Below, one piece after another: positions 1 to 64,000 of a DNA stretch of 64,000 nucleotides; within the stretch, counting starts at the first letter, position 1; each line of letters opens with the position of its first letter. The position numbers and the translations under genes were made by a program. The stretch covers positions 3,130 through 67,129 of the forward strand of contig PFVX01000079.1 in NCBI GenBank assembly GCA_002790835.1, written 5' to 3'. Below the pieces are notes generated by a model, which saw only the letters and a program-made list of their open reading frames with translations, ran no database searches and was not told the DNA's origin. Source of the stretch: a bacterium CG_4_9_14_3_um_filter_65_15. GTDB taxonomy: Bacteria; Krumholzibacteriota; Krumholzibacteriia; LZORAL124-64-63.

Positions 1-401
1 TGGCCAAGGATGAGGCCGGTCATAAGGCCTACTTGATGCAGATCCGGGACGACCTGTTGCGCGAGCAGTCCATCGACGTCCTGCCCGAGGTGGATGCCGA
101 GCACGTCACCAATGTGCGGAGTGTTTTCGAGAACGCCATGACCTCGGTGAATGATCCCTACAACTTCGAGCTCGAGGAACTGGAGATCATCAAGGGCGCC
201 ATGGACGTCGAGCGGCGGGGTTATCACATGTACGCCGACGGCGCCGCCGAGATGACCTCTCCCCGTGCGCGCCAGCTTTTTGAGCACCTGGCCGGTGAAG
301 AGCAGAACCACTTCATCCTGCTCAAGAACACCTTCGACTTCATGTCCGATCCCGAGGGCTTCCAGTCCTTCGACGGCCAGCCCATGCTGGACGGCGGCTA
401 G
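1..401 (+). CDS. Ferritin-like / rubrerythrin-family domain protein, 5'-partial (the reading frame is open from the window edge)
   Basis: The frame has no stop from nt 3. The translation contains an EEQNHF motif (an E-x-x-H diiron-type ligand) and is acidic and helical in character. It ends with TAG at 399-401. Confidence 0.5.
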   Translation, partial: AKDEAGHKAYLMQIRDDLLREQSIDVLPEVDAEHVTNVRSVFENAMTSVNDPYNFELEELEIIKGAMDVERRGYHMYADGAAEMTSPRARQLFEHLAGEEQNHFILLKNTFDFMSDPEGFQSFDGQPMLDGG

Positions 402-404
402 ACC

Positions 405-1442
405 TTGGTCGAATCCGAGCGTCGAGACTTCTTCCGCCGCGTCGTCGCCATGTCTCCCATGGCGACGGGCGGCAACCTTCCCTATCGCCGACTTTGCCGC
501 GAGTATGGTGCCGTAAGGACCTGCAGTGAAATGGTCCTGGCGCACAAGCTCGTCAAGGGCGGCGAGCGGACCCTGCTGCGTCACCACCCCGAGGAAACCG
601 ATTTCGGCGTCCAGCTTGCGGGGAAACACCCCGAAGTGATGGCCGAGGCGGCGGTGATCGGCGTCGAATCCGGCGCGGCCTTCATCGACCTGAATTTCGG
701 TTGCCCCATCGATCTGGTCGTCCGCAAGGGGATGGGAGCCGCCCTCCTGCGCCGCCCGACCAAACTGGTCGAGGTGGTCGCCGCCGTGCGCGAGGCCGTG
801 GACGTTCCCCTGTCCGTCAAGATCCGGCTGGGGTATTCCCAGAAGGAGCTCAATTGCGTGCAGGTGGCCCTGCGGGTCGAAGAGGCCGGGGCCGATGCCA
901 TCGGGATCCACGGTCGGACCCGCAACCAGCGCTACCGGATGAGCGCGGACTGGGCACTCATCGACGAGGTTGCCCGCGCGGTCTCCTTGCCGGTCCTCGG
1001 CAACGGCGACCTTCTGACCTGCTGGGATCTGGAGCGCCGGCGCCGGGAGACCTGCGTGGAATCCTTCCTGGTGGCCCGCGGCGCCCTGGTCAAACCCTGG
1101 GTTTTCGCCGAACTGCACGAGGGCCGTCCGCTGGATCCCCAGCCGGTGGAGCGCTGGAGCATGATGCGTCGCTACCTCGATCTGGCCCGCGAACACTTCG
1201 GGGACGACGAGCAGGGCATGACCCGGGTGCGCCGTTTCTTTCTGTGGCACCTGGGGTTCTGGAACCGCTATTACCCCTGGCAGGAAGAGGATTTCCTGCG
1301 GACGGCGCCGGAATCGCTGTTGCAGGCCCGCAACCCGCACCCCCCGGATGATCCGCAATGGCAGCTCCTGGCCAGCGCCGAGGAAGCAGACCACGAACGG
1401 ATCTGGGAGCGCCTGCTGGCGGGGGAGCACCCGGTAGTTTGA
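405..1442 (+). CDS. dus: tRNA-dihydrouridine synthase (Dus family, TIM-barrel flavoenzyme)
   Basis: 345 aa. The N-terminal AMSPMATGGNLPYRRLCREYGA sequence and the FGCP...VKIRLG...GIHGRT pattern are typical of DusB/DusC. Confidence 0.85.
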   Translation: MVESERRDFFRRVVAMSPMATGGNLPYRRLCREYGAVRTCSEMVLAHKLVKGGERTLLRHHPEETDFGVQLAGKHPEVMAEAAVIGVESGAAFIDLNFGCPIDLVVRKGMGAALLRRPTKLVEVVAAVREAVDVPLSVKIRLGYSQKELNCVQVALRVEEAGADAIGIHGRTRNQRYRMSADWALIDEVARAVSLPVLGNGDLLTCWDLERRRRETCVESFLVARGALVKPWVFAELHEGRPLDPQPVERWSMMRRYLDLAREHFGDDEQGMTRVRRFFLWHLGFWNRYYPWQEEDFLRTAPESLLQARNPHPPDDPQWQLLASAEEADHERIWERLLAGEHPVV

Positions 1443-1542
1443 CCGTGCGCCGGGCAGGATTTTCCTTGGCCCGTGCTGGGGCATCAATCATTATCTTGCC
1501 GGCAACCGCTGGACGAGCCGCTCAGGCGAAGGGAGTGTGGGC

Positions 1543-2118
1543 ATGCGAATCTACACCCGAACCGGAGACCAGGGACAGACATCCCTGGGTGACGGCACTC
1601 GCTTGCCCAAGTCGGCGCCCCGGATCGATCTCTACGGGGATATCGACGAACTGAACAGCGTCCTGGGCTGTTGTCTGTCCGTGCTGCCGGCGGAGCAGGA
1701 GGGGACTCTGGCCACCCTGCATGCCGCGCTGCTGGAAATCCAGGATCAACTCTTCGCCTTGGGCATGGTGATCGCCGACCCGGGTCGCTGCCGGGCCGGT
1801 CAGAACCAGGAGCAGGCCTCTTTCCCTGTGAAACGGCTGGAGGATCTCATCGACGGTCTGGACCGCGACCTGCCTCCCCTGAAGAATTTTATCCTGCCCG
1901 GCGGAACTTCCGCCTCGGGATTCCTGCACCTCGCGCGGACGGTCTGCCGTCGCTGCGAACGCAAGGCCGTGGCCCTGGCCGCCGACGAGCCCGTGCCCGC
2001 CTCCGCGGTCATCTTCCTCAATCGCCTCAGCGATTTCCTGTTCACCGCCGCCCGGTCCGCCAACCTCGCGGCGCGGGTGGACGACGTTCCCTGGGCCCCG
2101 AACGGGCAGGACGATTGA
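1543..2118 (+). CDS. PduO-type ATP:cob(I)alamin adenosyltransferase
   Basis: The translation MRIYTRTGDQGQTSLGDG...IDLYGDIDELNSVLG...ILPGGTSASGFLHLARTVCRRCER matches PduO/MMAB-type adenosyltransferases. A GGGAG ribosome-binding site lies 7 nt upstream of the ATG at 1543. The ORF track starts earlier, at a GTG at 1537. Confidence 0.85.
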   Translation: MRIYTRTGDQGQTSLGDGTRLPKSAPRIDLYGDIDELNSVLGCCLSVLPAEQEGTLATLHAALLEIQDQLFALGMVIADPGRCRAGQNQEQASFPVKRLEDLIDGLDRDLPPLKNFILPGGTSASGFLHLARTVCRRCERKAVALAADEPVPASAVIFLNRLSDFLFTAARSANLAARVDDVPWAPNGQDD

Positions 2119-2742
2119 GTGTTCGGTCTGCTTTTTTCCTCGTTTTCGCTGAATAAACCCGACCCGGCAGAGGTATCACCCCTGCAAACGGAGGAACGGG
2201 ATGGTGACCGCCGGGACATCAAGCTTTTTCTGGCGGGCCAGGACCGGGGATTCGAGGACCTGATGAACAGATATCGCCAGAGCGCCTACGGCATTGCCCT
2301 GGGGCTGACCGGCAACCACGACGATGCCATGGACGCCGTCCAGAGGGCGTTCATCAGCGTCCATCGTTCCCTGCCGCGGTTTCGGCTCGCTGAACCCTTC
2401 TTTCCCTGGTTGTACCGGATCGTCCGCAACGCGGCCTTGAATCAACGACGCAACGAAGGGCGCCACCGGGGTGACGTGCCCCTGGAATGGGTGAGGCAGG
2501 GCGACGGGCGGCCCGATCCGCTGCAACAGACCGAGGCGGAGGATTTGCGCCGTCGCTTGTGGGAGGGCATCGGGGAATTGCCGCCGGCCCAGCGGGAGGT
2601 CTTCCTCCTGTACCATTTCCAGGGCCTGAAGTACCGCCGCATCGCCGACACCCTGGGGATTCCCATCGGGACGGTCATGTCGCGCCTGCACAACGCCCGC
2701 CTGCAGTTGCGCCAAGCCATGGGCCTGGAGTCGGAATCATGA
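2119..2742 (+). CDS. ECF-subfamily RNA polymerase sigma-70 factor
   Basis: Region-2 and region-4 sequences are present (LMNRYRQSAYGIALGLTGNHDDAMDAVQRAFISV; REVFLLYHFQGLKYRRIADTLGIPIGTVMSRLHNAR). The GTG start at 2119 is uncertain. The stop overlaps the next start (ATGA). Confidence 0.85.
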   Translation: MFGLLFSSFSLNKPDPAEVSPLQTEERDGDRRDIKLFLAGQDRGFEDLMNRYRQSAYGIALGLTGNHDDAMDAVQRAFISVHRSLPRFRLAEPFFPWLYRIVRNAALNQRRNEGRHRGDVPLEWVRQGDGRPDPLQQTEAEDLRRRLWEGIGELPPAQREVFLLYHFQGLKYRRIADTLGIPIGTVMSRLHNARLQLRQAMGLESES

Positions 2743-3197
2743 ACAACAGCCGGCAGAACCGCGAAGACGACGCCTTGCTCAGCGCCTATGTCGATGGGGA
2801 ACTCGGCCCGCAGGAGGCCGATGCCGTCGAGAAGCGCTTGGCGGAGGACGAACGAGCCCGCCTGCTCGTGGAGCAGCTCCGGCGGATGAAAGAGATCACC
2901 GGAGCCATGCGCATCAAGGACCCGCCCCGGGAGGAGTGGGAAAGGTTCTGGCAGGTCCACTACAACCGTGTGGAACGGTCCCTGGGCTGGCTGCTGTTCG
3001 CCACGGGAGGGCTTGTGGTGCTCGCGTGGGCGGCCTTGTCCCTGATCAACGCCATCTGGAACAGCACCGCACTGCCCGCCCTGGTCCGCTGGGGATCCGT
3101 GGCGGCGGTGGCGGGTGTGGTCGTCCTGCTGGTCTCGGTCGTGCGGGAGCGCTGGCACGTCCGACGGACCACGCGCTACAAGGACATCGCCCGCTGA
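2739..3197 (+). CDS. Anti-sigma factor (single-pass membrane protein with an N-terminal anti-sigma domain)
   Basis: The ATG at 2739 overlaps the sigma-factor stop (ATGA). The translation carries the LSAYVDGEL motif typical of RsrA/ChrR-like anti-sigma N-termini, plus one central transmembrane helix (LLFATGGLVVLAWAALSL...VAAVAGVVVLLVSVV). Confidence 0.7.
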   Translation: MNNSRQNREDDALLSAYVDGELGPQEADAVEKRLAEDERARLLVEQLRRMKEITGAMRIKDPPREEWERFWQVHYNRVERSLGWLLFATGGLVVLAWAALSLINAIWNSTALPALVRWGSVAAVAGVVVLLVSVVRERWHVRRTTRYKDIAR

Positions 3198-3208
3198 AAG
3201 GAAGATCC

Positions 3209-3550
3209 ATGGAAGACGACAATCGCGACATGATGGTGGTCACTACCGAAACGATTCCCGGCAAGCGCATTACCCGGACGGTGGGTCTGGTACGGGGGAA
3301 CACCATCCGCGCCCGGCACATCGGGCACGACATCATGGCCGGCCTGAAAAACATGGTCGGCGGCGAGATCAGCGATTACACCAAGATGATCGCCGAGTGC
3401 CGCGAGGAAGCCCTCGATCGCATGGTGGACCAGGCGCGCGCCAACGGCGCCAACGCCGTGGTCGGGGTGCGTTTCGCCACCAGCGAAATGATGGAGCACG
3501 CAGCCGAGCTGCTGGCCTACGGCACGGCGGTGGTGGTCGAGGACCAATAG
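3209..3550 (+). CDS. YbjQ/UPF0145 (DUF74) family protein
   Basis: 113 aa. MEDDNRDMMVVTTETIPGKRITRTVGLVRGNTIRARHIGHDIMAGLKNMVGGEISDYTKMIAECREEA...AVVGVRF is classic YbjQ. Confidence 0.8.
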   Translation: MEDDNRDMMVVTTETIPGKRITRTVGLVRGNTIRARHIGHDIMAGLKNMVGGEISDYTKMIAECREEALDRMVDQARANGANAVVGVRFATSEMMEHAAELLAYGTAVVVEDQ

Positions 3551-3587
3551 CCGCGCCGTCATGCGTGGCCAATAGGACAAAAAGAAA

Positions 3588-3618
3588 AGAGGACGCACGA
3601 ACGGCGTCCTCTTTTTCT
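3588..3618. terminator. Bidirectional intrinsic terminator hairpin
   Basis: A 9-bp stem (agaggacgc / gcgtcctct) with a 7-nt loop. It is followed by TTTTTCT on the + strand and preceded by an A-run that gives a U-tract on the - strand. It sits between the convergent ybjQ-like and ferredoxin genes. Confidence 0.7.
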
Positions 3619-3651
3619 CATCGGTCGCAGGAAAACGAGGGGCCCGAAAGC

Positions 3652-3831
3652 CTACTCGTCGACCATGCTGATGGCTTCCTCGGGACAGGCGTCCACGCAG
3701 GCTTCGCAATCAATACACTCATCGGAGTTGACTACGGCCTTGCCCTCGACCATGGAGATGACCTCGGTGGGGCAGGCGTCCACGCAATCTTCACAACCGG
3801 CACACTTGGCTTCGTCGACCTTGGCGGGCAT
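3652..3831 (-). CDS. 2x[4Fe-4S] ferredoxin
   Basis: 59 aa carrying two CxxCxxCxxxCP motifs (CAGCEDCVDACP; CIDCEACVDACP). The start is taken at the MPAKV methionine. Confidence 0.8.
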   Translation of the reverse strand: MPAKVDEAKCAGCEDCVDACPTEVISMVEGKAVVNSDECIDCEACVDACPEEAISMVDE

Positions 3832-3970
3832 TGCTCTTCCTCCTGAGACATGGTGCAGGCGCCGCATCGTGCGGCAAACTGGGAGAAAGGTAAGTCATGA
3901 TAGAGCGATGTCAAATCGACAATGATTCTCATGAAACAGACAACTGATTGACCATATGGAGATTACCGAA

Positions 3971-4426
3971 TCACCCGTTGGAGCCCGCAGCCATTTTCCG
4001 CAGGTGGGAGAGTTCGGGCCCGGCGTCGCGGAAGAATAGCGGCGGCAGGCACAGCACCAGCAGACCGAAATCGCGCAACAGAAGGGTGATCCCGACCGCG
4101 TGGCCGCCGTCGGTATGGAAGCAACCACAGCTGATGTCCAGCCCGCGAACCAGGGCGCTGGCGATGGCGACGATGAAGATTACCGTGAGCACCGCCGCCA
4201 ACATTGCCGCACCTCGACGCAGGACACCGAACACCAGGGCGAGCCCCACGATCAGTTCGAGGATCGGCAGGCCGTGGGCCATGGGATGCAGGAGGGCGTA
4301 GGGGACCAGGTGATAATGGTCGATGGCCGCGGCAAAAGCCCCGGGCTTCTGCAGCTTGTCCAGGCAGGCGAAAAGAAAGATTCCCCCGGTCACCAGACGA
4401 CAGCCGAAGCCCACCCAGCGCATCAT
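3971..4426 (-). CDS. MauE/DoxX-like integral membrane protein
   Basis: 151 aa with 4 predicted transmembrane helices and the DISCGCF motif typical of the methylamine-utilisation MauE family. The start overlaps the upstream rhodanese stop. Confidence 0.65.
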   Translation of the reverse strand: MMRWVGFGCRLVTGGIFLFACLDKLQKPGAFAAAIDHYHLVPYALLHPMAHGLPILELIVGLALVFGVLRRGAAMLAAVLTVIFIVAIASALVRGLDISCGCFHTDGGHAVGITLLLRDFGLLVLCLPPLFFRDAGPELSHLRKMAAGSNG

Positions 4427-4932
4427 GGCCCGGACTCCCCGGTCAAAGGGGCGCCGGCTGCCCGCCAGGCCTCGAGTCCGCCCGAAAGGATCTCCAGGTC
4501 GACGTATCCCCGAGCCTTCAGGCGGGCGGCGATGGACGAAGCCAGGGACAGGTTTCCGTCCCCGAACAGGATCAGCGGGTCTTCGGGAGTGATGAAATCG
4601 AAGAGGTCCAGCAGGTCGTCGTCGAAGCTGTCCTGCCGGATGGGAACCGAACCCGGGATGGTCGGGGTTGCGCCGATCGGGCCGGGCCTCGTGTCGACGA
4701 ACAGATGGGTGCCGGCGTCGTAAAGGGCGACGGCCTGCTTCGTCGCGATCAAGGGGGCGTCCAGTTCCAGCTTGTAGAAGGTCGGGTCCGCGCTCAGGGG
4801 AAGGCGGTCGGGCCGCAAGGCCCAGCTGACCGCGGTCACGGCCAGGACGATGACCGACAGGGCGCAGGCCTCCATCAACGGCCTGCGCAGGTTCAATTTC
4901 CCCGGGGGTGAGGTCGCGGCCGAAGCTCCCAT
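4423..4932 (-). CDS. Membrane-anchored rhodanese-domain sulfurtransferase
   Basis: One N-terminal transmembrane helix followed by a single rhodanese fold (VALYDAGTHLFVDTRPGP...ILFGDGNLSLASSIAARLKARGYVDLEILSGGLEAW). An alternative start at 4875 is possible. Confidence 0.65.
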   Translation of the reverse strand: MGASAATSPPGKLNLRRPLMEACALSVIVLAVTAVSWALRPDRLPLSADPTFYKLELDAPLIATKQAVALYDAGTHLFVDTRPGPIGATPTIPGSVPIRQDSFDDDLLDLFDFITPEDPLILFGDGNLSLASSIAARLKARGYVDLEILSGGLEAWRAAGAPLTGESGP

Positions 4933-4939
4933 GCCGGCG

Positions 4940-5947
4940 CTACATCCTGACCATGTAGGTCACCGGAACGATGATCTCGGGCATCGCCTTCAGGTCGGTC
5001 TTGATGGTGATGGAGCCCTGGATGCGCCCCTTGGTGTGGATGGCGCGGGGGTCGTCCGCACCGATGGGCGAGCCCGTGATGGGGATGGCATAGGCCCCGT
5101 TGGGAATGGTGATGGTCTTGCCGATTGTCAACTCGGACAGATCGGTGGTCACGCTGAGAATCTTGAAGGCGTCTTGGTCGTGGAAAGGCTTCAGGCGGAG
5201 GTTGACCTGGAACTGGGGCTGGAACCGGAAACTCACCCGCCGCGGCATGACCTCGATGGGGCTGAAGACCTGGGCGTTGATGTCGAGATCCACCGTCGGC
5301 ATTCCCTTGACGTTGGTTTCCACGCGCACGATGTCGTGATGGTTGCCGGGTTCCATATCGGCGGGACGGGTGACCACGAGTTCGGCCCGCGACGGGTTGC
5401 CGTCGACATGGTTCCGGGCCTCGACCTGGAAAAACTGCTGCATGGTGCGGTCGGCCTTGATCTCCAGGTCATGGCCCTCCATGGCGGTGAAGTTCACCAC
5501 CTGGGATTCGCTCTCTCCCTGCAACGACCGCAGAAAGGCGACCCGGCGATCCGGGGTGATGTCCAGCAGGGAGTGGATGTTTGCGGTCAGCACCAGATTC
5601 GCCACCGACGACATTGGGTCATTCGAATGGATCTTGATGGCCTTGATGACTGTTCCGGTGAAGTTCTTGCTGTTGAACTGGATTTCCAGGGGCGCGGATT
5701 CACCGGGGAGGATCTCCTTGACCTTCATCTCGGGGATGGTGCAGCCACAGTCGGGGACCACGTCGGAGATGATCAAAAGGCCGCCGCCGTCGTTGCGGAT
5801 GGTCGCGGTGAAGGTCCGGGTCTCTTCCTGCATCATGTCCCCGAAGTCGTAGGTGGGGGGATCCACGACGATGCTCTGGGCAATGGCGGAAGAACCCGGC
5901 GAAACCGACAGGGCGAGCAGGACGAACAGGATGGCGATTCTGCGCAT
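4940..5947 (-). CDS. Secreted DUF1573-domain protein with a C-terminal extension of about 250 aa
   Basis: Signal peptide MRRIAILFVLLALSVSPGSSAIA. The DUF1573-like core is YDFGDM...TFTATIRNDGGGLLIISDVVPDCGCTIP. The start at 5947 has a GAAAGG ribosome-binding site. Confidence 0.6.
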   Translation of the reverse strand: MRRIAILFVLLALSVSPGSSAIAQSIVVDPPTYDFGDMMQEETRTFTATIRNDGGGLLIISDVVPDCGCTIPEMKVKEILPGESAPLEIQFNSKNFTGTVIKAIKIHSNDPMSSVANLVLTANIHSLLDITPDRRVAFLRSLQGESESQVVNFTAMEGHDLEIKADRTMQQFFQVEARNHVDGNPSRAELVVTRPADMEPGNHHDIVRVETNVKGMPTVDLDINAQVFSPIEVMPRRVSFRFQPQFQVNLRLKPFHDQDAFKILSVTTDLSELTIGKTITIPNGAYAIPITGSPIGADDPRAIHTKGRIQGSITIKTDLKAMPEIIVPVTYMVRM

Positions 5948-6183
5948 GACGGACCTTTCTGACCTCGATCGAGACGGGAGTGGCGAAGCCGCTGCAGCGG
6001 CAGGGCGAGGAAACAATCGCCGAATCCCGAAGTTCCCTTCCACAGTTTGATAATGTTGGGTAATTTCAGTCGCGTGGCAAGTAATCTTGGCCTGCGGCGG
6101 CTTCGGGGAGGCGATTTTCCCGGTTCTTGCTAAAATAAGATCGAACCAGACCAATATGTTTTCCCGAGCCCGGAGGTTTAATC

Positions 6184-7122
6184 ATGTCCGAGAGGATTTT
6201 CCATTCCGTGACCGAGTTGATCGGAGGAACCCCTCTGGTCCGCATCAACCACCTGACCGACGGGGCCGCCGACCTGGTGGTCAAACTCGAGTCGCTCAAT
6301 CCCATGTCCAGTGTCAAGGATCGCATCGGTCTGGCCATGATCGAGGCTGCGGAGAAGGACGGCCGGCTCAAACCGGGCGGCGAGATCATCGAACCGACGA
6401 GCGGAAATACGGGCATCGCCCTGGCCTTCATCGGCGCCGCCCGCGGTTACAAGGTGACCCTGGTCATGCCCGAAAGCATGTCCAAGGAGCGCCGGATCGT
6501 CATGCGGGCCCTGGGCGCCAACCTCGTGTTGACTCCTGCGTCCGAAGGCCTCAAGGGAACCATCGCCAAGGCGAAGCAGATGGCGGCCGAGAATCCGGAC
6601 GCCTTCATGCCCGACCAGTTCGCCAATCCCGCCAATCCCGAGGTCCACGCCCGGACCACCGCCGAGGAGATCTGGGCCGATACCGACGGGCGCGTGGATG
6701 TCTTTGTCGCCGGCATCGGCACCGGGGGCACCTTTACCGGGGTGGCGCGTCGGTTGCGCGAGCTCAACCCCGACCTGCTGGCGGTCGCCGTGGAGCCCGA
6801 GGGTTCGCCGGTGTTGTCGGGAGGGCAGCCGGGGCCGCACAAGATCCAGGGCATCGGGGGCGGCTTCGTGCCGGAAATCCTGGACACGAGCCTGATTTCG
6901 GAGATCATCAAGGTGGGCGACGAGGAGGCCATGGAGATGGCCAGGCGGGCGGCGCTCGAAGAAGGCCTGCTGGTGGGGATCAGTTCGGGAGCGGCCCTGG
7001 TGGCCGGTTGCCGGCTGGCCGCGCGGCCGGACATGGCCGCCAAGCGGATCGTGGCCATCATTCCGTCCTTCGGTGAACGCTACCTTTCGTCCGATCTGTT
7101 CTCCGTTTATCGAGACGAGTGA
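6184..7122 (+). CDS. cysK: Cysteine synthase A (O-acetylserine sulfhydrylase)
   Basis: 312 aa. The PLP lysine motif SVKDRIG, the [10 protein letters not shown] sequence and the GIGTGGT loop are present. A GGAGG ribosome-binding site is upstream. Confidence 0.92.
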
Positions 7123-7125
7123 TTC

Positions 7126-8052
7126 ATGAATTCCGCCCAGAACAGCAGCTGGCTGCGCCGCCTGACCGCGGAACTCGTGGCCTCCTACCGGGAGCAGGGC
7201 GGGGTCAACATCATGGGCGATCGCCAGCTGCCGGCCCAGAAGGAGATCGTCCGCCTGCTGGAGGATCTGCAGGCCCTGGTGTTTCCCGGGTACCACGGGC
7301 AGGTCCTGCCCCGGGAGGCCGACCTGGAATTCCTGGTGGGCTCCCGTTTGGAGACCCTGGCTCGCGAACTGACCACCGTGATCAGCCAGACCCTGCGCTT
7401 CTGCTGGCACTCGGGTTGCCGCTGCTCGGAGCTGTGGGGCTCCACGGAGAATCAGGCGCCGGGAACCGAAGCCTTCGAGGCGGCGGCCCGGAGGGTGACC
7501 ACCCAGTACCTGGAACAGCTGCCCGGGATCCGCACCCTCCTGAATACCGACGTCCAGGCGGCCTTCGTGGGCGATCCGGCGGCGACGAACACCGAGGAGA
7601 TCATCCTCTGCTACCCTGGCATCACCGCCATCCTGGTGCACCGGTTGGCCCACCCGCTCTATGAGCTGGGCGTGCCCCTGTTGCCGCGCATCATGAGCGA
7701 GTGGGCTCATCACAGTTCGGGCGTGGACATCCACCCGGGCGCGCGCATCGGGCCGCACTTCTTCATCGACCACGGCACCGGTGTGGTGATCGGCGAGACC
7801 ACCGCGATCGGCGCGCACGTGAAGATCTATCAGGGGGTCACCCTGGGCGCCCTCAGCTTTCCCCGCAACCCCGACGGTACCCTCGTCAAGGGCGGGAAGC
7901 GGCACCCCACCATCGGCGACCGGGTGACGATCTACGCCAACGCCACCATCCTGGGCGGCGAGACGGTGATCGGTGATGGGGCGGTGATCGGCGGGGGCAT
8001 GTGGATCACCGATTCGGTGTCGGCGGGGGCGAAGGTGCTGAATTCCCGGTAA
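7126..8052 (+). CDS. cysE: Serine O-acetyltransferase (left-handed beta-helix), long N-terminal form
   Basis: Hexapeptide repeats and the DIHPGARIGPHFFIDHGTGVVIGETTAIG sequence. It lies immediately downstream of cysK. Confidence 0.88.
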   Translation: MNSAQNSSWLRRLTAELVASYREQGGVNIMGDRQLPAQKEIVRLLEDLQALVFPGYHGQVLPREADLEFLVGSRLETLARELTTVISQTLRFCWHSGCRCSELWGSTENQAPGTEAFEAAARRVTTQYLEQLPGIRTLLNTDVQAAFVGDPAATNTEEIILCYPGITAILVHRLAHPLYELGVPLLPRIMSEWAHHSSGVDIHPGARIGPHFFIDHGTGVVIGETTAIGAHVKIYQGVTLGALSFPRNPDGTLVKGGKRHPTIGDRVTIYANATILGGETVIGDGAVIGGGMWITDSVSAGAKVLNSR

Positions 8053-8282
8053 AAGACGGGTCGGTGCCCCGCGCCGGGTTGGGAAAAATGGGATGTCGAT
8101 CGTCGCGCCACGTGGAGGCGGCATTCCGCGAGAACCTGAAGTGGGGCATCCTGACTAAGGGGAACTATTTCGGGAGGCTGTTGTCAACCCTTTACCCCTG
8201 CTCGAATACCCCCTCCAAATGACCGGAATTTTCTCGGGTGAATGTTCGCACCTTGGGAAATCCTGCCTGAGAGTTGGTTATT

Positions 8283-10019
8283 ATGAAATCCCTTCACCCC
8301 GCAGTGTTGCTGCTGTTATTGGCCATTACCGCCACCGTGGCCGCAGGTGATGCCCCGGTGAACCGCCAGGTAAACCGGGAGTTGCACGAGGCGGCCAAAG
8401 GCGCGCCCCTGAATCTGGCTGACCTGGTCTTTGCCCTCAACCCCCGCTTGGGCCTGGGCTTTCCTTCCCAGAATGTGGACAACTACTACGTGTTCCCGCT
8501 GTGCGGCATGGGGCTGGTTCGCCTGACTTTGCTCTGGAGTAATTATGAGCCGTCCAGAGGGCAGTATGATTGGAGCGGGTTGGACAACAAGGTCCGGGTC
8601 CTGCAGGACCTCGGGATCGACATCTTCATGACGTTGCAGTCGGATGCCGATTGGGGCGTCGAACCATCGGATTTCCTGGCGGCCAACCACCCCCCCGCCG
8701 ACATGGCCGACTGGACCACATTCATGACGCACCTGGTGCAGCGCTACAACGGTGACGGCGTGGACGACTTGCCGGGCCTGCTCCGCCCGGTGCGCTATTA
8801 CCAGTTGGCCAACGAATGGCCTTCCCCGCAAAACATCCACGGCGGCTGGACCGGCACCATCGACCAGCTGATCGAATTCTTCAACGCTTCCTACGCTGCG
8901 GTCAAGGCCGCCGATCCCTCCGCCACGGTCGTCCTCGGCGGCATCCCTTCCATCGGGCTTGACGCCATGGTGCTCAACGCCGGGCAAGGTAACTACGTGG
9001 CCAGGCAATCGTACAACGAGACGGTCAAGGATTCCCTGACCGTCGCGATCGCCCAGGATCCCCGCATCGCCGAGGCGGTGGCCGTCCGAGAGCGCGTGCT
9101 GGCCGAAAGCCTTTACGACATGGTGGATCTTCACATGTACGGTCCGGTGGAATTCAACCAGTACCGGATCAGCCGCATCCGCCAGAACGTCGGTGACGTG
9201 CCCCTGGTCTCCTCCGAATGCGGCGGGCCGAATCTGGCCTACGATCCGGTCATCACCCCCGAAGAACACTTCCAGACCGCCATGGACATGAATCTCGACG
9301 CCCTGTCCCGAGGCCTGGTCTACACCATGTGGTTGTCCATGTTCGGACAGGAATACGTTCCCGGCATCGGCCCCACCTGGGGCAACTCCCAGCTTCAGCC
9401 CATCGACAAGAACCAGCAACCTACCGGGGGATTCTGGGCCTATCACCTGCTGGCGGCCATGTTGGACGGAATGGACAGCGTGGAAAAACCCGGCCCCGGC
9501 ATCTACATCATCCACCGGTATGACCAGCCCAACATCCATGTGGCCTGGCGGACGGACGCCAACACCACCTACCAGCTCCCGTCCACCGTCCATGCCCAGA
9601 AAATGATCGTGGTCACTTCTGCCCGGCTTGGCACGTACCAATTAGAACCCGTGCCTGCGAACGGGTTGTTGCAACTCACCGGTCCTTTGCCCATCGTGGT
9701 CAGCGAGATCCTTCCCGGAGGCGTCTCCGGAGATTCCGGCCCTCCGCACCCCACCGTGGCCCTCGGCCAGGTCTGCAACTTCCCCAACCCCTTCAACCCC
9801 GCCATGGAAATCCGATTCGTGCTGGGGGAGGACAGCCGGGTTCAGGTCGAAATATTCAACCTGAGGGGACAAAGGATCGCCACGTTGCTGGACAACGAGT
9901 TGCCGGCCGGACCCCACGGTGTTGTGTGGCACGCCGGGCAACAGCCATCGGGGACCTACTTCTACCGCATCACCGCGGCAGGAAACATCACAACCGGGCG
10001 CTGCGAGCTGGTGAAATGA
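8283..10019 (+). CDS. Secreted clan GH-A (TIM-barrel, GH5/GH42-like) glycoside hydrolase with a T9SS/Por-type C-terminal sorting domain
   Basis: Signal peptide MKSLHPAVLLLLLAITATVAA. W..YEPSRGQYDWSGLD, the ANEW acid/base-like motif and SSECGGP (nucleophile region) are present. The C-terminus CNFPNPFNPAMEIRFVL...YFYRI resembles the Por_Secre_tail / FlgD-Ig-like motif. An alternative start at 8274 is possible. Confidence 0.6.
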   Translation: MKSLHPAVLLLLLAITATVAAGDAPVNRQVNRELHEAAKGAPLNLADLVFALNPRLGLGFPSQNVDNYYVFPLCGMGLVRLTLLWSNYEPSRGQYDWSGLDNKVRVLQDLGIDIFMTLQSDADWGVEPSDFLAANHPPADMADWTTFMTHLVQRYNGDGVDDLPGLLRPVRYYQLANEWPSPQNIHGGWTGTIDQLIEFFNASYAAVKAADPSATVVLGGIPSIGLDAMVLNAGQGNYVARQSYNETVKDSLTVAIAQDPRIAEAVAVRERVLAESLYDMVDLHMYGPVEFNQYRISRIRQNVGDVPLVSSECGGPNLAYDPVITPEEHFQTAMDMNLDALSRGLVYTMWLSMFGQEYVPGIGPTWGNSQLQPIDKNQQPTGGFWAYHLLAAMLDGMDSVEKPGPGIYIIHRYDQPNIHVAWRTDANTTYQLPSTVHAQKMIVVTSARLGTYQLEPVPANGLLQLTGPLPIVVSEILPGGVSGDSGPPHPTVALGQVCNFPNPFNPAMEIRFVLGEDSRVQVEIFNLRGQRIATLLDNELPAGPHGVVWHAGQQPSGTYFYRITAAGNITTGRCELVK

Positions 10020-10160
10020 CCGGGATCAGCAGGTCAACCGCCAGAGTTTCGGCGGCCTTGATGCCGCCCGCATAGCCGGCACCTTCCCCGGCAGGATAGA
10101 GGCCCCTGGTGTTGACGCGCTGCAGGTCGGACTCGTTGCGGTTGATGCGCAGCGGCGACG
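9988..10160 (-). pseudogene. 3'-terminal remnant of a COG2509-type FAD-dependent dehydrogenase gene
   Basis: The minus-strand frame encodes ...RVNTRGLYPAGEGAGYAGGIKAAETLAVDLLIPVISPARSARL*, the conserved C-terminal GLYPAGEGAGYAGGI signature. The upstream portion of that frame (through the inverted repeat and gatD) is nonsense with no start. About 450 aa of the gene are missing. Confidence 0.5.
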
Positions 10161-10222
10161 AGGTGCGCGATTCCATCGCCGGAACTGGCAATCGGGGAAG
10201 ATCGAGTTCAACGATCCTGGTA

Positions 10223-10318
10223 CTGGAAGTAGGCCTCCGTCGGCCCTTTGCGAATAATCCGCAGCCGCGCAGCGGCGAGGACATTTCGCAAAGGGCCGAC
10301 GGAGGCCTACTTCCAGTG
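10223..10318. repeat. Perfect 33-bp inverted repeat (two arms separated by a 30-nt loop), predicted to form a long hairpin
   Basis: ACTGGAAGTAGGCCTCCGTCGGCCCTTTGCGAA ... TTCGCAAAGGGCCGACGGAGGCCTACTTCCAGT. The right arm overlaps the last codons and stop of gatD. Coordinates are +/-1. Confidence 0.9.
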
Positions 10319-11698
10319 GGAGGAGATGAACTCGTCCACCTCCGGAATCCCCCCCTGGAACACCAGGTACCCGTTATGGGGCTCCCGCTCGGTGGTCTCG
10401 CCGTTGACGGGGGAGAGCATGATGCGCTGGACCTCGTCATGGTCCCGGCTCTGGCCCAGGGCCCAGCCCAGCTTCACGTAGGCCACCTCCGGCAGCATGT
10501 TCGCCGCCGGGACCACGCCCAGTTCCATGATCTCCCGCCCGGTCTCGTACACGTACATCTGCACGTAGCCCCACAGGGTCTGGACCGTCATGTAGACGTG
10601 CACGCCGGCGTCGCGGGCGCGTTGCAGGGCCGGGTACAGGGGCTTGTTCACGTGGCCGAGGCCGGTGCCGGCGATGATGATGCCCTTGTATCCGTTGTCG
10701 ATCAGGGAGTCGATGATGTCGGGCTTCATGTTGGGGTAGTAGTAGACCAGGGACACCCGGTCGTCGAAGACGTCGATCAGGGTGACCTGGCCGTCGTCGC
10801 GCCGCCGGTTGTAGTCGGTGCGGAACGGCGTGACCCCGCTTCCGTCGATCTTGCCCAGGGGGATGTCGCTGAGGGTGCGGAAGGTCGAGCGATAGCTGGA
10901 GTGCATCTTGCGCACGCGGGTGCCCCGGTGCAGCAGGCCGTACTCGTCGCTGGTGGGCCCGAACATGCAGACCATGACCTCGGCGATGTCGCTGGTGGCG
11001 GCGGTGCGGGTGGCGTTGATGAGGTTGATGGCCGCGTCCGAACTGGGGCGGTCGCTGCTGCGCTGGCTGCCCACCATGACGATGGGCACCGAAGGATCCT
11101 GCACCATGAAGCTGAGCGCGGCTGCGGTGTGGTGCATGGTGTCGGTGCCGTGCCCGACCACGATGCCGGTCACGCCGCCGGCAATCTCCCGGGCGATGGC
11201 GCGTGCGGTGCCGATCCACTGCTCCGGACCCATGTTCTCGCTGAACACGCCGTACAGCTTCTCGGTCTCCATGTTGCAGATGTCCGCCAGCTCCGGCACC
11301 GAACCGTACAGCTCGCCGGGGCTGAAGGCGGGAATCACCGCACCGGTGCGGTAGTCGAGGCGGCTGGCGATGGTGCCGCCGGTGCCCAGCAGCTTGACCC
11401 GCGGCTTGCCGGGGTCCACAGGGAATGCCTTCTCGGGGATCTGGTAATTGGCGACCTTGCGGCCGAGCACGCTGATGGATTCGACGGTGTCGCAGCGGAC
11501 GCCGATGTTGTATCCGGTGTCCAGCTTCAACACGATGTGCAGTGCGTCGGCGGTTTCGCTGCGCGGCAGGATGAGCCCGGAAAAATCGCCGCGGTTCGTG
11601 TGCAGTGTGACCTGGCTCCAAACCGGGGCCTCTTCCCGCTGCAACAGATCCAGGGTGGGGATGCGGTAGCCTTTGAAGTCTGCGGCGGTTTGGCTCAC
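10307..11698 (-). CDS. gatD: Glu-tRNA(Gln) amidotransferase subunit D (archaeal type; N-terminal domain plus a type-I L-asparaginase domain)
   Basis: 463 aa with a GTG start overlapping the gatE stop. The asparaginase motifs VKLLGTGGTIAS and GIVVGHGTDTM are present. An N-terminal domain of about 100 aa precedes the asparaginase fold, as in GatD. It is adjacent to gatE. Confidence 0.8.
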   Translation of the reverse strand: MSQTAADFKGYRIPTLDLLQREEAPVWSQVTLHTNRGDFSGLILPRSETADALHIVLKLDTGYNIGVRCDTVESISVLGRKVANYQIPEKAFPVDPGKPRVKLLGTGGTIASRLDYRTGAVIPAFSPGELYGSVPELADICNMETEKLYGVFSENMGPEQWIGTARAIAREIAGGVTGIVVGHGTDTMHHTAAALSFMVQDPSVPIVMVGSQRSSDRPSSDAAINLINATRTAATSDIAEVMVCMFGPTSDEYGLLHRGTRVRKMHSSYRSTFRTLSDIPLGKIDGSGVTPFRTDYNRRRDDGQVTLIDVFDDRVSLVYYYPNMKPDIIDSLIDNGYKGIIIAGTGLGHVNKPLYPALQRARDAGVHVYMTVQTLWGYVQMYVYETGREIMELGVVPAANMLPEVAYVKLGWALGQSRDHDEVQRIMLSPVNGETTEREPHNGYLVFQGGIPEVDEFISSHWK

Positions 11699-13632
11699 GA
11701 CGTGCGCTCCCGGTTGCGGCCCTTGATCCAGCTGCGGACGGTGCGTCCGGGCACCCGCCCCAGCACACCCGGCATCACCCGGCCCATCAGGACCAGGTCA
11801 CGCTGCAGGGGGCTCTCAGGCAGTTCACCCGCGGGAATCGCCTGCAGAAGGTCTTCGACCGCGGCGCGGGCCTTTTCCCGGGGCCACGGCTCCAGCGGCT
11901 CGGATTCGGCGCTCCAGACACCCTCGGGAATCAGGTCTCCCGAGACCAGTTTGCGCACCGTATCGGCCCACCAGGGGCCGGCGGCGGCCGTCTGCAGGGG
12001 CCGCGGGCAGGATCGATCCAGCAGCAGGGAGGCGAGCTGGCTGGCGGTAAGGGCGGGGGTGTCGGACTCCTGCAGGATGGGCAGCAGGGCGGCGAAAAGA
12101 TCCCAGGCCCGGTGGCGACCGAGTCGGGCGGCCAGGTCGGGCCCCACGCCGGCCGTGCGGGCGATGTCTTCCCGCTTCCAGGGTGTCAGGGGAAGGCTGT
12201 CGTGGATATGTTCCAGCCGCTCGTCGCTCAGGCCGATGGGCGGCAGGTCGGTGTCCGGATACATGCGGTCGGCTCCCGGCAGCACCCGTTCGAAACCGTT
12301 GGTGCCGTCGTCCAGTGCCTGGCGGGTTTCCTCAGGCACGCCGACGAAGGCCTCACGGGCGCGAATGAGCACTTCGCTGACCGCGGTGGCGGCGTCCCGC
12401 TCGGAGCCCCAGACGAGGATGATGGGCACTTCGGGGCCGACGCGGCAGGTCTTGGCCACCCGCTCCCATTCACCGCTGCTGAGGGTGGGGACGTCCTGGG
12501 TGGACATCACCAGGTTGGGCAAGGTGTCCAGGCAGGCGATCACCCGGATGCGGTCGCTGAATTCCTTGAGAAAGCCCGTGCGGGGCTGGGTCTGCACCTG
12601 CAGCAATCCCTGGAAACCGGGCAGGGGCACGGCCATCACCGTGGCGCCCTTCTCCACGGCCTTGCCGATGAAGCGGCAGGCGGTGCCGCGCACGGCCGAG
12701 GTGACGTCGTTTCCGCCCTGGGGCAGGTATCCGGGTTTTGCGCCCCGATGTTCCAGTTCCCGGGCGATGGCCACGAGGGTGCGCTGACGCAGGGCCTCGT
12801 TGTGGGTCAACCGGGGGATGGCGCGCAGGCAGGGCACGCCCTTGATCTCGATGCGCGTGCCGCCGGTGACCGAGACGTTGACGTCCTGCCGGGCGGCGCC
12901 GCTGCCGGTGCGCACCAGACCGGTGGCCCGCACCAGGTGGCGCAGGACCTGGCCCACGGCCATCGCTTCGCGGGGGGTCGTCATGTCCGGGTCCGTCACC
13001 GACTCGATGAGCGGCATGCCCAGCCGGTCGGTGCGGTAGGTGCGCACGTGGCCCGCATCGGATACCTCACGGCAGGAATCCTCTTCGATGCTCAACTGGC
13101 GGATGTGGATCGACTTTTCGCCGCAGGGAATGTCGCCGTCGGTGCCGATGATGGCGGTGCGCTGGAATCCGGTGGGAATGCTGCCGTCCAGGTATTGCTT
13201 GCGGGTGATGTGGACCTCGCTGACCACGTTGCAACCCAAAAGCATGGTGATGGCGATGCTGATGTCCAGGGCCTGGTCGTCCATCTCGAAGGGCGGGGCG
13301 TCGTCCATCTCGTAGGTGCAGACGGTGTCCTTGTTCAGATGGTAGATGATGTCCTTGCGGGTCTTGAATTCCATCAGCGCCGTGCCGTCGTACTCGCCCA
13401 TTTCCGAGAGGGTGGGGCGCATGTGCCGCAGCACCTCGGCCTGGTGCTCGCCCTGGTTGTAAACCCCGGCGGGACACCGGCAGAAGAGCTTGCGGCGGGT
13501 CAGGAGCTGCTGGTGGATTTCCAGACCGCAGCGGAAGCCCAGATCGGCGTATTCGGCGTCCGATAGCGTCCCGAACAGGGGCAACGGGCCGCCTAGCCAG
13601 GAGTCGCTGAAGGCGGAGTGATCTCGTTCCAT
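11695..13632 (-). CDS. gatE: Glu-tRNA(Gln) amidotransferase subunit E (archaeal type, GatB-like)
   Basis: 645 aa from the ATG at 13632 (GGAAG ribosome-binding site). YADLGFRCGLEIHQQLLTRRKLFCRCP is the GatE/GatB cradle-domain signature. It also has an internal insertion domain and a C-terminal YqeY-like helical tail. Confidence 0.8.
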   Translation of the reverse strand: MERDHSAFSDSWLGGPLPLFGTLSDAEYADLGFRCGLEIHQQLLTRRKLFCRCPAGVYNQGEHQAEVLRHMRPTLSEMGEYDGTALMEFKTRKDIIYHLNKDTVCTYEMDDAPPFEMDDQALDISIAITMLLGCNVVSEVHITRKQYLDGSIPTGFQRTAIIGTDGDIPCGEKSIHIRQLSIEEDSCREVSDAGHVRTYRTDRLGMPLIESVTDPDMTTPREAMAVGQVLRHLVRATGLVRTGSGAARQDVNVSVTGGTRIEIKGVPCLRAIPRLTHNEALRQRTLVAIARELEHRGAKPGYLPQGGNDVTSAVRGTACRFIGKAVEKGATVMAVPLPGFQGLLQVQTQPRTGFLKEFSDRIRVIACLDTLPNLVMSTQDVPTLSSGEWERVAKTCRVGPEVPIILVWGSERDAATAVSEVLIRAREAFVGVPEETRQALDDGTNGFERVLPGADRMYPDTDLPPIGLSDERLEHIHDSLPLTPWKREDIARTAGVGPDLAARLGRHRAWDLFAALLPILQESDTPALTASQLASLLLDRSCPRPLQTAAAGPWWADTVRKLVSGDLIPEGVWSAESEPLEPWPREKARAAVEDLLQAIPAGELPESPLQRDLVLMGRVMPGVLGRVPGRTVRSWIKGRNRERTS

Positions 13633-13676
13633 GGTTACTTCCGCGCTCGGGTGGAGATGGCGTCCGGCCCAAGATA

Positions 13677-13692
13677 TTGACCCCGTGGTCAA
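13677..13692. promoter_or_regulatory. Candidate Rex operator (16-bp palindrome TTGACC-CCGT-GGTCAA) in the gatE / rex divergent region. A second partial TGTGAA half-site lies at about 13770-13790.
   Basis: Perfect 6-bp inverted arms with a 4-nt spacer, matching the TTGnnn-n4-nnnCAA architecture of Rex boxes. It lies 140 nt upstream of rex, next to a TTGACG-17-TATTCT promoter-like element (13732-13760). Confidence 0.4.
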
Positions 13693-13831
13693 AGCTCCAG
13701 GAATAGTTGGCTCTGCGGCGGAATTGCCATCTTGACGAGAGATTTCCCGTCGGATATTCTGAATGTGAATCTGGTAACATTCCCAGGCCCACTGCCAGGG
13801 CAATCTGTTTATACCTTAACGAGGTGATGTT

Positions 13832-14554
13832 GTGGTGCGTAAGAAGCGCAGAGGTTGCGATGTCCCCGAGGCGACCATTCATCGCCTTCCCCTGTACCTG
13901 GAGAAACTCAAGTTGTTGCAGGCCATCGGGGTGGAAGACGTCTCCAGCCGCCAGTTGGCCGAATCCCTGGATATCAAGGCGAGCCAGTTGCGGCACGATT
14001 TTCATTATTTCGGCGGCTTCAGCCGGCCCGGCCGGCCCTATCAAGTCGAAAAATTGGTGCCGGCCCTGGAACAGATCATCGGGATCGACGAACCGGTGCC
14101 GACCATCATCGTCGGAGCCGGCCACCTGGGCCAGGCCCTGGCCAATTATCAAAATCTGGGCCTGCAGGGTTTCCCCCTCCACGGCATTTTCGACGTCAAC
14201 CCGCGTCTGATCGGGCTGGAAATCCGCGGGCAGGCCATCCGGGACCTGGCGGATATGCCGGACATCGTCAAGCGTGACCACATCCTGATGGGGATCATCA
14301 CCGTGCCGGCGGCCAACGCCCAGCAGGTCGCCGACCGCATGGTCGAGGCCGGCATCGTGGGGATCTTCAACTTTGCGCCGACGGATCTGAAAGTGCCCGA
14401 AGGGGTTGTGGTGCGGAACGAGCGCATGGCCGTGGGCATCATGGCCCTGAGCTTCAAGGTCAAGTGCATCCTGGAATCCCGGTTGTCCGAGTCACCAGCG
14501 GATGAGGTCGGCGCCCCAGGTAAAACCACTGCCGAAGGCGAGGGTGACGACTAG
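13832..14554 (+). CDS. rex: Redox-sensing transcriptional repressor Rex
   Basis: The wHTH N-terminus IHRLPLYLEKLKLL...VSSRQLAESLDIKASQLRHDF and the Rossmann motif IIVGAGHLGQALANY are present. GTG start with a GAGGTGA ribosome-binding site. The 3' end overlaps the convergent fabH remnant. Confidence 0.85.
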   Translation: MVRKKRRGCDVPEATIHRLPLYLEKLKLLQAIGVEDVSSRQLAESLDIKASQLRHDFHYFGGFSRPGRPYQVEKLVPALEQIIGIDEPVPTIIVGAGHLGQALANYQNLGLQGFPLHGIFDVNPRLIGLEIRGQAIRDLADMPDIVKRDHILMGIITVPAANAQQVADRMVEAGIVGIFNFAPTDLKVPEGVVVRNERMAVGIMALSFKVKCILESRLSESPADEVGAPGKTTAEGEGDD

Positions 14555-15332
14555 GTTTCCCGGCTGGATGCGCCCGGCGGCGACCGCCTCGCTCAATGCG
14601 ATGGGGATGGTCGCCGCCGTCGTGTTTCCGTAGCGTTCGATGTTGCTGACCACCTTCTGCGCCGGCAGGCCCATGCGCGATCCCACAGCCTCGGTGATGC
14701 GCTGATTGGCCTGATGGGGCACCCGCAGATCCACCTCGTCGATGGTGTGCCCACCCCGTTCCAGGACCTCGTTGACGGCCTCGCAAAAACGCCGGGTGGC
14801 GTGCTTGAACACCAGCTCGCCGTCCATGGTGGGATAGTGCCGCCCCTGCTCGATCAGCCCCGGGGTGACGCGCTCCCGCACCACCGCGGTGGGAACTTCC
14901 AACCAGACGTCCTTGGCGAAGCGGCCCTGGCTGTGCAGGACCGAGGCCAGGACACCTCGGTCCTCCTCGGTGGCCTGAACGACCACGGCGCCGGCGGTCT
15001 TCAGCCCCAACAGTTCCTCGATGAAAACCCCGTTGCCGGGAAAGAAACAGTCGGGGTTCAAGGCGGCATAGATCACCAGGTCGATTTCCGACTTGTCGAT
15101 CCCCGCAGCGGCGATGGCGGCCGTGGCGGCGATGGCGGCCTTGGCCCCCAATTCGGCCCCCGATTCGGTGGACCAGCCGTTCTCATCGAGGGTGACCCCA
15201 CCGGCGTTCGCGGATCCCGCTGCGCTGGGAGATCCACTCGTCCGAGGTCTCCATCCATGGGGTCATCTCTTCGTTGGCGACGACACGCTCGGGAACATAG
15301 AATCCCGTCCCGGTGATGGCCGCTCTGGTCAT
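14492..15332 (-). pseudogene. fabH: fabH (3-oxoacyl-ACP synthase III) pseudogene with a frameshift and an internal deletion
   Basis: The N-terminal frame [44 protein letters not shown] then shifts by +1 in the G-run near 15196-15199. The downstream frame continues ...ENGWSTESGAELGAKAAIAATAAIAAAGIDKSEIDLVIYA...HQANQRI...GNTTAATIP...GSGFTWGADLIRW. Compared with E. coli FabH, about 58 aa spanning the catalytic Cys112 region (CPAFDVAAACAGF...IIFGDG) are missing at about nt 14995. Confidence 0.75.
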
Positions 15333-15348
15333 GGTCACGCCCCCGTGC

Positions 15349-16056
15349 TCAACGATGGACGGCGATGGCGCCTCGTAACTGCTTGCCGTGGGCCTGGATG
15401 AAGGCCTGGGCGGCGCCACGGTCGGGGAAGTATCCGATGCGGACCCGGTAGATCATGGCGCCATCGGCTGTGCTGCTGACCTTGACCCGGGCATCCCAAT
15501 CGAATTTCTGGAGCCGCAGGGCCTCACGGTCCGCGTTGGCCGCGTCGCCGTAGGAACCGGTCTGCACCAGATAGGGTCCGCTGGCCTCCGGTTGCACCTC
15601 GGGCAGGGGCTTGGTGGCGGGCTTCTCCCGGGCCGGCTCGGGGGCGGGCGGTGTGGTCCGGGGTGACGGCGTGGTCGCCGGGGCTGTTTCCTGCTGACCG
15701 CCGGAGGGTTTTTCCGGGGTCAGCTCCTGGGCGATGTGCTGCATCTCCACCTGACCCGAGCGGGGTTGGGCGGGGTGGTCGGCGTCGGTGTCCAGCGTGT
15801 CGGCGATGCCCAGATCCACTGCCAGGGAATCGAGGTCGTCGGCAGGGACGGTGATCACCGAGCGGTTCTCGCCGATTCCGGTGGGGCGGCCACCTCCCGG
15901 CTGTCGAAACAGCAGGAAGGCCGCCACCATGGCGACGAACAAGGCGAGCCAGATCGCGCGGGGGGTACCGCGCCGCTGATTGCGTCCGGCGGAGGGGCGG
16001 TGCCCTGTCTGAAGCAGCTGATCATCCTTGCGCGCCATGGGGTCCTTCCTGGCCAA
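15349..16056 (-). CDS. SPOR-domain protein (membrane-anchored, Pro/Thr-rich linker, C-terminal peptidoglycan-binding SPOR domain)
   Basis: One transmembrane helix ([17 protein letters not shown]) and a C-terminus [24 protein letters not shown]...[10 protein letters not shown]. An alternative start at 16038 is possible. Confidence 0.7.
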
Positions 16057-17494
16057 GGGAGGTGCGGGGAAACAGGAGGCTGAACACGATCGTGGCCAGC
16101 AGCGAGAGCACGAATCCGGGGATCATCTCGTAGAGCTGGCCCTTGAGAACGGGGATGTTGTACCACGCGATGACGGTCACGGTTCCGGTGATGAGGCCGG
16201 CGAGCACCCCGGCACGGCTGGTGCCCTGCCAGCGCAGGGACAGCAGCAGCGGTGGGCCGAAGGCGGCGCCCAACCCCGCCCAGGCATAGAGCACCATGTC
16301 GTAGACGAAATCGTGGGCGCCCCAGGCGAGGCCGAAGGCGACCGCGCCCACCAGCAGGGTGGACCAACGCCCCAGGGCGACGAGGGAGGCCTGGGAGGCA
16401 TCGGGATTGATCAGGCGCCGGTAGATGTCCTCGCTCACCGCGCTCGCCACCGAGAGCAGCTGGCTGTCGGCGGTGGACATCATGGCGGCGATGGCCCCGA
16501 CGATCATCACCACGGCCAGACCCTCGGGCATGAAGTGGCTGGCCATCATCGGCATGAGCTGTTCCTGGTCGGGGATCAACTGGCCCGGTCCCATGGCGCC
16601 CGGCCCGAACCAGGCCAGACCCGTCAGCCCGATGAGGATGGCGCCGAAGAACGCGATCAAGGCCCAGCCGATGGCGATGATGCCCCCCTTTTTGATCTCG
16701 TCGGAGGAGGTGATGGCCATGAAGCGCAGCACGAGATGGGGCTGACCCATATAGCCCAGGCCGATGGCCAGGCTGCCCAGCACGCCGCTGACCGCCGCCC
16801 AGGTGGTGCTTCCGGGGGTCAGGTCCAGATACTGGCCGCCCAGTGGCGCCAGCTTGGCCATCATTCCGCCGGTTCCGCCCAGCTCGACCAGCACCACCAG
16901 GGGCAGGACCGCCAGGGTGAAGAGCATGATGATGCCCTGGATCAGGTCGGTCCAGCACACCGCGAGCAGGCCGCCGGCCGCGGTGTAGAAGAGCACCAGC
17001 ACCGCGCCGATGAGCATGCCCGCCAGGGGCGGGATGTCGAGGTAGTAGTTCAGGACCTTGCCCGCGGCCAGGAACTGGGCCGCCACGTAGAAGGTGAAGA
17101 AGAAGAGGATGATCGCCGTGGCCACCAGACGCAGGGTGTGGCTGTGATCGTCGTGGCGGGCTTCGAAGTAGTCGGCCAGGGTCAGGGCCTGCAACGCGGC
17201 GGTTTCGACGCGCAACCGGCGGGCCACCACGAACCAGCTGAAGGCGATGCCCGTGCAGCATCCCACTCCGACCCAGAGGGTGCCCGCGCCGGTGGCGAAG
17301 GCCAGACCGGGTAAGCCGATGAGCAGCCAGGCCGATTCCCCGCTGGCCCGCTCGCTGAAGGCGGCCACCCAGGGGCCGAGGCTCCGGTTGGCCAGGAGGT
17401 AGTCGTCCAGGGTCCGGTTGCGACGCGCCGAGTAGACCCCGACCGCCAGGATCAGCACGCTGTAGACGATCATGCCCAGGATAAGGGAATCCAC
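16022..17494 (-). CDS. Sodium:solute symporter family (SSF; PutP/PanF-like) transporter
   Basis: 490 aa with about 13 transmembrane helices. The N-terminus DYLLANRSLGPWV...SGESAWLLIGLPG is typical of SSF. Confidence 0.8.
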   Translation of the reverse strand: MDSLILGMIVYSVLILAVGVYSARRNRTLDDYLLANRSLGPWVAAFSERASGESAWLLIGLPGLAFATGAGTLWVGVGCCTGIAFSWFVVARRLRVETAALQALTLADYFEARHDDHSHTLRLVATAIILFFFTFYVAAQFLAAGKVLNYYLDIPPLAGMLIGAVLVLFYTAAGGLLAVCWTDLIQGIIMLFTLAVLPLVVLVELGGTGGMMAKLAPLGGQYLDLTPGSTTWAAVSGVLGSLAIGLGYMGQPHLVLRFMAITSSDEIKKGGIIAIGWALIAFFGAILIGLTGLAWFGPGAMGPGQLIPDQEQLMPMMASHFMPEGLAVVMIVGAIAAMMSTADSQLLSVASAVSEDIYRRLINPDASQASLVALGRWSTLLVGAVAFGLAWGAHDFVYDMVLYAWAGLGAAFGPPLLLSLRWQGTSRAGVLAGLITGTVTVIAWYNIPVLKGQLYEMIPGFVLSLLATIVFSLLFPRTSLGQEGPHGAQG

Positions 17495-17653
17495 CGGACC
17501 TCATTCGTTGCGGCCGCAAACAGGGAAATTTCACCGAGGAGGATCATAAGAGGCTCCTGCAGGACAATCAACCGCCAACATCCTCGGCCCGCTAATCACC
17601 ACCTAATCACTTTTGTTTCTTGGACTTTCGTGACGCGGGGGTCGCTCCGTTCC

Positions 17654-17682
17654 TTGAAGTCCACCCGGCTTGCTGGTAGAAT
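17654..17682 (+). promoter_or_regulatory. Sigma70-like promoter (TTGAAG-17-TAGAAT) upstream of the HMG-CoA synthase operon
   Basis: The hexamers are spaced 17 nt apart. An AAGGAGAGG ribosome-binding site precedes the ATG at 17734. A tandem CTAATCAC CAC CTAATCAC direct repeat lies about 60 nt further upstream. Confidence 0.45.
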
Positions 17683-17733
17683 CCCCGTCTTGACGTTCGG
17701 GCCGCGACGGACTCTGAGCAAAGGAGAGGCAGC

Positions 17734-18783
17734 ATGCACGGGATTGTCGGCTACGGCGCATATGTGCCGCGCTTCAGGATCAAGGCTGAGCAGATCGCCA
17801 ACCAGTGGGGCGCCGATGCGGACGCCTTCAAGAAGGGGCTGCTGCTGGAGGAGAAAACAGTCCCGGGGCCGGACGAGGACACCATCACCATCAGCGTGGC
17901 GGCGGCCCGGGATGCGGTGACCCGCGCGGGAATCGATCCCCAACTCATCGGAGCCTGCTACATCGGGTCCGAAAGCCATCCCTACGCGGTCAAGCCCTCG
18001 GGTACGGTGCTGATCGACGCCCTGGGGATCGGCCCCGATTGCCATGTGGCCGATTTCGAGTTCGCCTGCAAGGCGGGCACCGAGGCCATGTACGTGGCCT
18101 ACTCCCACGTCAAATCCGGCGAGATGCCCTACGCCCTGGGCATCGGGGCGGACACCAGCCAGGGCGCGCCCGGTGACGCCCTGGAGTACACCGCGTCGGC
18201 CGGTGGCTCGGCCTTCGTCATGGGCAGCGAGGGTGTGGTCGCCGAGATCCTCCACACCTACTCCTTCACTTCCGACACGCCGGATTTCTGGCGCCGAGAG
18301 GGGGAGTTCTATCCTCGGCACGCCGGACGTTTCACCGGGGAGCCCGCCTACTTCCATCACGTGCTCAGCTCGTGCCAAGGGATCCTCGACCGCAGCGGCA
18401 TGAAACCCGAGGACTTCCGCTACGCCGTTTTCCACATGCCCAACGGCAAGTTTCCCCTGCGGGCGGGCAAGACCATGGGCTTCACCAAGGAACAGCTCGA
18501 ACAAGGCTGGGTGGTGAACCTCATGGGCAACACCTACAGCGGTTCGTCGCCTACGGGCCTGGCGGCCTGCCTGGACGAGGCCAAGCCGGGCGATAACATC
18601 CTGATCACTTCCTTCGGCAGCGGCGCCGGTTCGGATTCCTTCATCCTGCGGGCGACCGATCGTCTGCCCGAGGTGCAGGGCCTGGCGCCCAAGGTGCGCG
18701 ACCAGCTGGCCGACCGCCGCATCCATCTGGATTACGGCAAGTACGTGGCATACCGCGGCAAGATCCGCATGAACGAGGTCTAG
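17734..18783 (+). CDS. Hydroxymethylglutaryl-CoA synthase (archaeal/UPF0219 type)
   Basis: 349 aa. [16 protein letters not shown]...[13 protein letters not shown] (catalytic Cys)...[10 protein letters not shown]...[11 protein letters not shown]. Confidence 0.85.
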
Positions 18784-18797
18784 AAAGGGGGCGGAAC

Positions 18798-19955
18798 ATG
18801 AGAGACGTAGCTGTCATCGGCACCGGCCTGACGAACTTCGGCGAACTCTGGGACATCCCCCTGCGCGACCTGTTCGCCATGGCGGCGGCCGACTGTCTGG
18901 AAGACGCGGGGGTGGAGCGCAGCCAGATCCAATCCGCGTACATCGGCTGCATGGCCAGCGGGATGTTCGTGGCCCAGGAACACCTGGCCTCCATCCTGAC
19001 CGATTACGCGGGCCTGGGGGGCATCGCCGCAACCCGGGTGGAATCGGCCTGCGCCTCCGGTGGTGCGGCTTTCCGCGCGGCCTACCTGGAGGTGGCCAGC
19101 GGGGCGAGCGATTTCGTGCTGGCAGGCGGGGTGGAGAAGATGAACGACGGCGCCGACGCCACCGTGTGTCTGGCCGCCGCCGCGGACCAGGAGTACGAGG
19201 TCTTCCACGGGGTGACCTTCCCCGGCCTGTACGCCATGATCGCCCGGGCGCACATGGCGAAATACGGCACCACGCCCGAACAGATGGCCGCCGTGGCGGT
19301 CAAGAACCACGCCAACGGGGCCCTCAACCCCAAGGCCCAGTTTCCGCGGGAGATCACCCTGCAAACGGTGCTGGGTGCGGTCCGGGTGGCAGAGCCGCTG
19401 GGATTGTTCGACTGCTCGCCCGTGACCGACGGTGGAGCCTGCGTGCTCCTGGCGCCGGTGGAGGTGGCCCGGAAGCTGGGCAAACCCATCGTGAAGATCA
19501 TCGGATCGGGGCATGCCACCGATGCCATCGCCCTGCACGATCGGGCCGATTATTCCACCATACCGGTGGTCGGTCTGGCGGCCCAGCGGGCCTTCGCCCA
19601 GGCGGGACTCGGAATCAAGGACATCGATTTCGCCGAGGTCCACGACTGCTTCACCATCGCCGAGATCGTTTGCAGCGAGGAGCTGGGCGCCTTCGAACGC
19701 GGGCAGGGCGGCCCGGCCGCCGCCGCGGGCGAGACGGCCCGGGACGGTTCGTTCCCCATCAACACGTCGGGCGGTCTGAAGAGCAAGGGCCATCCGGTGG
19801 GGGCCACGGGAATCGCGCAGATCTGCGAGATCCACAGCCAGCTCACGGGCCGGGCCGGAGGGCGCCAGCTGAAGAACCCGCGCCGTGGCCTGGCGCAGAA
19901 CATGGGCGGTTCCGGCGGCAGCTGCACCGTGCACATCCTGGAGGTGGAGTCATGA
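18798..19955 (+). CDS. Thiolase (acetyl-CoA C-acetyltransferase, SCP-x/archaeal type)
   Basis: 385 aa. [12 protein letters not shown] (active Cys) and the C-terminal [17 protein letters not shown]...[13 protein letters not shown]. Confidence 0.85.
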
Positions 19956-20347
19956 TCACCCCGCGCTATCATCGGGAAATCCCCCAGCGTTACCGGCTCG
20001 AGGCCGGCAAGTGCACGGCCTGCGGCGAGATCCATTTTCCTCCGCGCGCGGTGTGCCGCAAGTGCGCAGGCCGCGAAATGGAAACCATCGCCCTACCGCG
20101 GCGGGGCAAGGTCCTGACCCACACCACCGTGTGGATTCCGCCCGCACAGTTCGAAGAACAGAAGCCATACGTGAACGCAGTGGTTGAATTGGAAAACGGT
20201 GTCAAGTTGACCTGCATGGTTTGCGAGGCTCCGCCGGACGAGGTCACCATCGGCACCGAGGTCGAACTGGTCTTTCGCCGTCTGCAACACGGACCGGCCT
20301 GGGAAGTCATTCAGTACGGGTACAAGGCCCGGGTCATAAAGGCGTAA
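19952..20347 (+). CDS. DUF35 (Zn-ribbon plus OB-fold) acyl-CoA-associated scaffold protein
   Basis: 131 aa. C4 zinc ribbon [20 protein letters not shown] followed by an OB fold. The ATG overlaps the thiolase stop (ATGA). Confidence 0.8.
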
Positions 20348-20351
20348 TGGC

Positions 20352-21056
20352 ATGGGCAAGGGCAGGTACAAGGGCCGCCGCGCGGCGGCCTTTGTCTTCG
20401 ATCTGGACGGAACGCTGATCGATTCGGGTGAGGACATCGCCCGGTCGGCGAATTTCGTGCGCGGTCATTTCTCCCTGCCCGAACTGCCGTTGCCGACGGT
20501 GATCGGTTTCGTCGGGGACGGCGTGGAGATGCTGATGCGCCGCGCCCTGGGGCACGAAACCAAAAGCGGAAATCCCGATCTGCCCGTGGCCCCGGAGCGT
20601 CTGCAGGATGCCCTCTCCGTCTTTCGCGACCACTACGGTCGCCACCTGCTCGATCATACCCGCCTTTATCCGGGGGTCCTGGAGGTGCTCATGCGCTTCC
20701 GCGCCTTTCCCCTGCTGCTGGCCACCAACAAGCCACGCGAATTCACCGACCCGATCCTGGCCGGCCTGGGTATTCGCGACGCCTTTGCCCGCATCATCGC
20801 CGGCGACGAGACTCCCGCCCGCAAACCGGATCCCGAGCATTTGCGCCGGGTCCTGGAGGGGACCCCCGTGGCCTGCGAGGAAGTCGTGGTGGTGGGGGAC
20901 AGCCCCAACGACATCGCCGCCGCTCACGGCCTCGGCGCCGTGGCCGTTGGCTGCACCTATGGTCTGGTGGAGCCGGGCCGGATCCGGGTGGCCGGGCCGG
21001 ATCTGCTGATTGACAGCATCGGGGAGCTGTCGGCCCTATTCCCATCCAGAGCTTAA
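20352..21056 (+). CDS. HAD-superfamily hydrolase (phosphoglycolate phosphatase-like)
   Basis: Motif I FVFDLDGTLIDS, motif III K (ATNKP) and motif IV VVVGDSPNDIAAA. Confidence 0.8.
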   Translation: MGKGRYKGRRAAAFVFDLDGTLIDSGEDIARSANFVRGHFSLPELPLPTVIGFVGDGVEMLMRRALGHETKSGNPDLPVAPERLQDALSVFRDHYGRHLLDHTRLYPGVLEVLMRFRAFPLLLATNKPREFTDPILAGLGIRDAFARIIAGDETPARKPDPEHLRRVLEGTPVACEEVVVVGDSPNDIAAAHGLGAVAVGCTYGLVEPGRIRVAGPDLLIDSIGELSALFPSRA

Positions 21057-21225
21057 CTCATTGAAATTGTTATAAATAAACGATTTTGAATACGGGTTTA
21101 TCACTTATTGAAAAATAAATTCAATTTCATCTTTAATGTTACCCCATTAATCAGGTATGCTTTCTTACGCAATCGTGTCGGTGGGGAATTGGCGGTGGGG
21201 CTTCTCAACTTCCGGAGAGATTTCG
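21057..21225 (+). promoter_or_regulatory. AT-rich regulatory island (about 25% GC over about 110 nt) upstream of the desaturase-led lipid cluster
   Basis: ttgaaattgttataaataaacgattttgaatacgggtttatcacttattgaaaaataaattcaatttcatctttaatg. The GC content contrasts sharply with the flanking DNA (about 68% GC). It contains repeated ATTGAAA / AAATAAA words. A GGAGAG ribosome-binding site precedes the ATG at 21226. Confidence 0.5.
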
Positions 21226-22167
21226 ATGCGGAATGAGGCGGCCTATTTGGCGAATCCTGAGGGGTCTCGGCTCATCCGGGCGATTACCCATCTGGTGGTG
21301 TGGTTGCCCGCTGCGGGCGCCCTTGCCGGCTTGGGATTAGCCCTGACGCGGGGTGTCAGCGGCTACGCGTGGGTTTCCCTGTTGGTGATGTATGTGCTGA
21401 CGGTCACCGGTGTCGAACTGGGGCTGCACCGCTACGTTTCCCACCACGCCTTTCGGGCGCATCCGGTGGTGGAATTCTTCCTGGTGACATTCGGCTCCAT
21501 GGCCGCCCAGGGGGGACCGCTCTACTGGGCGTCGACCCATCGCCGCCATCACGCCTTTTCCGATCGCCCGGGCGACCCGCATTCCCCGCACCTCAGCGGT
21601 GGGGGGCCGCGCGGTTGCCTGACGGGAATGCTGCACGCGCACATGGGATGGTTGTTCCAGCCGGTGCATTCGGATTGGCTGCGCTACGTTCCCGACCTGA
21701 TCAAGGATTCGCGGTTGTTCACCCTGCACAGGTTGTATTTTCTCTGGATCGCGCTGGGCGTGTTGCTTCCGGCGGCCGTGGGTTTGATCTGGACACAAAG
21801 CTTGTATGGCGCGCTGGAAGGCCTCTTGTGGGGCGGATTGGGGAGGATCTTCCTGGTGCATCATGCCGTGTGGGGAGTCAATTCCCTGTGCCACGTGTTC
21901 GGCAGCCGACCCTTCGCCACCCGGGAACAAAGCCGCAACCTGGCCTGGATGGCCCTGCCTTCCCTGGGCGGAGCCTGGCACAACAACCACCACGCCTTTC
22001 CCCGCACGGCCGACAACCGGCTGCGCTGGTGGCAGTTCGATTTCTGCGGCATGGTCGCGCGGATCCTGGAGCGCACGGGACTGATCCGGGACGTCCACTA
22101 TGCCGATCCCGAATCCTTCGTTGCCGTCCCCTCGTCTCAAAAACCACCTGTGGCTATGGAGGGATGA
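21226..22167 (+). CDS. Membrane fatty-acid desaturase (stearoyl-CoA/acyl-lipid delta-9-type family), paralog 1
   Basis: Three histidine boxes HRYVSHH, HRRHH and HNNHH, with 4 transmembrane helices. The ORF track starts earlier (21157), but 21226 has the ribosome-binding site. Confidence 0.8.
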   Translation: MRNEAAYLANPEGSRLIRAITHLVVWLPAAGALAGLGLALTRGVSGYAWVSLLVMYVLTVTGVELGLHRYVSHHAFRAHPVVEFFLVTFGSMAAQGGPLYWASTHRRHHAFSDRPGDPHSPHLSGGGPRGCLTGMLHAHMGWLFQPVHSDWLRYVPDLIKDSRLFTLHRLYFLWIALGVLLPAAVGLIWTQSLYGALEGLLWGGLGRIFLVHHAVWGVNSLCHVFGSRPFATREQSRNLAWMALPSLGGAWHNNHHAFPRTADNRLRWWQFDFCGMVARILERTGLIRDVHYADPESFVAVPSSQKPPVAMEG

Positions 22168-22168
22168 C

Positions 22169-23164
22169 ATGACCAACCCCGACCTCGCCGTCCCCTTGGA
22201 CGACACCCCTTACACCGTTGCCGGCTCCGCCGAACGCCGCCGGTTGCGCCTCATTGCCGGCGCCGTCGTGGTGGTGCCGCTGCTCGGCACGCTCCTGGCG
22301 GTGTGGCTCGCGGTAACAGGGGGCCTCGGCGCCCTGGAGATCTGGTCCTTCGCCATCGGTTATGCGCTGACCCTGATGGGCATCACCGTGGGGTTCCACC
22401 GGCACTTCGCCCATCGTTCCTTCCTCGCCGGACCGGCGATGCGGGTGGTGCTGGCAACCCTGGGTTCCATGGCCGGGCAAGGCCCACTCATCTGGTGGGT
22501 GGCCACCCACCGGCGGCATCACCGCTTGAGCGATCGCGACGGCGATCCCCATTCCCCGCAACTCGCTTCCGGGCGGGGTCCGCTGCGGGCTCTCAAGGGA
22601 TTCTGGCAGGGGCACATCGCCTGGATGTTCTCCGACCGCATCAGCAACTGGAGCCTGTTTGCCCGCGACATGCTGGGGGACCGGCTGGTGGTGCGGATGC
22701 ATCAACTCTACTTCCCGATCTTCCTGCTGGGGATCATCCTGCCGGCGGCGATCGGCGGCCTCGTGACCGGTACCTGGAACGGGGTCCTGATGGGTTTCCT
22801 GTGGGGCGGACTGGTCAGGATCTTCGCCGTCGACCACGTGCTGTGGTGCGTGGGTTCGATCTGCCACATGATCGGTTTGCGCCCCTTCCGGGCGCGCACG
22901 CGCGATCACAGCACCAACAACCTGGCGGTGGCCTTTTTCGGTTTCGGCGAAGGCCTGCAGAACAACCATCACGCCTTTCCTCGCGACGCCTACCACGGTT
23001 TTCGCTGGTACGAGCCCGACCTGGGCGCCGGGACCATCCGGCTGCTGAGCCGGGTGGGACTGGTCTGGGACGTGGTGGCGACTCCGTCCCACGCCTGGAA
23101 ACTGGCCGAGGACCGCAACCGGGAAAATCCCGACCGGGCGGACCGCAGGCAGGGCGCGGCTTGA
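22169..23164 (+). CDS. Membrane fatty-acid desaturase, paralog 2 (tandem duplicate)
   Basis: HRHFAH, HRRHH and HNNHH boxes. The ATG lies 1 nt after the stop of paralog 1. The two proteins are clearly homologous but diverged. Confidence 0.8.
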   Translation: MTNPDLAVPLDDTPYTVAGSAERRRLRLIAGAVVVVPLLGTLLAVWLAVTGGLGALEIWSFAIGYALTLMGITVGFHRHFAHRSFLAGPAMRVVLATLGSMAGQGPLIWWVATHRRHHRLSDRDGDPHSPQLASGRGPLRALKGFWQGHIAWMFSDRISNWSLFARDMLGDRLVVRMHQLYFPIFLLGIILPAAIGGLVTGTWNGVLMGFLWGGLVRIFAVDHVLWCVGSICHMIGLRPFRARTRDHSTNNLAVAFFGFGEGLQNNHHAFPRDAYHGFRWYEPDLGAGTIRLLSRVGLVWDVVATPSHAWKLAEDRNRENPDRADRRQGAA

Positions 23165-23199
23165 GCGACACCTCCCAAGGACCGAATGGAGAATGACTG

Positions 23200-23538
23200 A
23201 TGTGGAAGAAAATGTTGACCCTGGTGGGCCTGAAGCCCCGGACATCGGACGTGGTCTTTGCGCGTCCCCCGGCCAATGAGCAGGAGGTCCGGGCGGGCCT
23301 GACGGCCGCGGTGGCCAAACGGGCCGGGCTGGATGCGGGCGGACTGGATCCCGAGCGCACCTTCGCCCAGCTGGGCTTCGATTCCCTGCAGGCCATGAAA
23401 TTCACCGGAAACCTTGAGAAGGATCTGGGTCTCGAGCTCGACCCCACCCTGATGTGGGATCATCCCACGGTCGCCAAGTTGACCGCCTACCTGACCGAGC
23501 GTCTGGACTTTGCCGCCGGGCGGAGGTCCATCGCGTGA
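23200..23538 (+). CDS. Acyl carrier protein-like (phosphopantetheine attachment DSL motif)
   Basis: LGFDSLQAMKF with flanking helices. The stop overlaps the fatty acyl-AMP ligase GTG start (GTGA). An alternative start at 23212 is possible. Confidence 0.65.
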   Translation: MWKKMLTLVGLKPRTSDVVFARPPANEQEVRAGLTAAVAKRAGLDAGGLDPERTFAQLGFDSLQAMKFTGNLEKDLGLELDPTLMWDHPTVAKLTAYLTERLDFAAGRRSIA

Positions 23539-25307
23539 AGGAACCTGCCGCCGTGTCCGGTCTTCAGGTCGGTGCCTCCGACCTGGGAGAGGTCCTGAGG
23601 CTGAGGTCGGAGGCCCACGGCGATCGATTGGCCTGCGCTTTCCTGCGCGACGGGGTGGACATCGCCGATTCCTGGACCTACGGCGAGTTGGACGCCCGGG
23701 CGCGCGCCATTGCCGCCCGGTTGCAGGGCCAGTTTGCTCCCGGGGACCGGCTCGTGCTGCTGTATCCGCCGGGGTTGGACTTCGTGGCGGCATTTTTCGG
23801 GTGTCTCTATGCCGGGATGATTGCGGTGCCGGCCTATCCTCCCCGTCGGGGCAAGGAGGACGTGCGAATCGTGGCCCTGGCGCATGATTGCCGTCCGGCG
23901 GGATTCCTGTCCGTGGCCGCGGGAGTGGAGGATCTCGAGGTTCTGCAGACGGCCCTGGGCGCGGGCGAGGGCGGGGTGGTGGCCACCGACGTCATCGGCG
24001 CGGACCATGCCGGAGATTTCAACCTTCGGGCCATCGACCCCGGCGCGGTGGCTTTTCTCCAGTACACGTCCGGCAGCACCGCCGCCCCCAAGGGGGTCAT
24101 GGTCACCCATGCCAACATGATGGCCAACGAATTCGCCATCCAGGCGGTGATGGAGCACGACGAGTCCCTGGTCGCCCTGGGTTGGCTGCCGGTCTTTCAC
24201 GACATGGGGCTGCTGGGCAACCTGCTGCAGCCCCTGTTTGTCGGCGGCAGCAGCATCCTGATTCCACCGTTGACCTTCCTCAAGCGTCCGCTCTGCTGGT
24301 TGGAAGCGGTGTCGAAATACGGGGCGACCTCCAGCGGGGGTCCCAACTTCGCCTTCGATCTCTGCGCCCGCCTGGCCGAGGCCCAGGGAGTGCCCAAGGG
24401 CTTGGATCTTTCCAGCTGGACGGTGGCCTACGTGGGAGCCGAACCCGTCCGCCCCGACACCCTGCGCCGCTTCGCTGCGGCCTTCAAGGGGGCCGGCTTC
24501 CGGTCGGAGGCCTACTTTCCCTGCTACGGCATGGCCGAAAGCACCCTGATCGCCACCGGCGGACCCAAGGCCCGCCCACCGGTACTTCCCCGCATCAGCA
24601 CCCGGGCCCTGCTCGAGGGGCGGGGTGAGACGCGACGGCTGCCGGGGCCGGGTTCGCGCCGGATCACCGGCTGCGGACACGCCGTTCCGCAGCACACCGT
24701 TCTGGTGGTCGACCCGGAAACCCGCGAGCCCAGCGCCGACGGGTCGGTGGGAGAAATCTGGATATCCGGCCCCAGTGTCGCGATCGGCTACTACCGCAAC
24801 CCGGAGGCCACCGAGGAGATCTTTGCCGTGCGGACAACCGACGGCCGGGGGCCTTTCCTGCGCACCGGCGACCTGGGCTTTGCCCGGGACGGGGAGTTTT
24901 TCATCACCGGTCGCTTGAAGGATATGCTGGTCATCCGGGGGCAGAACCACTACCCCAGCGACATCGAGTTGACCGTCGAGGGGGCGCACCCGGGTCTGCA
25001 GCCCAATGCGAGCGCCGCGTTTTCCACCGAGGTCGACGGCGCAGAAAGGCTCGTGGTCGCGGTGGAGATCTCCCGGATGCTGTATCAGCAGCTGGCCCGC
25101 GGCGGCGACGGCTCCGGGGAATTGCCCCTCGATGAGTTGGTCGCGGCCGTCCGCGAAAAAGTCATGGAGATCCACGAAATTCCCGTCCATCAGCTGGCGA
25201 TCCTCAAGCCGGGCGGTGTGCCCCGCACATCCAGCGGCAAGATCAGGCGCGCCGAGTGCCGGCGCCTGCACGGCGAACGAAAGCTGACCGCCCTTGCTGT
25301 CGCCTGA
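23535..25307 (+). CDS. Fatty acyl-AMP ligase (FAAL, FadD32-like adenylating enzyme)
   Basis: FLQYTSGSTAAPKGVMVTHANMMAN (FAAL-type A3 motif), YGMAESTL, the ISGPSVAIGYY...GDLGF...GRLKDMLVIRGQNHYP motifs and the C-terminal SSGKIRR. Confidence 0.8.
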   Translation: MKEPAAVSGLQVGASDLGEVLRLRSEAHGDRLACAFLRDGVDIADSWTYGELDARARAIAARLQGQFAPGDRLVLLYPPGLDFVAAFFGCLYAGMIAVPAYPPRRGKEDVRIVALAHDCRPAGFLSVAAGVEDLEVLQTALGAGEGGVVATDVIGADHAGDFNLRAIDPGAVAFLQYTSGSTAAPKGVMVTHANMMANEFAIQAVMEHDESLVALGWLPVFHDMGLLGNLLQPLFVGGSSILIPPLTFLKRPLCWLEAVSKYGATSSGGPNFAFDLCARLAEAQGVPKGLDLSSWTVAYVGAEPVRPDTLRRFAAAFKGAGFRSEAYFPCYGMAESTLIATGGPKARPPVLPRISTRALLEGRGETRRLPGPGSRRITGCGHAVPQHTVLVVDPETREPSADGSVGEIWISGPSVAIGYYRNPEATEEIFAVRTTDGRGPFLRTGDLGFARDGEFFITGRLKDMLVIRGQNHYPSDIELTVEGAHPGLQPNASAAFSTEVDGAERLVVAVEISRMLYQQLARGGDGSGELPLDELVAAVREKVMEIHEIPVHQLAILKPGGVPRTSSGKIRRAECRRLHGERKLTALAVA

Positions 25308-26436
25308 AGCAGCCCCTGTTCCTCCCGCAACGGGCAGCTACGCCGTGCGGCGCTTTCGGCCCGCCGACCAGCCCGCCCTGATCGCCTTGCTGGGTGACGT
25401 GTGGGGCGAAGATTTCGCCCGCCTCATGGAGCGGATCTGGAGCTGGAAGTACGACCGCAACCCCCACAATCCTCCGGGCGGGCACAACTCCATGGTCTTG
25501 ACCTGGGCGGAAGAGCCGGTGGGCTTTCTGGGCATGATGTCGGCCAACCTGAAGGTGGCCGACCAGGTCGTGCCCCTGGCCTGGGGATCGGAACTGGCCG
25601 TGCATCCCCGGCATCGGGGCGAAGGCTACCGGGTTATCGTGAACATCGGCACCGACGCGGAAAAGCTCATCGCGGGAACGGCCCGCACGCGGGATCTGGC
25701 CGGACTGCCCCTGGGCTTCGGCGCCTTCGATATCACCCGCATGATCAGCCACAAGCTGATCCTGCGGCCACGGCGATTCCTGGCAGCCAAGGCCGGAGGG
25801 GGGTGGGCGGCGGCGCTGGGAGCTCCGCTGGTGGGTTGGGCGGTCGCCTTGGCGCAGAAGCTCGGGCCCGGACGCCGGACTCCGGCCGTGGAATTGGAGG
25901 AAGTCGAGGACTTCGGACCGGAGTTCGATATCCTGTGGGAGAATGTGGCGCCGGGTTACCCGCTGATCCCGGTGCGGGACCGGGCCTTCCTGCAGTGGCG
26001 TTTCCGGGAGTGCCCGATTCGCGACCACACCGTGCTGGCGGTCCGCAGACTGGGAGTCCTGCACGGTTACGTCGTCTACAGGTTGGAAGGTGAACCGGGA
26101 TTGCGCCGGGCCTACATCGTGGATATGCTGGCCGGCCGGGACGATGCCGCTACCTGGGACCTGCTGCTGGGGGGTGTCGAGGCTCATTGCCGCGCAGCCG
26201 GCGCGGACATCCTGACCTTTACCATGTCCGCATCGTGGGATCTGGGCACTTCCCTGCGCCGGCGCGGATACCTTTTCCGTTCGCCACGGGCCTGGATCAC
26301 GGGCCACACCGGTTGCAAACCGGAGTATGCCCATCTGCGAGAGGGCCTGGAGCACAGCACAGGCCTGGTGATGACCCGGGCCGACACGGACCTGGACTTC
26401 AACTACTGGGGGTTGCGCGATGAAGGCCGGGAGTAA
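25294..26436 (+). CDS. GNAT-fold (FemAB / Acetyltransf_6-like, two-lobed) N-acyltransferase, putative
   Basis: 380 aa. Two GNAT-like halves (RFRPADQPALIALLGDVWGEDFA...; ...FLQWRFRE...AYIVDMLA). The TTG start is uncertain. It overlaps both neighbouring genes. Confidence 0.45.
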   Translation: MLSPEAAPVPPATGSYAVRRFRPADQPALIALLGDVWGEDFARLMERIWSWKYDRNPHNPPGGHNSMVLTWAEEPVGFLGMMSANLKVADQVVPLAWGSELAVHPRHRGEGYRVIVNIGTDAEKLIAGTARTRDLAGLPLGFGAFDITRMISHKLILRPRRFLAAKAGGGWAAALGAPLVGWAVALAQKLGPGRRTPAVELEEVEDFGPEFDILWENVAPGYPLIPVRDRAFLQWRFRECPIRDHTVLAVRRLGVLHGYVVYRLEGEPGLRRAYIVDMLAGRDDAATWDLLLGGVEAHCRAAGADILTFTMSASWDLGTSLRRRGYLFRSPRAWITGHTGCKPEYAHLREGLEHSTGLVMTRADTDLDFNYWGLRDEGRE

Positions 26437-27304
26437 CCCAACGCCTCGGCCGGTGGCCTTCGTCCACATCCCCAAGGCGGCCGGCACCACACTGCACGGG
26501 ATCCTTGCGCGCCAGTATCCGGCGGCTCACACGCTGATCCTGGACGTTCAGCGCCCCGAGTACCGCCGGAATCTGGACGGCATCACCGAGCAGCAATGGG
26601 CGTCGGCCCTCTGTCTGCGGGGCCACATGCCCTTCGGCATGCACCGCCGAACGGAACGGGAATTCGCCTACGTCACCGTGCTTCGCGATCCGGTCACCCG
26701 CATCATTTCCAAGTACCGCAACCTGCAGCGCCGGCCCGAGCGGGCGCGGGAGATGGCCTTCCCGCCCGATCGCCTGGAAACGCTGGAGGACTTCATCGCC
26801 CTGCAGGGCGAACGCAACGCCCTGAATTTCCAGACGCGAATGCTGGCGGGTTGGGTCGAACCCGACGCCCCCCTGTTTCCCTATGCGCAGCCCCTGCCGG
26901 ATGAAGCGCTGGATCTGGCCAAGGCCAACATCGAAAAGCACTTCGCCGTGGTGGGGCTGCAGGAACGCTTCGCCGAATCGGTGGCCCTGATGCAGCTTGC
27001 GCTGGGGTGGCGGCAAGTGGGGATTCCGCGGCGCAACGCCGCCCCCGCTGCGGCGGACCGGTACGATTTGGCCGTGCACGATGAGATCCGGAAACTCAAC
27101 CATCTGGACCAGGCCCTGGTGGCTTATGCGGCCAAGCGGCTGGATGAGCAGATCGCCGCCGAGGGGGAGGATTTTGAGCGCGCCTTGCAGGGGATCAAGA
27201 GCCGGAGTCGGGTCGCGGACAACCTGCAGAACTTGGTCCGCGGCTCGGGTCTGAGGCGCGTCGGTTCCCTGGTCAGGAAATGGCGCGTCAGAACTTCCGG
27301 GTGA
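26420..27304 (+). CDS. Sulfotransferase (carbohydrate/Stf-like family, PAPS-dependent)
   Basis: The 5'-PSB motif FVHIPKAAGTT and the 3'-PB motif TVLRDPVTRIISKYR are present. Confidence 0.6.
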   Translation: MKAGSNPTPRPVAFVHIPKAAGTTLHGILARQYPAAHTLILDVQRPEYRRNLDGITEQQWASALCLRGHMPFGMHRRTEREFAYVTVLRDPVTRIISKYRNLQRRPERAREMAFPPDRLETLEDFIALQGERNALNFQTRMLAGWVEPDAPLFPYAQPLPDEALDLAKANIEKHFAVVGLQERFAESVALMQLALGWRQVGIPRRNAAPAAADRYDLAVHDEIRKLNHLDQALVAYAAKRLDEQIAAEGEDFERALQGIKSRSRVADNLQNLVRGSGLRRVGSLVRKWRVRTSG

Positions 27305-28493
27305 TCGTCACGACGGAATAACCTTCCCGGTTTCCCATCATGAGACCCTCGCCGGCCAGGCCGGGATTCAACGCTGCGGTGTCGTTGTAGGTCAGGTCGA
27401 CCGTCAAGGGTCCATGCCGCCAGGCCAGTCCGAGCGACAAGGGAGTGGCCACCGAAATGTTGAGAATCGATTCCTTGTCGTCCAGCCCCTCGCCGGTGGC
27501 CGCGAAAGCCTTGCGCTCGATTTCTTCGTGGTGGCGCAGGTATTGGGCCGCCATTCTCACGGTCAAGCATTCCATCAGGTCCGATTCCAACCCCAAACGT
27601 CCCCGGATCTGGTGGAAGTCCTGCGCGCTCGCGTCCCAGACAGCTTCCTGGGTGCTTCCTTCCCGCAGCGCCCAGTTCTGACTTCCTCGACGATACTCGC
27701 CGCTGATGATGATCAAGGCGCCATCGGGCCTGTAGAGGTTCACGCCCAACCCGAGGGTTGTCACGGCGGCATCCTGATCCGCCGGGTCCCCCAGGAGATC
27801 CGAGTAGTACCCTCCCTGGCGGCGGGTCCGGGAGAGCACGGGCACCAGGGTCAAGTCCTCGCCGAGTCGTCCGCGCAAGCGGAGCCTCAAGCCGTATGAC
27901 TTCCAGGTATCGGAGGATACGCCGCCGGCGGTGTGAGGGAAATCGGTCATGGTGTTGATGATCTCGCCGGCCAGTTCGGCCTCCCAGACATCGTTCAACC
28001 GCCGACCGAGACCGAGACCGTAGGTATGGAAGTACTGGCCGTCGACGACGATGTCGCCGCCGGAGACGGCGCGGAATTTCCCGAAGGTGGTGAAGCGGCC
28101 CGCCACGCCCAGGCGCCAGGCACCGAGGCGACGGCTGTAGAGCAGGGCGAAGGCCCCGTCATCGTCGGCCTTGTCCAGGTGGTCCTGGAAATAGAAGGCG
28201 ACCGTGCCGGCATTGCCGGTGCCGTTCAACCGCACATGGGCCCCGCCACCGTGCCCCAGCCAGCCCATGGCGCTGAGAGCCCGGTCCTTGTTGTGCACGA
28301 CATCCCCTGGCTCCAGGACGAGCCGATCGGGGTAGCGCTCCAGGCTGGCGTACCACTGCAGGACGTTTGCGGAGTCCAGGAAGTAGGCGCCGTCCCCGCC
28401 GAGGGCCACCGAGCGCGCGGTACCGGCGTCGGCGGAAGGGGCGCCCATCAGGATGAAACCGCAAAGGAGCAGGAAGAATCGGGTTTGGCGCAT
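27288..28493 (-). CDS. Outer-membrane beta-barrel protein (porin-like), signal-peptide bearing
   Basis: Signal peptide MRQTRFFLLLCGFILMGAPSADA. Alternating amphipathic strands (YGLRLRLRGRLG...). The C-terminal residue is aromatic (...TITRKF). Its 3' end overlaps the sulfotransferase 3' end. Confidence 0.55.
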   Translation of the reverse strand: MRQTRFFLLLCGFILMGAPSADAGTARSVALGGDGAYFLDSANVLQWYASLERYPDRLVLEPGDVVHNKDRALSAMGWLGHGGGAHVRLNGTGNAGTVAFYFQDHLDKADDDGAFALLYSRRLGAWRLGVAGRFTTFGKFRAVSGGDIVVDGQYFHTYGLGLGRRLNDVWEAELAGEIINTMTDFPHTAGGVSSDTWKSYGLRLRLRGRLGEDLTLVPVLSRTRRQGGYYSDLLGDPADQDAAVTTLGLGVNLYRPDGALIIISGEYRRGSQNWALREGSTQEAVWDASAQDFHQIRGRLGLESDLMECLTVRMAAQYLRHHEEIERKAFAATGEGLDDKESILNISVATPLSLGLAWRHGPLTVDLTYNDTAALNPGLAGEGLMMGNREGYSVVTITRKF

Positions 28494-28665
28494 CGTAGGG
28501 TTCCGTATCCGGGGTCTTGGTTAAAGGTTCGATTGGCGCTGATCCTGATGGTTTGCCGATACCGCGTCAATGGCAAAACCGGAGTCGGCTGGGTTTGGCT
28601 ACGGTCGAGGGTGTGTGGTAGACTGCCGGTGATGCGACAGAATCCGTCCACCCCGGAGAACACCC

Positions 28666-30429
28666 ATGCCTGCTTCCGACCTGCCTCTCCATCCCTGGCC
28701 GTTGTCCCGCCTCCTGGAACGCATCGAGCGGGAATGGGGCCTGCGGCGACAGATTTTCGGGCTCACGGCCCGGCGGTTTTTCCCCGTTCCCGGGGACGTG
28801 GACCTGATCTGGACGGGTGACGGATTGACGGCGGCCACTCCCGTGGGACCGGCGGCCGGCCCGCACACCCAGCTGGCGCAGAACATCGCGCTGGGCTGGT
28901 TGGTCGGCGGGCGCAGCTTCGAGCTGAAGACCGTCCAGGTGCTGGACGAGCTCGAAATTCCGCGGCCCTGTATCGACATGGAAGCGGTGGGCTACAACGT
29001 GGAGTGGAGCCAGGAACTTCCCTTGCCCCTCTCGTTGCGGGAGTACGTGAAGGCCTGGGTCCTGCTGGCGGTGCTGCGGCGGTGGGAACCCGTGCGCGAG
29101 GTGCTGGGCAACCCCGGCGAACATCTCTTCGAACTGTCGGTGGGGTACGACCTGCCCGGAATCCAGACCCCGGTCATGGACGCCTTCATCCACGGTCTGA
29201 CCCACGCCGAGGGGATGATCGATGAGCTGCGCGGGGAGATCGGCGGCGCTTTCGGCGGGCTGCGCGATATTCCGATTCCCGGCCGCATCGTGCAAACGGC
29301 CACCCTGAGCACCTTCCACGGTTGTCCGAGCGATCAGATCGAAGGCATCGTGCGTCACCTGATGAGCGCCCACGACCTCGACGTCACCGTCAAGCTGAAT
29401 CCCACCTTGCTGGGCCGCGAGACCGTGGCCGGGATCCTTCATGATCACCTCGGCTTCAGGGATGTCGACCCGGCGCCGGAGGCTTTCGCCGCCGATCTCC
29501 AGTTTGCGCAGGCCGTGGCGATGATCGAACGGCTGCGTGGCTTTGCCGCGGATTGCGGCCGCCGGTTCGGGATCAAACTGACCAACACCCTGGTGGTGAA
29601 GAACGCGCGCGGTGTCATGCCCGGAGAGACGATGTACCTCAGCGGGCGGCCGCTGCACATGCTGGCGATCACCCTTCTGGACCAGTTGCACCGGGCGTTG
29701 CCGGGGGTGCTGCGCGTGGGGCCGCAGGACGATGCGCCCGTGTCGGTGGCATTCAGCGCCGGAGTGGACAAGGACAACCTGATCGAAACGGTGGGCCTGG
29801 GGTTGCGCCCGGTGACCATCTGCAGCGACCTGTTGCGGCCCGGAGGTTACGGACGCATGGCCCAGGGGCTGCGCAAGCTGGCGCGGCACATGGCCGCCGA
29901 GGGTCATGCCGATCTTTCGGCCCTGCAGGGTGGTGCTCATGAACGGGCGCTGGCGGCGGGGCATCCCGACGCCGTGGCCGCCTACGCCGCGGCCCTGGCT
30001 GACCCGGCCACGGCGGCGCGTTACGGCGCGGAGGGCGATCTGCGGCCACCGCGCCAGGTCGATCACGTGCTGGAGATGTTCGATTGTGTGGCATGCACGA
30101 ACTGCGTGACCGTCTGCCCCAACGACGCCTTCCTGACCGTGCCCACGCCCGCCGGCGGCGATCTTTCCGCCCGGGAGCAGTACCTGGTGCTGGCGGAACT
30201 GTGCAACGACTGCGGGAACTGCACGACCTTCTGCCCGGAAATCGGGTCGCCGCAAGTGATCAAGCCGCGGCTCTACACCCAGCCGCAGGTGTGGCAGGCG
30301 CGGGGCCGCGATGGTTTCCTGTTGGAACCGGGCGCAAACGGGCCGACGGTGCGAGGAGAAGGCGAGGCCGCGGCCCGGCTGCAAAAGATGCTGGCCGGCG
30401 ATGCCCTGCCGCTGTCCCTGGACGAATAA
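28666..30429 (+). CDS. Dihydroorotate/dihydropyrimidine-dehydrogenase-family FMN oxidoreductase with a C-terminal 2x[4Fe-4S] domain
   Basis: The PyrD-like N-terminus PVGPAAGPHTQLAQNIALGW...RPCIDMEAVGYNVEW and the C-terminal CVACTNCVTVCP...CNDCGNCTTFCP are present. A GGAGA ribosome-binding site is upstream. Confidence 0.5.
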   Translation: MPASDLPLHPWPLSRLLERIEREWGLRRQIFGLTARRFFPVPGDVDLIWTGDGLTAATPVGPAAGPHTQLAQNIALGWLVGGRSFELKTVQVLDELEIPRPCIDMEAVGYNVEWSQELPLPLSLREYVKAWVLLAVLRRWEPVREVLGNPGEHLFELSVGYDLPGIQTPVMDAFIHGLTHAEGMIDELRGEIGGAFGGLRDIPIPGRIVQTATLSTFHGCPSDQIEGIVRHLMSAHDLDVTVKLNPTLLGRETVAGILHDHLGFRDVDPAPEAFAADLQFAQAVAMIERLRGFAADCGRRFGIKLTNTLVVKNARGVMPGETMYLSGRPLHMLAITLLDQLHRALPGVLRVGPQDDAPVSVAFSAGVDKDNLIETVGLGLRPVTICSDLLRPGGYGRMAQGLRKLARHMAAEGHADLSALQGGAHERALAAGHPDAVAAYAAALADPATAARYGAEGDLRPPRQVDHVLEMFDCVACTNCVTVCPNDAFLTVPTPAGGDLSAREQYLVLAELCNDCGNCTTFCPEIGSPQVIKPRLYTQPQVWQARGRDGFLLEPGANGPTVRGEGEAAARLQKMLAGDALPLSLDE

Positions 30430-30459
30430 TCGATCCAGCGCTTGGGGCCGTTTCCGGCT

Positions 30460-30945
30460 TCAGGCGTCATCCGGCAGTGAACGCAAACAGCTCGCCAGGG
30501 CCTGGTGCACCGAGGCGATGGTGTAGGGGTCGTCGGGGTCGTCCGGACGGCCCGGTCGGTCGAAATGGGGTTTTTCGTCATAGTCACGGCCCCAGCGCGC
30601 ATCCACCACGCGGACCAGTTCGGCCAGGGATTCTTCCTGCGCCAGGATGGGTTCCAGGAACGCCCGCAACAGGGCCGATGGTGCGCCGAAATGGCGGGCC
30701 ACCAGGGGCTGGTGCGAATCCAGCCGGGACAGGATCGTCCGCTGCAGGCTACCTTCGGGGTCGCGCAGGCACGTGTCCAGGAGCTCACGGACGGCGAAGA
30801 TGGTCTGGTCGTGGGCCGCGACGGGCGAGGCGCCCTTGAGGACGTCCCCGGCGGCGCGCAACAGGGCTTCGTCGGGGCTTGCCTCGCGTCCGCGCAGGAT
30901 TTCCCGGTCGTCCGGAAGCTTTGGTGTGTCCTTGTCCTTTTGCAT
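30460..30945 (-). CDS. Hypothetical protein (acidic, helical)
   Basis: 161-aa ORF with codon usage like its neighbours. No motif was recognised. Confidence 0.4.
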   Translation of the reverse strand: MQKDKDTPKLPDDREILRGREASPDEALLRAAGDVLKGASPVAAHDQTIFAVRELLDTCLRDPEGSLQRTILSRLDSHQPLVARHFGAPSALLRAFLEPILAQEESLAELVRVVDARWGRDYDEKPHFDRPGRPDDPDDPYTIASVHQALASCLRSLPDDA

Positions 30946-31010
30946 GGTGTTAGCATACCAGAATCATCCCGGGAATTCCCGGGATGTCTGCTGGAACACG
31001 CGGAGAATCG

Positions 31011-31757
31011 ATGAACCAAGCGAATGCCGAACCCCTCGCCAACCTGGCCGCAGGAAAGCCGGCCGACAGCGGCCAGTTCCTTCTGGGGCGCCGCCTCCGC
31101 CTGGTCGAGCCCCTGCTGGGCGAAGCCAGGGAGCACCTGGTGGATTTCGGCTGCGGCAACGGCGCCCAGACCCGGTTGTTCGCCCCTCTTTTTGCACGCA
31201 CCACGGGGGTGGACGTGGATCCGGTGTTTCTGGCGGAATTTCAGGCCCAGATTGTTGCCGACGGCGTGCAGGATCGCACCCGGGCCTGTGAACTCGTCGA
31301 CGGGCGCATTCCCCTGGATGACGCCTGCGCCGACGTGGTGACTTCGTTCACCGTGCTCGAGCACGTTCCCGACGAAGCGGCCGCCCTGGCGGAGATGCGG
31401 CGGGTGCTGCGCCCGGGAGGCCGGATGATCATCAGTGTTCCGAATCGCTGGTGGCTGTTCGAAACCCACGGCGCCGATCTTCCCCTGTTGCCCTGGAACC
31501 GGGTGCCCCTGGTCAGCTGGTGGCCCAAGCGTCTGCATGATCGCTGGGCTCGGGCGCGGATCTACCGACGGCGGGAAATCGTTGCGATGGTGTCCGCGGC
31601 GGGATTCACCCTCACCGGATCATGGCGTGCGACCGCACCCATGGACATGATCAAGTGGGCACCCTTGCGCCGGGTGGTGCGCGGAGTGTTCTTCGGACGC
31701 GACCGTGCCGTCCTTCCTGTTCTGGCCACCGAGGTCCTGGTCTGTGCTGAAAGGTAA
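31011..31757 (+). CDS. Class I SAM-dependent methyltransferase
   Basis: Motif I VDFGCGNG and motif post-II LRPGGRMIISVPN. A GGAGA ribosome-binding site precedes 31011. The ORF track starts at 30984. Confidence 0.75.
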   Translation: MNQANAEPLANLAAGKPADSGQFLLGRRLRLVEPLLGEAREHLVDFGCGNGAQTRLFAPLFARTTGVDVDPVFLAEFQAQIVADGVQDRTRACELVDGRIPLDDACADVVTSFTVLEHVPDEAAALAEMRRVLRPGGRMIISVPNRWWLFETHGADLPLLPWNRVPLVSWWPKRLHDRWARARIYRRREIVAMVSAAGFTLTGSWRATAPMDMIKWAPLRRVVRGVFFGRDRAVLPVLATEVLVCAER

Positions 31758-31761
31758 ACCG

Positions 31762-33876
31762 ATGTCCAAACTCGTTAAGATGATGGGGGCGCTGGGTCTG
31801 ACGCTGGGAATCCTGGCGGGATGTTCCGGAGGGCCCAAGCCCCCCAAGGCGGCGATCAAGCCCCACGAATTGACCGCACACGGTGATGTCCGCATCGACA
31901 ATTACTACTGGCTCAATCAGCGGGACGATCCCGAGGTGCTGGACTACCTGCAGGCGGAAAACGTGTACCTCGCTGCAGTGATGGACCACACCAGTGGCCT
32001 GCAGGACAAACTGGTGGAGGAGATGAAGGGCCGCATCAAGCAGGACGACTCCTCGGCGCCGTATTTCGAGAAGGGCTTCTGGTACTACACGCGCTACGTT
32101 CCGGGCGGGGAATATCCCCTGCATTGTCGGCGCCGGGGTTCCCTGCATGCGCCCGAAGAGGTCATGCTCGACGGCAATGCCATGGGCAAGGATCTGGGGT
32201 ATTTCTCCCTGCGCGGGGCCCGGATCAGCCCCGACACCAGGCTCGTTGTCTATGGTGTGGACACGGTCGGCCGGCGTTTCTACGACCTGCATGTGAGGGA
32301 TCTTGCCTCGGGCGCCGACCTTCCCGATGTGATCGGGCAGGTCACCGGCAACGTGGTCTGGGCCCTGGACAACCGCACCCTCTTCTACACCCGCCAGGAT
32401 CCGGAAACCCTGCGCTCCTTCCAGGTCCTGCGCCATGAGCTGGGCACCGATGCGGCGGGGGATGTGCTGGTCTTCCAGGAGGACGACGACACTTTCGAAT
32501 GCAGCGTGGGCCGCACCAAGAGCGATCGCTACCTGCTGATCGAGAGCAACCAGACCCTCAGCAGCGAAACCCGCATCCTCGAGGCGGACGACCCACGGGG
32601 TGCGTTCCGCGTCTTTCAGCCGCGGCGGCGCAACCTGGAGTACCATGTCGACCACCAGGGAGACCGCTTCCTCATCCGCACCAACCTCGACGCGGCCAAC
32701 TTTCGTCTGATGGAATGTCCCCTGGACCGGACGGATTTCGTGGCCTGGCACGAGGTGGTCCCTCACCGCCAGGACGTGTTGCTGGAGGATCTGGCCGTCT
32801 TCGCGGATTGGATCGCACTCGAAGAGCGCACCGGCGGGTTGACGCAGATCCGAGTCATGGCGGGCGATGGTTCCTTCGACGAGCACATCGCCTTCGATGA
32901 TTCCACCTGGGCGACCTGGATCGACGTCAACCCGGAGATGGGATCCCGCGTCCTGCGTTACGGCTACACGTCCCTGACCACTCCGCGCACCACCTACGAT
33001 TGGAATCTCGATACCGGCGAGCGCACTCTGGTCAAGCAGGACGAAATTCCGGGTGGCTTCGACCCGGCCGACTATCGCTCGGAGTACCTGATGGTCACGG
33101 CGCGGGACGGCGTGGAAGTTCCGGTGTCGTTGGTGTATCGCCGGGGCTTTTCGCCCGACGGCACGCACCCCTTGCTGCTTTACGGTTACGGCTCCTACGG
33201 CATCAGCATGAACGCGCATTTCAATTCGTCGGTGCTCAGCCTGCTGGACCGCGGGTTCGTCTACGCCATCGCCCATGTCCGCGGTGGGCAGGAGATGGGG
33301 CGCAACTGGTACGAGGACGGTAAGTTGTTGCACAAGATGAACACCTTCACCGATTTCATCGATTGTGGCCGGGGCCTCGTCGACCGCAAATACGCGGCCC
33401 CGGACAAGCTGTTCGCCATGGGCGGTTCGGCGGGCGGTCTGCTCATGGGAGCGGTGGTGAATATGGCACCCGAACTGTGGCGGGGGGTGGTCGCCCACGT
33501 GCCTTTCGTCGACGTGGTCACGACCATGTTGGACGAGTCCATTCCCTTGACCACCGGCGAGTACGACGAGTGGGGCAACCCGCACCAGAAGGACTCCTAC
33601 GATTACATGCTGAGCTACTCGCCGTACGACCAGGTGATCCCGCAGGATTACCCGGCGCTGCTGGTCACCACCGGCCTGCATGATAGTCAGGTGCAGTACT
33701 TCGAACCGGCCAAGTGGGTGGCGAAGCTGCGGGCGGTCAAGACCGACCGGAACCCCCTTCTGATGAAGACCAACATGGAGGCGGGGCACGGCGGCGCATC
33801 GGGCCGTTTCCGGCGCCTGAACGAGACGGCCCTGAGCTACTCATTCATGCTGGACCAATTGGATTGGAAGGAATAA
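31762..33876 (+). CDS. ptrB: Oligopeptidase B (protease II, S9A prolyl-oligopeptidase family), lipoprotein
   Basis: Lipobox LGILAGCSG. Beta-propeller N-terminus (DNYYWLNQRDDPEVLDYLQAEN). Catalytic GGSAGG serine motif and a C-terminal HG. Confidence 0.88.
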   Translation: MSKLVKMMGALGLTLGILAGCSGGPKPPKAAIKPHELTAHGDVRIDNYYWLNQRDDPEVLDYLQAENVYLAAVMDHTSGLQDKLVEEMKGRIKQDDSSAPYFEKGFWYYTRYVPGGEYPLHCRRRGSLHAPEEVMLDGNAMGKDLGYFSLRGARISPDTRLVVYGVDTVGRRFYDLHVRDLASGADLPDVIGQVTGNVVWALDNRTLFYTRQDPETLRSFQVLRHELGTDAAGDVLVFQEDDDTFECSVGRTKSDRYLLIESNQTLSSETRILEADDPRGAFRVFQPRRRNLEYHVDHQGDRFLIRTNLDAANFRLMECPLDRTDFVAWHEVVPHRQDVLLEDLAVFADWIALEERTGGLTQIRVMAGDGSFDEHIAFDDSTWATWIDVNPEMGSRVLRYGYTSLTTPRTTYDWNLDTGERTLVKQDEIPGGFDPADYRSEYLMVTARDGVEVPVSLVYRRGFSPDGTHPLLLYGYGSYGISMNAHFNSSVLSLLDRGFVYAIAHVRGGQEMGRNWYEDGKLLHKMNTFTDFIDCGRGLVDRKYAAPDKLFAMGGSAGGLLMGAVVNMAPELWRGVVAHVPFVDVVTTMLDESIPLTTGEYDEWGNPHQKDSYDYMLSYSPYDQVIPQDYPALLVTTGLHDSQVQYFEPAKWVAKLRAVKTDRNPLLMKTNMEAGHGGASGRFRRLNETALSYSFMLDQLDWKE

Positions 33877-33879
33877 ACG

Positions 33880-34571
33880 ATGGCTCAAGACTTGAACGCG
33901 GTGGTCACGCACCGAATCGAGATCGCATCAGGCCTCATCATCCTGCGGACAAGCTGATCCGACGCGCCTACAGCATCGCTTCGTCCCCTGCGGAAGCAGG
34001 CCATCTCGAATTCTATATCACACTGGTGCCGTCCGGGGCCCCGACTCCGCGGCTGTTCGCCCTGCAACCGGGCGACCGGGTTTGGTTGGGCAAGAAGATC
34101 AGCGGGATCTTCACCCTGGAGAAGGTCCAGGAGGGTCATCACCTGGTTCTGGTGGGCACGGGCACGGGGCTGGCGCCCTACATGAGCGTGCTGCGCAGCG
34201 AACTGGAGTGCCGGCTGGACCATCACACGGTGGTGTTGCTGGGGGCGAGGCATTCGTGGGATCTGGGCTACCGCGGCGAACTCATCGCCATGCAACGATT
34301 CTGCCGGACCTTCCACTACGCTCCCATCATCAGTCGGCCCGACGAGGAGCACGTGCCCTGGGCGGGGCAGACGGGCTACGTCCAGGACCTATGGGACCGG
34401 GGGCTGGTCGCCGAGGCCATCGGGTATGACCCCACAACCGACAACACCCAGATCCTGTTGTGCGGCAATCCCGGCATGATCGAGGGCATGATCACGCGGC
34501 TCGAGAAAGACGGGTTCGGCGAAGGGGACGCCGGGAGCCCGGGGCAGATCCACGCGGAGAAGTTCTGGTAA
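33880..34571 (+). pseudogene. fpr: Ferredoxin-NADP+ reductase (Fpr/FNR family) gene with an internal deletion and frameshift
   Basis: The frame MAQDLNAVVTHRIEIASGLIILRTS* (33880-33957) matches the Fpr N-terminus. The rest (...DKLIRRAYSIASSP...HLVLVGTGTGLAPY...LLCGNPGMIEGM...) continues in another frame from about 33935. About 24 aa, including the FAD-binding AGQF region, are missing relative to Azotobacter/E. coli Fpr. Confidence 0.7.
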
Positions 34572-34602
34572 CTCCGCGGTTGCTGTTCTCGGGGCCGACG
34601 GG

Positions 34603-37600
34603 TTACGGATTCAGGAGCCGCAACAGCTCCCGCACCTCGTAGCCGGCCGCTTTGGCCTTTTGCAACAGCACCGAGCGGGCGTCAAGCAGGGCCACGAAAT
34701 CGACATCCGATTCGTGGGCCAGAGCTGCGGACGTCACCACCTGCAACCAATCATCGAGCCGCTCGGCGGAGAGATAGACTGTTTGCTCGTGCGTGTTGAT
34801 TCCCAGCAATTCCGCCGCCGCCGGGTCGGTCAGGATGTCCGCCAACCAGGAAATTTTTCCCTCAGCCAGGAAACGATAACTGTCTGCATGAGCGGCCAGC
34901 AGGCGAGCAGAAGCCGTGGCCATGGCCGCGGCGTGATCGTGCCCCAGCCAATCCTTCAGGATCGCTCCCATGTCCTCGGTGACCAGGTCCCGGCCCGGTC
35001 CATCCAGGCCGATCTTTTCTGAGCCGGTTGTGCCCAACAGTTCGGCCAGGTAGATGACCTGCAGGCAACGGCTGTGGGGGAGGTTCTCCAGCAGCGCTAT
35101 CAGCTCGGTTCTGGAGCCGCGCCCCAGGCCGACGGGGATCTTCATTCGGGGCAAGGCGCGCAGGTGGGTGGCCAGGGTTACCAGGTTTTCCGGCAGATCG
35201 CGGGGAACCTTGGCGGGCTCCGGTTTCTGGTCGGTGGCTCCGGCGTATTCCAGCCACGCCAGGATCTCCGGCGTCATCCACGTGCGCACCCGGGACAGGA
35301 CCGGATCCAGCTCGCGCCGCAACAATTCCCGTCGCAGGTCCGGTGCACCGCGGCCCTGCAGGGAGTCTGCCAGGTCCGCCCAGCGGCCGGGGTCGCCGTC
35401 CAGGAGGGTCATCTGGATGAAGGCCCGGTACTGGTAACCGTGCAGGTCGGTGTGCAGGCCCTGTTCGCACAGTTCGCGTCCGCCTCGCAGGTATTGCAGG
35501 CCGTCGGCGTGGTCGGTCAGGGCGTACCAGGAAGTGCCGGAGCAATCCAGGCCGAGGGCGCCGGCCAGGGTGACGCTTTGCAGGTCGGGATGGTCGGCGC
35601 TGCCGCGGTTGATGGCGGTGGAGGTGCGGATGCGCCCTGCGGTCCCGTCGTAGGCGTTGTTGTAGATGACCAGGACCCGCTCGGTTCCCGATCCGTTGAC
35701 GAAGGCGAAGACGTTCTCGTCCACCCAGCCGCCTTCGCTTTCGAAATCGAAGAGCGCGAAGTTCTCGGACCCGCTGAACAGGTGGCGCCGGCGCAGCAGC
35801 GGAAAGATCGCGCGCTCGTGCCGGTCGACCATCTCCCGGTCGATCTTTTCGTCCCAGTAGGCCCGGCGGTATTCCATGCCGTATTTCTCGGTGAAGCCCT
35901 CGATCTGGCCGTGCCCGATCATGGGCAGACCGGGCAGGGTGGCCAGCAACACCATGCACCCGAAGTACTTGTCGCCGCGACCGAACTGCTCGACGGCCGT
36001 GCGCTCGTCGGGATTGTTCATGAAGTTGACGAAGCGCTGCAGGATGCCGGGACTGAATTCCAGCACGTTCTTGAGGGTCTGCCTGTACTTCTGGTTGTCC
36101 TCCATCTTGAGCATGTTCATGAAGGCCGAGTTGTAGACGCGGTGCATGCCGAGGGTGCGGACGAAGTAACCCTCCATGAGCCAGAACGCCTCGGCCAGCA
36201 GCAGGGTGTCGGGCGCCTCGGCGGCCACGCGGTCGACGACCTCCCGCCAGAACTCCGCCGGGAAGACCCGGTCGAACTCCTCGCGTGACATGCCGTGTTC
36301 GGCGCGAGAAGGGATGGCGCCGGCGTCGCCGGGCGCAGGGAACCACAGCCGCTGGAAGTGCTTCTTGGCCAAGGTCATGGCCGCGTCGAAACGGATGATG
36401 GGGAAGCGGCGGGCCACGTCCAGAATCACCCGGATGACCGCCTCGCGCACTTGGGGCAACAGGAAGTTGAGCTGGGCGGTGTCGTTCCAGGGCATGCTGG
36501 TTCCGTCGTTGCCGTGGTAGATGTATCGGACCCGACCGGTGTTGTCGTCGCGTCGCTCGAAGACCACCGCGGCGTCGCGCTTGTCCCAGTAGCCGTCCTC
36601 CAGTCGCACCGACACGCCGGGCGATCCGCACAGATCCTCGCAGCCGAAGCGGTAGGCGGGATAGGGCGGATGATCCAGTTGCAGGAAATACTCCGGATGT
36701 TCCACCACCCAGCGGCTGTCGATCCCCATGTGGTTGGGCACCATGTCGCTGGCCAGGCGGATGCCGCGGCGGCCGGCGCGTTCGCTCAGGTTCCGCCAGG
36801 CCTCCTCGCCGCCCAGATCGGAGGCGATGGCGTAGTCGGCCAGGGAGTAGGCGCTGGCGGCCGCGTCGGGATTGCCCAGCCATTGCTTGATGGTACGCGA
36901 GGCGGCCGAGCGTTCCCATAACCCGATGAGCCACAATCCGTTGATCCCCCAGTGGGCCAGGCGGTCCAGCTCCTCGTCCGGGATGTCGGCGAGGGTTCGC
37001 AGCGGTCGTCCGTACCACTTGGAGAGCTGATCCAACCAGACGGAGACGCTCTTGGCCATGAGCACGACATTGGCCATCCAGTCGGCGTCGCGGCTGAAGG
37101 CCTCGGGTTCGTCACGCGCCGGCCCCGGGCCGAACTCCAGCACGGGCGCGGGCCCCGGCTCGCCCCCGCGGGCGACATCGACTTCCTGCAACACGTCCAG
37201 GGCGAACTGCAGCCTCTCGCGCAACTCGTCCGGCAGCAGGTGGGCCCAGTGATCCCGGATCCAGGCGAGCTGGCCGGCCAGGGAGTCGGGGCTCGCCAGC
37301 AGCGGAGCACGCAGCAGGTGCGGCAGCGAAACGCCCTCGGTGCCGACGACCTCGAACTCGGTCAGGTACTTTTCCAGCCCGGTCACGAAGGGCAGGTACG
37401 AGACCCGGCGGCGCAGCTCCCCGTCGTGGAACAGGTGCTCGGCCTCCGCCGCGGCGGGGTTGTTGACGTTCAGGAACAACAGGAACATTTCCAGCGCGGC
37501 GAGGTCCCGCCCGTTGAGGTCGTCCAGGGCGCCGGCAAGGAACTGTTCGCCGGTCAGGTCCGCGCGCTTGACCTCCAGGGGCGGGAACAGGTCGACGAAG

Positions 37601-37956
37601 GTCGTCATGACGGCGTCGACCGCGTCGGGTCCCAGCCGCTGGGTGGCCCACTGGCGACAGCGGCTCAGGCCGCCGGGGTTCTCGATGCGGAAATAGCGCA
37701 GGGCGACCCACTTCAGCACCTGATTCAGGGTGCGCAGGGCGAGAAGCGTTTCGGCGTGGGTGGGCGGCCGGCCGGCCGTCTTGCGGCCGGCATCGTCGTT
37801 GACCGCCGCGGCCAGTTTGCGGATGGCGTACGCCGCCGCTCCGTCCTGCTCCTTTCCCGGAACCAGGGAGGCGATGCCGTACCGCAGCCAGGCCTGATCC
37901 GCCAGGGGAAAGTCGAACACGAAATACTTTGGCGCAGAACGAGTTGGGTCCGCCAT
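34603..37956 (-). CDS. Large multidomain GH13 (alpha-amylase family) glycoside hydrolase
   Basis: The GH13 conserved regions DMVPNHMG, IIRFDAAMTLAKKH (catalytic Asp), EAFW and NNPDERT are present. The start ATG at 37956 is uncertain (an alternative is at 38007). The ORF-track ORF extends to 39426 only as antisense of the neighbouring gene. Confidence 0.7.
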   Translation of the reverse strand: MADPTRSAPKYFVFDFPLADQAWLRYGIASLVPGKEQDGAAAYAIRKLAAAVNDDAGRKTAGRPPTHAETLLALRTLNQVLKWVALRYFRIENPGGLSRCRQWATQRLGPDAVDAVMTTFVDLFPPLEVKRADLTGEQFLAGALDDLNGRDLAALEMFLLFLNVNNPAAAEAEHLFHDGELRRRVSYLPFVTGLEKYLTEFEVVGTEGVSLPHLLRAPLLASPDSLAGQLAWIRDHWAHLLPDELRERLQFALDVLQEVDVARGGEPGPAPVLEFGPGPARDEPEAFSRDADWMANVVLMAKSVSVWLDQLSKWYGRPLRTLADIPDEELDRLAHWGINGLWLIGLWERSAASRTIKQWLGNPDAAASAYSLADYAIASDLGGEEAWRNLSERAGRRGIRLASDMVPNHMGIDSRWVVEHPEYFLQLDHPPYPAYRFGCEDLCGSPGVSVRLEDGYWDKRDAAVVFERRDDNTGRVRYIYHGNDGTSMPWNDTAQLNFLLPQVREAVIRVILDVARRFPIIRFDAAMTLAKKHFQRLWFPAPGDAGAIPSRAEHGMSREEFDRVFPAEFWREVVDRVAAEAPDTLLLAEAFWLMEGYFVRTLGMHRVYNSAFMNMLKMEDNQKYRQTLKNVLEFSPGILQRFVNFMNNPDERTAVEQFGRGDKYFGCMVLLATLPGLPMIGHGQIEGFTEKYGMEYRRAYWDEKIDREMVDRHERAIFPLLRRRHLFSGSENFALFDFESEGGWVDENVFAFVNGSGTERVLVIYNNAYDGTAGRIRTSTAINRGSADHPDLQSVTLAGALGLDCSGTSWYALTDHADGLQYLRGGRELCEQGLHTDLHGYQYRAFIQMTLLDGDPGRWADLADSLQGRGAPDLRRELLRRELDPVLSRVRTWMTPEILAWLEYAGATDQKPEPAKVPRDLPENLVTLATHLRALPRMKIPVGLGRGSRTELIALLENLPHSRCLQVIYLAELLGTTGSEKIGLDGPGRDLVTEDMGAILKDWLGHDHAAAMATASARLLAAHADSYRFLAEGKISWLADILTDPAAAELLGINTHEQTVYLSAERLDDWLQVVTSAALAHESDVDFVALLDARSVLLQKAKAAGYEVRELLRLLNP

Positions 37957-38055
37957 GGAACAAAGATCCCTTCGGTCGTGCTTCCCTCGAGAGGTCGCAT
38001 CCATTATCGTTGGGTTTTCGCAGATGGCAAGATCACACTGGGCAAGGAGCGCGTC

Positions 38056-39846
38056 GTGAAGAAGATGATCCGGATCGGCAACGCCGGGGGATATTGGGGC
38101 GATGACATGGATGCCTTGCGCCGACAGCTCGTCGGCGGCCCTCTCGACTACATCACCATGGATTTTTTGGCCGAGATCACCATGTCGATCCTGCGCAAGC
38201 AACAGCTGCAGAATCCCGAGCTCGGCTACGCCCGCGATTTCCTGACCCAGCTGGAAACCTGCCTGCCCCTGATCGTCGAGAAGAAAGTGCGGGTCATCAA
38301 CAATGCCGGCGGCATGAATCCGGTCGGGCTGGGCCGGAAGATCCGTGCCATGGCACGCCGCATGGAGCTGGACCTGAAAGTGGGCGTGGTCTACGGGGAC
38401 GACATCAGCAATCGTCTGTACGAATTGACGGCCGCGGGTGAGAAGTTCACCAACATGGAGACCGGCGAAGCCTTCACCGGAGTGCGCAACCGCGTCACCT
38501 CGGCCAACGTGTATCTGGGGGCCGAACCGGTGGTCGCGGCCCTCGACGCCGGGTGCGACATCATCGTCACCGGTCGGGTCACCGACACCGGGATCACCCT
38601 GGCGCCCATGATCCACGAATTCGGCTGGTCCATGACCGACTGGGACAAGATGGCGGCGGGGATTATCGCCGGCCACATCATCGAGTGCGGCGCCCAGGGC
38701 AGCGGGGGAAACATCACCGACTGGCAGGAAGTCCCCTCCTTCGACAACATGGGCTATCCCATCATCGAGATGCAGCGCGACGGCGATTTCCGCGTCACCA
38801 AGCACAAGCGCACCGGCGGCCTGGTGAGCGAGAAATCCGTCAAGGAGCAGCTCGTCTACGAGATGGGGGATCCGGGGCAGTACATTTCGCCGGACGGGGT
38901 GGCGTTCTTCAACACCATCGAGGTCAAGCAGGACGGAAAGGACCGGGTACGGGTCAGCGGTGCGCGCGGCGGACCGGCGCCCTCCTCGTTCAAGGTGTCG
39001 ATGGCCTTTCAGGACGGCTGGAAAGCGGAGGGGGAGATTCTGCTCTGCGGACCGAACATCGAGGACAAGGCCGAAACGGTGGCGGAAACATTCTGGCGCA
39101 AGGTGGGCCACGAGTTCGAAGACACCGCCACCGCAATGGTGGGTGCGGGCTCCATCTGGCCGGATCGGCTCGCCGATTACAGCCCCCACGAGATCTTCCT
39201 GCGCTTCGGGGTCCGCGACCACGACGTGTCCAAGGTCCAGGATTTCGGTAAGACCCTGCCGGCCATGATCCTGGCCGGGCCTTCGGGCATGGCGGCCAGC
39301 ACCCGGGGGCGCCCCCGGCCTCAGCAGGTGGTCTCCTACTGGCCGGCTCTCATGCGCCGCGACGGAGTCTCGGCCAAGGTGCTGACCCTGGGCACGGACT
39401 GCAGCGAGAAGTTCCAGGAGATCCACTTTCCGGTGCGCGGCGAGGTTGATGAGCCCGTGGCCAACCGGATCAGCCGGCGGCCTGTCCGTCGCGATTGGCC
39501 GGCCTCGACAACCGAGGTGCCCCTGAGCCGATTGTGTTACGCGAGGAGCGGGGACAAGGGGGATACCTGCAACATCGGCGTCCTGGCCCGTTCTCCCGGG
39601 GCCTACGAATGGCTGCGGGGATTTCTGACGGCGGGCCGGATCAAGCGTTACTTCGGGGCCAAGGTGCGGGGCAAGGTCACGCGCTACGAACTCGACAACC
39701 TCCAGGGTTTGAACTTCCTGCTGGCCGGGGCCCTCGGTGGTGGCGGAACCACCAGCCTGCTGGTCGATCCCCAGGGAAAAACCATGAGCCAGGCTCTCTT
39801 GCAGATGAAGGTCCGGGCGCCGCGCGCCCTGCTCAGAGGGTTGTGA
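38056..39846 (+). CDS. AtuA-like (acyclic terpene utilisation; DUF1446 plus DUF4387) protein
   Basis: MIRIGNAGGYWGDD...DYITMDFLAEITMSIL...IVTGRVTDTGI, and the C-terminal LCYARSGDKGDTCNIGVLARS. The GTG start has an AAGGAG ribosome-binding site 6 nt upstream. Confidence 0.7.
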   Translation: MKKMIRIGNAGGYWGDDMDALRRQLVGGPLDYITMDFLAEITMSILRKQQLQNPELGYARDFLTQLETCLPLIVEKKVRVINNAGGMNPVGLGRKIRAMARRMELDLKVGVVYGDDISNRLYELTAAGEKFTNMETGEAFTGVRNRVTSANVYLGAEPVVAALDAGCDIIVTGRVTDTGITLAPMIHEFGWSMTDWDKMAAGIIAGHIIECGAQGSGGNITDWQEVPSFDNMGYPIIEMQRDGDFRVTKHKRTGGLVSEKSVKEQLVYEMGDPGQYISPDGVAFFNTIEVKQDGKDRVRVSGARGGPAPSSFKVSMAFQDGWKAEGEILLCGPNIEDKAETVAETFWRKVGHEFEDTATAMVGAGSIWPDRLADYSPHEIFLRFGVRDHDVSKVQDFGKTLPAMILAGPSGMAASTRGRPRPQQVVSYWPALMRRDGVSAKVLTLGTDCSEKFQEIHFPVRGEVDEPVANRISRRPVRRDWPASTTEVPLSRLCYARSGDKGDTCNIGVLARSPGAYEWLRGFLTAGRIKRYFGAKVRGKVTRYELDNLQGLNFLLAGALGGGGTTSLLVDPQGKTMSQALLQMKVRAPRALLRGL

Positions 39847-39871
39847 AAATCAAAAAATTCCACATAATAAC

Positions 39872-39900
39872 TTGAATTCAGCGTTTCATTGGGGTATAAG
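39872..39900 (+). promoter_or_regulatory. Sigma70-like promoter TTGAAT-17-TATAAG in an AT-rich intergenic region
   Basis: cttgaattcagcgtttcattggggtataag. It lies 85 nt upstream of the secreted-protein gene, with a GGAGGT ribosome-binding site at 39975. Confidence 0.5.
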
Positions 39901-39985
39901 TTAAGGGAATTCCATCCTGGGAATCGCCCGCCCGGGAGGAAGCAACGTGCCGCACAACCCTGCCTTTATTCTCCGGAGGTACTCC

Positions 39986-40678
39986 ATGAAGCGCTTTGCC
40001 CTCGTTACCGCCCTCCTGCTCGTGGCCCTGGGCGCCCAGACCGTGGTGGCCGCGGTCGCCCCCACCATCTACGACATCCAGAACGGTGTGTACGCCGCCG
40101 GCGACACCCTGACCGTGACCGGGACCGTCGTTGCTGTCCGTTACAACGGCATCTGGGTGGCCGAGGCTCCCTTCGGCGCCTACAACGGGATCTGGGTCTA
40201 CATGGGTTCGACCACCAACGTGCCCGGTGATATCGTCGATGTGACCGGAGTCTATTCCGAGTACTACGGCCTGACGGAGTTGGCCGCCATCACCGACGGT
40301 GTGGTCACAACCGGAACCGGCCCCGTGCCCGCCCCCACCGTGCTGGACGCAGCCACCCTTACGGCCGATCCCGAGCCCTGGGAAAGCTGCGCCGTCACCA
40401 TTTCCGACGGCATGCACGTCACCGAGACCAGCGATGTCCTGGGCCATGGTTACTGGACCTGCCAGATGACCAACGGCACCGTGGTCAACTTCGACGACTA
40501 TTTCTACGATGACACCACCGTGCTCCTGGGCCAGTGCTACAACAACGCCACCGGGATCTGGGAGTACACCTGGAGCGCATTCCGCATGGAACCCTACGTG
40601 GACGGGTATCCCCTGGTGGACTGCGTGGTGGATGACCAAGAGGTCAGCTTCGGCGACGTGAAGTCCCTGTTCCGTTAG
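39986..40678 (+). CDS. Secreted hypothetical protein (Thr/Gly/Val-rich beta-rich domain)
   Basis: Signal peptide MKRFALVTALLLVALGAQTVVAA. No motif recognised. Confidence 0.5.
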   Translation: MKRFALVTALLLVALGAQTVVAAVAPTIYDIQNGVYAAGDTLTVTGTVVAVRYNGIWVAEAPFGAYNGIWVYMGSTTNVPGDIVDVTGVYSEYYGLTELAAITDGVVTTGTGPVPAPTVLDAATLTADPEPWESCAVTISDGMHVTETSDVLGHGYWTCQMTNGTVVNFDDYFYDDTTVLLGQCYNNATGIWEYTWSAFRMEPYVDGYPLVDCVVDDQEVSFGDVKSLFR

Positions 40679-40817
40679 GATCCGCCCTTGCGACGGATGG
40701 AGGCCCGGCCCTCGTGGTCGGGCCTTCTTCTTGCCGAGGGCTTTGCCGGGCGGCGGAGAGATTTCCTGTTGAGTCCTCAGCGGCGACCCTTCAGAATCCG
40801 GCCCCGAAAGGGGAATC

Positions 40818-41507
40818 ATGCCGCCCGTCGCATTTCTGATCGTCCTGATCGCCATTGCCGCATTCGGGATCTACTCCTGGCGCCAGGACCAGAAGCGCCG
40901 GGAGGCCTTGATAGCCTGGGCCGCGGGCCGCCGCTGGCGCTTTATGCGGCATGGAATCACCGGCCTGGGCTCCCGGTATCCCGGGATCAAACTCTTCGAT
41001 CGAGGACATTCCCGGAGCAACGGCAACGCCGTCAACGGCGAGATGAACGGACACCCCGTGCTGTGCCTGGACTACAAGTACGTCACGGGCCACGGCAAGA
41101 ATCGCTCCACCCATCGCTTCGGCGTGGCGATTCTGGAAACGGGTTTCCCGACCATCCCGCTGCAGATCCGCCGGGAGAATCCCCTCGACAAGGTGGGCGA
41201 GTTCTTCGGCCGAGACGACATCGATTTCGAATCGGCGGAGTTCAGCCGCCGCTTCCACGTCACCTCCGCCGACCCCAAGTGGGCCTATGACGTCATCCAT
41301 GCCCGGACCATGGAATACCTGATGGATGCCCCCTCCGTGGCCATCGAATTCGGCATGGGCGAGATTGCCGTCTATCGCAGCGGCCGCAACGCGCCCTCGG
41401 ATCACGAGACGTGCCTGGTGGTGGCGCGCAAGTTGCTGGACGCGGTGCCGGATTACGTCGTCAAGCAGATGCGGGGGGATCCCGCCAGAGGATTCGAGCG
41501 GACCTGA
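40818..41507 (+). CDS. Membrane-anchored hypothetical protein (one N-terminal transmembrane helix), upstream partner of LemA
   Basis: MPPVAFLIVLIAIAAFGIYSW then a soluble domain. It sits directly upstream of lemA. Confidence 0.45.
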   Translation: MPPVAFLIVLIAIAAFGIYSWRQDQKRREALIAWAAGRRWRFMRHGITGLGSRYPGIKLFDRGHSRSNGNAVNGEMNGHPVLCLDYKYVTGHGKNRSTHRFGVAILETGFPTIPLQIRRENPLDKVGEFFGRDDIDFESAEFSRRFHVTSADPKWAYDVIHARTMEYLMDAPSVAIEFGMGEIAVYRSGRNAPSDHETCLVVARKLLDAVPDYVVKQMRGDPARGFERT

Positions 41508-41564
41508 CCCAGGGGGATCTTTCCGGCCGTGTCGGGATGACAATCATAACCCGAAAGGAATCCC

Positions 41565-42137
41565 ATGCTCGCATACGTGTTGATCGCCTCGGCGGTGGTG
41601 CTGATCTGGGCGGCGCTGAACTACAACCTGCTGGTGCGCATCCGGCAGCAGGTCGCCGAATCCTGGTCCAACATCGACACCGAACTCAAGCGCCGGTACG
41701 ACCTGATCCCCAACCTTGTCGAGGCGGTCAAGGGTTATGCCTCCCACGAGCGCACGACCCTCGAGGCGGTGGTCGCCGCCAGGGATCGTGCCCGCAACAG
41801 CACGGGGTCGCCCGCCAGCCAGGCCGCCGACGAGAAGTCCCTGGTGGAAAGCATGCAGAAACTGCTGGCGGTTGCCGAGGCCTATCCCGACCTTAAGGCC
41901 AGCGAGAATTTTCTGGCCCTGCAGCTGGAACTGGCCAACACGGAGGACCGGATCCAGGCGGCCCGTCGGTTCTACAACGCCAACGTGCGCGACCTGAACA
42001 CCCGCATCGAGGTCTTTCCCTCGAACCTCATCGCGTCCCTGTTCCACTTCCGTCCCGCCGAGTTCTTCGAAGTGGAATCGGCGGTCGTGCGCAAGGTCGT
42101 CGACGTATCGTTCAATCCCGCCGGAGACGAAGCATGA
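41565..42137 (+). CDS. lemA: LemA family protein
   Basis: One N-terminal transmembrane helix, then NYNLLVRIRQQVAESWSNIDTELKRRYDLIPNLV...LQLELANTEDRIQAARRFYNANVRDLNTRIEVFPSN. Confidence 0.85.
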   Translation: MLAYVLIASAVVLIWAALNYNLLVRIRQQVAESWSNIDTELKRRYDLIPNLVEAVKGYASHERTTLEAVVAARDRARNSTGSPASQAADEKSLVESMQKLLAVAEAYPDLKASENFLALQLELANTEDRIQAARRFYNANVRDLNTRIEVFPSNLIASLFHFRPAEFFEVESAVVRKVVDVSFNPAGDEA

Positions 42138-44080
42138 CCCGACACTGGCCCTTTTACACCCCCTTCGCCCGCAAGGCCGAGGAGTTCGTCGTCGATGCCG
42201 GACTTGCCCGCGAGGCGGGCCTGCAGGAATGGGCGAAGGCCTTCCAGCTGGGCACCGCCGGCTACCGCGACCTGCTGGACCCCGAGAACCTGTTCAATCT
42301 CTCGGTGCCTTTCAACGCCCTGACCATGGCGGTGGTGCTGGCCGCGAGGGCCGACCTGGCGGTCGAGCACGGGCTGGCCTCCCTGCACGTGGGCGGCGAG
42401 GTCCGGCCCCACACGCAGGAATTCATCGACCTGGCGGCGCGCATCTACGCGGCCCGGGGCATCACCGTGCATCTGCGGCCCGAGGGCGTGCGCACCACGC
42501 CGATCTGGCTTTCGTCCTTCGGCGTCTTTCACCGGGAACTGGACGGGGGGGAGAACTTCACCGCCAGCCACAGCCAGAGCTACAAAGGCGGTTGGAAACC
42601 CATGGACGCCAGCGGGGGACAGCTGCTGGAAATGGCCGGTCAGGTGGCCGACCGGGTCCGCACCCTGGTGGATACGGCCCTGCGCGACGGACTGGCCATC
42701 AATCTGGCGTCCTCCCATGACGACCTGATCCGGCGCGATTTCGACCCTTTGGCGGCCTATGTCGATTACCTGCGACTGGTCGTGCCCCCGACCCTGCTGG
42801 CCGGGTTGCCGGCGGCCTTCGACGCGGGATTTCGGGCGGGATTCTGCACCGAAGGGGGCTCCATGGGGGCCGCGGCCAACGCGATCTTCGGGGCCCTGGA
42901 GATCCCGGTGGGGGAGGATGAGCCCGTCTTCCTGACCCACGAACAGGAGAATACCGGTTACCACGGCATCGGGATCTTTGAGGGCGTGAATTACGGCGTC
43001 GACCCGGGCAAATGGCAGGTCTACAAGAACGTGGGCGCCCAGGAGCTGCTGGCCGCAGGGCGCTGCCACGTGTTCTTCATCTGGGATCCGGACGGTGACC
43101 GCTTCAACATGGTGACGGTTGCCCCGGTCGACCTGGCGCAGACCGCGGAGGCCGCCGGCCTGGAAGTCGATCCCCTGGACGACGACCGCTGCCTGGTGTT
43201 CTTCAAACCGAACCAGATCTACTTCATGCTCACCGGTCTGAAGATCGACTCCCTGCGCGCGGCGGGCGAGCTCGACCGCTACGACTGGATCGTGGCCACG
43301 ACCTTTCCCACCAGCCTGAGCATCGGGGAGATGGCCCAGAGGGAAGGCGGCCTGAAGACCTTCCGGGTACCGGTGGGGTTCAAGCACTTCGCCGCCCTGG
43401 TGCGGGATCTCGAAGGGCAGATCGCTACGGGCCGCCCGAACTGTGCGGCCACCGACGTGACGAGGCAGACCACCGAATTCGGTCCGCGGCCCCGCTTGCT
43501 GATGATGGCCGAGGAGAGCGGCGGCGCGGCCCTGGGGCCGCCCGAACCGATCAGCAGCTGCTCGGGCGCCCGCACGAGCCTGGCGCCCAAGGAGAAGGAC
43601 GGCATGCAGATCGGGGTCATGGCCCTGTGCCTGGCCGCGCGCCTGCATCGCGACGGGGGCAGTTTCGCCGGTTACTACCTGGAGTTGCTGGATCGCTGCG
43701 GCACGAGCTACCGCTTCTACGAGCGCAAGGACGTGACCCTGTTCGACGAGTCCCTGCAGGGTGAGGCCCGGAGCACGGCCCATGCCGCGGGCAACCGCCG
43801 CAAGGAAGCCACCGTGGCCTGGTTTTCCGCACTGGAGAAGATGACGCCCGCTGAAGCGACCCGGCACCTGGTCGCGGCGCTGCCGGACGGGGTCGAGCTG
43901 CCGCCGTTGCGGCGCGCCTTCGGTGCCGGGGACGGCACCTACCTCGAATTCGACGGGCAGTGGTTCGAACTGCGGGCTTCGGGCACCGACGCGGTGTTGC
44001 GGTACTACATGGAAGGCCGTGATCGGGATCAGGTATCGGCCCTCAACACCGCTTTTACCCAGCTGGAAATCGAGGGTTAG
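42134..44080 (+). CDS. Alpha-D-phosphohexomutase-family (phosphoglucomutase/phosphomannomutase-like) protein
   Basis: The TASHSQ phosphoserine-loop-like motif is present. The protein is 648 aa. The call is moderate. Its start overlaps the lemA stop. Confidence 0.45.
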   Translation: MTRHWPFYTPFARKAEEFVVDAGLAREAGLQEWAKAFQLGTAGYRDLLDPENLFNLSVPFNALTMAVVLAARADLAVEHGLASLHVGGEVRPHTQEFIDLAARIYAARGITVHLRPEGVRTTPIWLSSFGVFHRELDGGENFTASHSQSYKGGWKPMDASGGQLLEMAGQVADRVRTLVDTALRDGLAINLASSHDDLIRRDFDPLAAYVDYLRLVVPPTLLAGLPAAFDAGFRAGFCTEGGSMGAAANAIFGALEIPVGEDEPVFLTHEQENTGYHGIGIFEGVNYGVDPGKWQVYKNVGAQELLAAGRCHVFFIWDPDGDRFNMVTVAPVDLAQTAEAAGLEVDPLDDDRCLVFFKPNQIYFMLTGLKIDSLRAAGELDRYDWIVATTFPTSLSIGEMAQREGGLKTFRVPVGFKHFAALVRDLEGQIATGRPNCAATDVTRQTTEFGPRPRLLMMAEESGGAALGPPEPISSCSGARTSLAPKEKDGMQIGVMALCLAARLHRDGGSFAGYYLELLDRCGTSYRFYERKDVTLFDESLQGEARSTAHAAGNRRKEATVAWFSALEKMTPAEATRHLVAALPDGVELPPLRRAFGAGDGTYLEFDGQWFELRASGTDAVLRYYMEGRDRDQVSALNTAFTQLEIEG

Positions 44081-44095
44081 ATCCCGGGTCCTATC

Positions 44096-44129
44096 GCAGC
44101 GGCCGCCTCCCGTGGGAAGCGGCCGCTGC
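44096..44129. terminator. GC-rich hairpin (11-bp perfect stem GCAGCGGCCGC / GCGGCCGCTGC, extendable to about 16 bp) between convergent genes
   Basis: Seen directly in the sequence. There is no clear U-tract, so it may be a bidirectional terminator or an RNA-stability element. Confidence 0.5.
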
Positions 44130-44156
44130 TTGGCGCTTGGGGGGTGCCCATGGCGC

Positions 44157-45947
44157 TTATTTCAGGGTGTAACACTCGGCGTCGATGATGCGGGCGGCGA
44201 TGGCGTCGTGCAGCTTGGCCCGGTTGACCGGGTCGTGCTTGGCCAGACGCCGCAGTCCGGCCACGTAGGTCCGCAACTCGTCGCCCTCCACCGTGGCCGC
44301 AAGCACGTTGCGCGCCAGGATCCCGACCTTGTCCATGGCCTCGTGCACGTACAGCGTCAGCATGTCGGCCATGGCCAGGGCGCTGTCCCCGCCGTCTGCG
44401 GCGGACTTCTTGAGCGTCCGCAGCCAACCGCTCTCGCAGGCGTAGGTCTGCATGATGATGTCGGCGCAGTCCGCGAGGACTTCCTGCTGGTTCTTCAGGT
44501 CCTGGCCGAACTTCTGGGCGGCCAGGCCAAGCACGGCCAGCACGACCTTCTTCATGTTGGCGATGAGCTTGCCTTCCTCTTCCATGAACTCCGGTTCGCC
44601 CGGTTCGCTGAACGACGGCAGGCCGGTCAGCTCCTGGGCCACCGCCTGGGCCGCCTGCAGGAAGGGCAACTCGCCGGTCATGGCCTTCTTCATGATCATG
44701 CCGGGGATGATCATCCGGTTGATCTCGTTGGTGCCCTCGAAGATGCGGTTGACCCGCTCGTCGCGGTAGTACCGCTCCAGGGGGTACTCCTGGCAGTAGC
44801 CGTAGCCGCCGAGCATCTGCACGCCCTCTTCGGCCGCCAGGGCCATGGCCTCGGTGGCGAAGACCTTGATCATGGAGCACTCGATGGAAAAGTCCTCGAC
44901 CTTTTGGATGCTCTGGTAGTCGAAGTCCGCTGCGCTCTTGTCCAGGGTGGCGATGGCGTCGTCGAGCAGGCCGGCGGTACGGTAGACCATGGACTCGGCC
45001 ACGAAGGTGTGGGCGGTCACCTCGGCGATCTTGCGGCGGATCAGACCGAAGTTGCACAGGGGCTGGCCGAACTGGTGCCGTTGTTTGGTGTAGGGCACGG
45101 TGTGTTTCAGGACGAGCTTGCAGCCGCCCACGGTGCTGGCGCCCAGCTTGAAACGGCCCACGTTGAGGATGTTGAAGGCGATGCGATGGCCTTTGCCGAC
45201 CTCGCCGAGTAGGTTCTCCACCGGGACCTTGACGTCTTCGAGGGTGATGGCGCAGGTGGAGGAGCCCTTGAACCCCATCTTCTTCTCTTCGGCTCCGATG
45301 GTCACGCCCTCGGCGCCGAGGTCGACGATGAAGCCGGTGAACTTGTCGCCGTCGATCTTGGCGAACAGGATCACCATCTCCGCGTAGCCGGCGTTGGAGA
45401 TGTACTGCTTGGTCCCGTTGAGAACGTAGTGCTTGCCGTCGTCGGTCAGCTTGGCGGTGGTGGCCGCGGCCAGGGCGTCGCTACCGCTGCCGGGTTCGGT
45501 CAGGGCGTAGCAGGTCAGCAGGTCGGCCGTGGCCAGGCGCGGCAGGTAATGCTTCTTCTGCTCCTCGGTGCCGAAGTACACGATGGGCAGGGTGCCGATA
45601 CCCGACTGGGCGCCGTGGGTGACGGCGAAGCTGCCGCTTTCGGCCATCTTCTCGCTGATCAGCATGATGGTGGCCTTGTCCGAACCCATCCCGCCGTAGG
45701 CCTCGGGGATGTCGGCCATGAGCAGACCCATCTCCGCGGCCTTTTTCAGCAAATCCTTGCCCAGCATGGTGTTGCCCTTGTACTCGAGCTCTTCCCGCAC
45801 CGGTTCGATGGTCCGGATGACGAAGTCCTCGACGGTCTGGGCGAACATGCGCTGGTTCTCGCTGAAATCCTCGGGAGTGAACACGTCCTGGGGAGCGGTC
45901 TCGCGCAGGAGGAATTCGCCGCCGGTGGGGTTCTTCTGGTCTGCCAT
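44157..45947 (-). CDS. Acyl-CoA dehydrogenase (long FadE-type with a C-terminal helical extension)
   Basis: YALTEPGSGSD...the catalytic region...ERYYRDERVNRIFEGTNEINRMII. An AAGGAG ribosome-binding site is 8 nt upstream of the ATG at 45947. Confidence 0.85.
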   Translation of the reverse strand: MADQKNPTGGEFLLRETAPQDVFTPEDFSENQRMFAQTVEDFVIRTIEPVREELEYKGNTMLGKDLLKKAAEMGLLMADIPEAYGGMGSDKATIMLISEKMAESGSFAVTHGAQSGIGTLPIVYFGTEEQKKHYLPRLATADLLTCYALTEPGSGSDALAAATTAKLTDDGKHYVLNGTKQYISNAGYAEMVILFAKIDGDKFTGFIVDLGAEGVTIGAEEKKMGFKGSSTCAITLEDVKVPVENLLGEVGKGHRIAFNILNVGRFKLGASTVGGCKLVLKHTVPYTKQRHQFGQPLCNFGLIRRKIAEVTAHTFVAESMVYRTAGLLDDAIATLDKSAADFDYQSIQKVEDFSIECSMIKVFATEAMALAAEEGVQMLGGYGYCQEYPLERYYRDERVNRIFEGTNEINRMIIPGMIMKKAMTGELPFLQAAQAVAQELTGLPSFSEPGEPEFMEEEGKLIANMKKVVLAVLGLAAQKFGQDLKNQQEVLADCADIIMQTYACESGWLRTLKKSAADGGDSALAMADMLTLYVHEAMDKVGILARNVLAATVEGDELRTYVAGLRRLAKHDPVNRAKLHDAIAARIIDAECYTLK

Positions 45948-45988
45948 GGTCTCTGCTCCTTGACTGCATGCGGGCCGTCGGGCCCGGT

Positions 45989-47173
45989 TTAGATCGCTGC
46001 GAAAACGCCGGCGGCTCCCATGCCCGTCCCGATGCACATGGTCACCAGGGCGTACTTTCCGCCGCGTCGGTTCATCTCGTTCAGGGCACTGACGGTCAAC
46101 TTGGCGCCGGTGCAGCCCAGGGGGTGGCCCAGGGCGATCGCCCCGCCGTTGGGGTTCAGGCGCTTGTCCTGTGGGTCGAGCCCCAGGCGCCCGCACACGG
46201 CCAGGCTTTGGGCCGCGAAGGCCTCGTTCAACTCGATGACGTCCATCTGGTCGAGACGCAGGCCCGTGGAGGCCATGACCTTGGGAATCGCCGCCACCGG
46301 ACCGATGCCCATGATGTCCGGTTCCACACCCGCCACGGCGTAGCCCACGAAACGGGCCAGGGGCTTGACGCCCAGTTCCGCGGCGAGTTCAGGGGTTCCG
46401 AGCAGCACCGCGGCCGCACCGTCGCTCATCTGGCTGCTGTTGCCGGCGGTCACGGTGCCACTCAGTTTGAATGCGGGGCGGAGCTTGGCCAGGGCCGCGA
46501 GGGTGGTATCGGCACGCGGGCCTTCATCCACGAGGAATTCCACTTCCCGGGTGATGGGGCGTCCCTTGGCGTCGGTGCCCGGCAGCTGGGCCATGACGGG
46601 GGTGATCTCCTCGGCAAAGCGTCCCTCGGTGATGGCCGCGGACGCCTTCATGTGGCTGGAATAGGAGAATTCGTCCTGGGCCTCGCGGGAGATGCCGTCG
46701 CTGACCACGAGGTTCTCGGCCGTGATGCCCATGTTGGTCAGGTACTGGGGAAACTCGGCCGCCAGGGTCGGGTTGGGCAGGTAGCGCAGACCGCCCATGG
46801 GAACCATCGTCATGGTCTCGACGCCGCCGGCGATGACGCAATCGGCCTGGCCGGTCATGATCTGGCGGGCGGCGATGTCGATGGTCTGCAGCCCCGAGCT
46901 GCAGAACCGGTTCACGGTCATGCCGGGTACGGTCACCGGCAGGCCGGCCAGCAGCGCGATGTTGCGGCCCACGTTCATGCCCTGTTCGCCCTCGGGCATG
47001 GCGCAGCCCATGATCACATCCCCGATGCGGGAGAGGTCCAGACCCGGAACCCGGGTCAAAAGATCCCGGACCACGGCGGCGCCCAGGTCGTCCGACCGGG
47101 TGTGACGCAGGCTCCCCTTGAGGGCCCTGCCCACGGCGGTGCGGCGGGCGGCGATGACAACGACTTCCTTCAT
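45989..47173 (-). CDS. fadA: 3-ketoacyl-CoA thiolase (acetyl-CoA C-acyltransferase)
   Basis: [10 protein letters not shown] (Cys), ...NEAFAAQ..., [11 protein letters not shown]. Confidence 0.88.
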
Positions 47174-47191
47174 CCTCTTCTCCTTTGTCCG

Positions 47192-49564
47192 CTAGTTCCG
47201 CAGGGGTTTGCCCGTTTTCAGGATGTATTCCATGCGCTCGAGGGTCTTGCGCTCGCCGAGCAGGCGCATGAACGCCTCGCGTTCCAGGTCCAGCATGTGC
47301 TTTTCGGTCACCGTGGTGCCGGGCGGCACCGCTCCGCCGCTGATGATGCCGGCCAGGGCCATGCCGATCTTGCGGTCGTGCGTGCTGATGTAGCCGCCCT
47401 GCTCCATGTTGAACAGCACGGACTCGGCCAGGCCGAGACCCGCGGTGCCCATGACGGGGATGGCTTCGTCCGGGACGGGGGAGACGGAGTTGCTCTGGGC
47501 CAGGGCGAGGGCCAGGTCCTTGGCGTCGGCGGTCAGGTGGTCGCGGTTCATGGACCAGGAGTCGCCGGGGCGCAGGAAGCCCAGCTCGACCGCCTCTTCG
47601 CAGCTGGTGGCCACCTTGGCCGTGCCGATGGTCTCGAAGGTGCGGCGGAAGGCCGGTTGCAGGTCCTTCTTGTCCGTCAGCAACGCCACGTTGCGCTGGT
47701 AAAGGCGCAGGCAACCGCCGCCGGCGGGGATCACGCCCGCGCCGAATTCGACCAGGCCGATGTAGGTCTCGGCGGCGCAGCGCACGGCGTTGGCGCCCAT
47801 GGTCATCTCGCAGCCTCCGCCCAGGGCCATGCCCGAAGGCGCGCTCACCACCGGCACGCCGCAGTGTTCCAGGCGTCCGGTCGCGGTCTGGAAGGCGTGG
47901 ATGATGAGGTTGATGTCTTCCCAGTTGCCCTCGACGGCCTCCATCATCAGCATCATCAGGTTGGCGCCGACGGAGAAGTTGTCCGCGTCGTTGGCCACCA
48001 CCAGGGCGCGCCAGTTCCGCTCGGCCTCCGTGCAGGCGGTCATGACCATGTTCAGGGTGTCCTGGCCGATGGCGTTCATCTTGGAATGGAATTCCAGGCC
48101 CAGCACGCCGTCGCCCAGATCGACGAGGGAGGCGCCGGGGTTGCTCCGCACTTCCTTTTCGCCGCGGCGCAGGACTTCGAAGCGGACGGCCCGCTCGTCG
48201 CCGGGCACCGGCGCAAACACGCCCGGCTCGGCGGTGGGACTCTCCAGGATTCCGTCGGTGGTGCGGTAGATGGATTCGGCGCCGCTCTCGTACAGGGCGT
48301 CCACCCAGGCGGGCAGGGGCAGGGCGTCGGCGCGCATGCGCTCGACGACCTTGCGGAAGCCCAGGGTCTCCCAGGTCTGGAACGGGCCCTGCTTCCAGTT
48401 GAATCCCCAGCACACGGCCTGATCGATCTGCACGGCCTGGTCGCAGATCTCGCCCAGCCGCATGGCGCTGTAGGAGAAGGTTGCGGCCAGCATCTTCCAG
48501 ATGGCTTGGCCGGCCTTGCCCTTGCCGAAGGCCAGCATGCGCAGGGCCTCGGCCTTGTCCTCGATGCTCTTGGCCGCGGCCAGTTCACCGAAGGAGGCCT
48601 TCTGGGTTTCGCGGTACTCCAGGGCTTCGAGGTCCAGGGTGTGGAAGACCTTCTTGCCGTCCACCTTTTCCATCTTGTAGAAACCGGAGCCGGATTTGCG
48701 GCCCAGCAGGCCCTTGGTGATCATGGCGCGCAGGTAGTCGGGCACCTGGAAGATGTCGCGGGCCTCGTCGTCGGGAATCAGGGGCAGGATGTTGTCGGCC
48801 ACGTGGACGAAGGTGTCCAGGCCCACCAGGTCGGCCAGCTTGAAGGTGGCGGTCTTGGGGCGGCCGATGGCCGGACCGGTCAGGGCGTCGACCTCCTCGA
48901 TGGTCAGTCCCATCTCGTCCATGACCTTCACCGTGGCCATCATGGCGTGAACGCCGATGCGGTTGGCCACGAAGTTGGGGGTGTCCTTGCCCGGCACGAT
49001 GCCCTTGCCCAGACGGGTGCGGGCGAAGTCGGCCACGAAATCGGCGATGTCCGGGTCGGTTTCGGCGGTGGGGATCAGTTCGAAGAGCTTCATGTAACGG
49101 GGCGGGTTGAAGAAGTGAGTGCCCAGGAAGCGGGGCCGCAGATCTTCCGGCAACACCGAAGCCATCTCGCCGAGGGACAGGCCGCTGGTGTTGCTGCTGA
49201 AGATCGCCTCGGGGCCGATGTGCGGCGCTGCGTTCTGCAGGACGATCTTCTTGATCTTCATGTCCTCCTTGACCACCTCGATGACCCAATCGGCCTCCTT
49301 CAGGCGCGGCAGGTCGTCTTCGAAGTTGCCGATCTCGATCAGGGCCATGCGGCCGGCCGAGAACAGGGGGGAGGGCTTGGTCTTCTTGAGGGCCCCCACG
49401 GCCCCGGCGGCCACGGCGTTGCGGGAGGCCGGGTCATCCCCCGCACCGGGCGGGACGATGTCCAGCACCAGGGACGGGATCCCGGCGTTGGCGAAGTGGG
49501 CGGCGATGGCGCTGCCCATGACGCCCGATCCGAGCACGGCGACTTTCTTGATCTGCCTGCGCAT
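47192..49564 (-). CDS. Bifunctional 3-hydroxyacyl-CoA dehydrogenase (N-terminal) / enoyl-CoA hydratase (C-terminal)
   Basis: The N-terminal NAD fold VAVLGSGVMGSAIAAHFA and the 3HCDH core are followed by a crotonase-fold C-terminal half. Confidence 0.85.
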   Translation of the reverse strand: MRRQIKKVAVLGSGVMGSAIAAHFANAGIPSLVLDIVPPGAGDDPASRNAVAAGAVGALKKTKPSPLFSAGRMALIEIGNFEDDLPRLKEADWVIEVVKEDMKIKKIVLQNAAPHIGPEAIFSSNTSGLSLGEMASVLPEDLRPRFLGTHFFNPPRYMKLFELIPTAETDPDIADFVADFARTRLGKGIVPGKDTPNFVANRIGVHAMMATVKVMDEMGLTIEEVDALTGPAIGRPKTATFKLADLVGLDTFVHVADNILPLIPDDEARDIFQVPDYLRAMITKGLLGRKSGSGFYKMEKVDGKKVFHTLDLEALEYRETQKASFGELAAAKSIEDKAEALRMLAFGKGKAGQAIWKMLAATFSYSAMRLGEICDQAVQIDQAVCWGFNWKQGPFQTWETLGFRKVVERMRADALPLPAWVDALYESGAESIYRTTDGILESPTAEPGVFAPVPGDERAVRFEVLRRGEKEVRSNPGASLVDLGDGVLGLEFHSKMNAIGQDTLNMVMTACTEAERNWRALVVANDADNFSVGANLMMLMMEAVEGNWEDINLIIHAFQTATGRLEHCGVPVVSAPSGMALGGGCEMTMGANAVRCAAETYIGLVEFGAGVIPAGGGCLRLYQRNVALLTDKKDLQPAFRRTFETIGTAKVATSCEEAVELGFLRPGDSWSMNRDHLTADAKDLALALAQSNSVSPVPDEAIPVMGTAGLGLAESVLFNMEQGGYISTHDRKIGMALAGIISGGAVPPGTTVTEKHMLDLEREAFMRLLGERKTLERMEYILKTGKPLRN

Positions 49565-49630
49565 GCCATCCGCCTTTCATCGCGGGCCCGGCAGGATTTG
49601 GCGGGCCGGAGAGGGTGTGGGATCTGGAAA

Positions 49631-49647
49631 ATGAATAGGTATTCAGT
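49631..49647. promoter_or_regulatory. FadR (YsiA)-type operator-like palindrome ATGAATAGGTATTCAGT upstream of the beta-oxidation operon
   Basis: TGAATA-GG-TATTCA is a perfect inverted repeat. It resembles the Bacillus FadR box ATGAATGAnTAnTCATTCAT. It lies in the AT-richer divergent region between the fad operon and the TetR gene. Confidence 0.5.
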
Positions 49648-49789
49648 ACCATAAACTCTTTCGGCAAATCTGTCAATAGGTTTACGAAAAACTCGACAAT
49701 GGTCTTGTTTTCCTTAATGAAAGGCTTTATGATCCGATAAGATCCTTGCGAAATTTTGGCAACCCCCTTCGCCGGGGCCCGCGGAAACA

Positions 49790-50401
49790 ATGAATGGATA
49801 TTCACCGATGGCACGACGCAGCAGTGAAGACAAGAAGGAGCGCATCCTGGATGCGGCCACGGTGGAGATCGCCCGACACGGATATCACCAAACCACCGTA
49901 GCGGTCATCGCGCGGCGCGCCGGCGTGGCCGACGGCACCATCTACCTGTATTTCAAGAACAAGGAAGAGATTCTGGTCTCGCTCTTCGAGCGGGCCCTGG
50001 GCCGGTTCATCGCCAAGGGTCAGGAGCAACTGGAGGGGATGACCGGTGCGGCGGACAAGCTGCGAGCCATCGTCGATCTGCATCTGACCCTCGTGGGCCA
50101 GGACCGCGACCTGGCCATCATCACCCAGGTCGAGCTGCGTCACAGCCTGCATTTTCTGGAAGAGCTGTCCCGGGCCCAGGTGGGGGGATACCTGGCCATC
50201 ATCGCTCAGGTCATCGCCGAGGGCGTGGCATCCGGCCAGTTTCGCGCAGACCTGGATCCCGTGCTGGCGGGCAAGGCCGTGTTCGGCGTGCTGGACGAGA
50301 TGGCCACCGACTGGGTGCTCTCGCGCCGCAACACGCGGCTGGAAGCGAAGGCGCCGGAGGTGACGGAGCTGGTGTTGGGGATGGTTGCCAGCGGCGGTTG
50401 A
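49790..50401 (+). CDS. TetR-family transcriptional regulator (FadR/YsiA-like)
   Basis: HTH RILDAATVEIARHGYHQTTVAVIARRAGVADGTIYLYFKNKEEIL. It is divergent from the fad operon. An alternative start at 49808 is possible. Confidence 0.85.
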   Translation: MNGYSPMARRSSEDKKERILDAATVEIARHGYHQTTVAVIARRAGVADGTIYLYFKNKEEILVSLFERALGRFIAKGQEQLEGMTGAADKLRAIVDLHLTLVGQDRDLAIITQVELRHSLHFLEELSRAQVGGYLAIIAQVIAEGVASGQFRADLDPVLAGKAVFGVLDEMATDWVLSRRNTRLEAKAPEVTELVLGMVASGG

Positions 50402-50487
50402 ATCGCGTCCATTACCGATTGTAATTTCCTGCGATGATTTGATTCAGGATGCAAAAACTGCCACCCATGTGCCGTTTTCCGGCCGTC

Positions 50488-52416
50488 CTACATGGCCGGG
50501 ACCGGCAAGATCACCCTGATCGTCGTTCCCTCGCCGGGCGTGCTGTCCACCGCGAGAAATCCGTCGTGGCTGCGCACGATCCCCTGCACCGAACTCATCC
50601 CCAGGCCGCGCCCGGTGAACTTGGTGCTGAAGAACGGTTCGACCACCCGGTCTGCCGTGGCGGCATCCATGCCGCAGCCGTCGTCGGAGACTTCCAGGCA
50701 GACGAAGGCGGCGGGCGTCGACCCTGTTCCCGGATTTTCCAGATCGGCGACCAGAGGGTCGTCGGCCGCGACCCTGCGAGTTGCGATGCCGATCCGTCCC
50801 GATTTTTCGCCGATGGCCTCGCGGGCGTTGTTGACCAGGTTGAGGACCACCTGCTGCATCTGGCCGGGGTCCGCCCGTAGCACAGGCAGGTCTTCGGCCA
50901 GGTCGATGGTGAGGGTCGCGTGTTTGCCGCCGGAAATTTCCACCAGGTCGATCATGTTCCGGATCAGCGGGGTCAGGGCGACCTCCCGGGCGTCGAGGTT
51001 GGCCGAACCCGAATAGGCCAACATTTGCCGGCAGAGCTTGGCTGCCCTGCTGCCGGCTTCCTCGATGACTGCGAGGTGCTTGTGGAGGTCGTCGGGTCGG
51101 CCGACGTCTTCGTGGGCCAGGGAGGCGTGACCCAGGATGGCGGTCAGCAGGTTGTTGAAGCGATGGGCGATGCCTCCGGACAGCACGCCGAGACTTTCCA
51201 GGCGTTGGGTATGCTCCATATTCAAGGCCTGATCGGCCCTCTCCTGTTCGCGGAGCACCTGGGAGGTCACATCCTGGACCGTGCCCAGGGACCGCAGAGG
51301 TTTTCCCTCGCTGTCCCGTTCGGTTTGACAGCGTTCATGGACATGGCGGACCTGCTGGCTGCCGTCTGCGTCCCGCAGCAGCAAACGGTGCCGGATATTG
51401 TACGGAGCGTCCTGTTCGATATGGGCGGTGTAGGCCGCATTGACCCGCACACGGTCGTCCGGATGGATCGTGTCGAGGAAAGCCTCGTAGGAGGCGCCGA
51501 ATTTCTCGGAGTCGATCCCGAAGATCCGGTAGACCTCGTCCGACCACCACAAATTGTTTCCCCGCAAATCGAGTTCCCAACTGCCGATCCTGGCCAAGCG
51601 TTGGGCGGCCTGCAGGTTGCATTGCAGCCGTTTGAGTTCGGAGATGTCGGTCATGGCCAGGATAACCCGGCTCCAGTCCTCCGACGCGGTGGGAAAGAGG
51701 ATGAACGACAGGAGCACGTCCACGGGCGATCCGTCGGATCGTCGCACCTGGCCTTCGATGGCTGCTCGGGAAGATCCCTGGGCCAGTTGCGCGATCCCCT
51801 CGGCGAAGGTGGGATAGTCCGCTTCGTCGAAGACTTCGCCGAGGCCCAGCAGGGCGGTTTCCCGGTTCGGGATCCGACCGAGTGCGAGGGCGGCCCGGTT
51901 GACGTCCAGAATTCGCACCCGTGCGGCGCATTCCCTCAGGAGATCCGGATGGGACAGGAGATGGGCACGCAGGTCCGTGACGGCCCTTTGCTGGAGATCG
52001 TCAACGATTTCCTTGACCCCCGAGAGATCTTCCTCCCACAGGGGCACCGGCGACATATCGAACAGGGAGTGGTTCCGCTCTGCCGTGTCCAGGCACTGGA
52101 CCAGGATATGGTCCGACTGCTGCCAACGGATTGGTCGGCAACGGACTTCGACCGGGATTGCGGCCCCATCCTTGTGCCGCAGATCGGTCCGGCACGGCGA
52201 TGGTCCCGCCGCAACCGCGACGGCAGAGGCAGAGGGGAGAGCGAGGTCGGGAAAAAGGTCGGCGCTGGGGCGGCCCGGCAGCTCGCCCGGTTCATATCCG
52301 GACAGGCCACACAGACGCGCATTGACGAAAACGATGGACCCGTCCGCGCCCACGAGGCACACCGCTTCGGTGGAATGGGCAACGATGATATCCAGCAGAT
52401 CCCGGTCCGGATCCAT
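50488..52416 (-). CDS. Multi-PAS sensor histidine kinase
   Basis: Three PAS-like segments. The HisKA H-box is LSGGIAHRFNNLL. The HATPase_c N, G1 and G2 boxes are LVNNAREA, DDGCGM and GRGLGMS. Confidence 0.85.
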   Translation of the reverse strand: MDPDRDLLDIIVAHSTEAVCLVGADGSIVFVNARLCGLSGYEPGELPGRPSADLFPDLALPSASAVAVAAGPSPCRTDLRHKDGAAIPVEVRCRPIRWQQSDHILVQCLDTAERNHSLFDMSPVPLWEEDLSGVKEIVDDLQQRAVTDLRAHLLSHPDLLRECAARVRILDVNRAALALGRIPNRETALLGLGEVFDEADYPTFAEGIAQLAQGSSRAAIEGQVRRSDGSPVDVLLSFILFPTASEDWSRVILAMTDISELKRLQCNLQAAQRLARIGSWELDLRGNNLWWSDEVYRIFGIDSEKFGASYEAFLDTIHPDDRVRVNAAYTAHIEQDAPYNIRHRLLLRDADGSQQVRHVHERCQTERDSEGKPLRSLGTVQDVTSQVLREQERADQALNMEHTQRLESLGVLSGGIAHRFNNLLTAILGHASLAHEDVGRPDDLHKHLAVIEEAGSRAAKLCRQMLAYSGSANLDAREVALTPLIRNMIDLVEISGGKHATLTIDLAEDLPVLRADPGQMQQVVLNLVNNAREAIGEKSGRIGIATRRVAADDPLVADLENPGTGSTPAAFVCLEVSDDGCGMDAATADRVVEPFFSTKFTGRGLGMSSVQGIVRSHDGFLAVDSTPGEGTTIRVILPVPAM

Positions 52417-52511
52417 GCCGCCCCCAAGGTCGGAGGAAAGGATTATGATATTTCTTTACCCCATATCCGGAGGAACTTCAAGACAATCCCCTTTCAATTT
52501 CGAGCCGGCCA

Positions 52512-52820
52512 TCAGGCCACGACGACCTCGTAGCCTTCGAAATCCGGATGCCCGAGATACGTGCCTTCGGGGGCGCGGGATTTTCCGTGGGCGGCCCGGA
52601 ACTCCTCCGACTCGGTCCAGGCCAAGAAGGCTTCGCGGGAATCCCAGGTGGAATGGGAGATGAAAAGCGTGCCGCCGCCATCGAGCTCGGGGCCGCGCAG
52701 CAACTGGAAGGTCTGGAAACCCGGAACGGAGTCGAGACGGGACTCGCGGGTGCGCCAAACCTCTGCGAAACCGTCCTCGAATCCGGCGGCGATGCGGAAC
52801 CTGTTCATGGCGATATACAT
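52512..52820 (-). CDS. Antibiotic-biosynthesis-monooxygenase (ABM) domain protein
   Basis: 102 aa. MYIAMNRFRIAAGFEDGFAEVWRTRESRLDSVPGFQTFQLLRG... is a ferredoxin-like ABM fold. Confidence 0.7.
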   Translation of the reverse strand: MYIAMNRFRIAAGFEDGFAEVWRTRESRLDSVPGFQTFQLLRGPELDGGGTLFISHSTWDSREAFLAWTESEEFRAAHGKSRAPEGTYLGHPDFEGYEVVVA

Positions 52821-53024
52821 GATTGCAACTCCTTGATGGGGTGGCGATAACCATCGTCCGCCATGATAAGTGGGGAAAGGGAAGCCGGCACCCGGCCATG
52901 GATGATAAAAAAATAACAAAACTCCCTGGCCAACTTGCTTCCACGGCCTGGACGGACGATTTTCCCTACGCAGGCGGATGTGGTAGCCTGTGCCGAACCC
53001 GACCTGGCTGAAAGTGATGGTCCC

Positions 53025-54922
53025 ATGCCCGCTGCCGACAACAACTCTCGAACTTTCTCTCTGGGAGAGTTTCCCGTTCCGGACCCGGAAGCCTGGCGCA
53101 CCGAGGTCGAACGGCTGCTCAAGGGCGCGCCCTTCGAGAAAGCCATGCTCACCCGGACCCTCGAGGGCATCACCCTGGAGCCCATGCCCACGGCCCGCGA
53201 TACCGTCGATTTGCCCTGGCTGGGTTCGCTTCCCGGGCAGCAACCGTTCGTGCGCGGGTCGCGCTCCGGCGGATACCACGAGGCCCCGTGGCTCATCGCC
53301 CAGGAAATCCGGCTCCCTCTGCCGACCGAAGTGAACGCCGCCCTGCGCCACGACCTGGGCCGGGGGCAGACGGCCGTGAACCTGGTCCTGGATGCGACCG
53401 GCCGGGCCGGGATCGCCGTGGAGGATCTGCAGCCCTGTCTGGCCGGCGTGGATCTGCAGGGGATACCCGTGATGTTGGACGCTGGCCCAGCCTCCCGCGC
53501 TGCGGCTGCCGAGCTGGCCGAGCTTTGGAAACAAGCGGGGGTGGACCTTTCTTCGGCCACCGCCTACCTGGGTTGCGACCCGGTGGCCGGTCTGGCCCAG
53601 GAGGGCGGCTTGCCCCAGCCTGCCGAGCGGCTTTACGACCAGCTCGCGGAATTGACCCGCTGGGCCGCCGCGGCACCGCAGGTGCGGACCCTGCCCGTGC
53701 GGGAGACCGTCTGGCACGACGGGGGCGCCGACCACGCCCTCTCCCTGGGGCTGACCCTGGCCGGAGCGGCCCATGCGTTGCGGGAGATGGAACAGCGCGG
53801 CATCGATCTGCAGGAGGCGGTGGGCCGGATCCATTTCCATGTCTGCGTCGACGCCGATTTCTTCATGTCCCTGACCAAGTTGCGGGCCCTGCGCCTGCTG
53901 TGGAGCCGGATGCAGTCGGCCGCGGGCCTCGATCCCCAGGCCGCCTGGATCCACGCGCGCACCAGCCGGCGCATGGCGTCGTTTCTGGAGCCGTATCCCA
54001 ACCTGCTGCGGGGCACCACCGCGGCCATGTCCGCCGTGCTGGGCGGCGTCGAAAGCCTGCACGTCGATCCCTTCGCTGCCCCAGCAGCGGGTCAGCCGGA
54101 TGAGTTCGGCCGGCACCTGGCCCGCAACGTGCAACTGATCCTGGCCCACGAATGCCACCTGGGCCAGGTCACCGATCCGGCCGGGGGCGCCTGGCATCCG
54201 GAGAAGCTCACCGCCGACCTCGCGGCCCGGGCCTGGGAACATGTGCGGGCGGTGGAGCAGGCCGGAGGCGTCATCCCCGCCCTGCGCAGCGGATTGATCC
54301 AGGAAAAGGTCTCCGCGGCCGCTGCCGAACGTCGCCGGCGGCTGTCCACCGGGAGGGACGCCATGGTGGGCGTGAACCGGTATTGCGATCCTGGCACCAT
54401 CCTAGCCAAGCCCTCACCTGCGGATCTGGTGGACACCCCGCCGGAGTCGCAGATGGTTGATCCGATCCGCGCGCGGCGGGACGCCGAACCGTTCGAAGCC
54501 ATCCGGCGGCGGGTGTTGTCCGGTGGCGAGCGGCCGGCCACGCGGGTCGGGTGCATCTGTCTGGGGGACCCCGCCCGCTACATGCCCCGGCTGGATTTCG
54601 TGCGGGGATTTTTTCAGGCGGGTGGCTTCACCGTGGTTCTCGGTGATTTCGCCGAGGCCCCGGATGATGCGGCCCGGCTGGCCGAGCAGGCGAACGCCTC
54701 GACCCTGGTCATCACCGGGCTGGACGAGACCTATGCCGAACAAGCCGCCGCGCTGGCCGGTCTGCTGAAGAAGATGGGTCCGCAGCCGCGAGTTCTGCTG
54801 GCCGGCCAACCCGGCCCACGGGAAGAAGAGTGGCGAACCGCCGGGGTGGACGAATTCCTGCACGCCGGCAGCGACATGCTCGATGTGCTGGCTCGAACGG
54901 CCGCCGGCACGGAGGTTTCGTC

Positions 54923-54926
<4 letters not shown>
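53025..54926 (+). CDS. mutA: Methylmalonyl-CoA mutase small (beta, non-catalytic) subunit
   Basis: Overall MCM-family similarity without a catalytic B12 domain. It is translationally coupled (ATGA) to mutB. Confidence 0.7.
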
Positions 54927-57081
<2,155 letters not shown>

Positions 57082-57085
<4 letters not shown>

Positions 57086-58227
57086 CGCGCAAACCCGGTC
57101 GCGACCCCGACAAGCCCTCCGCCCTGCACGTGCGCAAGGGTGTCACCGGGGGTCACGACGGCCTGCCCGGCAACTCCGCCAGGGAGCGCCTCGGAGGCAA
57201 GGGTGGAAACGGTTCGCCGCCTCCCATCCTGTCCGTCGCGGATTACATCGACGGCGTGCGGGCCGGGGACCGGGTGATCCTCGGTCGGGCCATCACCCTT
57301 ATCGAGTCGGGGGTGCCGGCGCACCAGGCGTTGGCCCAGGAAGTCCTCACCGGGCTGCTGCCGCATCGCGTCGAGGCGGTGCGGGTGGGCATCACCGGGG
57401 TGCCCGGCGCGGGCAAGAGCACCCTCATCGAGGCGCTGGGGCTGCACCTGATCTCCCAGGGGCACCAGGTCGCCGTCACCGCCGTCGACCCCAGCAGCAG
57501 CCTGAGCGGCGGGAGCATCCTGGGCGACAAGACCCGCATGGAGAAGCTCGCCGCAGCGCCCGAGGCCTTCATCCGTCCGTCACCTGCCAGCGGTACGCTG
57601 GGTGGGGTGGCACGCAAGACCCGCGAGACCATCGTGCTGTTCGAGGCCGCTGGCTATGACGTGGTCCTGGTAGAGACCGTGGGGGTGGGCCAGAGCGAGG
57701 CGGTGGTCCGCTCCATGGTGGATTTCTTCATGCTGGTGCTGCTGGCCGGAGCCGGTGACGAGCTGCAGGGCATCAAGAAGGGCGTCATGGAGCTGGCCGA
57801 CGTCATCGTCATCAACAAGGCCGACGGGGCCGGGCGGACGGCCGCCGAGGCCGCGCGCGCCGAGTTCGAACGGGTGCTGCATTATCTGCGTCCGGCCACT
57901 TCCGGCTGGGAGACCCGCGCGGTGCTCAGCTCCGCCCTCAGGGGCGAGGGCGTGGCCGACCTGTGGGACGGGATCATGGAATTCATGGCCGCCGGCCTCG
58001 CCTCGGGCACCCTGGCCGAGCGGCGCTCCTCCCAGGAGCGCGCCTGGCTGCACGCATTGGTGCGCGAAGGATTGGAAGTCATCTTCAACGGGCACCCGGG
58101 GGTTCGCGAAAAGATGACCGAGCTGGAAAACGACGTGGCCGCAGGGCGGTTGCCCGCCACCGCGGCCGCGCAGTTGCTCCTCGATTACTTTTCCTCGGGC
58201 CGGAAGCCTAACGATACAGGCTCTTGA
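57082..58227 (+). CDS. meaB: Methylmalonyl-CoA mutase-associated GTPase MeaB/ArgK
   Basis: P-loop [16 protein letters not shown], ...[15 protein letters not shown]. It overlaps the mutB stop (ATGA). Confidence 0.88.
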
Positions 58228-58559
58228 TCTTGCCCCAGGCCTGCGGTTCGTCGGCCACGCTGAGCGCGCCGCACACGATATCCCCGAAGACGATCGATTT
58301 TCCGCCGCCGGTCTTGGCCGGGAAGGTGAACATGTCCTCCCAGCCGCTGCCCTCTGCGGGGCGGGGGCTGGCGGACCTGCAGGACTACTACCGGATGCTG
58401 TCCGGGTCTGCGCACCCCGACCGGGCCTTGGCCCTGGCCCGGGCCCAGCGGCACATGATCGCGGGCGAGGGTGCGGCTGCGGCCGGAGGATTGGATAGCG
58501 GATTTCCCGGTTTCTGGGCCGGCTTCGTGCTCAGCGGGAACGGGTCCGCCGGTCCCTGA
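58212..58559 (+). pseudogene. C-terminal remnant of a CHAT (caspase-like) domain gene
   Basis: ..[10 protein letters not shown].. resembles the CHAT catalytic-Cys region (LVVLSACETA). ..VLAGKVNMSSQPLPSAGRGLADLQDYYRML.. resembles [29 protein letters not shown]. ..GFWAGFVLSGNG resembles HPYYWAPFVLIG. The frame is open only from 58212, and the N-terminal His-containing half is absent. Confidence 0.45.
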
Positions 58560-58656
58560 CCATTGGTCCCCGCCTACCGGGGATTTGGTGTCCGGGCGCA
58601 TGTCCTGTTACATTGCCGCGAAACCATCGGCCAAAATTCCCTGTCTCGAGGATGCC

Positions 58657-60261
<1,605 letters not shown>

Positions 60262-60411
60262 AATTTTTGTAAGGCCAATCCGTTTCCCCAAACAGGGCAT
60301 ACGTGTGCGTCGAGCAGGAGCAGCCAGGTCCTATCCGGCTCGCACAATCCCCGGGAGATGCCGAAGTGAAGGTGGGGGAATCGGGGCCGTCCTCAGGGGC
60401 TGCCCCGTATT

Positions 60412-61695
60412 TTATGCTGCGGGGTCGATGGGTTCGGGGATCGTCACGGCAGCCAGGGCCGCGTCGACATCCTTGAGGCCGTTGCCGGTGACCAGGACGG
60501 CGACCGCTTCGGTGCCTTTGATCAGGCCCTGGTCGCGCGCCGCGATGATGCCCGCCAGACCGGCCGCGCCGCTGGGCTCGGCGAACACCCCGGCCAAGCG
60601 TGCCAGCTGCCCGATGGCTTCGGTGATGGCCTCGTCCGGCACTGCGAGGAACGCTCCGCCGGTGCGGCTGACGTAGCGCCAGGCTTTCACCCGGTTGCGC
60701 GGGATGCCCACGCTGATGGAATCGGCGAGGGTCTGGGGCACGATACTCGGCACCGCAGCGAGAATTCCCGGGCCGCTCAGGGTGGCCGGGTCTCGGCGGC
60801 AGTCCCGCCAGGCGGAGGCCAGGGGGGCGGCGCCGGCGGCCTGGACGCCGATCACGCGCGGAAGGCGGTCGATGATCCGGAGGTGATGGAGTTCGAGCAG
60901 ACCCTTGGCCACCGAGGAGACGATGCAGCCGTCGCCCACCGGCACCATCACCACATCGGGCAGGGCGCCGGGGCAGTCGCGTACGAGCTCCAGGATGGCG
61001 GTCTTCTTGCCCTCGACCAGCAGCGGGTTGTGGGCGCAGTTGCGACTGTACCATCCGTGCTGTTCGATGCGGCGCAGGGAGAGGTCGAAGGTCTGGTCGT
61101 AGGTGCCGTCGACCCGTACCAGATCGCTGCCGTGGACCAGCAACTGGGCCAGCTTGGCGCGGGGAGCCGCCGCAGGCACGAAGATCGAAGCCTTCAACCC
61201 CGCGCGAGCCGCCATGACCGCCAGGGAGGCTGCGGCGTTGCCCGTCGAGGCGCAGGCGATGTGATCGATGCCCAGCTGCACGGCCCGCGCGATGGCGACC
61301 GCGGCTGCCCGGTCCTTCAGGCTGCCCGAAGGCAGCCGGGTGTCGTCCTTGAGAATCAGCGCAGCCAGACCCAGGTGCTGCGCCAGACGCGGCGCAGTCA
61401 GAGGCGCCAGGCCCGCCACGTCCCAGCCGGGATGCCGGGCCTCGGGCTGCACGGGCAGCTGGTCGGCGAACCGCCACAGTCCCGACACGGGTCCCGAAGC
61501 GAACCATCTTGAGTCGGCACGCGCCTTGGCGGCCAGGTCGTCCAGGTCGTACTCGACGTCGAGGATGCCGTCGACGCCGCAGTCGGCACACACGAAGCCG
61601 GCGTAATCGATGGGGTAGACGCGATTGCAGACCACGCAGCGGCAACCCGTCCACAACGGGTTCGAAGTGACGACCGGAAGCGGCAAGGCACCCAC
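60412..61695 (-). CDS. thrC: Threonine synthase (PLP fold-type II) with an N-terminal zinc-ribbon
   Basis: CRCVVCNRVYP...FVCADCG ribbon, then the PLP motif PSGSLKDRAAAVAIARAVQLGIDHIACASTGNAAAS. The GTG start at about 61695 is uncertain. The 5' end is within 2 nt of the upstream stop. Confidence 0.7.
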   Translation of the reverse strand: MGALPLPVVTSNPLWTGCRCVVCNRVYPIDYAGFVCADCGVDGILDVEYDLDDLAAKARADSRWFASGPVSGLWRFADQLPVQPEARHPGWDVAGLAPLTAPRLAQHLGLAALILKDDTRLPSGSLKDRAAAVAIARAVQLGIDHIACASTGNAAASLAVMAARAGLKASIFVPAAAPRAKLAQLLVHGSDLVRVDGTYDQTFDLSLRRIEQHGWYSRNCAHNPLLVEGKKTAILELVRDCPGALPDVVMVPVGDGCIVSSVAKGLLELHHLRIIDRLPRVIGVQAAGAAPLASAWRDCRRDPATLSGPGILAAVPSIVPQTLADSISVGIPRNRVKAWRYVSRTGGAFLAVPDEAITEAIGQLARLAGVFAEPSGAAGLAGIIAARDQGLIKGTEAVAVLVTGNGLKDVDAALAAVTIPEPIDPAA

Positions 61696-61697
61696 CG

Positions 61698-62675
61698 CTA
61701 CATGGTCAGGGCCATGAGGCCCTTGGCGGTGTGCAGCCGGTTCTCGGCCTGGTCCCAGACCACCGACTGGGGGCCGTCGATCACCGCGTCGGTGACCTCC
61801 TGCCCACGGGTGGCCGGCAGCGGGTGCATGTAGATGGCCTCGGGGGAGGCCAGGCCCATGCGCCGCTCGTCGCAGATCCAGTCGGGATACTTCTCGATGT
61901 GCTTCACGGCGGCCTCGCGGTCGGGCTCGTGCACCAGGCAGCCCCAGCTCTTGGGGTAGACGATGTGTGCGCCCTCGAAGGCGTCGTCCATGTTGTCGGT
62001 CGTGGCGAACTTCCCACCGGCGGCGACGGCGTTGGCCTCGGCCTGGGCCATGATTTCGGGCTGGAGCTTGAACTCGGGGGGATGGGCCAGGGTCACGTCG
62101 AGCCCGAAGCGGGTCATCAACAGGATCTCGCTGTGCGGGACGCTGATGGGGCGCACGTAGCTGGGGGCGTAGGTCCAGCTCACGGTGATCTTGCGGCCGC
62201 GCAGGTCGCCCTGGAACTTCTCGCGGATGGTCATCAGGTCGGCCAGCGCCTGGCAGGGATGGTACAGGTCGCACTGGGCGTTGATCACCGGAACCCGACT
62301 CATGCCGGCTACCTTGCGGATGAAGCTGTTGCCCAGGCCCCAGTCGCAGTTGCGAATGGTGATGCCGTGACCCATGCGGCTGAACACGCGCGCGGTGTCC
62401 TCGGCGGTTTCGCCGTGGCTGATCTGCAGCTTGCCGGGGGCCAGGTCGTGAGCGTGGCCGCCGAGCTGGGTCATGCCCGCCTCGAAGGAGTTGCGCGTGC
62501 GTGTGCTCTGCTCGAAGAACAACATGAACAGGGTCTTGTCGCGCAGCAGGGCGTGGGGCTCGTCCCGGTAGAATTTGCGCTTGAGGTCCCAGCTGGTCTG
62601 CAAGGCCAGTTCGAGTTCACTGGTCGACCATTCCTGGGTGGTGATGAAATGGCGGCCCTGGAGGGGTTTGCTCAT
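61698..62675 (-). CDS. Ornithine/aspartate carbamoyltransferase-family protein
   Basis: The carbamoyl-phosphate motif FEQSTRTR and HPCQALADL, HPLP are present. 326 aa. An AAGAGG ribosome-binding site is upstream. Confidence 0.65.
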   Translation of the reverse strand: MSKPLQGRHFITTQEWSTSELELALQTSWDLKRKFYRDEPHALLRDKTLFMLFFEQSTRTRNSFEAGMTQLGGHAHDLAPGKLQISHGETAEDTARVFSRMGHGITIRNCDWGLGNSFIRKVAGMSRVPVINAQCDLYHPCQALADLMTIREKFQGDLRGRKITVSWTYAPSYVRPISVPHSEILLMTRFGLDVTLAHPPEFKLQPEIMAQAEANAVAAGGKFATTDNMDDAFEGAHIVYPKSWGCLVHEPDREAAVKHIEKYPDWICDERRMGLASPEAIYMHPLPATRGQEVTDAVIDGPQSVVWDQAENRLHTAKGLMALTM

Positions 62676-62822
62676 GGTTCGGCCTCTTGGTTGACAGTCC
62701 ATACTCGTTTCCCGTAACGGGCAATGGTACGCCTTGGGCGGCCCGGAGGCCAAGGAGGGAATGACAAAAAACGTGGACCCGGCCAAAGCCGGGTCCACAT
62801 CGGGCGAGAGCGAGAGGCCAGG

Positions 62823-63449
62823 TTAGCGGTAGGAGGCCTTGAGCGCTCCCCAGCTGGTGGCGTCGTCGGCCACGCTGCCGCAGTTGTCGTTGTGGTCACC
62901 GAGGCCGCTGAAATCGTCGACGGCGGCGAAGCTCCACTCGATGCAGGGGTCGAACAGATCGTCGATGATCGTGTCGCCGCTGCAGACGCTGGCCAGGCGG
63001 CGCAGGGAATGATTCTGGGTGGAACCGTCGACACAGGACCAGTAGTTGCCCGGATCCTGGCCCACGCGGCCCACGCTATCGACGGGCAAGCCGCCGCCGG
63101 TCAAGACCAGGGCGTCGTTGCCGCTGAAGGAAATGCCCGCGTCGGTCAGGTCGGCAAGCGCCGTCAGGGCGGGGCCGGCCAGGGAGTTGGCGACCACGTA
63201 CACGCCGCCCGAGGGCAGGTTGACCGCAGGAAGGTTCACGGACCCGGCCGGGCTCGCTGCGCCGTTGGGGTAGCGTACGATGGCGTAGTTGGACAGCAGG
63301 ACCGCATCGGCGGTGCCGTTGAAAATTTCCAGGGCCTGGTTGTCGCCGGACCCTTCGACGTATTCGGAGATGAGCAGGTCGGACGTTTGGGCCAGTGCCG
63401 AACCGGCCAGAAGCAGGAACAGGCCGAGCACCGTTAGCGATTTCATCAT
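62823..63449 (-). CDS. Secreted lamin-tail-domain (LTD) protein
   Basis: Signal peptide MMKSLTVLGLFLLLAGSALA, followed by LLISEYVEGSGDNQALEIFNGT (LTD signature). Confidence 0.6.
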   Translation of the reverse strand: MMKSLTVLGLFLLLAGSALAQTSDLLISEYVEGSGDNQALEIFNGTADAVLLSNYAIVRYPNGAASPAGSVNLPAVNLPSGGVYVVANSLAGPALTALADLTDAGISFSGNDALVLTGGGLPVDSVGRVGQDPGNYWSCVDGSTQNHSLRRLASVCSGDTIIDDLFDPCIEWSFAAVDDFSGLGDHNDNCGSVADDATSWGALKASYR

Positions 63450-63588
63450 AGAACCCCTGATTCGGTTGAGGCCATACCAGACCGTCGGCAGGTGCCCCCT
63501 GCCAAGGACCAGGAATCCCATAGCATTCATCCTGGGCGATTATGAGATTATATCAAAACAATGCCATTTCTGTCAAACACAATCGCCC

Positions 63589-64000
63589 TCAAGACGACCG
63601 GGAAACCCACACGCCGGGCAAGGCGGCGTAGGCGGCGCAAGCCTCGACGACGTGCTCGACGGGACAGTGCTCGTTGGCCCGGTGAGCCTGTTCCTCGGGG
63701 CCGGGGCCCAGGCCGATGCACGGCACATGGTGCAGACCCATGATGCTGACGCCGTTGGTGCTGAAGTTCCAGCTGGCGATTTCCGGTTCGCGTCCCAGGG
63801 CCTGGGTGAAGGCGTCGACCGCGGCGCCCAGCACGGGATGATCCTCGTCCAGCAACCAGGTGGGGTAGTACTTGTCCATGGGGTAGACCAGTCCGGTCCA
63901 GCCCGGTTCGCGGTAGGTCAGGGTGAAGACCTCGGCCTCGACACCGGCGGCGGCCAGGGCCAGCTCGACCTCCTGCAGGGCGGACTCGCGGGTCTCGCGG
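63589..64000 (-). CDS. M20-family metallopeptidase/deacylase (ArgE/DapE/YgeY-like), 5'-partial (continues beyond the window)
   Basis: The C-terminal domain ...NGVSIMGLHHVPCIGLGPGPEEQAHRANEHCPVEHVVEACAAYAAL is present. The frame remains open to nt 64000. Confidence 0.6.
   Translation of the reverse strand, partial: RETRESALQEVELALAAAGVEAEVFTLTYREPGWTGLVYPMDKYYPTWLLDEDHPVLGAAVDAFTQALGREPEIASWNFSTNGVSIMGLHHVPCIGLGPGPEEQAHRANEHCPVEHVVEACAAYAALPGVWVSRSS

Follow-up and report, generated by a model that had tools for sequence, protein, structure and literature searches.

The DNA analysed here, which we call the window, is a stretch of 64,000 nucleotides from a member of Candidatus Krumholzibacteriia. 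An ORF list combined with Pfam and NCBIfam profile searches places six co-directional, overlapping genes at 21226-27304, in the order Des1-Des2-ACP-FAAL-GNAT-sulfotransferase, preceded by an AT-rich island and followed by a convergent ORF:

21057..21156, no strand: AT-rich intergenic island upstream of the operon, putative promoter or regulatory region
21226..22167, plus strand: Des1, membrane SCD-type di-iron desaturase, "H-type" (PF00487, E 2.8e-14)
22169..23164, plus strand: Des2, membrane SCD-type desaturase, "Q-type" (PF00487, E 2.3e-16)
23200..23538, plus strand: ACP, dedicated acyl carrier protein, 112 aa (PF00550, E 1.4e-17)
23535..25307, plus strand: FAAL, fatty acyl-AMP ligase, 590 aa (PF00501, E 2.8e-66)
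25294..26436, plus strand: dGNAT, tandem (two-lobed) GNAT acyltransferase (weak PF13527 match, 22.9 bits against a cut-off of 25; AF2 model)
26420..27304, plus strand: PAPS-type sulfotransferase, Sulfotransfer_2/Gal-3-O-sulfotransferase-like (PF03567, 29.5 bits against a cut-off of 22)
27288-28493, minus strand: "outer-membrane barrel" ORF, with a signal peptide, a C-terminal Phe and a weak PopA-porin N-terminal match

All six genes of the original prediction are thus present, with the families and junctions that it claimed. Des1 and Des2 are separated by a single nucleotide, the FAAL begins at a GTG that runs into the stop codon of the ACP gene (GTGA), 14 nt are common to the FAAL and dGNAT genes and 17 nt to the dGNAT and sulfotransferase genes, and the sulfotransferase gene overlaps its minus-strand neighbour convergently, again by 17 nt. 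The start of Des1 was taken as the ATG after the ribosome-binding site GGAGAG, which is conserved in the related loci L005 and L006. The island is as sharp as had been described: its GC content is 25%, whereas that of the whole window is 65.6%, and in the 64 kb a single further stretch of 100 nt lies under 35%. No match to the sigma-70 consensus was found; the AT-rich upstream region and some short motifs are common to the window and three relatives (L001, L005, L006), and we regard the island as a putative promoter.

Three other Candidatus Krumholzibacteriia genome assemblies also carry these six genes, identically ordered and at the same place in the chromosome (four loci fetched: L001/L007, L005, L006 and L023; protein identity 51-78%), and the gene set is therefore not due to chance. 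Gene order in relatives had been proposed as a check on the cluster, and since that order is kept the six genes form one coherent unit, a real conserved operon of an uncultured bacterial phylum, lying at a conserved chromosomal site among housekeeping genes and having normal GC content. The neighbouring ORF fares differently. It had been put forward as an outer-leaflet or export partner, but the gene is missing from every syntenic relative, its slot being empty in L001 and taken by unrelated genes in L005 and L006. Pfam assigns the protein to no family, and its single-sequence AF2 model (pLDDT 34.5) is useless for fold. With the gene lacking in the syntenic relatives, nothing speaks for an outer-membrane partner dedicated to export, and the barrel gene lies outside the system.

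The ligase is indeed a FAAL. Its best NCBIfam matches are FAAL families, its strongest PDB matches (down to 3t5a) are all FAALs, namely 7r7f (478 bits), 3kxw, FadD23, FadD32, FadD28 and 3pbk, and its alignment to these runs through the insertion region with essentially no gaps; 70 residues separate YGMAE from GEIWISG. The ACP carries its phosphopantetheine-attachment Ser within GFDSL (residues 59-63) and is kept in all relatives. Des1 has the His boxes HRYVSH, HRRHH and HNNHH (context GGAWHNNHHAFP) and is 46-48% identical to DesA of a Streptomyces goshikiensis polyyne-type cassette; Des2, which matches mouse SCD1 (4ymk) with E 1.4e-23 and is 48% identical to the Q-type DesB of that cassette, has HRHFAH and HRRHH, and QNNHH as its third box (context GEGLQNNHHAFP). 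The string QNNHHAFP recurs in 106 of the 120 best Des2 homologues, and the order H-type, Q-type, ACP is kept in the seven contexts in which both desaturase genes are readable (L104 was drawn on). Judged from sequence, Des1 and Des2 are no generic tandem duplication but an H-type and a Q-type desaturase whose pairing is conserved, with an ACP behind them, so that the two His-box desaturases originally predicted stand while their reading as a generic tandem does not. The plasmid-borne S. goshikiensis cassette, called polyyne-type by its gene composition and not by experiment, has the same order of H-type desaturase, Q-type desaturase and ACP at 46-48% identity, and GEGLQNNHHAFP stands in it unchanged. 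Since the window's desaturase pair and ACP are homologous and syntenic to those of this cassette, triple bonds are possible, and the "one or two double bonds" first proposed may be too modest; SCD-type sequence cannot tell desaturase from acetylenase activity.

Could the product then be an alkyne- or polyyne-type specialised metabolite, an antibiotic or a signal, in which the dGNAT caps an acetylenic acyl chain as an amide with a small amine, with no glycan involved and with sulfate serving solubility, self-protection or a leaving-group role? In alkyne (JamABC/TtuABC) and polyyne (cay, pgn, ccn) cassettes, as would be the case in the window, the dedicated ACP is charged by a FAAL that stands alone, and the tethered chain is then the substrate of membrane desaturases of the SCD type (for cassette definitions and the relationship to JamB see PMC8406139, PMC9828172, PMC2593844). 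The window operon has FAAL, desaturase and ACP co-located, which is the three-domain operational definition of an alkyne cassette (PMC8406139), it shares the gene order and identity just described, it is compact and without glycan genes, and L021 has the Des-Des-ACP unit inside a PKS cluster. However, it falls outside the seven-gene polyyne definition because a third (delta-12-like) desaturase, an alpha/beta-hydrolase thioesterase and a rubredoxin are absent from it (PMC8406139, PMC9828172), and in the cay and pgn systems constructs without desaturase and thioesterase genes, like single desaturase active-site point mutants, are reported to have disrupted polyyne formation (PMC9828172). Jam, moreover, has a downstream PKS/NRPS, and the window operon has none; release by the tandem GNAT followed by sulfation, as we propose, would be a further difference. 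Krumholzibacteriota are not among the phyla listed for these cassettes (PMC8406139). The conserved housekeeping setting and normal GC content speak more for a lineage trait than for a mobile biosynthetic cluster, and the glycan context of the relatives, set out below, also weighs against an alkyne or polyyne, which we consider unlikely.

The fifth enzyme had been described as FemAB-like, possibly with an aminoacyl-tRNA donor. Its AF2 model shows two GNAT lobes whose nearest structures are Eis- and NMT-like N-acyltransferases, with amino-sugar N-acetyltransferases (5kf1, MshD, 4zm6, WecD) next in the ranking; a phmmer search of the PDB found no relative. Because the enzyme is an Eis/N-myristoyltransferase-like tandem GNAT and not FemAB-like, nothing points to the use of aminoacyl-tRNA. 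It is nevertheless distinct from the Eis-family tandem GNATs and N-myristoyltransferase: sequence identity to them is only 10-17%, its donor would be acyl-ACP rather than acyl-CoA, and the family, 28 of whose 32 members match Acetyltransf_9, has motifs of its own (WxWKYxxNP, in the fuller form WxWKY(D/E)xNP, FLxWRF and a C-terminal ADTDLD) and also occurs as the terminal domain of PKS/NRPS proteins. There are ACP-dGNAT fusions (P0267, P0315), KR-ACP-dGNAT fusions (P0268, P0306), an A-PCP-dGNAT fusion (P0275) and a FAAL-ACP-(KS-AT-KR-ACP)2-dGNAT fusion (P0274), and the PKSs of L015/L016 and of L020 have a dGNAT domain at their end. Since the domain is fused in this way after an ACP or PCP, it is strongly supported that the dGNAT would work with a carrier protein. 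The ORF list and Pfam give no thioesterase or other release enzyme in the operon, which leaves the dGNAT as the only candidate for release in the cluster. Synteny and the carrier-protein fusions together back the FAAL-ACP-desaturase-acyltransferase-sulfotransferase logic that had been proposed.

The sulfotransferase carries a 5'-PSB motif, PKAAGTT (residues 18-24), and a 3'-PB motif, RDPVTRIIS (residues 89-97), also matches PF06990 (23.5 bits) and has no transmembrane segment. We found 332 homologues, and a sulfotransferase of the same family adjoins a dGNAT gene or domain in three architectures (the window type, L002/L013 and L015/L016). For both enzymes, relatives recur in the company of polysaccharide genes (MurJ/Wzx, Wzy, Wzm/Wzt, glycosyltransferases, polysaccharide deacetylase). 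In L002/L013 the dGNAT-sulfotransferase pair sits within a Wza/MurJ/deacetylase/Wzy/GT2 cluster; L004 has MurJ, ST3, GT2 and GT1 directly downstream, and L020 has MurJ and Wzm/Wzt; an Azospirillum brasilense family member on plasmid p2 belongs to an EPS cluster, two genes from a polysaccharide deacetylase gene. In a survey of metagenomic dGNAT loci (38, each 5 kb or longer), done by BLAST from a few seed sequences so that the counts are lower bounds and carry no background normalisation, Wzt was present at 9, GT4 at 9, deacetylase at 6 and GT2 at 5.

Such observations might also suggest two unrelated functions on one transcript, with Des-Des-ACP-FAAL recycling or remodelling membrane fatty acids and the dGNAT-sulfotransferase pair acetylating (from acetyl-CoA) and sulfating a polysaccharide. 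The dGNAT family does match acetyltransferase Pfam models, FAAL was counted at only 2 of the 38 loci, and most members of the wider family, the Azospirillum one likewise, are in polysaccharide clusters without a FAAL. A polysaccharide sulfotransferase in an operon of its own had been named as an outcome that would tell against a joint pathway, and the one place where this was seen is a distantly related MAG, GCA_054043445.1, which holds dGNAT-sulfotransferase in a polysaccharide cluster and Des-Des-ACP-FAAL at a different locus. That this genome carries both modules argues for a glyco-conjugate product over unrelated genes, although the link (L002-L019) is that of one MAG, in which binning errors are possible. 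Against separate functions stand the overlaps of the FAAL, dGNAT and sulfotransferase genes, the many carrier-protein fusions, the absence of any other enzyme in the cluster to release the acyl-ACP, and the linkage of dGNAT to FAAL, ACP and desaturases in three gene orders: that of the window, Des-Des-ACP-dGNAT-FAAL in L017/L018, and Des-Des-ACP-deacetylase-dGNAT-FAAL in L022, the last beside two GT4 genes, another glycosyltransferase and Wzx. We find two separate functions quite improbable.

A further possibility, close to the original prediction, would have a FemAB-like enzyme, possibly using aminoacyl-tRNA, make an N-acyl amino acid (lipoamino acid) or O-acyl lipid that is sulfated and has one or two double bonds, with export by the barrel. 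The enzyme set is compatible with it, there are known enzymes of the GNAT fold that form N-acyl amino acids out of acyl-ACP (FeeM, OlsB-type), and neither the operon nor the surrounding 64 kb encodes a glycosyltransferase, deacetylase or flippase, as is also true of the L017-type cluster. However, the barrel gene is missing from the syntenic relatives, the characterised members of the sulfotransferase family are, we take it, carbohydrate-directed, and the homologues of sulfotransferase and dGNAT lie in glycan clusters. An N-acyl amino acid is thus not the best-supported product, and we give this possibility a low probability. Since the relatives of both enzymes occur among polysaccharide genes, an amino acid is a less likely acceptor than an amino sugar or a glycan. 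This reading of the acceptor extrapolates what is seen in relatives at 29-60% identity and in the wider family. It also counts against a sugar acceptor that evolution readily changes which acceptor a GNAT uses.

We therefore propose, at roughly even odds, that the operon makes a sulfated amphiphile with an oxidatively tailored fatty-acyl chain, an amino sugar being the likeliest acceptor. The chemistry that follows is predicted from family membership and homology. The FAAL would adenylate a free fatty acid and load the dedicated ACP, and the H-box and Q-box di-iron desaturases would then unsaturate the tethered chain, possibly to a triple bond given their homology and synteny with the JamB-related pair of polyyne-type cassettes. 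This step would require O2 and an electron donor encoded elsewhere, there being no rubredoxin, ferredoxin or cytochrome b5 gene in the operon. The R-x-x-G-x-G motif of the dGNAT N-lobe (RHRGEG, residues 106-111) would bind the phosphopantetheine arm, and the acyl group would pass to an amine held by the C-lobe, freeing the chain from the ACP. The cytoplasmic PAPS sulfotransferase would sulfate a hydroxyl group, either on the acceptor or on the product, these last two steps being possible in either order. The amino sugar could be unattached, linked to a nucleotide or a lipid, or belong to a glycan whose genes lie at another place in the genome, and the product would be either an N-acyl glycolipid bearing sulfate or a sulfated glycan with a lipid attached. 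The operon itself encodes no export function; in relatives there are adjacent MurJ/Wzx-type flippases.

We found no published description of this six-enzyme combination, which is, as had been stated, neither the capnine route nor an OLS/CurM sulfotransferase-thioesterase system. In the biosynthesis of M. tuberculosis sulfolipid-1, a FAAL-activated fatty acid passes by way of a carrier and acyltransferases to a sugar, which a PAPS sulfotransferase sulfates (PMC3318749, PMC9989471). The overall logic of that pathway (FadD23, Pks2, PapA2/PapA1, Stf0, Chp1, MmpL8) is that of our proposal, and 8hd4, a FadD23 structure, is a match to the window FAAL with E 9.6e-95. The parts differ: the window has a tandem GNAT in place of the condensation-like PapA, a Sulfotransfer_2/Gal3ST-like rather than a Stf0-like sulfotransferase, desaturases rather than methyl-branching, and, unlike sulfolipid-1, no PKS, although the relatives L015 and L020 fuse a PKS to the dGNAT.

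A second likeness is to Nod-factor tailoring. There a fatty acid with special unsaturation travels on its own ACP and is passed to the amine that de-N-acetylation has freed on a GlcNAc residue, and PAPS then provides the sulfate for the glycolipid, the enzymes being the deacetylase NodB, the N-acyltransferase NodA, NodE/NodF for the unsaturated acyl-ACP and the sulfotransferase NodH. This likeness is purely functional, the sugar acceptor in the window being itself a prediction: the window has no homologues of NodA, NodB or NodC, Pfam gives no NodA match, and unsaturation would come from O2-dependent desaturases rather than from the NodE ketosynthase. Polysacc_deac_1 and GT2 genes do, however, recur next to relatives of the window dGNAT or a short way off.

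Our analysis of the ORF listing and of profile searches confirms that the six co-directional genes of the operon belong to the families originally proposed for them, and that together they occupy about 6.1 kb. The genes, and the ORF that converges on them from the other strand, are as follows.

21226-22167, plus strand, desaturase Des1
22169-23164, plus strand, desaturase Des2
23200-23538, plus strand, ACP with a GFDSL motif
23535-25307, plus strand, FAAL
25294-26436, plus strand, tandem two-lobed GNAT acyltransferase (dGNAT)
26420-27304, plus strand, PAPS sulfotransferase (ST)
27288-28493, minus strand, ORF of 401 aa whose product has a signal peptide, Phe as its last residue and a weak N-terminal match to PopA porin

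Reading the junctions, we recover the overlaps described earlier: the ACP stop and the FAAL start have GTGA in common, FAAL and dGNAT overlap by 14 nt, and dGNAT and ST by 17 nt. Moreover, only 1 nt separates Des1 from Des2, and ST meets the minus-strand ORF in a convergent overlap of 17 nt. Des1 starts at 21226, behind a GGAGAG ribosome-binding site that is kept in relatives; an earlier ATG, at 21157, falls within a conserved non-coding motif. Upstream lies the AT-rich island that the original prediction took for a promoter. Its composition stands, the 100 nt at 21057-21156 having 25% GC against a window average of 65.6%, with one other comparable stretch in the 64 kb. A sigma-70 scan of 20800-28800 found no consensus site, so the island is a putative promoter whose function we infer.

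The gene order is not peculiar to this contig. When species-representative genomes were scanned with the GNAT family, the cluster also turned up in three MAGs classed as Candidatus Krumholzibacteriia or unclassified bacterium (loci L005, L006 and L007, the last identical with L001), and tblastn with all window proteins, the synteny search proposed at the outset, showed the order Des-Des-ACP-FAAL-GNAT-ST to be kept at the same site, between the same flanks, in each of them; the metagenome contig L023 also shows the six-gene arrangement. The common upstream flank comprises an HMG-CoA-synthase-like gene, a thiolase, a DUF35 gene and a HAD phosphatase, and the downstream flank a YgfK-like Fe-S protein, a methyltransferase and an S9 peptidase. 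Protein identity between the window and its relatives is 51-78% in the cluster and 57-94% in the flanks (61-94% in the closest, L001/L007), and GC is even across both. Synteny and even GC thus argue that the operon is a vertically kept trait of the lineage and not a recent island. The upstream trio of HMG-CoA-synthase-like protein, thiolase and DUF35 (zf-ChsH2/OB) at 17734-20347 (plus strand) is reminiscent of the thiolase-HMGCS complex of archaea; its conservation across the related loci of Krumholzibacteriia is 82-94%.

The first conserved gene downstream, at 28666-30429 (plus strand), encodes a protein of 587 aa in which a YgfK-N-terminal-like domain is combined with two 4Fe-4S motifs, and it is a neighbour of the operon in all the Krumholzibacteriia relatives. 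We rejected it as a member of the cluster: a variable slot sets it apart, and it is absent beside the related clusters L004, L017 and L022. Given this absence, one can conceive of it as the electron donor of the desaturases, but nothing supports such a role.

The slot between ST and the YgfK-like gene is empty in L001; in L005 and L006 it is taken up by an M3 oligoendopeptidase and small ORFs, and in the window by the putative outer-membrane ORF. The original prediction saw in this ORF a barrel suggesting outer-leaflet localisation or export of the product, predicted to be a sulfated, unsaturated N-acyl amino acid or O-acyl lipid. A Pfam search placed the ORF in no family, a tblastn search of L001-L012 for homologues came back empty, and in BLASTP it resembled none of the unknown ORFs that adjoin the clusters of L002, L004 and L015; a single-sequence AF2 model (pLDDT 34.5) was unusable, leaving the barrel fold only putative. 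Since no related locus carries a homologue, this comparison of loci indicates that the ORF cannot be a dedicated partner of the operon, which counts against the rival reading of a sulfated lipoamino acid with barrel export.

How might the acyl chain be made? For FAAL, the best NCBIfam models and all the strongest matches among solved structures are FAALs (7r7f, 3kxw, FadD23, FadD32, FadD28 and 3pbk). The alignment to 7r7f spans the FAAL-specific insertion region with gaps of 1-2 residues, FAAL structures being the only comparators, and 70 residues separate YGMAE from GEIWISG. The desaturases Des1 and Des2, only 43% identical to each other, belong to the SCD-type di-iron enzymes and have four TM segments; mouse SCD1 (4ymk) is a match to Des2 at E 1.4e-23. 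The third His box sets them apart: it opens with His in Des1 (GGAWHNNHHAFP, H-type) and with Gln in Des2 (GEGLQNNHHAFP, Q-type), the latter form recurring in 106 of the 120 best Des2 homologs. Wherever both genes are readable (the window, L001, L017, L019, L021, L022 and L104) the order is H-type, Q-type, ACP; in L005 and L006 two desaturases precede the ACP, as judged from tblastn order with the His boxes left unread. In L021 the pair and its ACP (5040-9692) sit between a 5,458-aa PKS and a stand-alone KS, so that the unit behaves as a portable module. By sequence both desaturases fall in the SCD-like family, as does JamB, which clusters with proteobacterial stearoyl-CoA desaturases (PMC2593844); this placement fits alkene or alkyne chemistry alike.

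An alkyne cassette has been defined operationally by the co-location of FAAL, desaturase and ACP (PMC8406139), and Pfam, NCBIfam and PDB matches show FAAL, membrane desaturase and ACP in adjacent, overlapping genes in the window. A less likely rival reading is that the operon makes an alkyne or polyyne-like metabolite without a glycan. On a Streptomyces goshikiensis plasmid (L104) we find, in this order, FAAL, DesA(H), DesB(Q), ACP, a third desaturase, an alpha/beta hydrolase and rubredoxin, followed by a P450; the first seven are the polyyne core genes in the definition of Mullins et al. (PMC8406139), although it is gene content and no experiment that marks this locus as polyyne-type. Des1 is 46-48% identical to its DesA and Des2 48% to its DesB, the order H, Q, ACP is common to both, and four of the seven core genes of the cay/pgn/ccn cassettes (FAAL, ACP and the JamB-related desaturase pair) are present in the window. 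A third, delta-12-like desaturase, an alpha/beta-hydrolase thioesterase and rubredoxin are all absent from 21057-28493 and from the scanned flanks (17734-21056 and 27288-31757), and they are also not among the subset of ORFs scanned further out in the 64 kb. Because these three defining genes are absent, the operon is not a member of the polyyne cassettes. A further alkyne-type locus, on Burkholderia gladioli BSR3 plasmid bgla_4p (L103, 119546-138469), encodes a desaturase, ACP, methyltransferase, desaturase, amidohydrolase, FAAL, PaaI thioesterase and alpha/beta hydrolase; both its desaturases are H-type, and it adjoins flippase and polysaccharide-export genes, with IS elements on its flanks.

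We turn now to dGNAT, which the original prediction had cast as a GNAT/FemAB-like acyltransferase. None of 32 family members matches a FemAB model and the FemX-like fold is not the nearest, so we rejected a FemAB or aminoacyl-tRNA-dependent identity; the protein is instead an Eis/NMT-like two-lobed GNAT. A sequence search of the PDB returned no relative, making a fold search necessary. The chain has two GNAT lobes, the N-lobe bearing the pyrophosphate-binding motif R/Q-x-x-G-x-G/A, which in the window protein reads RHRGEG (residues 106-111, with R108 and G111 nearly invariant). Acetyltransf_9 is matched by 28 of the 32 members (the window protein, at 22.9, stays below the cut-off of 25), an SCP2-type domain by none, and NMT, weakly, by one. 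Eis proteins combine Acetyltransf_9 with a C-terminal SCP2-like domain and NMTs combine NMT with NMT_C; we prefer to regard dGNAT as a family of its own that has their fold. A word-indexed search had suggested a tiny family of only 10 close relatives, a picture overturned by an exhaustive profile search, which gave 608 representatives at E<=1e-30 and 7,786 at E<=1e-10.

For the acyl donor, the deciding evidence comes from domain fusions in this family. The whole unit of about 350 aa occurs as a C-terminal domain directly after carrier-protein domains: in P0274 (4,122 aa) the order is FAAL-ACP-KS-AT-KR-ACP-KS-AT-KR-ACP-dGNAT, in P0275 A-PCP-dGNAT, in P0267 and P0315 ACP-dGNAT (on contigs of about 2.5 kb from which no gene context is obtainable), and in P0268 and P0306 KR-ACP-dGNAT. 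The PKS genes of L015/L016 and L020 likewise terminate in a dGNAT domain, and the window operon has no thioesterase. From these fusions and the missing thioesterase we conclude that dGNAT releases the tailored chain by moving it from the ACP to a nucleophile, most likely an amine. The C-terminal domain of Ebony (6dym) is a precedent for a GNAT-fold release domain. The alternative that two unrelated modules happen to lie on one transcript is weakened by the translational overlaps, the ACP-dGNAT fusions and three independent gene orders that tie dGNAT to FAAL, ACP and desaturases.

What, then, is the acceptor? The gene contexts of the relatives point consistently to a glycan. L004, with a dGNAT that is 60% identical, has behind its operon the genes for a GH-like protein, MurJ, a Sulfotransfer_3 protein, GT2 and GT1. 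In L002/L013 (39% identical) the dGNAT-ST pair lies among Bac_transf, Wza, MurJ, Polysacc_deac_1, Wzy and GT2, and the same MAG (GCA_054043445.1) carries Des-Des-ACP-FAAL alone on a separate contig. L022 runs GT4, GT4, sugar oxidoreductase, another GT and Wzx, then Des-Des-ACP-(Polysacc_deac_1)-dGNAT-FAAL, and the PKS-dGNAT of L020 is flanked by MurJ, Wzm/Wzt and a methyltransferase-GT2-GT4 protein. Among 38 metagenome dGNAT loci of at least 5 kb, collected with alignment A3 (A2 being too diverse), seed-BLAST gives as lower bounds at least 9 with Wzt, at least 9 with GT4, at least 6 with a deacetylase and at least 5 with GT2; Pfam confirmed one of the deacetylases. A distant member on Azospirillum brasilense plasmid p2 lies in a RefSeq-annotated EPS cluster, two genes from a polysaccharide deacetylase and near Wzc, Wzy, Wzx and GT2. 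This recurrent closeness of deacetylase and dGNAT suggests, by analogy with NodB and NodA, a two-step logic in which a HexNAc is de-N-acetylated and the free amine re-acylated; for the FAAL-linked subfamily, this re-acylation would bring in a long tailored chain.

In the window itself, Pfam finds no glycan genes among 20 other genes scanned, which have housekeeping functions, and the only tblastn match to MurJ, Wzy, GT2, GT1, deacetylase and ST1/3 queries taken from L002, L004 and L015 is the GH-like protein at 8274-10019. For the compact operon a small amine or amino acid as acceptor is a less likely alternative, set against the glycan contexts of its relatives. The GH-like protein (plus strand), which is secreted, GH42-like and equipped with a T9SS Por_Secre_tail, is encoded by a lone gene with cysE and gatD on either side, whereas in L002, L004 and L015 homologs of it, 49-67% identical, belong to sulfated-polysaccharide or dGNAT clusters.

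The last gene encodes a free-standing 294-aa sulfotransferase. It matches PF03567 (Sulfotransfer_2) with 29.5 bits against a cut-off of 22, as well as a Gal-3-O-sulfotransferase model, and it has both PAPS-binding motifs, 5'-PSB PKAAGTT (pattern PKxGxT) and 3'-PB RDPVTRIIS (pattern RDPxxRxxS); its 332 detectable homologs are named 'sulfotransferase family 2'. ST adjoins dGNAT in three architectures: the Krumholzibacteriia operon, the polysaccharide cluster of L002/L013/L014 (in the order ST1/3, dGNAT, ST2), and L015/L016, where two ST2 genes and one ST1 gene converge on the dGNAT end of a 5,501-aa FAAL-PKS. The giant FAAL-PKS proteins of L015/L016 and L020 have KR-only modules, and their neighbours include MurJ, Wzy or Wzm/Wzt, glycosyltransferases and as many as four sulfotransferases; these clusters may make polyketide-tailed sulfated glycolipids.

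Comparison with known systems upholds two exclusions made in the original prediction. OLS and CurM fuse the sulfotransferase to a thioesterase at the end of a modular PKS, whereas ST is free-standing and ORF and Pfam searches find no KS, AT, KR or TE in the operon. A capnine-type sulfonolipid route was rejected, as the operon has no PLP acyltransferase, and cysK and cysE at 6184-8052 are ordinary cysteine synthesis genes. With the mycobacterial sulfolipid-1 pathway FAAL is the only common component, no operon protein matching its condensation-like (PapA), Stf0-like, PKS (Pks2) or MmpL (MmpL8) parts, and that pathway is a functional analogue only. As a whole, the operon resembles an alkyne-type cassette to which acylation and sulfation in the manner of sulfolipid-1 or of Nod factors have been added. 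A full-text literature search found no description of the gene combination, of a tandem GNAT with an ACP, or of Krumholzibacteriota lipid genes.

Thus we propose that FAAL would load the ACP, that the H/Q desaturase pair would tailor the chain, and that dGNAT would N-acylate an acceptor, probably an amino sugar, with PAPS-dependent sulfation by ST, giving a sulfated N-acyl glycolipid or a lipidated sulfated glycan whose flipping and export would be supplied elsewhere in the genome. The strongest version strikes us as unlikely: here the product would be a sulfated glycolipid whose chain is triple-bonded and attached by a member of a large, uncharacterised, carrier-protein-dependent tandem-GNAT release family, and, since the dGNAT domain also ends FAAL-PKS megasynthases in glycan-export clusters, this would define a widespread and unrecognised (sulfated) glycan lipidation route in uncultured phyla.

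If the model is right, the tandem-GNAT release domain, which appears to be a large uncharacterised family and is already visible at the end of FAAL-PKS megasynthases, would join thioesterases, reductases and condensation domains as a carrier-protein-dependent means of chain release and N-acylation. Moreover, a JamB-related H/Q pair with its ACP would be used outside polyyne antibiotics, feeding a cell-surface-type sulfated lipid in Krumholzibacteriota, a phylum of which we know no cultured representative and whose lipid chemistry is not reported in the literature searched. With six genes, the system would be small and open to heterologous expression, and an alkyne-tagged sulfated amphiphile, if that is the natural product, would be of interest to bio-orthogonal chemistry. 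If the product is merely a diene N-acyl compound, it would still be a new, yet unsurprising, form of FAAL-initiated lipid tailoring.

Two further features of the window deserve mention. The sole other stretch below 35% GC, at about 49631, has a FadB-like gene on one side (47192-49564, minus strand) and 49790-50401 (plus strand) on the other, and probably serves as a divergent promoter region. Finally, a GatD-like gene (Asparaginase and GatD_N; 10307-11698, minus strand) overlaps one with a GatB/GatE catalytic-domain (GatB_N) match, possibly GatE-like (11695-13803, minus strand); the pair resembles a Glu-tRNA(Gln) amidotransferase of archaeal type, which, should it be confirmed, would be unusual for a bacterium.
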